Shown: in pieces, positions 1-41,691 of the stretch
Layout of the letters: every line of letters starts with the position of its first letter
How positions within the stretch are numbered: position 1 is the first letter of the stretch
Assembly (NCBI GenBank): GCA_035291405.1
Contig: DATDSD010000065.1
Span: 1 to 41,691 of the forward strand
Reading direction: 5' to 3'
Length of the DNA stretch: 41,691 nt
Source: Patescibacteria group bacterium
GTDB taxonomy: Bacteria; Patescibacteriota; Microgenomatia; UBA8517
The notes under the pieces: model-generated
What the model saw: the letters and a program-made list of their open reading frames with translations, nothing else
What the model was told of the DNA's origin: nothing
Database searches by the model: none
Made by a program: the position numbers and the translations under genes

Positions 1-401
1 GTTTCTTTCTGGGGGTGTTCAAGTGGATCTCCATAAATTTCCGAGGTTGAAGCAATTAATACTTTTGCTTTGGTTTCTTTTGCAAGATTTAAAATATTAA
101 GTGTTCCTAGAGAATTAACCAAAAGAGTTTCTTCAGGAAGATTCTGATAATCAACAGGTGAAGCCGGTGAGGCAAGGTGAAAAATATAGTCAACCGAAAG
201 ATTTGTAAGTTGTTCACTAGGCTTGATTACATCTAACTCTAAAAATTCAAAACTTGGATCAGAGGTTAAACCCTCTATATTTTTTCTATTTCCAGTAACC
301 AAATTGTCTAAACAGATAACACCATAGCCACCATCAAGAAGGGATTTACACAAGTGAGAACCTATAAACCCCGCCCCACCTGTTACTAACACTTTTTGCA
401 T
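1..401 (-). CDS. NAD-dependent sugar-nucleotide epimerase/dehydratase (extended SDR, UDP-glucuronate decarboxylase-like); 3' end lies outside the window
   Basis: Not in the ORF track because it runs off the left edge. Reverse-strand translation from the ATG at 401 reads MQKVLVTGGAGFIGSHLCKSLLDGGYGVICLDNLVTGNRKNI...DYIFHLASPASPVDYQ...LIASTSEIYGDP. It has the GxxGxxG Rossmann motif and UXS/RmlB-type blocks. Confidence 0.8.
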   Translation of the reverse strand, partial: MQKVLVTGGAGFIGSHLCKSLLDGGYGVICLDNLVTGNRKNIEGLTSDPSFEFLELDVIKPSEQLTNLSVDYIFHLASPASPVDYQNLPEETLLVNSLGTLNILNLAKETKAKVLIASTSEIYGDPLEHPQKE

Positions 402-420
402 ATGTTAGAATTATAACAGC

Positions 421-1926
421 ATGGGGCCTGTAGATAAACTAAAAAAAATAATTGCAAAAATTGATACCCCTCTTTGGTTAGAAATATTATTTGGAATTCT
501 ATTTTTGCTCCGTATTCCATCTTTTTTTGAGCCTTATTACTACGGCGACGAGATGATTTATTTAACTTTAGGAGAAGGAATCAGACAAGGGATACCCCTT
601 TATTCAGGACTACATGACAATAAACCCCCACTTCTTTACTTAGCGGCCGCAATTTCGGGAAATCTGTTCTGGTTTAAAGCCCTTTTAGCGCTTTGGAGTT
701 TGGTTACCGTTTACGGATTCTGGAAACTGGTTAATGTACTTTTTCCCAAAAAGGAATCTTTGCATAAAGTATCAACTATTTTGTTTGGACTATTAACTAC
801 ATTACCTTTGCTGGAAGGTAATACTGTTAATGCTGAATTATTTATGATCGGCCCTATAATCTTTGCTTTTTGGATACTTCTCTCAAAAGCGAACAACTTT
901 AAAAACTTACTGATTTCCGGTGCACTTTTTTCGGTTGCCGCCCTTTTTAAGATTCCTGCAGCTTTTGATATCTTGGGAATTGTCGTCTTTTGGTTAATAT
1001 TTATTAAAAGAGGCGAAAAGGTTCACTTTAGTGATATTAAAGAATTTATTGTCAAATGTTTTTACCTTTTCTTAGGGTTTATTATTCCTATCGGCCTTAC
1101 ATTTATCTGGTATTATTTTGCGGGTAGTTTTAAAGAATATTTGATTGCTGCATATCTACAGAATTTTGGCTATGTCTCAAGTTGGCAAAGAAGTGGGGTT
1201 CAGGCTTCATTTTTGGTTAAAAATGGACCTTTATTGATAAGGGCTGGTATCATGTTTTTGGGATTCGGAATCTTGTGGTTTTTCAAAAAGAAACTTTCCA
1301 AAAACTTTATCTTGGTATCTACCTGGCTACTTGCAACTTTATTTGCTGTTACACTTTCAGAAAGACCCTACCCACATTATCTTGTTCAGTCAATTGCCCC
1401 TATTTCAATACTCTTAGGCATACTTATTTCAAACAAAACCATTGAGCAGAGTTTGACTGTTATTCCTTTAACACTGACTTTTTTTGTACCTTTTTACTAT
1501 AAATTCTGGTATTATCCGACATCAACTTATTATCAGAGATTTATTAACTTTGCCTTAGGAAAAGTTGATAGACAAGAATATTTTAACAGTTTCTCGCCAA
1601 ACCTTAATACAAATTATGAAATTGCAAACTTTTTAGCTAAATCTGCTCAAAAAGATGATCGGGTTTTTGTTTGGGGCAATGATTCTTCTGCAATTTATTC
1701 ACTTTCCAAAAGGCTACCTCCTACTAAATATGTGGCTGATTACCACATTAAAGACTTCTCTTCGTATGAAGAAACAATCAAGATGCTTAACCAAGAAAAC
1801 CCCAAGTTTATTGTGGTAACTCTAAATTCTTTTTCCTTTCCTAAGCTTAGTGAATTCTTAAGTCAAAAGTATTATATAATATCCGAGATTGATTCTTCCC
1901 AAATATGGCTATATATCAAAAAATAA
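421..1926 (+). CDS. Polytopic membrane glycosyltransferase, GT-C fold (ArnT/PMT-like, GT39/GT83-like)
   Basis: 501-aa ORF with about 10-12 hydrophobic helices. The first loop (YYYGDEMIYL with a DE pair, and DNKPPLLY) resembles GT-C lipid-sugar-dependent transferases. It sits in a glycan-lipid gene cluster. Confidence 0.6.
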   Translation: MGPVDKLKKIIAKIDTPLWLEILFGILFLLRIPSFFEPYYYGDEMIYLTLGEGIRQGIPLYSGLHDNKPPLLYLAAAISGNLFWFKALLALWSLVTVYGFWKLVNVLFPKKESLHKVSTILFGLLTTLPLLEGNTVNAELFMIGPIIFAFWILLSKANNFKNLLISGALFSVAALFKIPAAFDILGIVVFWLIFIKRGEKVHFSDIKEFIVKCFYLFLGFIIPIGLTFIWYYFAGSFKEYLIAAYLQNFGYVSSWQRSGVQASFLVKNGPLLIRAGIMFLGFGILWFFKKKLSKNFILVSTWLLATLFAVTLSERPYPHYLVQSIAPISILLGILISNKTIEQSLTVIPLTLTFFVPFYYKFWYYPTSTYYQRFINFALGKVDRQEYFNSFSPNLNTNYEIANFLAKSAQKDDRVFVWGNDSSAIYSLSKRLPPTKYVADYHIKDFSSYEETIKMLNQENPKFIVVTLNSFSFPKLSEFLSQKYYIISEIDSSQIWLYIKK

Positions 1927-2270
1927 TTATTGACCCCAGATTTGAAAAGTTGCCTCTCAAGAAACTTATAGTTGCCTCTTTTGTTCTTAACCTGGTAATA
2001 ATTATTATTGGGTTATTGGCTCGATTTATACTTCCGCCGGAAATTCCTTTACTTTTCGGTCTACCTCAAACAACGGAGCAACTTACTCCCTCAATCTATA
2101 TTATTCTTCCATCAATAATAGCTTTAATTATCTCTTTTTTGAATTCATTAATTGCAATAAACTTGGATGGACAATATATTAAAAAAACCCTAGCTTTTTC
2201 AACTGTCCTAATAACCATCCTATCGATAATTGCAACGTTTAAAATAATTTTTTTGGTAGGCTCAATCTGA
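1905..2270 (+). CDS. Small integral membrane protein, unknown function
   Basis: 121-aa ORF with 3-4 hydrophobic segments. It overlaps the upstream gene by 22 nt, suggesting operon packing. No family recognised. Confidence 0.5.
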   Translation: MAIYQKIIIDPRFEKLPLKKLIVASFVLNLVIIIIGLLARFILPPEIPLLFGLPQTTEQLTPSIYIILPSIIALIISFLNSLIAINLDGQYIKKTLAFSTVLITILSIIATFKIIFLVGSI

Positions 2271-2291
2271 AATTAGAATCGGAAAAAAATA

Positions 2292-3317
2292 ATGGAGAAA
2301 ATAATTAACCTTGTAGCCTATCCCCTTCTTCTATCTGCTATCGTTTCATATTTTATAACCCCCGTTGTTATCAAATATGCCAAAAGACTAAAAATTATTG
2401 ACGACCCAAGAAAAAACACTCATCCTAAGGTAATTCACACAGAACCTATTGCAAGAGGTGGAGGAATCCCTATATTTTTTTCAATCCTAATAGCTTCACT
2501 TTTTTTCATCCCTGTGGATAAACACATAGTTGCGATTCTTTTGGGGGCATTTGTAATTTTTCTAATGGGATTTTTCGACGATAGATATAATCTAAATCCC
2601 TACTTAAGATTATTATTAGGAGGGATCGGAGCCTTAATTCCAATACTTTCTGGAATCGGTATTAATTTTCTGACCAACCCTTTTGGAGGAATTATTGATC
2701 TTTCAAATCCTCTAGTTTCAGATTGTTTTGCTCTAATCTGGATCTTGTTCATGATGAACATGCTTAATATGGGAGCTAAAGGCATTGATGGACAGTTATC
2801 AGGAGTTACTATTATATCTGCGATAACAATCACGGCCCTTTCCTTTACTTACTCTGCAGACATTACTCAATGGCCAGTAATTATCTTAACTTCAATTACC
2901 GCCGGAGCCTTCTTTGGTTTTTTCCCATGGCATAAATTCCCCCAAAAGATTATGCCTGGTTATGGAGGAGCAACACTCGCAGGATATATGCTTGCTGTCG
3001 CCTCAATTCTTTCTACAACAAAGGTGGGGACATTAATTGTGGTACTTGGAATTCCCCTGATTGATACTGGTTACACAATTTTAAGAAGGGTTATTACTGG
3101 AAAATCTCCTGTTTGGGGAGATCGTGGACACCTACACCACAGGCTTCTTGATTTAGGCCTGACTAAAAGGCAAGTTTCCCAAGTTTATTGGTCAACAACC
3201 GCAATCTTGGGGATACTGGCCTTAAATTTGAATAGCGCATATAAGTTATATACAATCATAGGTGTTGCTTTTGTCTTGGGAGGAATAATACTATGGTTAA
3301 CCTATCGCTCCAAATAA
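2292..3317 (+). CDS. Polyprenyl-phosphate N-acetylhexosamine-1-phosphate transferase, GT4 family (MraY/WecA/TagO type)
   Basis: 341-aa multi-TM protein. The blocks FFDDRYNL, NMLNMGAKGIDGQLSG and FPQKIMPGYGGATLAGY are typical of the MraY/WecA family. Confidence 0.85.
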   Translation: MEKIINLVAYPLLLSAIVSYFITPVVIKYAKRLKIIDDPRKNTHPKVIHTEPIARGGGIPIFFSILIASLFFIPVDKHIVAILLGAFVIFLMGFFDDRYNLNPYLRLLLGGIGALIPILSGIGINFLTNPFGGIIDLSNPLVSDCFALIWILFMMNMLNMGAKGIDGQLSGVTIISAITITALSFTYSADITQWPVIILTSITAGAFFGFFPWHKFPQKIMPGYGGATLAGYMLAVASILSTTKVGTLIVVLGIPLIDTGYTILRRVITGKSPVWGDRGHLHHRLLDLGLTKRQVSQVYWSTTAILGILALNLNSAYKLYTIIGVAFVLGGIILWLTYRSK

Positions 3318-4231
3318 TTCGCGTTGCAAGACCAATTCATTGGATTAAAAATTTTGCACTCTTTGGGGCATTACTTTTAACAGGTACTTTATTTGAAAAA
3401 GGTCTTTTTAAGGATGTACTTCTAGCCTTTATTTCCTTCTCTTTTGCCACCTCAGCAACATATATCTTCAATGACATCATGGATCTTAAGGCCGACAGAC
3501 TTCACCCTGTAAAAAAAGATAGGCCTATTGCTTCAGGTAAACTACCTATCTTTTTGGCGGTTTTGGAATTGTCAGTTTTTGTTTTTTTGGCATTAATAGT
3601 AGCTTCATCATTAAACAATTTACTTTTCACCTTAATCCTATTCTATTTAGGCATTCAAATGTTTTATAGTTTGGGTCTTAAGAATATTCATGTTGTTGAT
3701 ATTTTAATTATCGCTACAGGATTCATTTTGCGTGTTTACGCAGGAGCCTTTGTCATCAATGCCCATCTATCGGTTTGGTTTTTACTCTGTGTTATTTCTG
3801 CCTCTCTTTTCTTAGCTGCAGGCAAAAGAAGGGCAGAAATTAATCTTTTGGAAGCAGTTGATGGAGGAACAAGGAAGAGTCTTACTAAATACTCCAAAGA
3901 GCTTCTGAATAGCTATGTAACCATGTTTGGTAGTGCAACTTGGATGAGTTGGAGTTTATATACTTTTTTTGAAAGTCCAAAAGCTGCACTTCCCTTTTGG
4001 CTAGTACTTGCGGAGCTGTCTCGAGCAACAACAATAGACAAATTAATGATGTTAACCATACCGGTTGTTATTTTTGGAATCATGAGATATGAAGCTTTAA
4101 TTTTTGAAGGCAAATCAGAAGCTCCCGAAAAACTTCTTCTAACTGATAGGGCTCTTCTAATTGCGGTTGGTCTTTGGATCACCCTTGTCTATTGGATTCT
4201 TTATTCTGGGATCTCAGTTACAGGAATATAA
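3293..4231 (+). CDS. UbiA-superfamily prenyl-phosphate phosphoribosyltransferase (decaprenyl-phosphate 5-phosphoribosyltransferase-like)
   Basis: 312 aa. The RPIHWIKNFALFGALL N-terminus and NDIMDLKADRLHPVKKDRPIASGKL (NDxxDxxxD followed by RPIAxG) match the Rv3806c-type branch of the UbiA family. It has about 8 TM helices. Confidence 0.7.
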   Translation: MVNLSLQIIRVARPIHWIKNFALFGALLLTGTLFEKGLFKDVLLAFISFSFATSATYIFNDIMDLKADRLHPVKKDRPIASGKLPIFLAVLELSVFVFLALIVASSLNNLLFTLILFYLGIQMFYSLGLKNIHVVDILIIATGFILRVYAGAFVINAHLSVWFLLCVISASLFLAAGKRRAEINLLEAVDGGTRKSLTKYSKELLNSYVTMFGSATWMSWSLYTFFESPKAALPFWLVLAELSRATTIDKLMMLTIPVVIFGIMRYEALIFEGKSEAPEKLLLTDRALLIAVGLWITLVYWILYSGISVTGI

Positions 4232-5052
4232 AGTTTCGTTACAAATTCTGAAGACACCCAACCTTCGACTTCAGCAACCTTAATTTTATACCAACTACCA
4301 TTTTCTCCTTCTTCTATAACATCATATTCTTCATCAGGCTTGACTTGAGCAACCTCAGGAAAACCTACACTTGCACCACTTCTAACTCTTAAAAAACCAG
4401 CATCAGTTTTGTTTATTTTAATTCTCTTCCCAATTTTCGTTGCCGACAGCACTGGAGAAGGGGTTGCCTCTGTTTCACTATTTTTTGCCAGCTTTACAAA
4501 CGCTGTCAATTTATAACCCTTGTAAACTCTTATCGGAAGCTGTTTCTTTAAGTATTTATCGGCAACAACCAGTAAATCATGATCTCCACCAAGAACAGCT
4601 ATTCTTAATGGTGTATAACCGTAAACTTTATCGTCAATTAATACCTGAGCGTTGTCGGGCACCGAAACAACGGTAACAAAAGAATCTCCAATTCCAACTT
4701 TCTCAAATGAAACTATTACTCCGCTTGAGTTTTCCTCATTTTCTCTAAAGGTTTTCATTATTATTGTTTTGATGCCTGAAACTAAATTTACTTTTGTTTC
4801 ATAATCGTCAAAAATTTGTCCATTGTTGCTATCCGGTTTAATTTTTACCATTACTTCTTTTGGCGAAACCTCTGCTTCATATGGCGTTTTGCCTACTTCT
4901 TGATTATCTATTAAAACCGTAGCTACAGGATCAGATTCAATTAAAATTCCAGCTTTTTGAGGCTCAAAAAAATTTAAAAAGTATAAAATAGAAAGACCTA
5001 TAAAAGAAATTCCTATTACTGACAGTGTAGTAGCTATTAGTTTTTTCTTCAT
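4201..5052 (-). CDS. Membrane-anchored PEGA-domain / SH3b-domain protein
   Basis: The ORF track gives 4201..5118. I prefer the internal ATG at 5052 (MKKKLIATTLSVIGISFIGL, a signal/anchor sequence). There are two PEGA-like repeats (VLIDNQEVGKTPYEAEV and VLIDDKVYGYTPLRI). The C-terminus is SH3b-like (FLRVRSGASVGFPEVAQVKPDEEYDVIEEGENGSWYKIKV..GWVSSEFV). Confidence 0.7.
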   Translation of the reverse strand: MKKKLIATTLSVIGISFIGLSILYFLNFFEPQKAGILIESDPVATVLIDNQEVGKTPYEAEVSPKEVMVKIKPDSNNGQIFDDYETKVNLVSGIKTIIMKTFRENEENSSGVIVSFEKVGIGDSFVTVVSVPDNAQVLIDDKVYGYTPLRIAVLGGDHDLLVVADKYLKKQLPIRVYKGYKLTAFVKLAKNSETEATPSPVLSATKIGKRIKINKTDAGFLRVRSGASVGFPEVAQVKPDEEYDVIEEGENGSWYKIKVAEVEGWVSSEFVTKLYIPVTEIPE

Positions 5053-5174
5053 TTGATTTACGTCAAGTGTATCAGAAAATAAAAACTCTTGACAAATTAA
5101 ATAATTTATTAGGGACAAACAAATCGGATCTTGTGATACAATATAGGCTCGTTCACCTTAAATTGATTGAGCCT

Positions 5175-5245
5175 GATCCGGTGTGAGAGTGGATATCAGA
5201 CGGTCTGCAAAACCGTTTACATGGGTTCGAATCCCATCCGGATCT
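5175..5245 (+). tRNA. tRNA-Cys (anticodon GCA)
   Basis: Hand-folded cloverleaf. The acceptor stem pairs GATCCGG with CCGGATC, with discriminator T. The anticodon stem pairs ACGGT with ACCGT around loop CTGCAAA. The T arm is ATGGG-TTCGAAT-CCCAT. Length is 71 nt and the 3' CCA is not encoded. Confidence 0.9.
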
Positions 5246-5347
5246 CAAACCACCAAAATTTGACTTTTGACCATTCCACATGTTAGAATAGCCACATCTC
5301 GCAAGATATTTGCGGGATTTTTTTTGACCCAGATTTTCTGGGAACAT

Positions 5348-6028
5348 ATGAAAAAATTTGTCCTACATTTGCCCAAATACCGCCTAGCTGTCCAATTTAG
5401 GTTTATAAAAAGGCGTAAATCTCCTATGGACGAACCCTTAATTCCAACTGTTAAAACCTTGAACCTAAAATATAGAGTCGGAGGCATAACGAGGAAGTTT
5501 TTTAGGCACCTTTTTGAACACAAAAAAGTTCGTGCCCTTTTAGGCACAAACCTAGCTATTATGCTTGCTGTAAGCTCATTTATGCCTAACTACACACTGG
5601 GTAATAATTCAGAAGTAGATTCAATTGCGATGGTTGATGGAACCGAGACACCTATAAAAACTGAGATTTCAATACAATATCCTGTTTCTAAATTGAAGAT
5701 AAATCAAGGTTTTAAATTTTATCATCCTGGTATAGACTTGGATGGTGAAACAGGAGATACAATCAAACCTATTAAAAAAGGCAAGATCACTAGTGTTGAT
5801 TATTCAAAATTTGCATACGGTAATTCAGTAATTGTTGATCATGGTGCAAACATAACTTCTCTCTATGCTCATTTGTCAAAAATTGATGTAAAAGAGGGCC
5901 AAGAAGTAACCACAGATACAAAACTTGGTGAAATGGGCTCGACAGGACGTTCAACTGGTTCTCATTTACATTTAGAAGTCAGAGACCATGGAATTCCAAT
6001 TAATCCTTTATCAGTCCTTCCGAAATAA
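5348..6028 (+). CDS. M23 family (LytM-type) peptidoglycan metalloendopeptidase
   Basis: Motifs HPGIDLDGETGD, GNSVIVDHG, SLYAHLS and GSTGRSTGSHLHLEV (HxxxD and HxH zinc ligands). The ORF track starts at 5267, but the ATG at 5348 (MKKFVLHL) is more plausible because it clears the tRNA region. Confidence 0.85.
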   Translation: MKKFVLHLPKYRLAVQFRFIKRRKSPMDEPLIPTVKTLNLKYRVGGITRKFFRHLFEHKKVRALLGTNLAIMLAVSSFMPNYTLGNNSEVDSIAMVDGTETPIKTEISIQYPVSKLKINQGFKFYHPGIDLDGETGDTIKPIKKGKITSVDYSKFAYGNSVIVDHGANITSLYAHLSKIDVKEGQEVTTDTKLGEMGSTGRSTGSHLHLEVRDHGIPINPLSVLPK

Positions 6029-6449
6029 GTTTATCTTTTGCTAGCTTTAGCACATACCTCGAATCTGCAAAGGGTAACAATTTTTCTGCATTGTTTATGT
6101 CTACCCAAACATGATCAGCTTTATTTTCATTATTTATCACGTCCCCATCGTATTCTGTAATTAAATAAGCTGCCGTGTAATATAGATGGTTTGAAATAGT
6201 CATATGAAGGAAAGTGTCTAAATTAATCATTCCCTTTGGTCTTATTCCGCATTCTTCCAGTAATTCTCTCTTTACCGCCGTATTAAAACTCTCATCATCT
6301 TCAACTTTTCCACCCGGAACAATTTTATATCCAAAATATGCTTTCTCTGGATGTTTTCTGTCTTCGATTAAGATCTTGCCATCTTTAAATATCAAAAATA
6401 TAACACCCAACTTTTCAGGTTTTCTTATTTCACCAATTTTTGAACTCAT
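6000..6449 (-). CDS. NUDIX hydrolase
   Basis: Nudix box GGKVEDDESFNTAVKRELLEECGI (Gx5Ex7REUxEExGU). 149 aa. Confidence 0.85.
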   Translation of the reverse strand: MSSKIGEIRKPEKLGVIFLIFKDGKILIEDRKHPEKAYFGYKIVPGGKVEDDESFNTAVKRELLEECGIRPKGMINLDTFLHMTISNHLYYTAAYLITEYDGDVINNENKADHVWVDINNAEKLLPFADSRYVLKLAKDKLISEGLIKD

Positions 6450-6470
6450 CGCTCAATAATTACATATAAG

Positions 6471-7049
6471 TTACCTATTTTCAAGTGAACGCCACAGGTA
6501 CCATGAAGCAATAGTTCTATATGGTTTCCAGCGGTTTGAGTTTTTGATTTTTAAATTCTTCATTGCTTTTTGAATACCCAAGTCATCTTTTGGAAAAATA
6601 TCAGGTCTTGCCAGAGAGAACATCAAAAACATCTCGGCAGTCCATCTACCTATTCCTTTAACAGCTACTAATTTATTTATAACCTCCTCATCCGAAAGTT
6701 TATTTAAAATTAAAATATTTAACTCCCCATTAGTTACTTTTGTTGCCAAGTCTCTGATATAACTTACTTTTTGCCAAGACAAACCACAATCTCTTAACTT
6801 TTGATCGTTTGTGCCTATAATATTCTCGGGAGTAATTTTCATCAATAGGTTTTTAACTCTAGTAAAAATTGTTTTTGCGGCCTTACCTGAAAGCTGTTGT
6901 GAACAAATTGCATCTACCAAATCTTCAAAATAATTTTGTTTTTTAATAGGTTTAATCGTGCAGTGTCCCCATTTTTTGATTAGTGGACCAATATATTTGT
7001 CCTTACTTAGTAATCTTTCAGCTTCTATCCAATTATTTTTCTTTTTCAT
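6471..7049 (-). CDS. HhH-GPD DNA glycosylase (DNA-3-methyladenine glycosylase II / AlkA-like)
   Basis: Helix-hairpin-helix plus catalytic Asp block LVAVKGIGRWTAEMFLMFSLARPDIFPKDDLGIQKA. 192 aa. Confidence 0.8.
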   Translation of the reverse strand: MKKKNNWIEAERLLSKDKYIGPLIKKWGHCTIKPIKKQNYFEDLVDAICSQQLSGKAAKTIFTRVKNLLMKITPENIIGTNDQKLRDCGLSWQKVSYIRDLATKVTNGELNILILNKLSDEEVINKLVAVKGIGRWTAEMFLMFSLARPDIFPKDDLGIQKAMKNLKIKNSNRWKPYRTIASWYLWRSLENR

Positions 7050-7389
7050 TTAGTAATTTTTTTCCTAATGGAGATTTTGTTGAAACAATTGTAAAACCCG
7101 AAATAAGTACAGGATTATCAACTAAAAATATTTCTTGACCCTCATAATTCACGCAGATAGTTTCTCCTTTTTCTTCTATCTCTTTTTTCAAATTCAAAAT
7201 TGATTCATATCTCTCCCTTGCTAAATCAGCTGCTCCCTGTGAATGATATCTGTCTCCTGCCTGAGAAGGTGAAAGTGCAGCAGATCGTGCAATTTCTTGG
7301 GCTGATTTTTTGGCATTTTTGTAACCTTTCTCAGCTTTTATAAATTCAATTTCAATAGCTTCTTGTAGTTGTTTTAATTTTAAACCCAT
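7033..7389 (-). CDS. Small Gre/Rnk-like protein (GreA C-terminal-domain-like)
   Basis: 118 aa. An N-terminal helical hairpin is followed by VSTKSPLGKKLL, which resembles the Gre-factor C-domain motif (S-P-hydrophobic-G/A-x-x-L-hydrophobic-G-K). Overlaps the alkA-like gene by 17 nt. Confidence 0.45.
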   Translation of the reverse strand: MGLKLKQLQEAIEIEFIKAEKGYKNAKKSAQEIARSAALSPSQAGDRYHSQGAADLARERYESILNLKKEIEEKGETICVNYEGQEIFLVDNPVLISGFTIVSTKSPLGKKLLNEKEK

Positions 7390-7429
7390 GAAGAAATAAT
7401 ATATTTAAAATTACAAATTGTAAATTAAT

Positions 7430-9058
<1,629 letters not shown>

Positions 9059-9271
9059 TTAATATTCAACTTCCTCAATGGTTCGTTGATCCCCATTGAT
9101 TGCCGCGACAGCCTTTCTATATCCCTCACCATTTGCCACTCCGGCAGTTACACGATCTAATGTTTTTAACTCTTGACCGGCAAGATGAGCTCTCATAGAT
9201 TCCGCCGATGCACGACTGACAAATTCAATGGCTTCTTTAGGATCTTTTAATAAATTCTGAAATAATTCCAT
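9059..9271 (-). CDS. Hypothetical 70-aa protein encoded between groES and groEL
   Basis: The ORF fills the whole groES-groEL spacer. Its ATG lies 1 nt after the groES stop, and its stop lies 3 nt before the groEL ATG. The sequence is helical-looking and not low-complexity. No family recognised. Confidence 0.55.
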   Translation of the reverse strand: MELFQNLLKDPKEAIEFVSRASAESMRAHLAGQELKTLDRVTAGVANGEGYRKAVAAINGDQRTIEEVEY

Positions 9272-9272
9272 A

Positions 9273-9581
9273 TTACTCTTCTGTTGCTAAAATATCTTCA
9301 AACTTAACAAATAAATACTCTTTGCCCTCAATTTTAACTTCATTTCCACCCCATTTTTTATATAGAACAACATCTCCAACTTTTGCTGGAGAATCTACCA
9401 TGCAACAACTTTCTGATTTACAATCTGCACAAGTTGAAGGTCCCACTGCAACTACTTTTCCTTTTTGAGGTTTCTCACCAGCGTTTTCGGGTAAATAAAT
9501 TCCAGAAGATGTTTTTACCTCTTTTTCTAAAGGTTCAATTAATAGATATCCCGCTGTTGGTTTCAAATTAAGTTTAGCCAT
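9273..9581 (-). CDS. groES: Co-chaperonin GroES (Cpn10) with a Cys-rich roof loop
   Basis: 102 aa. The pattern LKPTAGYLLIEPLE..KTSSGIYLP....KPQKGKVVAVGP...VGDVVLYKKWGG.EVKIEGKEYLFVKFEDILA is typical of Cpn10. It lies directly upstream of groEL. Confidence 0.95.
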   Translation of the reverse strand: MAKLNLKPTAGYLLIEPLEKEVKTSSGIYLPENAGEKPQKGKVVAVGPSTCADCKSESCCMVDSPAKVGDVVLYKKWGGNEVKIEGKEYLFVKFEDILATEE

Positions 9582-9590
9582 ATTTTTAAA

Positions 9591-9617
9591 TTAGCATTTA
9601 AGAGTTACGAGTGCTAT
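9591..9617 (-). promoter_or_regulatory. CIRCE-like inverted repeat (HrcA operator) upstream of groES
   Basis: TTAGCATTT-N9-GAGTGCTAT compared with the consensus TTAGCACTC-N9-GAGTGCTAA. That is 3 mismatches in 18 positions with exactly 9-nt spacing. It lies 10-36 nt upstream of the groES ATG and overlaps the predicted -10. Confidence 0.7.
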
Positions 9618-9644
9618 TTTATGTTGCTAAAAAATTCTTGTCAA
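9616..9644 (-). promoter_or_regulatory. Sigma-70-type promoter of the groES operon
   Basis: The minus strand reads TTGACA (9644..9639), then 17 nt, then TAAAAT (9621..9616). The -35 box overlaps the stop codon of the upstream gene. Confidence 0.55.
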
Positions 9645-10444
9645 GAGGAAAGTTTCCTTATTACAATTTTTCCCCAATTATTCGGATGAAACAAGGCACG
9701 TGTCGGAGTTACTATCTCTCTAGTTATTCTTCTGCTCATGTGTAAATACTGAATTTTAAAAGCAATTTTTTCTAAAAATGATAAGGCCGATAGCCTATTA
9801 TCGGGAAATGAACTTACGTTTGAAATTTTTACTGCATTTGGCCAATAATTAAGAATCCACTTATTTTTCCAGAGTAACTTTTCATATGTCTTATTTTTAT
9901 TCACAATCGGCGTAATTTGAGCCATCTCATGAGCAGTGTAAACATTTCTATCTATCTCTCTCCAAATAAGATCGTTCTCATCCATCCAAATATTTAAACA
10001 AAGTCTATTTTTTTCATTTTTATTTCTAGGAATTCTTAATTTGAATCCTGAAATCAGTAACAGCCCATAAACCAAAAGTCGTGATGTCCAAAGTGAATTA
10101 CTCGTTGTGACAATCATTAAATCAATATCAGAGTTTTTAGACGCATTTTTCATAGCTAAAGCTCCTGTTATTCCTACAAACCTAATCATGGGAATTTTTG
10201 AAATTAATTTTGCGGCCTTTTTTGCAATTTTTAGTTTATTATTGGAATTCTTCTCGTTTTCTATGCGTCTTCGAATAATTTTTTCTTTTCCATCTAATAA
10301 ATAGAAATTATTTTTATATATTACTCCTGTGTTCCCTTTAATATTTTCCCCACATTTCCACTTATACAATTCATCTTTCATTAATGGATAATCAAAAATG
10401 TTGTGGTAGATTACTGAGGCTTTTTCACTGAATTTTAATTCCAT
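9641..10444 (-). CDS. Nucleotidyltransferase-fold (Pol-beta superfamily) protein
   Basis: 267 aa. GITGALAMKNASKNSDIDLMIVT fits the G[ST]-x(n)-D-x-D NTase signature. The remainder is unassigned. Confidence 0.5.
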   Translation of the reverse strand: MELKFSEKASVIYHNIFDYPLMKDELYKWKCGENIKGNTGVIYKNNFYLLDGKEKIIRRRIENEKNSNNKLKIAKKAAKLISKIPMIRFVGITGALAMKNASKNSDIDLMIVTTSNSLWTSRLLVYGLLLISGFKLRIPRNKNEKNRLCLNIWMDENDLIWREIDRNVYTAHEMAQITPIVNKNKTYEKLLWKNKWILNYWPNAVKISNVSSFPDNRLSALSFLEKIAFKIQYLHMSRRITREIVTPTRALFHPNNWGKIVIRKLSS

Positions 10445-11765
10445 ACTGTGATAATACCTGAATTACTCCACTAGAAACAGGTTCCAAGGCTTTAGATGGT
10501 TCTTTTCCAGAATTTACTATATTGATTGCATCTTCAAAATATTTATTTATTTGACTATTGATTCCTGTTGGACCGTCCCATGTTTTGCTTTGCAAAAACC
10601 ATGTCTGTGCCGTTTTTGCTCCCGTAACAGTTGATCCAATTATTGGATGATCTGTTAAAAGAGACTCCATGTCTACCCTAGGATACGGTTCTCCAAACAT
10701 TCTTACCTTTGAAGCGTTCTGATAAAAGGATTGCAAACTTTCTTTTTGAGAAATATATTTTAAAAATTCCCACGCATCAGTTTTCTTCTTTGATTTGGAC
10801 CAAACTCCTTCAACCCAGTAAGAAGCGTAATTTACATCCGCTTCATTTGCAGAAGTTTTGGGTAATTGTGGAATAGGAACTGTTTTAAATCTCAAATTCG
10901 GATTCTGAAAACGAATTTCAAAAGCTCGCCACGATGGACCAAGGTACATTGCAGTTTTTCCAGCAGCAAAGGCAACCGTTGAGGAAGGAAGGGTTGCGTC
11001 CCACACGCCGTCTACTGACGAAAATATTGTATAAAATTCTAAAGCATCTTCTGCTAATTTACCTGTCGGGTGAGTTAAATCAACACCATTTTGAAGCATC
11101 ATCAACCCCAAAATTTCTGGCCAGTGATCAACATTTTCCGTACGTCCTAACGACACACCTGATTGAACAATATTTAAGTTTTCATCTTTAACAGTTAATT
11201 CTCGAGCCACTTGTCTTAATTCGTTCCACGTGGTTGGTACACTTTTACCACTCTTTTCAAATATTTCTTCATTTATGTAAAGAGATAATCCATCATATTC
11301 CAAGGGAATACCAACAATTCCAGTTCCATATGTTAAATCTGAAACAGCCACTGGATAAAAAATAGTTGAAAATTCACCTGCTGAGTACACACTTGCAGGT
11401 ACTTTGTCTAATTCACTCTTAAACATAGGTACCCATGTATTATGAATTCTAAAAATGTCAGGTCCTGTTCCTTTTGCTAGAGCATTTGTTAGTCTTTCTC
11501 TATAATCTTCTTTAGATTGTTTGATATATTTAACTTTAATTTTAGGATTTTTCGCCTCGTAATCCGAAATTAAGGATCTTACTGTGGCGTCATCTTCCCA
11601 AAGTCCCCACCATACAATTTCTCCCCCAGTAGACGTTGGTTTTGAAGATATTAATTTTTTGACTACAAAAAAAGCAACTGCAAGAAAAACCAAAACACCT
11701 AGTCCTATCAAGATAAATTTAATTGAAGATGACTTTTTAACTACTGGTGGCTGGCTTGTTTCCAT
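10425..11765 (-). CDS. ABC-transporter extracellular solute-binding protein (family 1, sugar-type), membrane-anchored
   Basis: 446 aa. An N-terminal TM anchor (IKFILIGLGVLVFLAVAFFVV) is followed by SBP-like blocks (IVWWGLWE, GTGPDIFRIHNTW, YDGLSLYINEEIFEKSG, TTWNELRQVAREL). Confidence 0.75.
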   Translation of the reverse strand: METSQPPVVKKSSSIKFILIGLGVLVFLAVAFFVVKKLISSKPTSTGGEIVWWGLWEDDATVRSLISDYEAKNPKIKVKYIKQSKEDYRERLTNALAKGTGPDIFRIHNTWVPMFKSELDKVPASVYSAGEFSTIFYPVAVSDLTYGTGIVGIPLEYDGLSLYINEEIFEKSGKSVPTTWNELRQVARELTVKDENLNIVQSGVSLGRTENVDHWPEILGLMMLQNGVDLTHPTGKLAEDALEFYTIFSSVDGVWDATLPSSTVAFAAGKTAMYLGPSWRAFEIRFQNPNLRFKTVPIPQLPKTSANEADVNYASYWVEGVWSKSKKKTDAWEFLKYISQKESLQSFYQNASKVRMFGEPYPRVDMESLLTDHPIIGSTVTGAKTAQTWFLQSKTWDGPTGINSQINKYFEDAINIVNSGKEPSKALEPVSSGVIQVLSQYGIKIQ

Positions 11766-11771
11766 ATATAA

Positions 11772-13520
11772 ATGGTATCATATCTCATGACAAAAAATCA
11801 CGCCTATAAATTTAAATTAAATTGGGTTTGGATTTTCTCGTTTGTAATCATATTTTTTGTTGGAATCATTTCGATTCCCTTTATTAACAAAATATATCCT
11901 AACATCTATCTTGCTGAAATTTATATTGGCGATAAAACTAAAGATACAGCAATTAATGAAATTAAATCGAAAGATGTTCCATCAAAAATCACTCTAAATT
12001 TAAACGAAAATAAATATGAAATATTAACTTCAGAGGTTTTTTACTCAGTCGATTATCAAAAAAGTGTTGATAGAGCTTACAATTTTACAAACTCAGGAAA
12101 CGTTTTTGAGGATTTAGCTACTAAGATTAAACTTATCTTTAAACCACAAAATTTTAGTTTGGTTATAAACATTGATGAGGATAAATTGCTTGAATCTGTT
12201 TTAATTACTTCATCAAAGTTGGGTACAAAACCCGTAGAACCTAGCGCAGAAATTAAAGATGGGCAATTAATTATTGATGCAGGTAATGATGGTGTTGAGG
12301 TTGACACAGATAAACTAACACAGGATATTAAAAATGGATTATCAAATCTTAACAGTGATGAGATTCTAATTAAATTAAAAGAAATTAATAGTTCTCTTTC
12401 TCCTTCTGAGGTTGAAGATTACAGATTATTTCTTTCCAAATTTTTAGGAAAAAGTTTAACTTTAACATTTGAATTTGAAAACTTTACTATTAATGATTCT
12501 GGTCTAATTCAATTTATTGACTCTAAGGGAAATTACCAAGATAAAAAAATAAAAGAGCAGATTCTTTTATTTTCCAAAAAAATAAATAGATATCCTCAAG
12601 ATTCTGTTTTTATTGTAGAAAACGGAACGGTGACAGAATTTACTCCATCAAGAGATGGTATTACAGTAGATGAAGACACTTTAGTAGAAAACATTAAAGA
12701 ACAACTCGAAATATTAAAGGTAAGCGATGACAAAAACAAAACAATTGAGGTTCCTGTTGTTAAACAACCAGCAAAAATTAGAAACGAAGATGTTAATAAT
12801 TTAGGAATAAAAACTTTAATTGGTAAAGGTTATTCAACCTTTAAGGGGTCCATCTCTAATAGAATTTATAACATAAACCTTGCCCAGTCTAAATTTAAAG
12901 GCCTTTTGATTCCTCCAGGAGAAACAATTTCATTTAATAATGTTTTGGGTGATGTCTCAGCTTTTACTGGATACAAACAGGCCTATGTTATTATGGATGG
13001 AAAAACAGTATTAGGCGATGGCGGTGGTGTTTGTCAAGTGTCTACAACTCTTTTTAGGGCCTTACTTTCAGCCGGTCTACCTATCGTAGAGAGAAGGGCT
13101 CATGCCTATAGGGTTGGATATTATGAACAAGGGTTTCCTCCTGGTCTAGATGCAACAGTTTATTCACCAACAACAGATTTAAAATTTACAAATGATACTC
13201 CAGCACACATCTTGATCCAACCAAAAATTGATACTAACAATTTAAGTCTAGTTTTTGAAATATATGGTACAAATGATGGAAGAGTAGCTACCACCACAAA
13301 GCCTGTTATCACTTCTCAGACCGCTCCCCCAGCTGATTTATATGTTGATGATCCGACTATCCCGGCTGGAACAGTTAAACAAATTGAACACAAAGCTTGG
13401 GGGGCAAAAGTGATTTTTGACTATAACGTGGTAAGAAATGGCGAAACTTTAATAAACCAAAGATTTACTAGTAATTACAGATCTTGGGGAGCCGTCTTTT
13501 TAAGGGGTACTAAAATATAA
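11772..13520 (+). CDS. VanW/YoaR-family protein, membrane-anchored
   Basis: 582 aa. VanW core block GGGVCQVSTTLFRALLSAGLPIVERRAHAYRVGYY. It has an N-terminal TM anchor. The true start may be the ATG at 11787. Confidence 0.85.
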   Translation: MVSYLMTKNHAYKFKLNWVWIFSFVIIFFVGIISIPFINKIYPNIYLAEIYIGDKTKDTAINEIKSKDVPSKITLNLNENKYEILTSEVFYSVDYQKSVDRAYNFTNSGNVFEDLATKIKLIFKPQNFSLVINIDEDKLLESVLITSSKLGTKPVEPSAEIKDGQLIIDAGNDGVEVDTDKLTQDIKNGLSNLNSDEILIKLKEINSSLSPSEVEDYRLFLSKFLGKSLTLTFEFENFTINDSGLIQFIDSKGNYQDKKIKEQILLFSKKINRYPQDSVFIVENGTVTEFTPSRDGITVDEDTLVENIKEQLEILKVSDDKNKTIEVPVVKQPAKIRNEDVNNLGIKTLIGKGYSTFKGSISNRIYNINLAQSKFKGLLIPPGETISFNNVLGDVSAFTGYKQAYVIMDGKTVLGDGGGVCQVSTTLFRALLSAGLPIVERRAHAYRVGYYEQGFPPGLDATVYSPTTDLKFTNDTPAHILIQPKIDTNNLSLVFEIYGTNDGRVATTTKPVITSQTAPPADLYVDDPTIPAGTVKQIEHKAWGAKVIFDYNVVRNGETLINQRFTSNYRSWGAVFLRGTKI

Positions 13521-13526
13521 TAGGTA

Positions 13527-14162
13527 ATGGATATAAATTTATTACTAAATACAATTACTATCCTTTTTGAAAAATTTGGATTTTTATTTATCTTTCTAGG
13601 TAGTTTAATTGAAATAACTCCATTGGGTTGGGCAGTGCCTGGTGGTGTAATACTTCTTATTGCTGGTTACCTTTCAAATGGAAATTCCAATTTACCCTTC
13701 ATACCTATAATTCTCTATGGATCTTTGGGGGCCTGGATGGCTTTTGTCTTTGCCTACTTTCTTGGAAACAGATCGGGTATGTGGCTTGTAAAAAAATTAC
13801 ATCAGGAAAAAAATGCAGAGTTTGCCAAAAGAATGTTAAAAAGTAATGGACCAGCAATTTTGACAACATCAATGCTTGCTAATTTAACTAGATTTTGGAT
13901 TTCATATATTGCAGGAGTGGAAAAATACAATTTTTTAAAATTTAATATATATGCCTATGTCGCTTCAGTTACTTGGGTTTCTTTAATGACTATATTAGGA
14001 TTTTTAGCAGGATATGAAAAAGAAAACTTAAAAAGAATAATTGGAGGTGTTGGAATCTTAGCTTGGATATTTCTTGGTATTGCTATTTTTGTAATTATTA
14101 AGTCTATTAGACACGAATATCACCATTTCAAAAAAGATGTGCCGCACGACGAAAAAACGTAA
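13527..14162 (+). CDS. DedA/SNARE-associated family membrane protein
   Basis: 211 aa. DedA-like N-terminal region FLGSLIEITPLGWAVPGGVILLIAGYL and 4-5 TM segments. Confidence 0.75.
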   Translation: MDINLLLNTITILFEKFGFLFIFLGSLIEITPLGWAVPGGVILLIAGYLSNGNSNLPFIPIILYGSLGAWMAFVFAYFLGNRSGMWLVKKLHQEKNAEFAKRMLKSNGPAILTTSMLANLTRFWISYIAGVEKYNFLKFNIYAYVASVTWVSLMTILGFLAGYEKENLKRIIGGVGILAWIFLGIAIFVIIKSIRHEYHHFKKDVPHDEKT

Positions 14163-14170
14163 TCGGAGCT

Positions 14171-14886
14171 TTATAAAACAACACTATCTCCATCTTTCAA
14201 TCTGTCTTTAATTTTTTTAACAACTACTTTATTTATAAACGAGATGTTTTTATATAACATTTGTAAATCTAAAGTTGCCCCCAATCTGACGTCATAAGCA
14301 TGCTTTATTAAAAGTTTATATTCTTCATCTAAAGGTATATTTAACGATTTTTTCATAATTTGATCGTATTCTATAGCAAATTCTTTGTTTTCAAGTAGAA
14401 CCAATATACGAGCACCGTATAGTGTAGATTTAGAAAAACCGGCTCGTGCATTTACCAAATCGTTTTCTCTCTCAGATAAAACTGCTGTATAAGCCCTAGA
14501 TAGCTGGAAAGTAGCTTCTTCTAAAAGATCGATTAAAGTAATATTGGGAAGTTTCAAATTTTCAACAATTTTTTTTCCATATAGAGTTTTACCTTTGGCG
14601 ATTAGTCCCCACATATATACCGCCTTTGGAAATGGAGTATCAAGATCATTAGTTAAAAACTCATCATAGTTAAATGGGTACAAATGAAGATCATTTATTG
14701 GATTTATTTGTTTTAACTCTGAGCGACTAATTTTTTTGTTTGGCATATACAGAATACCAACTTCATAATCACTATTCTTAACCCAATCTGTTCTTGCTTT
14801 TGAACCGTACAGAAATATTGATTCAGGTTTAACACGTCATTTATTTTTTTCAAAAGTATTTGAATATCAGCCGGTATCTTTACCAT
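14171..14886 (-). pseudogene. Nucleotidyltransferase-domain gene interrupted by a frameshift (or an assembly error)
   Basis: The called ORF (14171..14746) begins at MPNKK. Its frame is open upstream for 30 more codons reading RVKPESIFLYGSKARTDWVKNSDYEVGILY, the NTase GS..D.[DE] motif, with no in-frame ATG, GTG or TTG. A second frame starts at the ATG at 14886 and reads MVKIPADIQILLKKINDVL. The two frames join naturally if one A is added in the TTAAAC run at about 14827-14832. Confidence 0.6.
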
Positions 14887-14941
14887 ATTTTATAGTTTAA
14901 CAGATTATGAAGATGGTTAAACTTATTGTAAAATACCGAAT

Positions 14942-15991
14942 ATGAAAATCATTATGGAAAATAGTAAAGCTATTAGTATAGCTGTTGATTACCTGTCATG
15001 GGGAAAGCTTATTTTTATGGCTACTGAAACTGTTTATATTGCAGCTGTTGATGCCACAAACCCCAAGGCCGTTTTAAAGCTAATTTCATTTAAAAATAGG
15101 CCCTTTGGAAAGCCTTTTTCTGTGGGAGTAACTAATATAAAAATGGCCGAAAAGTATGTCCTTCTAAACAAACAGGCAAAAAACTTATATGAAAGATTTT
15201 TACCAGGTCCAATTACAGTAGTCTCTAATGGGAAACATACTGTAGCCGCTGGTGTAGAAGCTGAGAATGGAACACTTGGGATTAGAATTCCTAATTATCC
15301 ATTTTTTTTACAAGTAGCTAATAAATTTAATAAACCAATAACAACAACATCTGCAAACGCAAATTATCAAAGAAGACCTTATAAATTATCCGACATACTT
15401 GATAATATTTCAGACAAACAAAAAAAATTAATAGATCTAATGATAGATGCAGGTGAACTTCCATATAATGAACCTTCTACTGTAATAGATACAACCATAG
15501 ACGAAGAACCCATTATCTTAAGACAAGGTGATATTAAACTTAAAAATAAAAATGAGATATTCTCAAGAAGCGAAGAAAATACAATGAATATTGCTAAAGA
15601 ACTTTGGCAAAAATATGAAGATTTCAAAGATAAACGTGCAATTGTTTATGCTTTAGAAGGAGAAATGGGAGTAGGTAAAACAATATTTGTAAAAGGATTA
15701 GCAAAAGCAATGGGAATTACTGACAAAGTTACTTCCCCATCTTATGATTTATTAAATAGCTATGGCAAATTAAACCATATAGATACATGGAGAATGCTAA
15801 ACCCCAACCAAGAATTAAAAGAGATTGTAACTAAGGAATTAATAAATGATAAAAGCATAATAGCTATTGAGTGGGCTGATAAGGCAAGAGACGAGATTAG
15901 AAAACATGCAGAGGATGCAATTATTGTTTGGGTAAAGATTAAATATGGAAAAAGAGAGAATGAAAGATTTATTAGTTGGGGAAATTTGTAA
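14942..15991 (+). CDS. Fusion protein: L-threonylcarbamoyladenylate synthase (TsaC/YrdC domain) plus t6A ATPase TsaE (YjeE domain)
   Basis: The N-terminal ~200 aa are YrdC-like (ATETVYIAAVDATNPKAV, GPITVV, LGIRIPN, TTTSANANYQ, STVIDTT, ILRQGDI). The C-terminal ~140 aa are TsaE-like (LEGEMGVGKTIFVKGLAKAMGI, VTSPSYDLLNSY, HIDTWRM, IAIEWADK). The P-loop is encoded at 15659..15682. Confidence 0.8.
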   Translation: MKIIMENSKAISIAVDYLSWGKLIFMATETVYIAAVDATNPKAVLKLISFKNRPFGKPFSVGVTNIKMAEKYVLLNKQAKNLYERFLPGPITVVSNGKHTVAAGVEAENGTLGIRIPNYPFFLQVANKFNKPITTTSANANYQRRPYKLSDILDNISDKQKKLIDLMIDAGELPYNEPSTVIDTTIDEEPIILRQGDIKLKNKNEIFSRSEENTMNIAKELWQKYEDFKDKRAIVYALEGEMGVGKTIFVKGLAKAMGITDKVTSPSYDLLNSYGKLNHIDTWRMLNPNQELKEIVTKELINDKSIIAIEWADKARDEIRKHAEDAIIVWVKIKYGKRENERFISWGNL

Positions 15992-16006
15992 CATCAAATC
16001 AAAAAA

Positions 16007-17029
16007 ATGAATATTTTAGCTATAGACACCTCTTGTGATGAGACTGCTGTTGCAGTTACTCGGAACACGAAAGCATGTTCAAATGTTGTTTGGTCGCAGG
16101 CCTCACTGCACGCTAAGTTCGGTGGTGTCATGCCAAGCCTAGCTCAAAGGCAACACGAGGAACGAATTGATTACGTTTTAAATAAAGCACTGGGAAAGAA
16201 ATATCAAAACTTAAAAAATATTGATGCTATTGCAGTAACAATTGGTCCGGGCCTTTCAATTGCCCTGGGAGTAGGTATAAACAAAGCTAAAGAGCTTGCA
16301 ATTAAATACAAATTGCCTCTTATACCTATTAACCACGTTGAAGCTCATTTATTATCCCCCTTTGTAAACTCAGATACTAATATTCAATTCCCAGCACTTG
16401 GACTTGTATTATCAGGTGGAACAACAATGCTTTGTTTAATTAAGAATATTGGGAATTATGAAATACTGGCCGAAACTGGAGATGATGCCTTAGGAGAAGC
16501 TCTTGATAAAGCAGCTAGATTTTTAGGATTAGGCTATCCAGGTGGTGCTATTTTGGAAAAATTGGCCAAAGCCGGGAATCCAAAAAAATACAAACTACCC
16601 ATACCACTTATTAATGACATTAATAAAAACAGGTTTAGTTACTCGGGACTGAAAACTGCTTTTGTTAGATTCTTTAACACAATTAAAAAACCCACAAAAC
16701 AGGATATTTCAGATTTAGCCTCAACCTTTCAGGAGGTTGCATTCAAACATGTTGAAAATGTATTAGAATATCAAATTAATCATTCCTCTTTAACCTTCAA
16801 ACATCTTTTACTAGGAGGAGGTGTAGCTAACAATATTGTACTTAAGAGTAAGCTTCGCAAATTACTAAAAAACTATAATATTTCTCTTTGTGTACCGAAC
16901 AATAAAAAATTAAATGGGGACAATGCAGGCATGATTGGTGTTTGTGCATATCTTAAATATAATTCCTCAAATCTAGAACAATTTGTTAATTACGATTCTA
17001 TTGACCGTAATCCAAAATTTAGGATTTGA
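16007..17029 (+). CDS. tsaD: tRNA N6-adenosine threonylcarbamoyltransferase TsaD (Kae1/Gcp family)
   Basis: 340 aa. Motifs MNILAIDTSCDETAVAV, INHVEAHLLSP, GDDALGEALDKAARFLGLGYPGG and GGGVANN. Confidence 0.92.
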   Translation: MNILAIDTSCDETAVAVTRNTKACSNVVWSQASLHAKFGGVMPSLAQRQHEERIDYVLNKALGKKYQNLKNIDAIAVTIGPGLSIALGVGINKAKELAIKYKLPLIPINHVEAHLLSPFVNSDTNIQFPALGLVLSGGTTMLCLIKNIGNYEILAETGDDALGEALDKAARFLGLGYPGGAILEKLAKAGNPKKYKLPIPLINDINKNRFSYSGLKTAFVRFFNTIKKPTKQDISDLASTFQEVAFKHVENVLEYQINHSSLTFKHLLLGGGVANNIVLKSKLRKLLKNYNISLCVPNNKKLNGDNAGMIGVCAYLKYNSSNLEQFVNYDSIDRNPKFRI

Positions 17030-17599
17030 CAAGTTGTTTCGTGGTCACTGTATTTCTTTAAAAAACATATTTCTAAACGGTAAAAAGAAGGGAGTATTTC
17101 ATCTTCACATTCTTACCAACAGATAAATACAAAAAGACATCCGCTGCACTTTTTTTAAATTATATTAAATTGACAATGTTTGATTTTAAAACTTATTCCT
17201 TTTTCGAATCTTTTCACTTAAATATATAATTTCTGTTATTGCCATTTCATTCGGAAGTTAATATTACTCTAACTACTTAGCTACTAATAACGAAGGCGTG
17301 TTAATAGAAATCTAAAACTTAAATATCACTTTCTCTCTAAATCTTTGGAAAAATTACAATCATTGCCCAGAAGACATTCAATACACACTTCTTTGGAGGG
17401 AGTTTCTTCACAAGTAGTAATTGCATAATTTCCTCCTACACTTTCTGTCCACAAGACTCTTTTATTTTCCCTCAAGTTTTCTTCTGCACTACTATCTTTG
17501 AAAACAAAATGCCTTTCTTTTTTTGGTACTCCTAAACGCATAGATCGTATATTACTCTCGCCCTCTGCAAAATACAAGTTTGGTGATACAATTGTAGGC

Positions 17600-19810
17600 A
17601 TGGACAAAGTATATAATCACAAAGACCACGAAGATGAAATTTACAAACTTTGGGAAAAGTCGGGTTCATTTAAAGCCTCCAATGATGGTGAGCCTTACAC
17701 AATTCTCATGCCTCCTCCAAATGCGAACGCTTCTCTTCATGCTGGACATGCGATGTATACAGTTGATGATATTTTAATAAGAAGAAAAAGAATGCAGGGC
17801 TATTCAGCTCTTTGGATTCCAGGAATGGATCATGCTGGTTTTGAAACCCAATATGTATATGAAAAAGAACTTGCTAAAGAGGGAAAATCTCGCATGGACT
17901 TTGATAGAGAAACACTTTACAAAAATATTTTTGATTTTGTTAAAAATAATTCTGGATTAATATTTTCTCAATTTAAACGTTTAGGTTTTTCGGCTGATTG
18001 GGATAGAAGTGTCTTTACTTTAGATGAAAATGTAACAAATCAAGTTTTTGAAACATTTAAGAAAATGGAGTCAGAGGGACTTGTTTATAGAGATAACTAT
18101 ATTGTTAATTATTGCACTCATTGTGGAACTTCTTTAGCTGAACTTGAGGTAAAGCATGTCGAAAGAATTGATTCTCTTTATTACATTAAATATCCATTAG
18201 TTAAAAGGGGTGGTTTTGTAGTAGTTGCAACAACAAGACCAGAACCAATTTTTGTAGATACTCATTTGGCTGTAAATCCTAAAAACAAGAAGAATAAACA
18301 CCTAATAGGAAATAGGGTTTTAAACCCCTTAACGGATGTTGAAATGGAAATAATTGGAGATGAGTTTGTTGATCCAGAATTTGGAACAGGAATTGTCAAA
18401 CTTACTCCAGCTCATGATGCTAATGATTATGCGGTTGCAAGAAAACACAATTTACCAATTGTTTCAGCTATAGATTGGTTTGGAAGAATTAAGGAAAATG
18501 GTGGTAAGTATGTAGGGATGAAAGTTAAGGCCGCACGAGAGGAAGTATTAAAAGATTTAGAAGAGAAGGACTTAGTTGACCATATTGATAAGAATTATAA
18601 CCACAGCGTCCTTACTTGTTATAAATGCGGCCATGATCTTGAACCAATGACCACTCCTAATTGGTTTATTAAAGTAGAGGAACTAAAGAAAAAAGTAATT
18701 GAGGTTATAGAAAATGACAAGATAAAGTTCTATCCTAAAAAGTTCAAAAAACACATGCTTTTGTGGCTTGATATCATGCACGACTGGCCAATTTCTCGTC
18801 AAATAGTCTGGGGAATTAGAATTCCGGTTTGGTACGAAGTTAATGATAATTCCAACCTACAGGTTTCGTTTATTGACAAAGAAGGTAATAAAAAATTTGG
18901 AAACATTTCCGATTTTGATTTTGATGAAGTAGAAAAAGGGCTTCAATCAGTAATTGCTGGTGCTGATTCTAAATATCTTGTAAGCAACACTAAACCCAAC
19001 GGAAAGTATTTACCAGAAACAGATACTTTCGACACATGGTTTTCTTCAGGCCAGTGGCCTGTTGTTACATTAAAAGATAATGAATTTAAATCGAGATTTC
19101 CAACTGACTTAATGGCAACACTTTCTGATATTTTGAAGTTTTGGGTATCAAGAATGATTCTCTTTTCAATTTACTTAAAAGATGAAATTCCATTTAAAGA
19201 AATTTATCTCTGGAGCATGGTCGCAGATTCAAAGGGGGTTAAGATGAGTAAGAGTAAAGGAAATGTAATAAATCCCATTGATTTGATTGATAAGTACGGC
19301 GCTGACGCACTTAGAATGTCTCTTCTTTATGGAACACCCGCTGGAAGCAAAGTAATTCTCTCAGACGACAAAGTAAGGTCAATGCGAAATTTTACCAACA
19401 AAATTTGGAATTTAGGTAGATATGTACAATTTTCATTTGAGGGTTTAAGTGAAACGTCTATTAATAGACCTGACAAATTGAACGGAGCTAATGAAAAATT
19501 ACTTTTAGAATTAAGTAATCTTATTAAAAAAGTAGATACCTCATTTGATAAATATAATTTAAACACGGCTCTCGAAGCAGTTTACGAATTTAGCTGGCAT
19601 GTGTTTGCTGACGTGTATATTGAAAAAACAAAAGAACAAATTAAGTCTAAGGATCTTTCTACCCTTTGGACCTTAAGATACACATACTTAACAATATTAA
19701 AATTACTACATCCTTTTGCTCCATTTATTACAGAGGCGGTATGGGAACAACTTAATAATTTAAGAGATCATAAGAATATAAATTTAATAACTTCTTCGTG
19801 GCCAAAATAA
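17600..19810 (+). CDS. valS: Valyl-tRNA synthetase (short form, 736 aa)
   Basis: PPPNANASLHAGHAM (HIGH-type motif), TRPEPIFVDT, WFSSGQWP and VKMSKSKGNV (KMSKS). The ORF track starts at 17498, but the ATG at 17600 (MDKVYNHKDHEDEIYKLWEKSG) fits class-I aaRS N-termini. Confidence 0.93.
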   Translation: MDKVYNHKDHEDEIYKLWEKSGSFKASNDGEPYTILMPPPNANASLHAGHAMYTVDDILIRRKRMQGYSALWIPGMDHAGFETQYVYEKELAKEGKSRMDFDRETLYKNIFDFVKNNSGLIFSQFKRLGFSADWDRSVFTLDENVTNQVFETFKKMESEGLVYRDNYIVNYCTHCGTSLAELEVKHVERIDSLYYIKYPLVKRGGFVVVATTRPEPIFVDTHLAVNPKNKKNKHLIGNRVLNPLTDVEMEIIGDEFVDPEFGTGIVKLTPAHDANDYAVARKHNLPIVSAIDWFGRIKENGGKYVGMKVKAAREEVLKDLEEKDLVDHIDKNYNHSVLTCYKCGHDLEPMTTPNWFIKVEELKKKVIEVIENDKIKFYPKKFKKHMLLWLDIMHDWPISRQIVWGIRIPVWYEVNDNSNLQVSFIDKEGNKKFGNISDFDFDEVEKGLQSVIAGADSKYLVSNTKPNGKYLPETDTFDTWFSSGQWPVVTLKDNEFKSRFPTDLMATLSDILKFWVSRMILFSIYLKDEIPFKEIYLWSMVADSKGVKMSKSKGNVINPIDLIDKYGADALRMSLLYGTPAGSKVILSDDKVRSMRNFTNKIWNLGRYVQFSFEGLSETSINRPDKLNGANEKLLLELSNLIKKVDTSFDKYNLNTALEAVYEFSWHVFADVYIEKTKEQIKSKDLSTLWTLRYTYLTILKLLHPFAPFITEAVWEQLNNLRDHKNINLITSSWPK

Positions 19811-19852
19811 ATCCCCTTGCTCCTTTTAATTAAGTATTCTAGTATCTTTAAT

Positions 19853-20104
19853 ATGGCAAGTCATAATTTTCAAAAAGATTTAGACTTTCTTTTATTTGCT
19901 ACTTTTTCTATTTTAATATTACTTCTAACTATTTTTAATTTACAAAATTTAAATACAAAAAAAATTAGTAAGATACAGGTATTGGGTGCAGAAACCAATA
20001 ATCTCTTTTGGGAAGAATTTATGTCCAAACACCCTACATATATAGAGGGTTGGGTTGAACTTGGAAGGATTGATAAGGTGGAGGAAATTGATCCGAATTT
20101 TTAA
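19853..20104 (+). CDS. Hypothetical small membrane protein
   Basis: The ORF track begins at a TTG at 19817. The ATG at 19853 gives MASHNFQKDLDFLLFATFSILILLLTIFNL, with one TM segment. No family recognised. Confidence 0.35.
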   Translation: MASHNFQKDLDFLLFATFSILILLLTIFNLQNLNTKKISKIQVLGAETNNLFWEEFMSKHPTYIEGWVELGRIDKVEEIDPNF

Positions 20105-20118
20105 AAAACTAGATTTTC

Positions 20119-20802
20119 TTAAGAATTTTCAGCTGGTTTAGATTCCTCGGCGGTTTTAACTTCACCTTCAGCTAATACCTCTCCCTCAACTGGAACTTCA
20201 CCTTCAGCTAATACCTCTCCCTCAACTGGAGCTGGAGCTTCTACAACCTCTTCCTTAATAGGAGGTTCAACTTTAACAACTATTGATTCAGGGTCTGTTT
20301 TAACTGTTACTTTCTTATCAACTTTAAGATCTTTAACGAAGATGGTCTGATCTACTTCAACCAATGAAGAAATATCAACCTCAATCTTTTCAGGAAGTTC
20401 TGTTGGAAGTGCTTCTACTTCAATTTCACTTAACTGATGTACAACAGTACCAATACTCTGTTTTTCGGCTGGAGACTCTCCAACTAATTCTACTGGAACC
20501 TTAGCAACGATTTTTTCAGTCAAATCAACTTGTCTAAAATCAATGTGTAAATAATCAGAAGTAACGGGATCAACTTGAAGGCCTGAAACCAAAACAGGTT
20601 TGTCGTTCAAGTGAATTATTTGAGTTTCTCCGGCTTTTTCAAAAACTTCCACAAATTCTTTATTATTAACAAAGACGGCCTCTGATTTTATTTTTTTACC
20701 AAAAATGTTTGCGGGTATTAAACCTTCTTTTCTTGATCTTTTTACCTTTCTTCCAAAAACATCTCTTTGGGAGGCCTTAAGTGAAAATTTTGCAGTTGTC
20801 AT
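20119..20802 (-). CDS. rplY: Ribosomal protein L25 / general stress protein Ctc, with an acidic repetitive C-terminal tail
   Basis: 227 aa. The long-form L25/Ctc pattern is present: LKASQRDVFGRKVKRSRKEGLIPANIFGK, then HIDFRQVDLTEKI, then VPVELVGESPAEK. Confidence 0.88.
   Translation of the reverse strand: MTTAKFSLKASQRDVFGRKVKRSRKEGLIPANIFGKKIKSEAVFVNNKEFVEVFEKAGETQIIHLNDKPVLVSGLQVDPVTSDYLHIDFRQVDLTEKIVAKVPVELVGESPAEKQSIGTVVHQLSEIEVEALPTELPEKIEVDISSLVEVDQTIFVKDLKVDKKVTVKTDPESIVVKVEPPIKEEVVEAPAPVEGEVLAEGEVPVEGEVLAEGEVKTAEESKPAENS
20159..20230. repeat. Perfect 36-bp tandem duplication inside the rplY 3' region
   Basis: ACTTCACCTTCAGCTAATACCTCTCCCTCAACTGGA occurs twice back to back (20159..20194 and 20195..20230). 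It encodes PVEGEVLAEGEV twice. Confidence 0.9.
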
Positions 20803-20816
20803 TTTTTTAAATTTAT

Positions 20817-23360
20817 TTATGGCTTAACAAATAGTTTTAAATTAAAATCTTTAGCCAAGTCTGTATTATAGAGCGAAGGACCATCTCCCGTCAAGGCTAG
20901 GTCTTGATAAGATACTTTAACACTTAATGGATCCGCTTCTGCCCCTGATTGTTTTCGAATATTTATTCTGTATTCTCCTCCTTCGAAAAGTTTATCTGTG
21001 GGAGAATTCCAAACAATTTGAATTTTATTAATTACTCCGGGGGAAACTTCAAAATAAAAACCCAGATCTTTTCTACTTTCAAAATCTACAATGTCATAGT
21101 CTAAATTTGTATAAGATCCATCTGTTTGATAGGCTCTGACACCTTTAATGGTTACTCCTTGAGGTAAAATCAAACGGGCATAATTTTTATATATTCCTGA
21201 GGCCCCCAAAGATTGACCTGCAATATTTTGGTAATTAATAAAAAGTTCATGGTGTATTGAATTTTTAGAAAGGTTTAAACTTAATTCTTGGCTCCTTTTA
21301 ATAAACAAGTTGGACTTGTTAACACCTAAGTTTGCATCAATTAAAGCATAACTATCCTCAAAACATCTTAAATTGCAATCTGTTTGCATTTTAATTTGTC
21401 CTGAATAATTTAGCCCCGTAATCGCCTCTTGTGAATTTAAATCATCAAGATAAATTTGTATGTGTCTTTCTTCTAAATTTTTGTAAATCTCCTTAAAAAA
21501 AGCTGTATATTTCCCTTTAGGTAAATTTTTCAACTCTTGTAACAAATTCCTCGAAAGTGAAGTCAAAAAACTTGCTTTTTTGATTGAACCAGCAAAAAAC
21601 TCATTCTCTACTTCGCTTTGAGTTGTATCATATAAATTATCTGAGGTTATTGTTTTATTAAAATCTACTAAATTAATAGGGCCGGTAATCTTAAGTAAAC
21701 TTTTAATTAAGTAAAGATCAATTGAAATAACCCCATCAACTTTTTGATCAATTTCTTTATCTATAAACCACTTTGCTTTTTCTGCAGAAATTTTAAAATC
21801 AGGATCCCAGTTGGAATCTCTAAAATACCAATTTGCTTCGCCCAAATATTTTCTAATAGGTTCAGGTGGATCAATATGTCCCTTTAATTGGCCATCAGCA
21901 GAATAAACGTCATTAACCACCATTTCTGTCATTCTACCTTTATCTAAAGTAATTAATGCAAAAGAGCCAATAAAGCCCCCCGTTGGACGAAGCTCCATGT
22001 TATTTTGAAAAAGTATTAAATATTTTTTTGATTTTTCCCAACCCAAAAGCTCTGAGGACCTTGACACAATCTTTTTGAGATAATAGATTTTTTGCTTAAT
22101 ATCGCTTATATTTACATTTTGGGAGACTAGAAATCCATTTATTTCTTTTCCTGCAACTCCTTGTTGTTCCTCAATATCACTTTGTAAAAAATTAATATCT
22201 GTATAAACTTTATCTAAATTGGCTGAAATTTTATCTGTATAGTCTTCTAAAACATAGATCTCACTACCTAAAATATTGTTTACTAAACCATTGGCGCTTG
22301 TAACTATTTCAATTGTATTTTTTACAATATTATTTACTTTCAAAATTAAATTTGATGATTCTATATAGAAGGTATTTCCAAAATTTATATTAACCACGCT
22401 TTTGGAAAGAAAACTAGAAAAATCTAAAATATCATTCGAAACCTCGGAGTTTTTAAATATAAATTTGGTTGATAAAAACAATGATCCAACTGAGGCTAGC
22501 AATAAAATTAAGGGTAATAGATAAATAGTTACTATAGCAACTAGAAAAAAAGTGATTCTTCTGGTTAATTTTTTCAAATTCCTTTTTTGAGGCTTTAAAT
22601 CAGTTGACTTGGTGTTGTAACTCTGCACAGGCCTTAATATTTCATTATTAATTTCATTAATCTGAGAAATATTCCACTCCTTCTTGATATCTTGTATGGA
22701 AGATTTTAGTGATGGGTTTACTTCTCTTGTAACGTCGGGGGTAATTTCTGAAAAACTATTTACTTCTTTCTTAACGTCCACGTTTTCATTTTTTAATTTT
22801 AAATACTTAGAAACAAAAACCCTTGGTTTATCATAAAAACCATGAATTAAGAGTTTTTTTCCTGAGACACCAAATGAAAAATTATCTTTTACAATCTCAC
22901 TTGCAAATTTGGATAGTGAAATGACATTAAAATTGTTATCACCAACAACAACTCTTTCACTCATTAAAGAATTTTTTATTAGTTTGTGTGAAAAGTAGTT
23001 TTCATTAAAATCAACTCCGCGTCCAAGAATCTCTGGAGCTAGAATGATCCCTAAGTTATTATTAACTTCCAAGAGATCATTTAATAATTTATTAACTTTT
23101 TCCAGATCCTCTGTTTTAACCTTATACGGAGATAATACTAAAATTTTACATTCAATGTTTTTAAGAATTTTTATTATCTCACTGCTTATTGGTAAATCGA
23201 TAAGATTAAGAATTAAATAACTAAGTTTAGAGTAATCTACTTTCAAAAAATCGTCAAAAACCAAAACATCTACATATTTATCTGAAAATTTCTCTTTTAA
23301 TTTATCTGATAAATAATTACTCTTCGAGTATAAACCAAGTATTGAATCGTAATCTTCCAT
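20817..23360 (-). CDS. Large membrane-anchored extracytoplasmic protein, unknown function (possibly DUF4012-like)
   Basis: 847-aa uninterrupted ORF. An N-terminal ~260-aa cytoplasmic part precedes a single TM (ITFFLVAIVTIYLLPLILLLASVGSLFL) and a ~560-aa external domain. The family assignment is from memory of similar architectures and is not verified. Confidence 0.7.
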   Translation of the reverse strand: MEDYDSILGLYSKSNYLSDKLKEKFSDKYVDVLVFDDFLKVDYSKLSYLILNLIDLPISSEIIKILKNIECKILVLSPYKVKTEDLEKVNKLLNDLLEVNNNLGIILAPEILGRGVDFNENYFSHKLIKNSLMSERVVVGDNNFNVISLSKFASEIVKDNFSFGVSGKKLLIHGFYDKPRVFVSKYLKLKNENVDVKKEVNSFSEITPDVTREVNPSLKSSIQDIKKEWNISQINEINNEILRPVQSYNTKSTDLKPQKRNLKKLTRRITFFLVAIVTIYLLPLILLLASVGSLFLSTKFIFKNSEVSNDILDFSSFLSKSVVNINFGNTFYIESSNLILKVNNIVKNTIEIVTSANGLVNNILGSEIYVLEDYTDKISANLDKVYTDINFLQSDIEEQQGVAGKEINGFLVSQNVNISDIKQKIYYLKKIVSRSSELLGWEKSKKYLILFQNNMELRPTGGFIGSFALITLDKGRMTEMVVNDVYSADGQLKGHIDPPEPIRKYLGEANWYFRDSNWDPDFKISAEKAKWFIDKEIDQKVDGVISIDLYLIKSLLKITGPINLVDFNKTITSDNLYDTTQSEVENEFFAGSIKKASFLTSLSRNLLQELKNLPKGKYTAFFKEIYKNLEERHIQIYLDDLNSQEAITGLNYSGQIKMQTDCNLRCFEDSYALIDANLGVNKSNLFIKRSQELSLNLSKNSIHHELFINYQNIAGQSLGASGIYKNYARLILPQGVTIKGVRAYQTDGSYTNLDYDIVDFESRKDLGFYFEVSPGVINKIQIVWNSPTDKLFEGGEYRINIRKQSGAEADPLSVKVSYQDLALTGDGPSLYNTDLAKDFNLKLFVKP

Positions 23361-23443
23361 TTATTAATCCTATCATACATAAGGTAAAATATTTGTTATA
23401 TTTTCCGTAAGTAATTTAATTTGTTTTATAATTTATTTAATAA

Positions 23444-23480
23444 TTTTCCCGTTGAAGATAGGTGGTTTTCCCGTTGAAGA
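23444..23480. promoter_or_regulatory. 15-bp direct repeat pair in the promoter region of the 847-aa gene
   Basis: TTTTCCCGTTGAAGA occurs at 23444..23458 and again at 23466..23480, a 22-bp period. A related TTTTCCGT lies at 23401. The repeats are 84-120 nt upstream of the ATG at 23360. Confidence 0.4.
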
Positions 23481-23498
23481 GTAAGGTCTGTTATAAAT

Positions 23499-23927
23499 TT
23501 ACTTTTTGTTTTTGTCTAACTCTTGGTTAACAAGCAAGTCAGCTAAATGGTTTTTGTCACGAGAGTTCCAAATAAACTTAAGGGTTAAATTGTTTTCATA
23601 AATTAAAGATTTGATTTGTCCGCTTATAATTTTTAAATTCTCGTTTTTTATTTTATAAACACCATTAAGTTGTCTTTCTACTAATTGAGAATCTAAATTA
23701 ATAGTTATTAAGTCATTTCTCCCTGATTTAATTAGATTTTTTATAATCCACTCAACTGCTAACTTAACTGACCAATATTCTGCTACATTATTTGTCTCAA
23801 CACCTAAATATTTACTACCCTTAAAAATAACTTTTTTAGCTTTAGTTACAACAAATGCAGATGCAGCTGGTCCGGGATTACCTCTAGAACCACCGTCACA
23901 GTATATTATTAGATTATCTTTAACCAT
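23499..23927 (-). CDS. rnhA: Ribonuclease H (RNase HI-type)
   Basis: 142 aa. Motifs YCDGGSRGNPGPAASAFVV, NNVAEYWSVKLAVEW, LDSQLVERQLNG and NHLADLLVNQ fit the DEDD catalytic layout. Confidence 0.85.
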   Translation of the reverse strand: MVKDNLIIYCDGGSRGNPGPAASAFVVTKAKKVIFKGSKYLGVETNNVAEYWSVKLAVEWIIKNLIKSGRNDLITINLDSQLVERQLNGVYKIKNENLKIISGQIKSLIYENNLTLKFIWNSRDKNHLADLLVNQELDKNKK

Positions 23928-23940
23928 GAATCATATGATA

Positions 23941-25032
23941 TTATTTTTGTCCCTTTTTAGAAAGTGACAAAACATATGTAAAAAGAAGTAGATTTTGTTG
24001 TAAGGTTAACCAGTAGTGGTCGGACAAACCAGTTAGAATAATTGCAATTAGCTGTCCGTTAATTGAAATGCTGAAAAAAAGATAAATAAAAGCAACTAAA
24101 CCAATAATACCGGCTTCTGAAAAAACCAAAAGAAAAATGTTATGAACAGGTTGTAATTCCCAAGCATTTAAAAAGGAGCTAGTTACCTTTGGAATATTTG
24201 GAATAAAATTATTAAGCCCAACTCCAAAAAAGAAATTTTCTTTAATCATTTTCCAAGAAGCATTTATAAGCTCTAACCTGTGAGATATTGTTCTTTGAGT
24301 AAAATCAAAAAGATATAATGAAAATGAATACACTTTTGAAAATCGGATTAAGAGTAAAACAAATATTGAAAGATAAACATTTAGTGAATTCGTAAGAATT
24401 AAATTTATAAAAACCAAAGAAGCTAAAAACCAGAAGTATTTCTTCTTAAGCTTATTCTTAAAATTTATTAAAAATATTCCAAAAACTAGTAAAAACCCAG
24501 CAAAAGAATTTGGGTGTGAAAATGTTGAATAGCTAAAAGGCGCAACATTTGGATCAGAGAATAAAAAACTTCTTTCTCCTAACCAATAAAAAACTCCGCC
24601 CATCGAACCTTTGTTTATAAATTGCATAATTCCCAAAATACAAACAACACACATTGAGTAAGAAAGGGGCTTAAAAAAGTGCTTAAATGTATCAAGTTTT
24701 TTATTATTAACTAATACCACTCCTAAAAAAACCATCTCAATAATCTTTATCCATTTGTAAAAACTGGCCAACCGATAGCTGGATCCATAAATATTTACTC
24801 CAATAAACAAAAGGCTAACAACAAAAATAATAAAATTTCTTTTATTAAACTTGATATTTTTCAATCGAAAAACAGATATTATAAGTATTAAAAGAATAAT
24901 TAAATCCGTTAAGTATATTGTTGGTGTTAAATAATCTATCTTAAAACCATAAACTGATGAGGAAAAGTTATTAAGATGTAATCCTAACTGGGTTGGGAGT
25001 AAAAAAGATAATAATGAAATTAAAGGTAACAC
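23941..25032 (-). CDS. O-antigen ligase / Wzy-like polytopic membrane protein
   Basis: 363 aa with about 10 TM helices. HNIFLLVFSEAGIIGL resembles the Wzy_C/WaaL HNxxLxxxxExGxxG block. Confidence 0.6.
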   Translation of the reverse strand: MLPLISLLSFLLPTQLGLHLNNFSSSVYGFKIDYLTPTIYLTDLIILLILIISVFRLKNIKFNKRNFIIFVVSLLFIGVNIYGSSYRLASFYKWIKIIEMVFLGVVLVNNKKLDTFKHFFKPLSYSMCVVCILGIMQFINKGSMGGVFYWLGERSFLFSDPNVAPFSYSTFSHPNSFAGFLLVFGIFLINFKNKLKKKYFWFLASLVFINLILTNSLNVYLSIFVLLLIRFSKVYSFSLYLFDFTQRTISHRLELINASWKMIKENFFFGVGLNNFIPNIPKVTSSFLNAWELQPVHNIFLLVFSEAGIIGLVAFIYLFFSISINGQLIAIILTGLSDHYWLTLQQNLLLFTYVLSLSKKGQK

Positions 25033-25036
25033 TTAT

Positions 25037-25513
25037 TTATGCTTTGACTGTTGCAGGTTTTACTACTAAAAACCTCTCGGGTTCTTCGCCCTGAGATTCA
25101 GTTAATACATCATCTCTTTTACTTAAGTGCATATGGATTATGCGTCTTTGCCCAGCCGTTAAATTATAAATTGGCTGAGGTTCTTTGGTTTCAATTGCTC
25201 TATCAGCAGATTGGTCAGCTAGATCAAAAAGTTTTTGTTCTTGTTTTTGCCTATAATCTCCAACATTAACTACTATCCTAACCCACTCTCCAGTTACACC
25301 CTTAACCATAATTCCTAAAACTGTTTGAATGGCATTTATGTTTTCTCCCCTGAACCCTATTAAAAGACCTGTCTCTTCTGAGGTTTCTAAATTAACCTCA
25401 TATACTCCCTCTTCGTTTTCAGAAACTATTACCTTTACATTAACTCCTGCCAATAAAAAAAGTTCTTTGGCCAGCTTTTCAATTGTTTCCGTTATATCAA
25501 CCATTTTTGTCAT
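25037..25513 (-). CDS. jag: Jag/KhpB-type RNA-binding protein (KH + R3H domains)
   Basis: 158 aa. R3H block LTAGQRRIIHMHLS. It has the conserved position immediately downstream of yidC. Confidence 0.85.
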   Translation of the reverse strand: MTKMVDITETIEKLAKELFLLAGVNVKVIVSENEEGVYEVNLETSEETGLLIGFRGENINAIQTVLGIMVKGVTGEWVRIVVNVGDYRQKQEQKLFDLADQSADRAIETKEPQPIYNLTAGQRRIIHMHLSKRDDVLTESQGEEPERFLVVKPATVKA

Positions 25514-25517
25514 TGTT

Positions 25518-26339
25518 TTACGATTTTATCAAACCCAGCTTACGAATGAAAGGGGTAAGGCCTCCCCAGCCAGAAGACTTATATTGTTGGTACATTTGAA
25601 ATACTGAAAATAGAAGCCAATAAAGAGCAAGTCCTGATGGGAACTTAATACCAAAAAGAATAGTCATTGCTGGAAAGGTATAAATCATTGATGATTGCAT
25701 GGCAACAGCCATGTCATCGGCTCCTCCTTTGGTCCCTTCAGCAACCTTTTCTTCCTTTTTAACCAAAGGTAGTGTCATCTTGGCTGACAAAAACTGAAGA
25801 AGTCCTGCCAAAATTAGTATAGGACCTGGAATCGGAAAGGGTATTCCAGAAAAATGAAAAACGTCAGGAAATCTTACATCCATATATAAAAACTTGGTAT
25901 TTAAAACTGTATCCTCAGCAAGTTTTAGAGGAGCATAAAGTACTGAATTTAATTTACTTATTGCATCGCCATTTTGAGATAGTGCCTGATTAAAAACATT
26001 AAAAAGCGCAATTAATATAACAATTTGTAAAATCTGAGGAAGACAACCCGCTGAAGGATTAATTCCTTTTTGTTTGTAAAGTTCTGTTTGTGCCGCCATT
26101 AAACCTTTTTGATCATTTTTGTATTTTTTCTTCAACTTTAATACTAATGGCTCTATTTCCTTAATTTTTTTCATAGATTCCATTGATTTTTTAGTTAGTG
26201 GATTTGTTATAAATCTAATCAATAAACTAAACCCAATAATTGCAAGTCCCATATTATGAAAGAGAAGGTTATAGAAAAAAATTAAACCGTTTGTTAAAGG
26301 TTGAATTAGAATCGGTGTAAATATTGTTTTTAAATCCAT
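25518..26339 (-). CDS. yidC: Membrane protein insertase YidC/Oxa1 (short, monoderm-type)
   Basis: 273 aa. Motifs NPLTKKSMESMKKIKEIEP, GINPSAGCLPQILQIVILIALF and GLALYWLLFSVFQMYQQY. Synteny with rnpA-yidD. Confidence 0.92.
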   Translation of the reverse strand: MDLKTIFTPILIQPLTNGLIFFYNLLFHNMGLAIIGFSLLIRFITNPLTKKSMESMKKIKEIEPLVLKLKKKYKNDQKGLMAAQTELYKQKGINPSAGCLPQILQIVILIALFNVFNQALSQNGDAISKLNSVLYAPLKLAEDTVLNTKFLYMDVRFPDVFHFSGIPFPIPGPILILAGLLQFLSAKMTLPLVKKEEKVAEGTKGGADDMAVAMQSSMIYTFPAMTILFGIKFPSGLALYWLLFSVFQMYQQYKSSGWGGLTPFIRKLGLIKS

Positions 26340-26340
26340 G

Positions 26341-26547
26341 TTATTTGCTCCAAGCGTTACATTTTAGCACTCTTTTAATCGCTAATAAACCACCGCGAAT
26401 TATTCCCTTCTTTTCAATTACTTCCACCGCATATTCCGAGCATGTTGGTTTGAACCTACATCCTCCACCGGGAAACAGAAAGTTTAAAACGGGGGAGAGT
26501 GTTTTCTTATAAATTTTTAGTAATAATCTCATTGGTTTCCTTCTCAA
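26341..26547 (-). CDS. yidD: Membrane protein insertion efficiency factor YidD
   Basis: LLKIYKKTLSPVL....CRFKPTCSEYAVEVIEKKGIIRGGLLAIKRVLKCN, the canonical YidD signature. The start may be the internal M at 26532. Confidence 0.9.
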   Translation of the reverse strand: MRRKPMRLLLKIYKKTLSPVLNFLFPGGGCRFKPTCSEYAVEVIEKKGIIRGGLLAIKRVLKCNAWSK

Positions 26548-26842
26548 TTTGTTCTTTGGTTAATTTAGTAATCGCAGGCTTAATCAAAAAAACAACATCC
26601 AAGCCTTTATTTATTGACTTTATTTTCTGACTTAATAAGCTAGATATAATTCTTTTAATTTTATTTCTAATAACTGCCTTTTTAGATATTCTAGTTGAAA
26701 TTATAAAACCAAAACGCGAAGAATCATTGTCTTTTCTTTCAAATACTTCTAATCCAAAAGATTTTGATTGAAAAAGTTTTCCGTCAATTTCTGCACGAGC
26801 AAAATTTACTTTACCTTTTAAACGATATCTTGAAGCAAGCAT
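26507..26842 (-). CDS. rnpA: Ribonuclease P protein component
   Basis: 111 aa. RYRLKGKVNF...FGFIISTRISKKAVIRNKIKRIISS. Position between rpmH and yidD. Confidence 0.9.
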   Translation of the reverse strand: MLASRYRLKGKVNFARAEIDGKLFQSKSFGLEVFERKDNDSSRFGFIISTRISKKAVIRNKIKRIISSLLSQKIKSINKGLDVVFLIKPAITKLTKEQIEKETNEIITKNL

Positions 26843-26860
26843 TAATTCAAATAATTTATA

Positions 26861-27004
26861 TTAAGCATTAACAAGTCTTTTTCTGCCCTTAAGTATTCTT
26901 CTTTTAATAACCTTCCTTCCATCTTTGGAGGAATTTCTGGACATAAATCCAAATTTTTTAATCCTTTTTAGTTTATGGGGTTGATATGTTCTTTTCGTTG
27001 CCAT
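26861..27004 (-). CDS. rpmH: Ribosomal protein L34
   Basis: Below the ORF-track size cutoff. Reverse-strand translation gives [47 protein letters not shown] (47 aa), the classic L34 sequence. Confidence 0.92.
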
Positions 27005-27064
27005 GTGGTTATTGTAGCATAAAGAAAACTAATTCTCACCCTAGACTTTTTGGCCCTTTACAAT

Positions 27065-27073
27065 TGTGGATAA
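27065..27073. promoter_or_regulatory. Perfect DnaA box in the rpmH-dnaA intergenic region
   Basis: TGTGGATAA, the reverse complement of TTATCCACA, lies 72 nt upstream of the dnaA ATG. Confidence 0.7.
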
Positions 27074-27144
27074 CTTTTTTACTATGTGGCTTGACTGTTT
27101 AAATAGTTAAATTGTAGCTTTTCTCCTGCCAGAAAGATTTATTC

Positions 27145-28524
27145 ATGGATAAAAAAGATTACAACAAGCTTTGGAAGGACACATTAGAAATTTTACAAAT
27201 TTCTGTATCTGATGCTACTTTTAAAACATATCTATCTCACACACATCTAATGGATATTAAAGAAATAGGAGATCGGGTAATTGCTCAAATAGGCTGTGAG
27301 TCTGTATTTATTAAACAACAAGTTGAACAACGCTATTTTGGTTTAATACAAGACACTTTAAATAAAGAATTAGAAAAACAAACAGATTTAACCTTTATTG
27401 TTAAACAACTTTCTGGAAATGAACATGAAGGTTTCGAAAAACCCTCACCACTCTTTGATCAACCAAAAATAAATCAAGAAGAAATAAATGAAGCCTTAAA
27501 AAGAGCGAATTTAAGGTTTGCTTTTACTTTTGATAAATTCGCGGTTTCAGGATCAAATCAACTTGCCCATGCAGCAGCTGAGGCCGTAGCACAAAATCCA
27601 GGAACAACATATAACCCATTATTTATTTATGGTGGGGTGGGGGTAGGTAAAAGCCATTTGATGCATGCAGTTGGACATGCAATGATATTTAAAAATACCG
27701 GCTCTAAAATCTTAGCTTGTACTGCCGAGGATTTCACTAATGATATTGTTGATGGAATTAGAAACAAAACAACAGCAGAAGTTCGTAAGAAATATAGAAA
27801 ACTAGATGCATTATTTATTGATGATATTCAATTTATTGCGGGCAAGGATACAGCACAAGAAGAATTCTTTCATACCTTTAATGCGGTTACTTCAGCTGGG
27901 GGACAGGTCATTTTAACGTCAGACAGACCCCCTTCTGAAATATCTAAATTAGAAGATAGATTAAGAAGTAGGTTTGAAGCAGGACTTATTGTTGATGTAG
28001 CTCCTCCAGATTTTGAACTTCGAAGCGCAATTGTTCAAATTAAAGCAGAAGAAAGGGGAATATCACTAGGAAATGAACAGGTGGCATTAATTGCAGGTAA
28101 TATTACTTCCGCCCGTGAAATCCAAGGCTTTTTAGTTCGTCTTTTCACCGAGATTAATTTTAAACATGTAAATCTAACAACTGAACTTATACAATCTCTC
28201 CTAGGAAAATCTGATGAGACCTTAGATGTTAAAATAAAAGTTAATCCTGATGATGTTATAAACTCGGTAGCCAAGTATTATTCGTTGGGAAAAAGACAAC
28301 TATTAAGTGAATCTAGACAAAGGCCAATAGCCAGACCTAGACAGATCTTAATGTATATTCTAAAAATTCAAGTTGGATTACCTTACCAAGAAGTGGGAAG
28401 AATAATTGGAGGAAGGGATCATACTACAGTAATGCATGCTGTTAATAAGATTACTCAATTACTCTCAACCAATGTGGATATTCAAGAGGATATCAGGGGG
28501 ATAAAAAATTCACTAAATGGATAA
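27145..28524 (+). CDS. dnaA: Chromosomal replication initiator DnaA
   Basis: 459 aa. Motifs NPLFIYGGVGVGKSHLMHAVG (Walker A), LFIDDIQFIAGK and SDRPP. The C-terminal DNA-binding domain reads ARPRQILMYI...GGRDHTTVMHAVNKI. Confidence 0.98.
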   Translation: MDKKDYNKLWKDTLEILQISVSDATFKTYLSHTHLMDIKEIGDRVIAQIGCESVFIKQQVEQRYFGLIQDTLNKELEKQTDLTFIVKQLSGNEHEGFEKPSPLFDQPKINQEEINEALKRANLRFAFTFDKFAVSGSNQLAHAAAEAVAQNPGTTYNPLFIYGGVGVGKSHLMHAVGHAMIFKNTGSKILACTAEDFTNDIVDGIRNKTTAEVRKKYRKLDALFIDDIQFIAGKDTAQEEFFHTFNAVTSAGGQVILTSDRPPSEISKLEDRLRSRFEAGLIVDVAPPDFELRSAIVQIKAEERGISLGNEQVALIAGNITSAREIQGFLVRLFTEINFKHVNLTTELIQSLLGKSDETLDVKIKVNPDDVINSVAKYYSLGKRQLLSESRQRPIARPRQILMYILKIQVGLPYQEVGRIIGGRDHTTVMHAVNKITQLLSTNVDIQEDIRGIKNSLNG

Positions 28525-28542
28525 CTTTGTAATTTCGTCCAC

Positions 28543-28700
28543 TTATCCACAATTTATGATAATTTATACACATATTTATACACCGGCTTATCTCCCGTAA
28601 TAAACAAGAAAATCAGAATTTGAGAATTAACTTTAATAACATATCCCCATCCCCTACTACTAGTACTACTAATTAAAATATGATATTACATAAGTACCAT
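28543..28700. other. Candidate oriC core in the dnaA-dnaN spacer: DnaA boxes, GC cluster, DnaA-trio-like repeat and AT-rich tract
   Basis: Elements in order: TTATCCACA (28543..28551, perfect), TTATACACA (28564..28572), TTATACACC (28576..28584) and the degenerate ATATCCCCA (28641..28649). These are followed by TCCCC, then TAC-TAC-TAG-TAC-TAC-TAA (28655..28672), then an AT-rich stretch running to dnaN. Confidence 0.55.
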
Positions 28701-28723
28701 TTTTGAAGAAAAAAAATAATATT

Positions 28724-29833
28724 ATGAAACTATCAATACTACAAGAAAACCTAAAAAATGCAGTTAACCTAACAAGCCATTTCATTTCTAGTAAAGCCCA
28801 ACTTCCTATCCTTGCAAATATTTTGATTAAAGCAGATAAAACAAAGTTAACTTTTTCAGCAACTAACTTAGAAAATTCAATTACTACTTCAATTGCAGCT
28901 AAAATTGAAAAAGAAGGGGAAATAACAGTCAATGGAAAAATTCTAAATGATATAGTTTCTAATCTGTCGTCAGGAACCATAGAAATTGAAATGGTTAAAG
29001 AGCAAATAAAATTAAGTTCACTAAAATTTAAGTCAAATATTTTAGGCTCAAATACTTCAGATTTTCCAAAATTACCCAAAGATATTGGGAAAAAACCAAT
29101 TATTTTAAATAAAGAAGAATTTATTAAAAGTCTATCAAAAATTCTTTTCTCTGTATCTCTTGATGAAACAAGACCAATCTTAACTGGAGTTTTATTTCTC
29201 TTTAAAAACAAAAGTCTTTCTCTTGTGGCGACTGATGGATTTAGACTCTCTGAAATTAACTTAAAAACACAAGTGGAGGTTGGAGACTTTAGTCTGATTA
29301 TTCCAAGGTCGATTTTGAACGAAATAATTAGAATTGAAGGCGAGGATGAAATAATGATGTCGTATGACAAAGACAGTAATCAAGTCATATTTAAACTTGG
29401 TGATACTCTACTTTCCTCAAGGGTTATTGAGGGAGAATTTCCTGATTACAAAAAAATTATACCTAAGAGTTCAGAAGCTATTTTAAACGTTGATAAATAT
29501 GAATTGGAAAAAGCTATTAAATTATCCTCGGTTTTTGCAAGAGACTCCGGAAATATCATTAAGATTAAGATAGAGGATAGTATTATGGTCATCTCAGCTG
29601 AAAGCTCCTCTTCAGGAAGTCAGGAAACAGAGTTAGAAACACGAAACGAGGAAACATCTAAAAATAAGATTGAGATAATGTTTAACTTTAGGTTCATTGA
29701 GGAAGCTATAAAATCTATAGAAGATGATGAAGTACAAATTAAAATAACTGGACCAAATACTGCTGCAATTTTCTTGGATCCAAAATCCTCTAACTTTCTT
29801 CACTTAATAATGCCAATTAAATCACAAAGCTAA
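28724..29833 (+). CDS. dnaN: DNA polymerase III beta sliding clamp
   Basis: MKLSILQENLKNAVNLTSHFISSKAQLPILANILIKA is a typical DnaN N-terminus, and the protein has three-domain length. The ORF track starts at a TTG at 28703; the ATG at 28724 is preferred. Synteny with dnaA. Confidence 0.95.
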   Translation: MKLSILQENLKNAVNLTSHFISSKAQLPILANILIKADKTKLTFSATNLENSITTSIAAKIEKEGEITVNGKILNDIVSNLSSGTIEIEMVKEQIKLSSLKFKSNILGSNTSDFPKLPKDIGKKPIILNKEEFIKSLSKILFSVSLDETRPILTGVLFLFKNKSLSLVATDGFRLSEINLKTQVEVGDFSLIIPRSILNEIIRIEGEDEIMMSYDKDSNQVIFKLGDTLLSSRVIEGEFPDYKKIIPKSSEAILNVDKYELEKAIKLSSVFARDSGNIIKIKIEDSIMVISAESSSSGSQETELETRNEETSKNKIEIMFNFRFIEEAIKSIEDDEVQIKITGPNTAAIFLDPKSSNFLHLIMPIKSQS

Positions 29834-29837
29834 TAAC

Positions 29838-30503
29838 TTAAAATTCTTCGTTAGGTTGCATCGTGTAATATTTAATAGGTTCTTCTGCTCCAGCTTTTTT
29901 TAGTTTTTTCAAAGCATCTTCAATAATTGTTTTTATCGTTTGTTCGTCTGTCTGTTCTTGTAAAAATCTAATTCTAAACATTTTTTTATCATAATCATAA
30001 ACGATTCTATATTCTTTTGTTTCAATAGGAAGACTTGTGTACCAAGGGTTATCTTCAACAAATCTCCTTGTTGCATCATTGTAGGCAGTATCCCCTTCTG
30101 CTTGGAGTTTTCCTTCACTTTCTAGCTGCTCAGGTGTAAAAGGGTTTGTTGTAAATTCAAAGGAATAGATCTCTTTCTCGACAAAGTTAATTGAAATTTT
30201 ATATTTAACCCCATATTCAAATTGGTTTTCCGGCGAAATGCGAATTTTATTAGTTTGATAAACAATTTCAGATTTTACTTGAGGTTCTATTTTAACTTTC
30301 AGGTTGTTTCCTTCTTCTAAAGACATTTCTCTGTTTAGTTCAACTAATACTTCCGACTTTTCGTTTACAAAAACAGCATTATTTTTTGGAGTTGTTGATA
30401 TGACACTAAGAGTAGGAACCTCTTCCTTTTTTGGAATTAATAAGATTAAAACAAAAATTATAAAAACAATAAGACCTATAAAAATAAATATTTTTTTCTT
30501 CAT
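29838..30503 (-). CDS. Membrane-anchored extracytoplasmic protein, last gene of the T4SS-like operon
   Basis: 221 aa. An N-terminal TM (IFIFIGLIVFIIFVLILLI) is followed by a beta-rich segment and then an alpha/beta C-terminal domain. Its start overlaps the upstream stop in an ATGA arrangement. Confidence 0.6.
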   Translation of the reverse strand: MKKKIFIFIGLIVFIIFVLILLIPKKEEVPTLSVISTTPKNNAVFVNEKSEVLVELNREMSLEEGNNLKVKIEPQVKSEIVYQTNKIRISPENQFEYGVKYKISINFVEKEIYSFEFTTNPFTPEQLESEGKLQAEGDTAYNDATRRFVEDNPWYTSLPIETKEYRIVYDYDKKMFRIRFLQEQTDEQTIKTIIEDALKKLKKAGAEEPIKYYTMQPNEEF

Positions 30504-32956
30504 GGTAATCCTATTCCAATTACATCAATATATCCAGGTTTTCCTTGTAAACCACCTGAACCTAAGGTCAAATGCTCAACCTTAAGCCCAGCATTTGATT
30601 GAATATATGTTACATCATCCCCATTTACCTGATAAATCATACCAACATGATCAATTCTGTCTTTTTCGTTATCTACGTCAAAAAATATTACAGCACCAGG
30701 AAGGGCGTTTGTGGAATTAACATCCTTTGCATCAAAATATGTGTGATTATTGTAAAAGTCATCTTTCATTGTTGGTGAATATAATGTTGGATTAATACTA
30801 ATTCCGTTTTCTGTATATGCTTTTTGTATAAGCCAAGTACACCAGAAAAGATCTTCTCCTGCTGTTGGGCTGGCGTCGGGATTTGTGGCATACAACTGTT
30901 CATCAAATAACTCAGGATAACTTGGAGGGTAAGTCGTTACATCTGTAGAATAATCTCCTGGAGATCTATTCCAATAACACCAGAAACCTTGATATAAATC
31001 TTCAACAATATGCAAGCCACGGGTTGCAACTGCAGAATTTACAGAATAATTAATTCCTGTAGGTTCTTTTAATGGAGAACATCCTAAACCTGGCCCTGGT
31101 CCTGGACCATCTACAACAGGTTGCGGTGGAACCATATAAGCCCCTGAATTAATAACCAACATTATAAAAGCAACCATTGGAGGAATAACTACAAGAGCAA
31201 TGATAACTGGAGCGGCTATCGTAAAAACAAAGGCTCTACCTAATACCCCAAGAAAACCACCAACTGAAGCACCAATCTTTGCAAGAGAAAAATTTTTTGC
31301 AAGGAGCATTCCACCAAGAAACATTCCCCCACCAACCCAAGGTCCCCAAATCGCAAGCCCCCCAACACCTAAAAGTATTGGTCCATTATCTCTAAGCCAT
31401 TTCTTTATCTTAGGTAAATTAATAATTTTTCCAATTGCCGCCATCACTGCCGTAATTAAAATAGAAACACCAGCCGTGAATACTCCCAAACCAACACCTA
31501 TAGCTGCAGCCCCTTTTGCAAGTAACCCACTAAGGCCAGCCTTTACCCCGACACTAGTTGCAACTTTACCTGCAACCTGTTTTGTTACTCCAGTGGATAT
31601 TGCTACTGAGGGTGTAACAGCAACGGAGGATGTTATCCCGGTGTTGATTCCTGCTAATTTTCCTACACCACTTATAATTGGTGCATATTCTGGAGCAATT
31701 TTTAAGGCAAGCCTTCCAAGTAAATTAGTAGCCTCCCATTTAACAGGAGTTCCAATACCAAATCTAGAAAAGAGTAAACTTTTTGCTTCTGTTGATTGAA
31801 GAATTTTTCCAGCGGCAGACTGTGGTGTAAGTAGAGCAATCCTTTTTTCAATTAGAGTACCTGCCCGTCGGTACAAAACCCCTTTTGTTTGGTCAACTCC
31901 AAATTCTTTTACCAAAGCCAAGCTTTGACTTTGATCATCTATTATTTGTTGGTTACTCTGAACAACTTGATATGGAGAAAAGGTTGAAACATATCCAGGT
32001 TGTGGGGTTTCTGAGATACTCACCTTAACTTTATCAGGACCAACTCCAAAAACAATATTTGCAAAACTTTCACCAAAAGCTAATTTGGTGATATCTTTTG
32101 CAATTTGATCAGGAAAAATTCTAAAAACAGCAACATTATTTGCACTATGCTTTATTAAATCTTGTGCATCTTTTGTGACGGCAGTTTTACTTATAACGTC
32201 GGGAGTATTTGCAATATGTGCAAGAACTGCAGTTTGATAAGAGGTAGGAATGTACTGAGGAGAATCAATCTGGGTTAAATTTTCAACCAATTGTGTAGCA
32301 GTCTGTTTTGTTACAACTTTGATTTCTTCTTCTGTTAGTCCTTGCTTTTTAAGTTCAACAGATGTTCTTTTCTCAATTTCTTGACTTAAATCTTCGACTG
32401 CTTGCTTAGGATCTTGTTTAGAGAATTCTTTGTATGTATCAAAATCTTTTTGTTCGTCTTCTGTTAATTTTGTTTCTTCCTGTGGCTCTATTTTTACATG
32501 CAGTACCTTTTCCTTTTGTTTTTCTAAATCTTTTAAAATCTGATCATTTTTTGTCTTTAATTCTTCAAGTTTTTGTCTTGCTCTATCAACTTCCTGTTTT
32601 GCGTTTTCTCTAGTTTCTTTAATTTGTTCTTCTCTTTTTTCCAATTTCTCTTCCAGCACAGCAGACTCGTCTTTATTGATTGTTGTCTTTTGTTGTGCTT
32701 CGGGTCTTTCTGCCTCTTTAGTTGTTCTTATTCTTTCCTCATACCAGTGTTCTACTAGAATTCCTAAGTACTTATCTGGAATGTCAATGTCTTTTGGAAT
32801 ACCTAAATTAATCAGTTGTTTTTTAATGATTTTAAATTCTTCAGATTCGTATTCTAAGATATTCTTCAACCTATCACTTAAGAACTTCAATTGTTCATCT
32901 GATAATGTTTCTGGTACTGGTAAATCCAATAATTGAGATAAGATATTGTTTTTCAT
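30500..32956 (-). CDS. T4SS-associated cell-wall hydrolase: coiled-coil N-domain, Gly-rich multi-TM region, C-terminal CHAP/NlpC-P60 domain
   Basis: 818 aa with no signal peptide. Residues ~80-200 are a highly charged coiled coil. A Gly/Ala-rich hydrophobic region follows (GVGLGVFTAGVSILITAVMAAIG, GGLAIWGPWVGGGMFLGGMLL, FVFTIAAPVIIALVVIPPMVAFIMLVI), then a GPGPGPG linker. The papain-like hydrolase motifs are DLFWCTWLIQKAY (catalytic Cys) and IDHVGMIY (His). Confidence 0.75.
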   Translation of the reverse strand: MKNNILSQLLDLPVPETLSDEQLKFLSDRLKNILEYESEEFKIIKKQLINLGIPKDIDIPDKYLGILVEHWYEERIRTTKEAERPEAQQKTTINKDESAVLEEKLEKREEQIKETRENAKQEVDRARQKLEELKTKNDQILKDLEKQKEKVLHVKIEPQEETKLTEDEQKDFDTYKEFSKQDPKQAVEDLSQEIEKRTSVELKKQGLTEEEIKVVTKQTATQLVENLTQIDSPQYIPTSYQTAVLAHIANTPDVISKTAVTKDAQDLIKHSANNVAVFRIFPDQIAKDITKLAFGESFANIVFGVGPDKVKVSISETPQPGYVSTFSPYQVVQSNQQIIDDQSQSLALVKEFGVDQTKGVLYRRAGTLIEKRIALLTPQSAAGKILQSTEAKSLLFSRFGIGTPVKWEATNLLGRLALKIAPEYAPIISGVGKLAGINTGITSSVAVTPSVAISTGVTKQVAGKVATSVGVKAGLSGLLAKGAAAIGVGLGVFTAGVSILITAVMAAIGKIINLPKIKKWLRDNGPILLGVGGLAIWGPWVGGGMFLGGMLLAKNFSLAKIGASVGGFLGVLGRAFVFTIAAPVIIALVVIPPMVAFIMLVINSGAYMVPPQPVVDGPGPGPGLGCSPLKEPTGINYSVNSAVATRGLHIVEDLYQGFWCYWNRSPGDYSTDVTTYPPSYPELFDEQLYATNPDASPTAGEDLFWCTWLIQKAYTENGISINPTLYSPTMKDDFYNNHTYFDAKDVNSTNALPGAVIFFDVDNEKDRIDHVGMIYQVNGDDVTYIQSNAGLKVEHLTLGSGGLQGKPGYIDVIGIGLP

Positions 32957-34836
32957 GCTTCTTTATTCCATGCTTTTAAATTAGGCATTGTTGTCGTCGG
33001 ATTATCTTGCGGTTTAGTATTAATTAATTTATGTTCTTCTTCAGAAGCAACAACTCTAATAGGTGCATGGTGAGGACCGGCAAAGAAAATTCCTTCTCCG
33101 ACATTTGCTGCTAAGAGTAATTGTTTTTCTCCTTGAGAAAGATAGAAAAGATCTCCTATTTTATCTATTGCTGCAGGTGATTGTTTCAGTAGAAGCCTTA
33201 AAGCGCTGTTTGTGACAATTGCCTTTCCAATGTCCTGACTTAGGAAGTCCTCGACGTCCTGAGTGATTGTAGTGAGTCCCAGATAGTATTTTCTAGCCCT
33301 CTTGACAACGGACCAAAGAAATTGTGCCGTGTCAGGATATCTCATCATGTGCCACGCCTCGTCTACAATTAATATTCTTCTTTTAATATCTTTTTTAACT
33401 CTGGTCCAGATATAGTCTAAAATCATAAACATCGCAATTGGTCTTAGTGCATCTTGTAAATCTTTAACAGAAAAAACAGTGAAGGGATTATTTAAATTTA
33501 TGTTTGTCTGTTTATCAAAAATTCCCTGGAAGGATCCTCTAACAAATTTTTCAATACGGGCGGCCAAATCCAAAGCCTCTGGAACCTCCATGCCAATTAA
33601 AGTTTTGTATAAATCTTCAATTAAAGGAGGCTCTTTGGTTTGAGTTTCTGGATCATTTGTTATACCCTTGGCTTTATAAGTCATAATTAAAGCACGGTCA
33701 AGCATTGCTTCTTGCGTTGGTGTGATTTGACCCATTATAACTTTCATCAGGGAGTGAAGAGACAGTATTTTTAATCCCAATTGATTTTCTCCCTCTTCTC
33801 TAATTTGAGCAAGATCAAAAGGATTAATTTTTGCTGAAGAATTAAATGAGAAAGCAATATATTCTCCCCCCACAGCTTCACAAAGGGTTTTATACTCAGC
33901 TTCAGGATCTAATATTATTGCTTCTGAACCAATCATTAAGGACCTGACCGCTTCAAGTTTTACAAAATACGATTTTCCGGCACCAGAGGTGGCAAACACA
34001 GTCATGTTTCCATTCTCCAAAGAAAATCTGTCAAATATAATGAAAGATTCATTTTGGGAGTTTATTCCGTACAAAACCCCCCTGTCTGATGACAATTCTG
34101 CTGATGTAAATGGAAAAGTGGTAGCAACAGAAGTTGTATCCATATTCCTAGTGATTGCTAATCTGTCTTGTCCATATGGTGCTGATGAAAGAAAACCTTC
34201 ACGTTGGTCAAGCATTGCATGTTTAGCAACAATTAAAAGTGAACCCAAAAGAGACTCAATTTGACGACTTATATTATTTAATTCATCAATAGAATTTGCA
34301 GGAATAGTAATGTAAAAAGAAAATTCATAATATCTTTCAATCCCCTTTACAAGTTGTTCTTGAAGAGCCCTTGCATCTTCAAGTTTAGCTGTAGTTGCAG
34401 GGTCAACAATTCTTCCCCTTTCAATATCAGTTGAGATTTCAGCCTCCATTTCTGCAATTTTTCGTCTAAGGTCGTCTAACACAGACTTTCCTTGGACGGG
34501 GTAAACATAAAAAGAAATATCTAAAGAACTATTAAAATTAACAATAGGTTCAAGCCATCCAGGAGCAACAAACCTTGGATAGCCTGCAACAAATAAAGTT
34601 TTGTAGTAAACATTGTTTACTTTTATAAAATCAAAATCTACTTCAACATCGTTTGGAGCAATTACATCATGAAGTTGCATTCCTCCACTTTCAATCATTG
34701 ATATCGGGTTTTTAATCTCGGGTTTTACTATAGCTACTGGTTTTTCCATTTTCTTATTCTGTTCTTCGACTTTTATGTTTGTATTGGTTGGAACTACAAC
34801 CGGTTCGCCTGCTTGATTTAAACTGTTATTATTCAT
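32953..34836 (-). CDS. virB4: VirB4/TraC/TrsE-family T4SS ATPase
   Basis: 627 aa. Walker A is FATSGAGKSYFVK and Walker B is RRILIVDEAWHMM (the DEAW typical of VirB4). The downstream block is YYLGLTTITQDVEDF. Its stop overlaps the next ATG (ATGA). Confidence 0.88.
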   Translation of the reverse strand: MNNNSLNQAGEPVVVPTNTNIKVEEQNKKMEKPVAIVKPEIKNPISMIESGGMQLHDVIAPNDVEVDFDFIKVNNVYYKTLFVAGYPRFVAPGWLEPIVNFNSSLDISFYVYPVQGKSVLDDLRRKIAEMEAEISTDIERGRIVDPATTAKLEDARALQEQLVKGIERYYEFSFYITIPANSIDELNNISRQIESLLGSLLIVAKHAMLDQREGFLSSAPYGQDRLAITRNMDTTSVATTFPFTSAELSSDRGVLYGINSQNESFIIFDRFSLENGNMTVFATSGAGKSYFVKLEAVRSLMIGSEAIILDPEAEYKTLCEAVGGEYIAFSFNSSAKINPFDLAQIREEGENQLGLKILSLHSLMKVIMGQITPTQEAMLDRALIMTYKAKGITNDPETQTKEPPLIEDLYKTLIGMEVPEALDLAARIEKFVRGSFQGIFDKQTNINLNNPFTVFSVKDLQDALRPIAMFMILDYIWTRVKKDIKRRILIVDEAWHMMRYPDTAQFLWSVVKRARKYYLGLTTITQDVEDFLSQDIGKAIVTNSALRLLLKQSPAAIDKIGDLFYLSQGEKQLLLAANVGEGIFFAGPHHAPIRVVASEEEHKLINTKPQDNPTTTMPNLKAWNKEA

Positions 34837-34839
34837 AAT

Positions 34840-35649
34840 TTATATATCTTTCTTTACTGCTGGTGGCTCAGGATTATTTATCCAATAATAAAGATCAATT
34901 AAATCGTTAGTTGTTAATTGCTTTAGTTTAAGACCAAGTCTTCCAGCCTGTCTTATAAGATGATCTCTTTTGGGGAAAAGTGTAATCTTTGCCTTTTTAA
35001 GTACATAATCTTTTGGAAATGGTAATGGGCCTTTTTTAAGAACAGATTGGGCTGATTTTGTAACCCCAAGTTCAAGTGGACTAAAAGGAATTGCTATGAA
35101 AAATCTTTTTCCCAAAACTGTTTTTTTCTTAATAGAGTCTGTTATAAAATGCCTGTAATCAGCAGTAATGTTAGCCAACTTAGGATTTGTAATTTTACTT
35201 GAAGATTCATCAAAAAATCTAATATAACCAGATATATCCTTTTTCTGAGTTCTAACAACAATTTGCATTGAAAAAGAAAGAGAATTAATTAGAGCTGCAA
35301 ATGCAGCAACTACTGCCTGTTGTTCTTTTTCAGAAAGTAAACCAAAGTTAAGTGAGGAAGATTCCAAAACAACAGATGCTCCCCCATCTTTGAACAGAAC
35401 AATATCATCAACAATATCAGCGATAGGTAGATGATCCTGTGTTGTTGACCTAAGTGGCATGTCTGGTGTTCCAAAATATGGAATTTTACTGATTAACTCT
35501 TTTAATTTTTGTTTAAAATCAGAACCTTTTTTACTTTCAACTTTTGTTTTTTCAGTTTGTGAATTATTAACAACAGGTTGTGAAGAGGTATTACTCTGTG
35601 TGGTGTAAATTGTTGTTTGGTTTGGTTGTTGTACTTTTACGTTATCCAT
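34840..35649 (-). CDS. Hypothetical T4SS-operon protein resembling a stand-alone VirB4 N-terminal domain (no P-loop)
   Basis: 269 aa. A Ser/Thr/Gln-rich N-terminus is followed by LPIADIVDDIVLFKDGGASVVLESSSLNFGLLSEKEQQAVVAAFAALINSLSFSMQIVVRTQKKDI. This matches the order of conserved blocks I recall at the N-terminus of Gram-positive VirB4/TraC proteins. No Walker motifs are present. Confidence 0.5.
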   Translation of the reverse strand: MDNVKVQQPNQTTIYTTQSNTSSQPVVNNSQTEKTKVESKKGSDFKQKLKELISKIPYFGTPDMPLRSTTQDHLPIADIVDDIVLFKDGGASVVLESSSLNFGLLSEKEQQAVVAAFAALINSLSFSMQIVVRTQKKDISGYIRFFDESSSKITNPKLANITADYRHFITDSIKKKTVLGKRFFIAIPFSPLELGVTKSAQSVLKKGPLPFPKDYVLKKAKITLFPKRDHLIRQAGRLGLKLKQLTTNDLIDLYYWINNPEPPAVKKDI

Positions 35650-35651
35650 AT

Positions 35652-36671
35652 TTATATTTTCTTTCCTTTAATAGCAATTGGAGGAATTATTTCCCCGTTT
35701 GTTTCAAAACTAACAGGATCAAAGGTAAATCCTTCTTTTTCAATTGAAATTTCATATTTACCATTTGCAAGAGGAGTAACAATTATGAAGTGACCTGCTT
35801 TATTACTCTTTAATGCTCTAACAGGTCTTCCATTTAAGTCCTTAATTTCAAGTATGGCCCCTTCGATTATTTTTCTTTCCTGATCCATTACTTGTCCAAC
35901 TACCGTATTAGCAACAATTGCTGGTTGTGGTGGTGCGGCATCAATGGAAAACTCTGCCTCATTGGTAGTAATTTTCTTTTCTTCCAGTTTAGGAACATCT
36001 AAACTACTAACCGTTAAATTGTTAGTAACAGCAGGGCCATGTTCTTCAACAACAAGCCTTGGAGTAGATCTTGTTATAACAGTTGGGATTTGTTGTGGAA
36101 TTGCAACCAAGTTTGGTTTAGTTGGTTGTGGCTTTGGTGCAACTGGTTTAGTGACATCTGTTTGGAGTACAGCAACCTGTACGGGTGGTTGGACAGTAGT
36201 TGAAGGGGGTTGTTGGGTCTTAGCGGATGGAGAGGAAATACTCCATAGTGACCCTAGTTTTGCTAAGAACGATTTTTCAGCCTCTTCTAGTTTTTTAGCG
36301 TTAGGTTCAATAGCTGTTTGACCAGCAGGAACGTTTCCAATTGCTGGCACCTGAGCGTTTTCAGTAAAGAAAACAGCCGGTTTTTCTGTCTTTTTCCATG
36401 TATACAATGTGGGGGAGTAGATTGATCTAAAAAAAGCAATAATCCATTTTTCCAAAGGTCTTTCTTGAAAAGGTAAGAAGGCCATTGCAGCACCCAAAGC
36501 AGCAGACAATACAATTATTGGCCATTTTATTATTGGGTGAAGGGGGGTGGCATAGAAAAGTAGACTGACAACAATACCACCAGCAACTTGAAAAAATTGC
36601 TTTAAAGTCATATCTCCCACTAATTTGAATTGATATGAACTTATCTGTTGTGGTATTGGATGTTGTTCCAT
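35652..36671 (-). CDS. PrgI/VirB3-like two-TM protein fused to a Pro-rich linker and a C-terminal beta-sandwich domain
   Basis: 339 aa. The N-terminus HPIPQQISSYQFKLVGDMTLKQFFQVAGGIVVSLLFYA...IIVLSAALGAAMAFLPFQERPLEKWIIAFFRS fits PrgI-family topology. The linker reads QQPPSTTVQPPVQV..KPVAPKPQPTKP. The C-terminus VVGQVMDQERKIIEGAILEIKDLNGRPV...NKAGHFII..LANGKYEISIEKEGF looks like a carboxypeptidase-regulatory-like fold. Confidence 0.6.
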   Translation of the reverse strand: MEQHPIPQQISSYQFKLVGDMTLKQFFQVAGGIVVSLLFYATPLHPIIKWPIIVLSAALGAAMAFLPFQERPLEKWIIAFFRSIYSPTLYTWKKTEKPAVFFTENAQVPAIGNVPAGQTAIEPNAKKLEEAEKSFLAKLGSLWSISSPSAKTQQPPSTTVQPPVQVAVLQTDVTKPVAPKPQPTKPNLVAIPQQIPTVITRSTPRLVVEEHGPAVTNNLTVSSLDVPKLEEKKITTNEAEFSIDAAPPQPAIVANTVVGQVMDQERKIIEGAILEIKDLNGRPVRALKSNKAGHFIIVTPLANGKYEISIEKEGFTFDPVSFETNGEIIPPIAIKGKKI

Positions 36672-36772
36672 ATGAGCAGTTGCCTATAATAAAGCATAGT
36701 GCGTGAAGGGTTATGTGCAACAAGTGCAGTTTTTCACAAGATTTAATTTCATTTTCAATTAACTTTATATTT

Positions 36773-36781
36773 TGGTATAAT
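36773..36781 (+). promoter_or_regulatory. Extended -10 element (TGGTATAAT) positioned for a leaderless transcript of the 861-aa gene
   Basis: TGGTATAAT at 36773..36781. The ATG at 36789 lies 7 nt downstream. There is no purine-rich Shine-Dalgarno sequence in between (TCTTGTT). Confidence 0.35.
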
Positions 36782-36788
36782 TCTTGTT

Positions 36789-39374
36789 ATGCCAGAACCA
36801 GGTTTTAACGAGGGTGGTCAATCAAAGTCCTCAATTGATATTTTAATGAAGGCGGGTGGCCCATCAAAGCTTGTGGGAATGGAACCCCAAAAAGTATCTT
36901 TCTCTGGATCAATGAAAATGGAGGACAACCAAAACAAAACAATTCTTCCCGATCCAATTCCAGGAACAGTTTACGGTTCTGCTCGAAAGAAATGGGAAGA
37001 ACAGATAGAAGCAGGTAATATTCCACAATCAGTCATTGACCAGGCAAATGTGGTTAATTTGCTTGATGATGAAGAGATGCAGCGTAGGTCTCAAGAAGCA
37101 AATTTTTATGCTGTTCAACGGGAAGAACAGTATGCTCGCAGAGATAGAATTTTAGGCAGATTAACAAATGCAGAATCAGTTGCAGATGTTGTAGCTACTT
37201 TAGATGTTCTTAAAGATTTTATGGACTGGAGCAAAGCCGAAGCGTCTGATCCATATAGTTTTAGATATTATACAAAAACCGCATTAGATGGTGCGAGAGC
37301 TTTTAGTAAAACACATCAGCAATTAGCAGATGAGGGAATAGTTAGGGGACCCCTTAGAAGAGGTGGTACTTACGGAAATGCCATTGGTGTAGATGGCTAT
37401 TTAGTTGAAGGTGCCCAAGTTTTGCAAAATGGTTATGCAATTAGAGTGGAGAAAGATATTGAAGAAAAACCTAATGGTAAAACAAAAGTTAAAGAAAGAT
37501 ATTATTATGGTACAGAAAAAGAAAGAGTAGCCTTAGCCAATGCTCATGAACAGTTAATGAGAGCTCTAATCACTGGTCAAAAAATTCATGAACAGACAGG
37601 AGCTTTCGATATGAACAGAGCCTCTCTAGAAGAAATGGTCAAGTATTTTTATATAAGACAAGTTGGACTTACAAATGAACAAATAACATGGGTATTTACT
37701 GCGGCGGATATTAAAAAAATTACTCCAGAAGCTCCTAATAATCAAGAATCTGGATTAAGAAGAAGCAAGGCAACTAGAGCATTATATTTATTAGGAAAAT
37801 GTGAAACTAAAGAGAAAATGGAAGATCATTTAAATAACACCTTTAATTTTGATAAGTTTCTTGATCAACCAACAATAAAAAGAACGTTGGAAATTATGAA
37901 AACTGTCGGATTTGTAGATGAACAAGCTAAAGGTATGACAGACCAAGTCAAGGCAGCAAGATTTTTAATAGGAAAAGGTCTAACATACGACGAAAAAGAA
38001 AAAAGTTGGAAAGTTAATTGGCTAGATAAAAATCAGAGAGATCCTTCAAAAGCAACCACCGATAAAGAAAAAGACAAAAGAGGAACTGGTGCAATTAAAG
38101 AGGAAAAAGAGGTTAGAGGATTTTTAACAGAGTTTGGAAATCCCTACACAAGGGGTAATAGAGATGCGATGTACTTGTTACTTAACAGAATAGGTTCAAT
38201 TATAGGTGATACTGATAATATTGATGTTAAAATTGCGGACAGATTGTTTTGGACATGGGGAGAAAAAGACGAATTAGGTCTTGAAGTATATTCACCGGAA
38301 AATATTCCAACAGGGGAGCAATTTTTAGAATCTTTTAATAGATTGGCTTCGGAAGATTATGAAAAATGGAGAAAATTAGCAGATGAGCATCTAAGATATT
38401 TTTCTCTTCCAGGTGAACCGATCGGTTCTGATTTGTCAAAAATATTCTACCCTCAGTTTTATAGATTAAAAGATTTACTTAATGATCGTCCTACTGGTTC
38501 ACCTTTAACAGTTGATAAATTTAAAAGATTTACACAAAGTTTAATGACATTAGCCCGAAATGAGGTTTGGTGTGGAAGATATGAAAAAGATGACGAGGGA
38601 AAACCCGCATTTAAGAAAAAAGAAGATGGTAAACCCGAACTTGATGAGAACGGAAGAACCATACCGATAAAGTTAGTAGAGACCCGATCGGTAAGAGAGC
38701 AATTTTTGGGACATAAAGCAACCGATGGTTTGCCAGAAGAACATGCTAAAGAAATGGGTGAAATTGGTTGGGACCAAATTTCAGCCCCCGCAGAAATGGA
38801 AGATGTAAAAATTGGAGAAAGTCATGAACTTTCACCTGAACAAAGACAGGCTCTGGAGAAGTCAATTGGATTAAATAGCGGAGCAGTTGCCGATAATGCC
38901 ATGGGTTATTTTTGGCTTATGAATTTCTTGGCTGGAGACGGAAATCCCGATAAAAGACCATGGGCATTTATTAACGATGAAAGCCCTGACCAAAAAAAGC
39001 TAATAAAAGCTTCTGGTTTTACTGCAAAAAATAAATTTTTAACTATTGTTTGGCATGATTCTGCACTAGTTTATGGGGATTGGAGAAAAAAAAGTATTGA
39101 AGCAGATTTAGCAAGAAAAAAAGTGAAAGTTCTAATAAAAGAACAGGCCAAAGAAGCTTGGGCAATAGGCAGAAAAGCTTGGTATGCTGGAGTAAGAGCT
39201 CTTCCTGATTATCCAACATGGTCTAGTCAAACTTTAGATTATAGAGATATTGAAAGTGGTGCTGGTAAAAGTATTACTATTGTAAATTATATTGAACAAC
39301 TTGCTGTTAGATTTGGATTTTTAGATCCAAAAGAAATTAGAAGATTTCCAAAACAACGGTTAAAAATAATATAA
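36789..39374 (+). CDS. Large hydrophilic orphan protein (861 aa), divergent from the T4SS-like operon
   Basis: 2.6-kb uninterrupted ORF in an AT-rich genome. It has no TM segment, no signal peptide, no P-loop and no motif I recognise. It is rich in K/E/D/W/Y. Confidence 0.8.
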   Translation: MPEPGFNEGGQSKSSIDILMKAGGPSKLVGMEPQKVSFSGSMKMEDNQNKTILPDPIPGTVYGSARKKWEEQIEAGNIPQSVIDQANVVNLLDDEEMQRRSQEANFYAVQREEQYARRDRILGRLTNAESVADVVATLDVLKDFMDWSKAEASDPYSFRYYTKTALDGARAFSKTHQQLADEGIVRGPLRRGGTYGNAIGVDGYLVEGAQVLQNGYAIRVEKDIEEKPNGKTKVKERYYYGTEKERVALANAHEQLMRALITGQKIHEQTGAFDMNRASLEEMVKYFYIRQVGLTNEQITWVFTAADIKKITPEAPNNQESGLRRSKATRALYLLGKCETKEKMEDHLNNTFNFDKFLDQPTIKRTLEIMKTVGFVDEQAKGMTDQVKAARFLIGKGLTYDEKEKSWKVNWLDKNQRDPSKATTDKEKDKRGTGAIKEEKEVRGFLTEFGNPYTRGNRDAMYLLLNRIGSIIGDTDNIDVKIADRLFWTWGEKDELGLEVYSPENIPTGEQFLESFNRLASEDYEKWRKLADEHLRYFSLPGEPIGSDLSKIFYPQFYRLKDLLNDRPTGSPLTVDKFKRFTQSLMTLARNEVWCGRYEKDDEGKPAFKKKEDGKPELDENGRTIPIKLVETRSVREQFLGHKATDGLPEEHAKEMGEIGWDQISAPAEMEDVKIGESHELSPEQRQALEKSIGLNSGAVADNAMGYFWLMNFLAGDGNPDKRPWAFINDESPDQKKLIKASGFTAKNKFLTIVWHDSALVYGDWRKKSIEADLARKKVKVLIKEQAKEAWAIGRKAWYAGVRALPDYPTWSSQTLDYRDIESGAGKSITIVNYIEQLAVRFGFLDPKEIRRFPKQRLKII

Positions 39375-39386
39375 TACAAATTAAAA

Positions 39387-40970
39387 TTATCTAATACCTT
39401 TTATCATGCCTTCGAGTGTTCTACCTACACCTTCTTGAACAGGATTACTCCATCTATTTATCCAAGGACCCAATATGGGAATTCTACCTATAGGTTCTGG
39501 TGTATCGTGGTGTTCCCATTGGGCAGCAGCATAATTACCATATCCCTTTGCAATAGGTCCTATATCAAAACCATATTCATATGGTTTACCAGCTATGATT
39601 GATTGGATAATTTCTACCACTTTAGTTGCTTGGCTAAAAATTACAAAACTTACAACAACCCATAAAATGTTATCACCTAATGCAAAACCTGAAAAGGGTG
39701 GCCTCCAGCTGTTGTCACCAATAACGTCATGTACAGGATCTCCAAAAATAGTCCCCGCTCCCACACCAGACAATGGGCTATCAGATCCCTGTACAAGGAA
39801 AAAGAATGAAAAGAAAAAAATAAGACCAAGTAATGGATAAACCGCCAAAAGTGATATTAATTTTCTAAGCCATGCACCAAAACTAGATTTACCGGTAAAT
39901 GCCCCTACCAAGATTTGTAATGGGCCAATTGCTATAGTTATCATAATCATCGCAAAGTTTTTGAGAATTACGTATATGATTTTAATTGACCACCAGATGA
40001 TTGCTAATATTGAAATTACCGCAAACAAAAAAACCAACACTCCCATGATAACAGAACTCAAACTGCTAAAAATTGCTAGTAAGGCATTATACATAAATGC
40101 AACCCAATACGCATACATTAAACTAAAAGCATCATATGTCGAATTAAGCGTGTCAAACATAAACGAAAAGCTCGAAGAACTTAAGCCATTACTTGTTATT
40201 AGGCCTGCAATTAATGCTATTACTACATACATTAAATCAATTACAAAACCCGCAATTGCATAAGAGAAAGTAATCAAAATTGTTGTAAATATAATGTTTG
40301 GAAGTGCCGATTGAACAGATATAACAACTTGTGGAGAAATCTTCATTCTAAACATTATCATAAAAGAAATAACAATAACCGCCAAAACTATAAGAGCATA
40401 ACTCATATTTCTTGTTGCTTGCCACAATTTTTTTGCAGGATTTGCAGCAGAATTATATCCAAACCCTTGTGCACGGACATCACTAACAGGGTTAAATTTA
40501 CTAATCAATTCTTTTGTATATCCAATACCTGATATTGGACTTCGTCCGAGAGTGGATAAAAATGAATTATTTGTTGAAGCAAGAGTGGGATTGTTAGCAT
40601 CTGCAATAGGATTAAGTATATCTAGGGCTTTTACAAAAATATCCCAACACGCCGTAGTGTTACCACTTGCCAAACAAGTAGTTAATTCCGGATTACCTGG
40701 TATGTAATTCCAAACGTGAGCCCAAAGGGAATATAAAATCCATTGGACTTGAGCTGCTGTGTATCTTTCTCCAAATATCTCACTGGTTGGAGAAACATCC
40801 TCGTCATACACTTTTGAATACCAAGTAAAAGGATTTTGTTCACTATACCATTCATGATTCCACAAATTTTCTATTTCGTCAGCGGTTGCGGCAGAAACAG
40901 TAGTTGGTAAAGCAAAAGAATTTAAAAATAAAGCTAAAGAGAAAATAATTAGTAAAAGTTTTTTGAGCAT
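39387..40970 (-). CDS. Polytopic membrane protein, candidate VirB6/TrbL/PrgH-type channel subunit
   Basis: 527 aa. A signal peptide (LLLIIFSLALFLNSFALPTTVSA|AT) precedes a ~170-aa ectodomain, then about 6-7 TM helices and a ~100-aa C-terminal tail. The assignment rests on architecture and context only. Confidence 0.5.
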   Translation of the reverse strand: MLKKLLLIIFSLALFLNSFALPTTVSAATADEIENLWNHEWYSEQNPFTWYSKVYDEDVSPTSEIFGERYTAAQVQWILYSLWAHVWNYIPGNPELTTCLASGNTTACWDIFVKALDILNPIADANNPTLASTNNSFLSTLGRSPISGIGYTKELISKFNPVSDVRAQGFGYNSAANPAKKLWQATRNMSYALIVLAVIVISFMIMFRMKISPQVVISVQSALPNIIFTTILITFSYAIAGFVIDLMYVVIALIAGLITSNGLSSSSFSFMFDTLNSTYDAFSLMYAYWVAFMYNALLAIFSSLSSVIMGVLVFLFAVISILAIIWWSIKIIYVILKNFAMIMITIAIGPLQILVGAFTGKSSFGAWLRKLISLLAVYPLLGLIFFFSFFFLVQGSDSPLSGVGAGTIFGDPVHDVIGDNSWRPPFSGFALGDNILWVVVSFVIFSQATKVVEIIQSIIAGKPYEYGFDIGPIAKGYGNYAAAQWEHHDTPEPIGRIPILGPWINRWSNPVQEGVGRTLEGMIKGIR

Positions 40971-40989
40971 TAATTTATTCTACTACATT

Positions 40990-41691
40990 TTATAGTCCAT
41001 GTCCTACATCCCAAACACATCCATTATGACTTTCTTCACCTGGATACCTATTGTTTATTGTCTCACAATCATCACCTGTTGGGCAGTTTGAACTCATTCC
41101 CCCGGTAGAACAACTATTTTTAAAGGTTGCACACATGTAGGTACTGTTGTATTCTGGTCCATATTCCCACCACCTGATTGCAGTTTCATAGTCTCTCGCA
41201 TCCCAGCTACATGTTCCGGCGGTATTTATGCTTTGTCCTGTGTTAAGTGGTATTCCAAAACAAGAATGCCCAGTAAAGGCACTTGCTCCTGTTGCACTTC
41301 TACTTAAAGTCCAAGAAATTCCATAAATTACATCAAGGAGATTACATGGATCTGGTTCGGTTTTGTTTGGATCAAGATTTTGCAAATCATCCTTTATATT
41401 TTGTGCTATTTCATCCCAAACGGTGGTATTAACAAAACCAACAACAGTTGTTTCTGGTCCTGAACAATTAGGAATTGGTTCGCAGGTGGCCCAATTTAAT
41501 ACATTTTCCTCTGTCCAGTCATATCCTTGTCCGGTTGAATTCCCGTGAGCCGAGTTAAAAGCTCCTTCTCCATACATAACACCTAAGATTAAATTTGGAG
41601 GTGTTTTATAAGTTTCAGCTGCAGCCTCTAAGATTTCCTTAAATGTTGGTGGAATACTTCCAACCTTTGAACTAACCCCGCCCAATGCACA
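40990..41691 (-). CDS. Cys-rich secreted protein, partial (5' end beyond the window); possible lysozyme-like/VirB1-like function
   Basis: The frame is open to the window edge (..CA-LGGVSSKVGS). There are 10 Cys in 233 residues (TCEPIPNC, DPCNLL, GHSCFG, GTCSW, MCATFKNSCSTGGMSSNCPTGDDCE, NGCVW). LILGVMYGEGAFN is only vaguely like a lytic-transglycosylase catalytic Glu block. Confidence 0.6.
   Translation of the reverse strand, partial: CALGGVSSKVGSIPPTFKEILEAAAETYKTPPNLILGVMYGEGAFNSAHGNSTGQGYDWTEENVLNWATCEPIPNCSGPETTVVGFVNTTVWDEIAQNIKDDLQNLDPNKTEPDPCNLLDVIYGISWTLSRSATGASAFTGHSCFGIPLNTGQSINTAGTCSWDARDYETAIRWWEYGPEYNSTYMCATFKNSCSTGGMSSNCPTGDDCETINNRYPGEESHNGCVWDVGHGL

What the first reader, a model, noticed from the sequence alone, without database searches (positions are those of the whole stretch)
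29838..41691. Gram-positive-type T4SS-like island with no visible DNA-processing genes, directly abutting dnaA-dnaN
**Content.** Seven to eight consecutive genes encode a minimal monoderm T4SS parts list:
- PrgI/VirB3-like protein (35652..36671)
- VirB4 ATPase with clear Walker A/B motifs (32953..34836)
- TM-anchored CHAP/NlpC-P60 wall hydrolase (30500..32956)
- VirB6-like polytopic protein (39387..40970)
- Cys-rich exoprotein (40990..end)
- three proteins with no recognisable family

**Operon structure.** Five genes (36671 down to 29838) are translationally coupled, with gaps of 2-3 nt or ATGA overlaps.

**What is missing.** Within the 12 kb there is no relaxase, no VirD4/TcpA-type coupling ATPase, no integrase, no oriT-like repeat and no plasmid replication or partition gene.

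**Interpretation.** The cluster starts 4 nt after the dnaN stop, which is an unusual place for a mobile element. An apparatus with VirB4 but without T4CP or relaxase, in a small genome, suggests a non-conjugative role such as DNA uptake, protein delivery or cell-cell attachment. Such a system is not well characterised.
Basis: partly seen in the sequence, partly recalled or inferred. Interest (0 to 1): 0.8.

Follow-up and report, generated by a model that had tools for sequence, protein, structure and literature searches.

The report
Woesebacteria origin-proximal type IV secretion locus

Summary
Every ORF and every tight gene junction is as described. Profile searches confirm a VirB4 ATPase, a PrgI/VirB3-like protein and a membrane-anchored CHAP hydrolase.

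I found no relaxase, coupling ATPase or integrase in the 41.7-kb window or in 9.3 kb beyond its right edge. The cluster continues about 4.8 kb past the window, with the rest of an 885-aa Cys-rich exoprotein and eight VirB2-like pilin genes.

The organism is a Candidatus Woesebacteria (Patescibacteria, Microgenomates). The locus is a conserved core locus, not a mobile island. In 59 of 59 related species with enough sequence, dnaN lies convergent within 2.2-7.4 kb of virB4. VirB4 is also better conserved than DnaA or DnaN.

This system, including the missing relaxase, the pilin arrays and the dnaA proximity, was published by Wang et al. 2023 (Cell) and Quinonero-Coronel et al. 2025 (Microb Genom). 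Its Saccharibacteria counterpart is essential for epibiotic growth.

- The 527-aa polytopic protein has a VirB6-like predicted fold.
- The 269-aa protein is TrsD-like, resembling a VirB4 N-terminal domain.
- A large soluble orphan gene (g861) occupies a conserved slot, but its sequence is hypervariable between species.
- The Cys-rich exoprotein has a swappable C-terminal module.

Verdict: already known, with modest added interest.

The parts
27145..29833 (+). dnaA (27145-28524) and dnaN (28703-29833): the conserved chromosomal anchor of the locus. Perfect DnaA boxes lie at 27065 and 28543.
   Evidence: Pfam Bac_DnaA 2.4e-61 and DNA_pol3_beta 1e-30. DnaA boxes. dnaN is convergent with the T4SS operon in 59/59 related loci with enough sequence.
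29838..30503 (-). g221: N-terminal TM anchor plus an Ig-like (Big_5) exported protein. It is the last gene of the prgI-virB4 operon and the positional counterpart of the essential exported Ig-like SEML1_0005 of Southlakia.
   Evidence: Pfam Big_5 1e-6, 29.9 bits against 23.6. TM segment 1-30. Southlakia table. Only 6/80 tblastn homologues, so it evolves fast.
30500..32956 (-). g818: about 470 aa of charged, coiled-coil-like N-terminal region, a TM block around residues 475-610, and a C-terminal CHAP/NlpC-P60 peptidoglycan hydrolase. Functionally a VirB1 analogue.
   Evidence: Pfam CHAP 2.2e-6 (28.5 against 26) and NlpC_P60 5.7e-4 at residues 703-788. Hydropathy. Homologues in 48/80 loci at a median 30% identity.
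32953..34836 (-). VirB4-family ATPase of the MPF_FATA / CD1110 type, lacking the usual N-terminal domain.
   Evidence: NF045971 4.8e-113, 378.9 bits against a 325 cut-off, matching model positions 177-735 of 752. P-loop_TraG 2.5e-30. PDB 4ag5 2.3e-47. 80/80 loci at a median 77% identity.
34840..35649 (-). g269: TrsD-like protein, homologous to a VirB4 N-terminal domain. Together with the ATPase it makes a 'split VirB4'.
   Evidence: NCBIfam TrsD 1.5e-5 and Mbov_0397 VirB4 positions 104-221 at 4.5e-5, both far below curated cut-offs. Precomputed Pfam TraC-like, weak. Adjacent to virB4 in 80/80 loci at a median 64% identity. TrsD is the commonest VirB4 neighbour in Patescibacteria (PMC12102498).
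35652..36671 (-). PrgI/VirB3-like membrane protein (TM hairpin, residues 26-70), with a Pro/Gln-rich linker and a C-terminal CarboxypepD_reg-like beta-sandwich. First gene of the operon.
   Evidence: Pfam PrgI 1.3e-6, 29.3 against 27. CarboxypepD_reg 1.1e-5, 26.1 bits, below its 32.3 cut-off. Hydropathy. 77/80 loci.
36672..36788 (.). Divergent intergenic region between prgI (-) and g861 (+). An extended -10-like TGgTATAAT ends at 36781, 8 nt before the g861 ATG.
   Evidence: Promoter-like sites overall are not above chance in this AT-rich DNA (38 found against 40.6 expected), so this is only a lead.
36789..39374 (+). g861: an 861-aa soluble, highly charged orphan protein on the opposite strand. 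It occupies a positionally conserved but sequence-hypervariable slot inside the T4SS locus.
   Evidence: No Pfam, NCBIfam, PHROG, PADLOC or PDB match. 19 homologues by word search and 82 representative clusters among 1.84 billion proteins. AlphaFold pLDDT 73.9 and pTM 0.74, with no Foldseek match in PDB or BFVD. All 62 loci holding both flanking genes have a 526-1083-aa ORF in the same slot and orientation. Of these, 63 ORFs of at least 550 aa from 61 loci are soluble and charged, and fall into at least 5 sequence families.
39387..40970 (-). g527: signal peptide, an exported domain of about 150 aa with 2 conserved Cys, and 6-7 TM helices. A VirB6-like channel subunit.
   Evidence: AlphaFold pLDDT 76.4. 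The top six Foldseek PDB hits are all TrwI/VirB6 of R388. None of 68 family members hits Pfam. 978 homologues. 63/80 loci at a median 36% identity.
40990..41691 (-). C-terminal 233 codons (the variable module) of g885, an 885-aa Sec-exported protein with 24 Cys. The gene continues 1956 nt beyond the window, followed by eight VirB2-like pilin genes (L001:4461-7312).
   Evidence: L001 overlaps the window end exactly over the last 300 nt. Gene table. All 8 small proteins hit Pfam T4SS_pilin, 3 above the gathering score. Mean pairwise pilin identity is 25%. The g885 family has a conserved N-terminal region of about 620 aa and a swapped C-terminal module.

Best explanation
**Identity (shown).** This is the Woesebacteria version of the chromosomally fixed, vertically inherited 'Patescibacteria-clade' type IV secretion system. 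That system derives from the monoderm MPF_FATA conjugation machinery but has lost its DNA-processing genes.

**Anatomy.** There are two operons on the minus strand.
- Operon 1: eight VirB2-like pilins, the Cys-rich exoprotein g885, and the VirB6-like g527.
- Operon 2: PrgI/VirB3, TrsD-like, the VirB4 ATPase, the CHAP wall hydrolase, and an Ig-like anchored protein.
- Between them sits one oppositely oriented soluble orphan gene (g861).
- The whole locus abuts dnaN-dnaA at the replication origin.

**Mechanism (inferred).**
- VirB4 and its separately encoded N-domain homologue dock on PrgI and VirB6-like subunits to form the membrane channel.
- The CHAP enzyme opens the bacterium's own peptidoglycan.
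- The pilins are extracted from the membrane into a pilus or conduit that contacts the host bacterium.

**What it moves (my commitment, about 40%).** I judge it most likely a contact-dependent, T4CP-independent two-step exporter and presenter of Sec-delivered envelope-active proteins such as g885. This would resemble the Ptl system and serve attachment to, and breaching of, the host envelope. Import of host macromolecules is the main alternative (about 30%). It is not a conjugation system.
For: **Components.**
- VirB4 passes the curated CD1110 cut-off. PrgI passes Pfam's cut-off.
- TrsD-like and T4SS_pilin hits are present.
- g527 has a VirB6-like predicted fold. A CHAP domain is present.

**Organism and conservation.**
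- The organism is Candidatus Woesebacteria.
- Gene order is pilins, g885, VirB6-like, slot gene, PrgI, TrsD, VirB4, variable hydrolase, dnaN, dnaA, rnpA, yidC. It is kept across 80 species representatives, and dnaN adjacency holds in 59/59.
- Median identities are VirB4 77% and TrsD 64%, against DnaA 59% and DnaN 47%. This indicates strong purifying selection on the motor.
- Exposed parts are fast-evolving: g527 36%, g885 32%, CHAP 30%, and pilin paralogues 25% to each other.

**No mobility genes.** None were found across about 51 kb.

**Literature.**
- The same gene order next to dnaA/dnaN/recF occurs in Southlakia epibionticum, where nearly all of SEML1_0004-0019 are essential in Tn-seq.
- A phylum-wide survey reports the clade, the missing relaxase, the pilin arrays and the dnaA/dnaN/rnpA neighbourhood.

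**For the two-step export idea.**
- There is no T4CP nearby.
- A Sec-signal Cys-rich protein is encoded between the pilins and VirB6. Its orthologues carry alternative C-terminal modules: SLT_3 lysozyme-like, marked by a W-x-x-E-S-x-A-S-N-Y motif in 22 of 36, and a GDSL lipase in one.
Against: - Function has not been shown for any Patescibacteria T4SS. Reviews call it 'completely unknown'.
- The direction of transport and the substrate are inference only.
- The TrsD-like and VirB6-like assignments rest on weak scores: E about 1e-5, well below curated cut-offs, and Foldseek E 0.02-0.3 with TM about 0.4.
- g885's own C-terminal module is unassigned and does not carry the SLT motif.
- The rest of this genome could not be scanned. 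A distant T4CP is possible; the 2025 survey found VirD4-like hits far from virB4 in most genomes. A novel relaxase cannot be excluded either.
- The 80 compared loci were chosen by VirB4 similarity, which inflates VirB4 identity somewhat relative to the other proteins.
Confidence: 0.85

Rival explanations
1. The machine imports rather than exports. It would take up DNA, nucleotides or other macromolecules from the attached host cell through the pilus and channel, as in H. pylori ComB or archaeal Ced. This would compensate for the missing biosynthetic pathways.
For: - There is no relaxase or T4CP.
- VirB4 shows weak similarity to the archaeal DNA-import ATPases CedB (3.2e-12) and CedD (1.6e-6).
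- ComEC is dispensable in Southlakia while the T4SS is essential.
- Both the authors of the 2025 survey and a PNAS perspective favour import.
Against: - The CedB and CedD scores (45.9 and 27.1 bits) are far below their cut-offs (700 and 600) and reflect only the shared ATPase fold.
- No DNA-binding or nuclease component is recognisable in the locus.
- Import does not obviously explain the hypervariable soluble slot gene or the polymorphic hydrolase exoprotein.
Confidence: 0.3
2. It is a one-step effector translocator. Cytoplasmic proteins, with the hypervariable soluble slot protein g861 as the prime candidate, would be injected into the host bacterium.
For: - g861-type proteins are soluble, with no signal peptide or TM segment. 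They are always encoded inside the locus yet fall into at least 5 sequence families with no detectable homology between them, a pattern typical of host-interface or arms-race genes.
- g861 has a disordered N-terminus and a basic C-terminal tail.
- Effector delivery has been proposed for Saccharibacteria.
Against: - There is no coupling protein to recruit cytoplasmic substrates.
- No toxin or enzyme domain, and no structural match, was found for g861.
- C-terminal tails are not conserved across the slot families.
- The closest related species representative has no slot gene in the 3.6 kb available upstream of prgI.
Confidence: 0.15
3. It is a conjugative element, either an ICE or its decayed remnant, inserted beside dnaN. 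Its relaxase, T4CP and integrase would lie elsewhere or have been lost.
For: The VirB4, PrgI, TrsD and CHAP parts are homologous to MPF_FATA conjugation genes of Firmicute ICEs and plasmids.
Against: - No relaxase, T4CP, integrase, replication or partition gene lies in about 51 kb.
- There are no flanking repeats.
- GC content matches the flanks.
- Position next to dnaN is identical in 59/59 species.
- VirB4 is more conserved than DnaA.
- Only 109 relaxases were found in 3,035 Patescibacteria genomes.
Confidence: 0.03

Closest known systems
T4SS of Candidatus Southlakia epibionticum ML1 (Saccharibacteria), SEML1_0004/0006-0019 (Wang et al. 2023, Cell; PMC10633639)
   Same: - It lies immediately after dnaA-dnaN(-recF).
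- It has a minus-strand run of exported Ig-like protein, wall hydrolase, VirB4, a protein of about 290 aa (TrsD-like), and PrgI.
- It has polytopic VirB6-like proteins and an array of divergent VirB2-like pilins.
- No relaxase or coupling protein is recognised.

   Different: - Southlakia has six pilins, transcribed divergently. Here there are eight, co-oriented with the VirB6-like gene.
- Southlakia has two VirB6-like proteins of about 1000-1100 aa with ARM-like soluble domains and lysozyme-type hydrolases. Here there is a 527-aa VirB6-like protein, a CHAP hydrolase, an 885-aa Cys-rich exoprotein and a separate 861-aa soluble orphan on the opposite strand.
- Essentiality was shown only in Southlakia.
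Patescibacteria-clade T4SS as surveyed by Quinonero-Coronel et al. 2025 (Microb Genom; PMC12102498)
   Same: - VirB4 is nested in MPF_FATA.
- TrsD, PrgI/VirB3, VirB6 and VirB2-like pilin arrays are present, with 25% mean identity within arrays.
- The relaxase is absent.
- dnaA, dnaN and rnpA neighbour virB4 in Microgenomatia and Paceibacteria.

   Different: That survey found VirB6 'scarce' in Microgenomatia, and only 22.6% of VirB3 hits there were VirB4-associated. In this Woesebacteria set a PrgI homologue is adjacent in 77/80 loci, and a protein with a VirB6-like fold is present in 63/80. The passages of that paper I read do not mention the hypervariable slot gene or the modular Cys-rich exoprotein.
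MPF_FATA conjugative T4SSs of Firmicutes (CTn2 CD1110 family, pCF10 Prg, pGO1/pSK41 Trs)
   Same: - The best curated VirB4 model is CD1110 (378.9 bits).
- PrgI, TrsD-like and CHAP-type VirB1 analogues are present.
- The architecture is monoderm, without VirB7, VirB9 or VirB10.

   Different: - Those systems have a relaxase, a T4CP, oriT and surface adhesins, have no VirB2 pilins, and are on mobile elements.
- Here there is no relaxase, T4CP or oriT-like repeat. A pilin array is present, and the locus is fixed in the chromosome.
T4CP-less T4SSs: Bordetella Ptl, Brucella VirB, Helicobacter ComB
   Same: They are VirB4-powered machines that work without a coupling protein. They handle Sec-delivered periplasmic substrates (Ptl) or take up DNA (ComB) (my own knowledge of these systems).
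   Different: They are diderm MPF_T systems with VirB7-10 core complexes. There is no homology beyond the shared VirB4, VirB3, VirB6 and VirB2 folds. The analogy is mechanistic only and was not tested here.

Membership tests
Patescibacteria-clade T4SS (MPF_FATA-derived, non-conjugative) | VirB4 ATPase of the MPF_FATA lineage, falling in the Patescibacteria clade | tested here: met
   NF045971 CD1110 family 378.9 bits against a 325 cut-off. 7,999 of the 8,000 scored candidate homologues have E <= 1e-20; among the best 120 listed, every source name that gives an informative lineage is Woesebacteria, Microgenomates or Patescibacteria, apart from one record labelled Alphaproteobacteria. The 80 best genome loci are mostly named Woesebacteria, Microgenomates or Patescibacteria, with many MAG records labelled 'uncultured Gammaproteobacteria'. 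No explicit tree was built, so clade placement is by nearest neighbours only.
Patescibacteria-clade T4SS (MPF_FATA-derived, non-conjugative) | TrsD-like and PrgI/VirB3-like genes adjacent to virB4 | tested here: met
   PrgI scores 29.3 against 27. TrsD scores 1.5e-5, below the curated cut-off, with a weak TraC-like hit. Adjacency holds in 80/80 and 77/80 loci.
Patescibacteria-clade T4SS (MPF_FATA-derived, non-conjugative) | Array of divergent VirB2-like pilin genes in the locus | tested here: met
   Eight genes just beyond the window (L001:4461-7312) all hit PF18895, three above the gathering score. Mean pairwise identity is 25%.
Patescibacteria-clade T4SS (MPF_FATA-derived, non-conjugative) | VirB6-like polytopic subunit | tested here: inconclusive
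   No sequence-profile hit in any of 68 family members. The AlphaFold model's top six PDB matches are TrwI/VirB6, but with E 0.02-0.3 and TM 0.38-0.44.
Patescibacteria-clade T4SS (MPF_FATA-derived, non-conjugative) | Chromosomal, origin-proximal, with no relaxase nearby | tested here: met
   The locus abuts dnaN-dnaA-rnpA-yidC, and does so in 59/59 related species. No relaxase is found in about 51 kb. The rest of the genome is not testable with these tools.
Patescibacteria-clade T4SS (MPF_FATA-derived, non-conjugative) | Required for epibiotic growth | not testable with these tools
   Shown only for Southlakia epibionticum by Tn-seq. Woesebacteria are uncultivated.
Conjugative element (ICE or plasmid with MPF_FATA T4SS) | Relaxase (MOB) and oriT | tested here: not met
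   No relaxase family among the Pfam hits of the proteins scanned from the window and the L001 extension. No significant inverted or direct repeats.
Conjugative element (ICE or plasmid with MPF_FATA T4SS) | Type IV coupling protein (VirD4 or TcpA) | tested here: not met
   VirB4 is the only FtsK/HerA-type ATPase found in the 51 kb. A distant T4CP elsewhere in the genome could not be checked.
Conjugative element (ICE or plasmid with MPF_FATA T4SS) | Integrase or recombinase with flanking attachment repeats; variable presence among relatives | tested here: not met
   No recombinase. No repeats. The locus is present at the same site in all related species examined.
DNA-import T4SS-like systems (archaeal Ced, Helicobacter ComB) | CedA/CedB/CedD or ComB-specific components | tested here: not met
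   CedB scores 45.9 bits against 700 and CedD 27.1 against 600, so only the generic ATPase fold is shared. No other Ced or ComB family hit.

The most novel reading that the evidence does not exclude
Inside an otherwise rigidly conserved, probably essential T4SS locus, Woesebacteria keep one slot for a large soluble orphan protein (g861 here). Its sequence has diverged or been replaced so thoroughly that at least five families with no detectable homology occupy the same position and orientation. The adjacent Sec-exported Cys-rich protein also swaps its C-terminal enzymatic module (lysozyme-like, lipase, or unassigned). Together these would be the host-specificity or effector cargo of the Patescibacteria T4SS: the first concrete substrate candidates for a system whose function is an open question.
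Probability: 0.2. Interest if true: 0.65.

Novelty: already known. Interest (0 to 1): 0.3.

Why it matters
Patescibacteria are a large fraction of bacterial diversity and appear to live as obligate epibionts. Their T4SS is near-universal. It is essential in the one species tested, and it is the only known monoderm T4SS with VirB2-like pilins. What it moves, and in which direction, is unknown.

This window adds no new kind of system. It does show a clean Woesebacteria example and allows three modest refinements:
- A VirB6-like fold in a class where sequence profiles miss VirB6.
- The motor is more conserved than DnaA, while the exposed parts evolve fast.
- There are two candidate 'variable cargo' genes.

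These refinements could guide experiments on substrates in tractable relatives.

Tried and rejected
1. **Ordinary ICE.** Rejected. I scanned the window's proteins and 9.3 kb beyond the right edge and found no relaxase, T4CP or integrase, and no repeats.
2. **g861 as a known family.** Pfam, NCBIfam, PHROGs, PADLOC, PDB sequence and profile searches, Foldseek against PDB and BFVD, and an exhaustive profile search of 1.84 billion proteins all gave only Woesebacteria orphans.
3. **One superfamily for all slot proteins.**
   - Iterative HMM stalled at 14 of 64.
   - hhalign between the five BLAST clusters gave P >= 0.0013. The question is not resolved.
4. **Slot proteins as defence genes.** No PADLOC or Pfam hits.
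5. **g885 as a known fold.** There were no significant PDB hits with a single sequence or a profile. An SLT_3 domain appears only in some orthologues, and g885's own C-terminal module is different. I therefore dropped my initial guess that the window's fragment is a lytic transglycosylase.
6. **g269 against the PDB.** Nothing.
7. **Promoter and terminator scans.** Not above chance.
8. **DnaA boxes.** Not enriched window-wide, only locally clustered around dnaA.

Full report
**What is in the sequence.**

On the minus strand, from 36671 down to 29838, five genes are packed with 2-3-nt gaps or 4-nt overlaps:
- a 339-aa PrgI-family protein: Pfam 29.3 bits against a cut-off of 27, plus a weaker C-terminal CarboxypepD_reg-like match (26.1 bits, below its 32.3 cut-off);
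- a 269-aa protein;
- a 627-aa VirB4;
- an 818-aa protein with a transmembrane block and a C-terminal CHAP/NlpC-P60 domain;
- a 221-aa TM-anchored Big_5 Ig-like protein.

VirB4 is secure. NCBIfam NF045971 (CD1110 family) scores 378.9 bits against a cut-off of 325. Pfam P-loop_TraG scores 2.5e-30. The PDB VirB4 entry 4ag5 scores 2.3e-47. GAGKS and ILIVDEAW motifs are present.

VirB4 matches only positions 177-735 of the CD1110 model. The upstream 269-aa protein weakly matches TrsD (1.5e-5), the N-terminal part of a mycoplasma VirB4 (4.5e-5) and Pfam TraC-like. The VirB4 N-domain is therefore encoded separately.

The dnaN stop and the stop of the last operon gene are convergent with 4 nt between them.

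**Beyond the window.** An identical metagenome contig (L001, ENA ERZ28563784; its overlap with the last 300 nt of the window is exact) extends 9.3 kb past the right edge.

- The truncated 'Cys-rich exoprotein' is 885 aa long, with a signal peptide and 24 Cys.
- It is preceded by eight small genes of 97-137 aa. All hit Pfam T4SS_pilin (PF18895), three above the gathering score.
- These pilins share a two-helix hairpin with an SGGD(K/P) loop and only 25% mean pairwise identity.
- Next come SpoIID, a bPH_2 protein, a 481-aa protein with no family, and SmpB.

The cluster is therefore about 16.7 kb long and ends about 4.8 kb beyond the window.

The rest of the window is housekeeping, with no mobility gene:
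- groES/EL, leuS, tsaD, a Sua5-TsaE fusion, rplY, a DUF4012 protein;
- yidC, jag, rnpA;
- cell-wall enzymes.

No repeat above background is present in the cluster. GC content is like the flanks.

**Whose genome, and is it an island?** The best genome matches are MAGs named Candidatus Woesebacteria, Microgenomates or Patescibacteria. VirB4 is 96% identical to GW2011_GWB1_33_22.

I compared 80 species-representative loci by tblastn. The shared order is:

pilins, g885, g527, [large opposite-strand gene], PrgI, TrsD-like, VirB4, [hydrolase region], dnaN, dnaA, rnpA, yidC.

How often each gene was found:

| Gene | Loci (of 80) |
|---|---|
| VirB4 | 80 |
| TrsD-like | 80 |
| PrgI | 77 |
| g527 | 63 |

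- In all 59 loci with at least 9 kb downstream of virB4, dnaN lies convergent at 2.2-7.4 kb.
- Median identities are VirB4 77%, TrsD-like 64%, DnaA 59%, YidC 58%, PrgI 48%, DnaN 47%, g527 36%, g885 32% and CHAP protein 30%.
- The loci were chosen by VirB4 similarity, which biases that figure upward. Even so, the lowest VirB4 value (68%) exceeds the DnaA median.

This is a vertically inherited core locus under strong constraint, not a mobile island.

**Comparison with the literature.**

Wang et al. 2023 (PMC10633639) found by Tn-seq that an 'apparent T4SS' of the Saccharibacterium Southlakia epibionticum (SEML1_0006-0019) is essential for epibiotic growth. It has an essential pilin array and lacks recognisable coupling and relaxase proteins.
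- Their gene table shows the same arrangement directly after recF (SEML1_0003, coordinates 2737-3741). The table excerpt does not show genes 0001-0002.
- The order there is exported Ig-like protein, lysozyme-type hydrolase, a large protein, VirB4 (K12063), a 293-aa protein, PrgI, large polytopic proteins, then six pilins.

Quinonero-Coronel et al. 2025 (PMC12102498) surveyed 3,035 Patescibacteria genomes.
- VirB4 occurs in 2,417 of them, almost all in one clade nested in MPF_FATA.
- TrsD is the commonest neighbour, and PrgI/VirB3 and VirB6 are present.
- VirB2-like arrays of 2-11 genes are especially common in Microgenomatia, at 25% mean identity.
- Only 109 relaxases were found.
- dnaA, dnaN and rnpA neighbour virB4 in Paceibacteria and Microgenomatia.

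A 2025 FEMS review lists these systems as established newcomers to the T4SS superfamily.

The function remains 'completely unknown' (PMC11665869).

1. *VirB6-like fold.* The 2025 survey found VirB6 'scarce' in Microgenomatia. No member of the g527 family hits Pfam. An AlphaFold model (pLDDT 76.4) has TrwI/VirB6 of plasmid R388 as its six best PDB matches: probability 0.96-1.0 but E 0.02-0.3 and TM 0.38-0.44. This supports a VirB6-like channel subunit, weakly.

2. *The slot gene g861 (36789-39374, plus strand).*
   - It is real. It has homologues at 31-66% identity and an AlphaFold model with pTM 0.74.
   - It matches nothing in Pfam, NCBIfam, PHROGs, PADLOC, PDB or BFVD.
   - Only 82 representative clusters were found among 1.84 billion proteins.
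   - In all 62 loci holding both flanking genes, an ORF of 526-1083 aa sits in the same slot and orientation.
   - The 63 such ORFs of at least 550 aa, from 61 loci, are soluble and highly charged. With g861 they split into at least five BLAST families with no convincing profile-profile similarity and no known domains.

3. *The modular exoprotein g885.*
   - The family has a conserved Cys-rich N-terminal region of about 620 aa and a swapped C-terminal module.
   - 22 of 36 members carry a W-x-x-E-S-x-A-S-N-Y motif. Pfam SLT_3 is detected in two members and a GDSL lipase in one.
   - g885 and a few relatives carry a different, unassigned module, which is the part lying in the window.

**How it most likely works.**

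Shown: the parts list, its conservation, and the absence of mobility genes nearby.

Inferred from established T4SS biology:
- VirB4 with its TrsD-like partner energises a PrgI/VirB6-like membrane channel.
- The CHAP enzyme opens the cell's own wall.
- VirB2-like pilins are assembled into a pilus or conduit reaching the host cell.

The conserved motor contrasted with fast-evolving exposed parts fits a host-interface machine.

Systems that lack a T4CP either export Sec-delivered substrates (Ptl) or import DNA (ComB). A Sec-dependent, modular, hydrolase-bearing protein is encoded between the pilins and VirB6. I therefore favour contact-dependent presentation or export of envelope-active proteins (about 40%) over macromolecule import (about 30%), one-step effector injection with g861 as cargo (about 15%), and conjugation (at most 5%). 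None of this is tested.

**Verdict.** The system is already known, so interest is modest. The residual interest lies in the hypervariable slot gene and the modular exoprotein as candidate cargo.

Noticed in passing
window 36789-39374 (+), and the equivalent slot in L008-L086: All 62 related loci that hold both flanking genes have a 526-1083-aa ORF on the opposite strand between the VirB6-like gene and prgI. The 63 such ORFs of at least 550 aa are soluble and charged. Together with g861 they fall into at least 5 families with no detectable homology and no known domain or fold.
   Followed up: partly
window 40990-41691 (-) and L001:7324-9981: The 885-aa Cys-rich exoprotein family keeps a conserved N-terminal region of about 620 aa but swaps its C-terminal module between species. 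The module is SLT_3 lysozyme-like in most, a GDSL lipase in one, and an unassigned type here. This resembles polymorphic toxin or effector architecture.
   Followed up: partly
L001:4461-7312 (just beyond the right edge of the window): An array of eight VirB2-like pilin paralogues with 25% mean identity and a shared SGGD(K/P) loop between two TM helices. It shows that the T4SS cluster is cut by the window edge.
   Followed up: yes
L007:1-3650 (Woesebacteria GW2011_GWB1_33_22, VirB4 96% identical): The closest species representative has no slot-gene homologue. It also has no ORF of at least 100 aa at 1737-3650 upstream of prgI, which is unusual for a compact genome. This may be gene decay, a non-coding element, or a misassembly at the contig start.
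   Followed up: partly
window 32953-34836, compared with 27145-29833: Across 80 Woesebacteria species, VirB4 (median 77% identity) is better conserved than DnaA (59%), YidC (58%) or DnaN (47%) encoded next to it.
   Followed up: yes
window 36752-36789: An extended -10-like element (TGgTATAAT) ends 8 nt before the g861 ATG, with no Shine-Dalgarno sequence. The mRNA may be leaderless. Promoter-like sites are not above chance in this AT-rich DNA.
   Followed up: no
window 29831-29840: dnaN (+) and the last T4SS operon gene (-) end convergently only 4 nt apart, with no terminator-like structure. Transcription from the two sides must collide or read through.
   Followed up: no
window 14942-15991 (+): A single ORF fuses Sua5/TsaC (Pfam 4.6e-42) with TsaE (1.1e-25), directly upstream of tsaD. 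The t6A pathway genes are thus fused and clustered.
   Followed up: no
window 4201-6028, 11772-13520 and 20817-23360: A group of envelope proteins typical of CPR genomes: a PEGA+SH3 protein, an M23 peptidase, a VanW/PG_binding_4 protein and an 847-aa DUF4012 protein. The PEGA/Ig-like theme recurs in the essential exported protein next to the Southlakia T4SS.
   Followed up: no

Follow-up and report, generated by a model that had tools for sequence, protein, structure and literature searches.

A hypervariable gene for a soluble protein occupies a fixed position in the T4SS-like locus of Microgenomates bacteria and is a candidate for its substrate

The window, that is the whole stretch of 41,691 nucleotides analyzed here, carries a chromosomal, oriC-adjacent, relaxase-less Patescibacteria T4SS of groundwater Microgenomates/Woesebacteria (CPR), a locus already known from the literature. 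Its conserved arm lies on the minus strand and is headed by the gene for a fusion of PrgI (VirB3-like) with a CarboxypepD_reg Ig-like domain (35,652–36,671). Next to it is the conserved energising core, namely the genes for a TraC-like/TrsD protein (269 aa) and the VirB4 ATPase (627 aa; 32,953–35,649), whose products are 99% identical in the related locus L012 and approximately 80% identical in distant genomes. Two genes close the arm beside dnaN (29,838–32,956, minus strand); one encodes an 818-aa membrane protein whose C-terminal part is a CHAP hydrolase (VirB1-like role), the other a 221-aa membrane-anchored Big_5 protein. On the other side, a minus-strand gene (39,387–40,970) encodes a polytopic protein of 527 aa, which is VirB6-like by position and topology only and had no Pfam match. 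Crude topology prediction gave a signal peptide, an external domain of approximately 160 aa, approximately seven TM helices and a 72-aa tail. The C-terminal part of the next locus gene (40,990–41,685, minus strand) runs past the window end; in homologous loci this gene encodes 750–890 aa with a signal peptide and is followed by an array of T4SS_pilin genes. Profile searches detected neither a T4CP nor a relaxase in the window.

This arrangement resembles the MPF-FATA-derived Patescibacteria T4SS as presented in the T4SS parts of Wang et al. 2023 (PMC10633639) and Quinonero-Coronel et al. 2025 (PMC12102498). The shared traits are the position adjacent to dnaA/dnaN, PrgI/VirB3, the split TrsD/TraC-like protein plus VirB4, the cell-wall hydrolase, the VirB6-like polytopic protein, the VirB2-like T4SS_pilin arrays and the lack of a nearby relaxase or T4CP. 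The same parts of both papers propose protein export or another non-conjugative role for such systems. In the cultured Southlakia, unlike the window locus, prgI is followed by a same-strand gene for a 998-aa membrane protein (SEML1_0011), and there is no divergent gene for a soluble protein of approximately 800 aa; the Tn-seq data from Southlakia thus concern a locus that lacks this gene.

Between the PrgI and VirB6-like genes lies an ORF, complete from ATG to stop (36,789–39,374, plus strand), that encodes an 861-aa soluble protein with an A1-type body (hereafter the slot gene and slot protein). As the original prediction described, it is divergent from the PrgI gene and convergent with the VirB6-like gene (their stop codons are 12 bp apart), hydrophilic and free of recognizable motifs, and it is the largest gene among the complete ORFs of the locus in the window, the right neighbor being cut by the window end. 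The GRAVY value was −0.71 and the maximum 19-residue Kyte-Doolittle value was 0.80. A sequence scan found no TM segment, signal peptide, Walker A ([AG]x4GK[ST]), HxH/HUH, DEAD or HExxH motif; the protein contains two Cys, and His accounts for 1.0% of residues. Among the locus products, VirB4 and the slot protein alone have neither a TM segment nor a signal peptide. The slot protein is unrelated to the "Big" neighbor of approximately 800 aa, which has a signal peptide, and with 861 aa and no Sec signal peptide it does not fit VirB5, which is small (approximately 220 aa) and helical. The slot gene is a real gene: its frame is kept down to approximately 14% identity, and the alignment supports a structural model with a pLDDT of 89.

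A promoter-like site of its own precedes the slot gene (36,752–36,781, plus strand), an extended −10 sequence TGgTATAAT that ends 7 nt before the ATG. There is no Shine-Dalgarno sequence, and the start is of the leaderless type. A similar −10 lies 6–8 nt 5′ of the slot gene in L001, L007, L010, L012 and L015. A leaderless promoter special to this gene was rejected, since 6/34 ORFs of the genome have the same layout. In three metatranscriptomes of the same study, 0% of the sequence words were present.

The original prediction called the protein an orphan. It does lack an annotated family, and relatives nevertheless exist: a word-indexed search gave 19 homologues and an exhaustive HMM search gave 77 cluster representatives. 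When the genomic contexts were compared, exactly one soluble gene of 750–930 aa, divergent from prgI and convergent with the gene for a polytopic VirB6-like protein, was found in all 14 readable contexts, and in each of them it was encoded inside the virB4/prgI/pilin cluster with conserved synteny. Eleven of these contexts were found from the protein itself (the window, L001, L003, L004, L007–L010, L012, L015 and L020). The unbiased contexts reached via PrgI homologues agreed in three of three informative cases (L016, L017 and L018), and a fourth ran off the contig. The slot gene is therefore, as had been predicted, a dedicated part of a secretion locus, since no housekeeping family matched and every homologue context examined was the same T4SS slot. 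The family is absent from the T4SS text and gene tables of PMC10633639 and from sections 13–14 of PMC12102498, and it appears restricted to Microgenomatia. A scan of GTDB species representatives with two peptide patterns, which is not a census, gave only two loci because both patterns derive from the A1 clade.

Searches of Pfam, NCBIfam, PHROGs, PADLOC and PDB sequences gave no match for the slot protein, and none of 59 family members contained a Pfam domain. PADLOC assigned no defense family to the slot protein, P0019 or P0081. The PDB sequences were searched with phmmer and three profiles; a profile match to FtsH (a stretch of 37 positions, E = 0.03) was taken as chance. AlphaFold and Foldseek, the check suggested earlier, gave an AF2 model with a pLDDT of 89 and a pTM of 0.84 and no PDB match. 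An earlier model (pLDDT 75) was compared with PDB and BFVD and the improved model with PDB; the best E-values over the three runs were 0.36, 0.2 and 0.86 with TM ≤0.12, and matches to alpha-solenoids and AcrB were judged meaningless. As modeled, the body (residues approximately 92–841; 37,061–39,311, plus strand) is compact and mainly helical with three beta-hairpin modules, and this predicted fold is without counterpart in the PDB.

The A-type lineages have a polar core in common, consisting of R246, R330, E339, W411, R417, E439, R443-G-xx-T-xx-G-N451, D548-xx-K551, R567, R633-S-xx-E637, E651, W661 and K749. At an overall identity of approximately 15%, R443 is conserved in 100%, E439 in 97%, R417 in 93% and D548, K551, R633 and E637 in 80–86%. 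Across the superfamily alignment neither His nor Cys is conserved, and Tyr conservation stays below that of the polar core.

The body is preceded by a disordered N-terminal module of short linear motifs (codons 1 to approximately 90; 36,789–37,060, plus strand), in which pLDDT was <50 at residues 1–14 and 23–58. Its motifs are MPEPG, SSIDILMKAGG (predicted helix 15–22) and PIPGTVYGSARKKWEEQ. The conserved module is approximately 60–100 aa long and can be aligned across the classes A1, A2far, A3, D and E. An exact scan found its decapeptide only on slot genes. One conserved module is thus joined to variable, recombining bodies of A1, A3, D and E, and three independent mismatches of module and body occur in the family. 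The protein, which is net-acidic as a whole, ends in a basic C-terminal tail, RFGFLDPKEIRRFPKQRLKII (39,312–39,371, plus strand); its last 20 residues carry a net charge of +4. Across the family the C-terminal 25 aa average +1.8, compared with −0.45 for all windows of that kind (mean percentile 0.76). This bias is significant, with a p-value inflated by shared ancestry; a basic C-terminus is common in the family and not universal, L020 being one exception. The slot protein is thus made of three parts, the disordered N-terminal module, a compact body of approximately 750 aa and a short, usually basic C-terminus.

The body of the slot gene is the hypervariable element of the locus. When the window was compared with L012, nucleotide identity was 94.6% up to 37,033, no similarity was present from 37,034 to 39,580, and identity was approximately 84% beyond. 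VirB4 and the TraC-like protein were each 99% and PrgI 97% identical between the two, compared with 27% for the slot protein, and the window body had no nucleotide similarity to the alternative allele of L012–L014. A second, independent pair, L001 and L015, gave the same picture (VirB4 96%, TraC-like 95%, PrgI 83%, DnaN 79%, slot gene 23%). Different deep types, approximately 14% identical, thus occur in two independent pairs of close relatives whose neighboring genes are 83–99% identical. The swap is no assembly artifact, because its junctions are identical in three separate assemblies (L012–L014) and the second case lies on contigs of 457 kb (L015) and 499 kb (L001); an assembly chimera was ruled out on these grounds. 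Further, in community data from contigs of at least 80% likeness, depth was 50–250 on virB4 and approximately 0–6 over the slot gene.

At least three deep body types, A1, the L008 type and A3, are homologous at approximately 14–20% identity, and this homology is visible by profile-profile comparison only (types A and A3: hhalign probability 98.9%, E = 1.4e-17). The narrow profile A1 does not detect P0019. That P0019 is unrelated cargo on a common N-terminus was rejected, since the broad profile A2 matches it in three collinear blocks and hhalign gave the probability above. Profiles and hhalign found no relationship of the body classes D and E to the A types, and the A-type core motifs are absent from these two classes, which occupy the same slot. 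Within a type, identity of the slot gene follows genome divergence (42% for the window and L001, 41% for L012 and L015) and the evolutionary rate of the protein does not exceed that of DnaN or PrgI, so there is no sign of continuing rapid diversification.

The swap between the window and L012 is bounded by the N-terminal module of the slot gene and the tail of the VirB6-like gene, and the left recombination boundary falls inside the module. There, identity to L012 is 95–100% to approximately 36,880, falls to 60% by 37,060 and then reaches the random level. The N-terminal conservation between alleles is in part due to this boundary. These patterns suggest that homologous recombination within the conserved flanks transferred the alleles, which may be kept by balancing or frequency-dependent selection, as would be expected of a molecule whose external partner varies.

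The slot gene holds a fixed position in the Microgenomates T4SS-like locus and supplies its one component that is synthesised in the cytoplasm and is not an ATPase. Because bodies only approximately 14% identical stand behind a conserved N-terminal tag in near-identical strains, the slot protein is the best candidate for a secreted or host-specificity protein, and we tentatively favor the reading that balancing selection acts on it as a cognate substrate that is translocated or faces the host. Among the options in the original prediction, that of a substrate or effector is the one favored by the occurrence of hyper-divergent alleles in backgrounds that are nearly identical, by the N-terminal motif module and by the basic C-terminus. 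In the proposed mechanism, a leaderless-type transcript of its own would be translated in the cytoplasm into the slot protein, and the conserved N-terminal motifs would dock the protein on VirB4/TraC-like/PrgI. The machine would then export it through the VirB6-like channel, either to the surface of the cell or into a host bacterium, and the variable body would act there as an effector or host-specificity determinant.

Several properties weigh against this reading. Secretion is a candidate property, and we give the reading a little less than even weight. The protein is present in one copy per locus, has a constant size and is predicted to have a compact rigid fold (pTM 0.84) with a conserved polar core, all of which also fit a permanent machine subunit or an enzyme. 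A T4CP reads the known T4SS signals, which are internal or C-terminal, as is the positively charged, unstructured signal of VirB/D4-type effectors; the locus has no T4CP, and an N-terminal signal would be unprecedented. There is no immunity-like gene beside the slot gene. The lack of faster evolution within types, the recombination boundary inside the N-terminal module and the inflated, non-universal C-terminal bias likewise speak against the reading. A wider proposal is possible and on the unlikely side, namely that the protein represents a new substrate class of approximately 800 aa, with a new fold, with recruitment by a disordered N-terminal module of several motifs in place of a coupling protein, and with ancient, balanced, flank-exchanged alleles that set which host can be exploited.

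In the main rival reading, which we consider unlikely, the protein would stay in the cytoplasm as an adaptor or gate bound to the machine. The N-terminal motifs would tether it to VirB4/TraC-like under the VirB6-like channel. There it would select or gate substrates without being an ATPase, standing in for the coupling protein that the locus lacks, and its body would vary with the cargo or the VirB6-like partner. The lack of an export signal of known type, the soluble, compact and rigid predicted fold, the single copy with strict synteny in every locus, the lack of a T4CP, and the polar core, which suggests a common binding or catalytic site, all accord with an adaptor. The VirB6-like gene is also the second most variable of the locus; its last approximately 64 codons, encoding a probably cytoplasmic tail, lie inside the swapped segment, depth in the community data was approximately 0–6 over most of it as well, and compared with L012 it is a mosaic of 62–92% nucleotide identity with no similarity before 39,581. 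The co-swapped tail would be a candidate for a matched interface with the slot protein; across loci, however, the VirB6-like tails share only the membrane-proximal motif GKPFAYG.AIGEA and do not visibly follow the slot-gene type. The VirB6-like body is 83% identical between the window and L012 in the best local alignment (77% in the global one) although the slot gene switched type. Deep allele classes in near-identical backgrounds are hard to explain for a scaffold that touches partners conserved at 97–99%, and classes D and E lack the A-type core motifs.

It is rather improbable that the slot protein is instead an enzyme of new fold serving the locus, for example one whose envelope, nucleotide or polymer substrates come from the host or are passed to it, with its activity in the conserved Arg/Asp/Glu/Lys core and a freely drifting surface. 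Charged and polar residues that stay near-invariant across lineages at approximately 15% identity, R443 above all, and the compact globular architecture of the AF2 model would suit such an enzyme. No catalytic family or fold matched, however, the core motifs are missing from classes D and E in the same slot, and enzyme function alone leaves the allele classes and the conserved disordered N-terminal module unexplained.

A passenger foreign to the T4SS, such as a single-gene defense or selfish element in a hotspot between two operons, is very improbable. The region is hypervariable and the intergenic position tolerates insertions: AAA_14/DUF4143 and CTP_transf_like genes in L016 and L018, and a glutamate dehydrogenase gene in L010. 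These inserted genes adjoin the slot gene and none replaces it; the slot always holds exactly one gene of 750–930 aa in the same orientation with the same N-terminal module, the decapeptide scan places this module in the slot only, and PADLOC gave no match.

The DNA-processing replacement for a relaxase or coupling protein that the original prediction also listed is the least credible reading, since the position of a large soluble protein in a locus without relaxase and T4CP is all that favors it, against which stand the lack of a P-loop, of an HUH or other His cluster, of conserved His/Cys or core-level Tyr across the superfamily, of any MOB or T4CP profile match and of the membrane anchor of a T4CP (maximum 19-residue hydropathy 0.80), and the view of such systems as non-conjugative in the T4SS parts of PMC12102498 and PMC10633639. 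Further, unrelated-looking body classes are not expected of an essential DNA enzyme or of a core enzymatic replacement for relaxase or coupling functions.

For the favored reading, a dedicated substrate that is locus-encoded and polymorphic, the nearest analogy would be CagA. The cag T4SS of Helicobacter pylori translocates CagA as its dedicated substrate, an export that has been demonstrated experimentally. By analogy, the slot protein may be compared with CagA: both are large and hydrophilic, lack a Sec signal, are products of a T4SS locus and show marked polymorphism between strains, and the fold of CagA was novel when solved, much as the predicted slot-protein fold has no PDB counterpart. 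Unlike CagA, with which it has no sequence or fold similarity, the slot protein is only a candidate for export, and its variation is a replacement of the whole body, whereas CagA varies for the most part in its repeat motifs.

Recombining bodies attached to a conserved module for delivery or recognition are also found in CdiA-CT (CDI), Rhs, LXG/T7SS and Xanthomonas X-Tfe/XVIPCD proteins. In contrast to these polymorphic toxins, whose module is a folded domain (C-terminal in X-Tfe), the slot module is short, N-terminal and disordered; the variable part is approximately 750 aa of constant size and not a small toxin tip; and there is neither a recognizable toxin domain nor an adjacent immunity gene, the next gene being the VirB6-like one. 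The hydrophilic domains of extended VirB6 and of F-type TraG determine the specificity of mating-pair stabilization and entry exclusion. The slot gene likewise places a large variable hydrophilic part beside a channel protein, here as a stand-alone product next to the 527-aa VirB6-like protein; unlike extended VirB6/TraG it is a separate polypeptide, encoded on the opposite strand and without a TM anchor. Extended VirB6 is mentioned in PMC12857230. Phage receptor-binding proteins and tail fibers resemble the slot protein in their conserved N-terminal attachment, exchangeable distal part and boundaries just past the N-terminus, but the slot protein has no similarity to phage proteins (PHROGs, BFVD) and its predicted shape is compact and globular, not fibrous.

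According to the T4SS parts of the respective papers, epibiotic growth requires the T4SS-like machine in the sole CPR bacterium in which this could be tested (PMC10633639), and the machine is nearly universal in the phylum (PMC12102498). The question of what the machine transports gains a concrete candidate in the slot protein, which is soluble, locus-encoded and hypervariable within an otherwise highly conserved machine and carries a conserved N-terminal tag. The slot body also adds a large, confidently predicted fold without counterpart among solved structures, and the slot gene provides a clear example of deep allelic polymorphism among uncultured bacteria of ultra-small size. What is new here is this extreme polymorphism; the T4SS locus itself was already known. 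Its being the hypervariable element of the locus, the key property of the slot gene, had been overlooked in the original prediction.

The DNA of the slot gene had also been described as less AT-rich than the genes to its left. This holds weakly: its GC content is 35.9% compared with a window mean of 33.6%, and the value is inside the range of the other genes in the window (27.4–38.3%), so that a foreign origin by GC was ruled out. The adjoining T4SS genes have a similar GC content of 32–38%, and the composition of the slot gene is therefore that of its locus and no sign of foreign origin.

The window spans a chromosomal origin region (yidC, a KH/R3H (jag-like) gene, dnaA and dnaN), and its other genes include GroEL, a class I tRNA synthetase and tsaD. 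Directly after dnaN, a T4SS-like arm of four elements starts on the minus strand: a Big_5 membrane protein, an 818-aa membrane protein with a CHAP hydrolase at its end, a split VirB4 (32953-35649; a 627-aa ATPase and a 269-aa TrsD/TraC-like protein, ORFs 3 bp apart) and PrgI (VirB3-like, two TM helices) fused to a C-terminal CarboxypepD_reg Ig-like domain (35652-36671). Homologous loci continue, after the 527-aa polytopic gene that we call VirB6-like from its position and topology (39387-40970, minus strand, in the window), with a secreted protein of 750-890 aa, approximately eight T4SS_pilin genes and SpoIID. No relaxase or coupling protein was found within the window. The locus corresponds to the Patescibacteria T4SS (Wang et al., 2023, PMC10633639; Quinonero-Coronel et al., 2025, PMC12102498), described as MPF-FATA-derived, located near dnaA, equipped with VirB2-like pilin arrays and lacking a relaxase. 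The VirB4/TrsD split, which agrees with the TrsD observation in PMC12102498, was present in all homologous loci. The PrgI-CarboxypepD_reg fusion is widespread (2,471 homologues, with both Pfam domains in many of those listed). Relatives that carry names are Candidatus Woesebacteria/Microgenomates, and the sequence is present in groundwater and soil metagenomes.

Between prgI and the VirB6-like gene lies the slot gene, which runs for 861 codons from ATG to stop (36789-39374, plus strand). The coordinates confirmed the ORF of the original prediction and its orientation, divergent from the PrgI/VirB4 operon (117-bp spacer) and convergent with the VirB6-like gene (12 bp between stops, 39375-39386). 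Its description of a hydrophilic product without Walker A or HUH motifs also held: GRAVY was -0.71, the top 19-residue hydropathy was 0.80, the protein contains two Cys and 1% His, and a motif scan of the sequence found no Walker A, HxH/HUH, DEAD or HExxH motif. The DNA had further been called less AT-rich; its GC content (35.9%) indeed exceeds the window mean (33.6%), though only slightly, and falls within the range of the other window genes (27-38%), so that composition is uninformative on origin.

A promoter-like extended -10 element (TGgTATAAT) ends 7 nt short of the ATG, which is not preceded by a Shine-Dalgarno sequence. The element is similarly close to the start in several homologous loci; because this leaderless-type layout is frequent for first genes in the genome, it indicates independent transcription and no more. 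Across the window, a TAnAAT hexamer ends 5-9 nt before the start codon in 6 of 34 ORFs and Shine-Dalgarno-like sequences upstream of ORFs are scarce; such sequence features suggest that first genes of transcription units may often be leaderless in this organism. The slot and VirB6-like genes overlap by 4 bp in the homologous loci L008 (12403-12406) and L003 (5690-5693). No terminator-like hairpin was found between the two convergent genes, and their transcripts therefore probably overlap in antisense. The called starts of the homologues P0018 (L003 3045), P0004 (L004 221) and P0081 (L008 10001) are probably too far upstream, because a conserved N-terminal motif or -10 element at an internal ATG suggests that the true start is there.

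In other genomes, the slot was occupied in each readable context by a single soluble gene (750-930 aa) of unchanged orientation. These contexts were reached through the target's own family (L001, L003, L004, L007-L010), through the clade of the slot protein P0019 (L012-L015) and through a DNA pattern scan (L020, L021). As all were reached from the slot protein itself, we repeated the test from PrgI and its homologues. Four contigs were sampled. In one, the region ran off the contig; the three informative ones (L016; L017, complete genome CP011214.1; L018, CP129472.1) all have a hydrophilic gene of 820-836 aa at the slot position. The association with T4SS genes on which the original prediction depended was thus found in every readable context, including those started from PrgI. 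The slot gene encodes a real, locus-specific protein. Insertions between prgI and the slot gene comprise an AAA_14/DUF4143 ATPase with a CTP_transf_like gene (L016 5052-6853; L018 5228-6808) and a glutamate dehydrogenase (L010 8520-9788).

Searches of Pfam, NCBIfam, PHROGs and PADLOC gave no match and hence no housekeeping family, which the original prediction had named as contrary evidence; Pfam domains were found in none of 59 family members. The family is small, with 19 proteins in a word-indexed search of 5.8 billion sequences and 77 representatives among 1.84 billion in an exhaustive profile search. Neither the single sequence nor the narrow profile of the target's body type (A1) matched PDB sequences. 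The best hit of another profile, A4 (E 0.03, a 37-position FtsH stretch), was taken as chance. AlphaFold2 reached a pLDDT of 74.9 with an 18-sequence alignment, and 89.0 (pTM 0.84; 677 residues at or above 90) with a 74-sequence alignment across deep lineages. In the predicted model, approximately the first 60-90 residues are disordered apart from a single short helix (15-22), and the remainder forms a compact, mostly helical body that includes three beta-hairpin modules. Foldseek gave no match in BFVD (best E 0.2) or, with both models, in the PDB (best E 0.36 and 0.86; TM at most 0.12), the latter showing that the fold, as predicted, is absent from the PDB.

P0019 (922 aa) fills the slot in three independent assemblies (L012-L014) whose background is near-identical to the window. 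Nucleotide identity to L012 was 94.6% over 33744-37033, undetectable over 37034-39580 and approximately 84% from 39581. In sliding windows, the left flank remained at 95-100% to approximately 36880 and decayed to random level over codons 31-90, while the right flank was patchy (62-92%) across the VirB6-like gene and returned to 99% past 41155. Between the window and L012, identity was 99% for VirB4 and TraC-like, 97% for PrgI, 95% for the next gene and 80% (over 90% of length) for VirB6-like, whereas that of the slot proteins was only 27%, shared N-terminus included. Profile A1 did not match the P0019 body, whereas a broad profile (A2) matched in three collinear blocks, and hhalign of A2 against the P0019-clade alignment (A3) gave a probability of 98.9% (E 1.4e-17, 474 columns, approximately 14% identity). 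Judged from these alignments, the two bodies are homologous, at an extreme distance.

A second pair, L001 and L015 (499- and 457-kb contigs), shared VirB4 (96%), TraC-like (95%), PrgI (83%) and DnaN (79%), whereas their slot proteins (A1- and A3-type) were at background level (23%). Slot proteins of the same type were 42% (window-L001) and 41% (L012-L015) identical, comparable to DnaN or PrgI; within one type the slot protein evolves at an ordinary rate. Since same-type divergence follows the genomes, the types are old, and at least two lineages harbor them side by side. The L008 protein represents a third deep type. The three proteins reached from PrgI were undetected by four profiles or hhalign and lack the A-type motifs; those of L016 and L018 form class D (50% mutual identity) and that of L017 class E, with a distant relative in L020 (24% over 400 aa). 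On community contigs at least 80% alike, depth was 50-250 on virB4 and nearly nil across the slot gene and the greater part of the VirB6-like gene. Together, these comparisons show that one body class takes the place of another where the background is near-identical, the boundaries falling within conserved flanks. The VirB6-like gene was the second most variable of the locus in both close pairs (77% and 53%; VirB4, TraC-like and PrgI, 83-99%); between near-identical strains it is a mosaic of 62-92% nucleotide identity per 120-nt window, and its tail is unalignable.

The N-terminal 60-75 residues were alignable across classes A1, distant A2, A3, D and E. They contain MPDGxxTPE, SSI[DE]x[FM][RK]x[LA]G (model helix 15-22) and LPG, the last followed by PDEGHx[ML]RIG, PDIR[ML]Q or PIPGTxYGxxxxKW[EQ][ED]Q. 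Near-identical N-termini on different bodies occurred in three independent cases: the target and P0019 (60% over 112 aa, residues 1-38 almost identical), P0007 and the L020 protein (68% over 59 aa), and P0002 with the proteins of L017 and L018. When the metagenome collection was scanned for exact matches to back-translated MPDGMTTPEN, two loci were returned, both slot genes. A conserved disordered N-terminal module is thereby shown; it is absent from some members, and shorter N-termini occur. The mean net charge of the C-terminal 25 residues was +1.8 against -0.45 for the average window (mean percentile 0.76; 74 members, kinship ignored). The A-type bodies share a polar core (R246, R330, E339, W411, R417, E439, R443-G-xx-T-xx-G-N451, D548-xx-K551, R567, R633-S-xx-E637, E651, W661 and K749), and no His or Cys is conserved across the A-type superfamily.

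We infer that slot alleles are exchanged via homologous recombination and maintained through balancing or frequency-dependent selection. Such allele classes would be typical of a molecule facing a variable external partner (a host surface or target, a competitor or a phage) and atypical of an internal scaffold, the partners here being 97-99% conserved. Further, VirB4 and the slot protein have neither TM segment nor signal peptide, unlike every other product of the locus. Given this and the variable alleles, the most economical model, which we favor tentatively, is that the slot protein is the machine's own substrate. Its N-terminal motifs would dock on the conserved core of the machine, which would export it to the surface or into a host bacterium, where the body may serve as an effector or specificity determinant. 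The interpretation in the original prediction is thus partly supported: among the roles it offered, the hypervariable alleles favor substrate or effector, while a DNA-processing factor found no support. The main rival, a non-exported adaptor or gate under the VirB6-like channel that replaces the missing coupling protein, is consistent with the single copy, constant size, compact fold and co-variable VirB6-like neighbor, and we consider it possible but rather doubtful. An enzyme of new fold would account for the polar core but not for the allele classes and is unlikely. An unrelated hotspot passenger is poorly supported and very improbable, and a relaxase or T4CP replacement, equally short of support, is the least probable of all.

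Neither the T4SS passages and gene tables of PMC10633639 nor the T4SS sections of PMC12102498 mention the slot protein. In cultured Southlakia, the gene after prgI (SEML1_0011) encodes, unlike the slot gene, a same-strand 998-aa membrane protein; the slot family therefore looks Microgenomatia-specific. In function, the slot protein may most resemble locus-encoded polymorphic T4SS substrates (e.g., CagA) and polymorphic effector systems, but it departs from the features that define those families: its conserved module is N-terminal and disordered, and it lacks a toxin domain, immunity gene and T4CP. As a further lead, it might be a stand-alone counterpart of the hydrophilic domains that determine specificity in the 'extended' VirB6/TraG proteins of conjugation systems. 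The slot protein is thus an undescribed, hypervariable component with a predicted novel fold and a conserved N-terminal tag inside a known Patescibacteria T4SS.

Elsewhere, one gene within the T4SS_pilin array of L001 (19252-19608) matches the Pfam family 23S_rRNA_IVP (four-helix-bundle). The sole Rfam match in the window at the gathering threshold was one tRNA gene (5175-5245, plus strand). Left of the origin region, an 847-aa DUF4012 protein (20817-23360, minus strand) adjoins a Wzy_C/O-antigen ligase-like gene and represents a further large uncharacterised envelope-associated gene.
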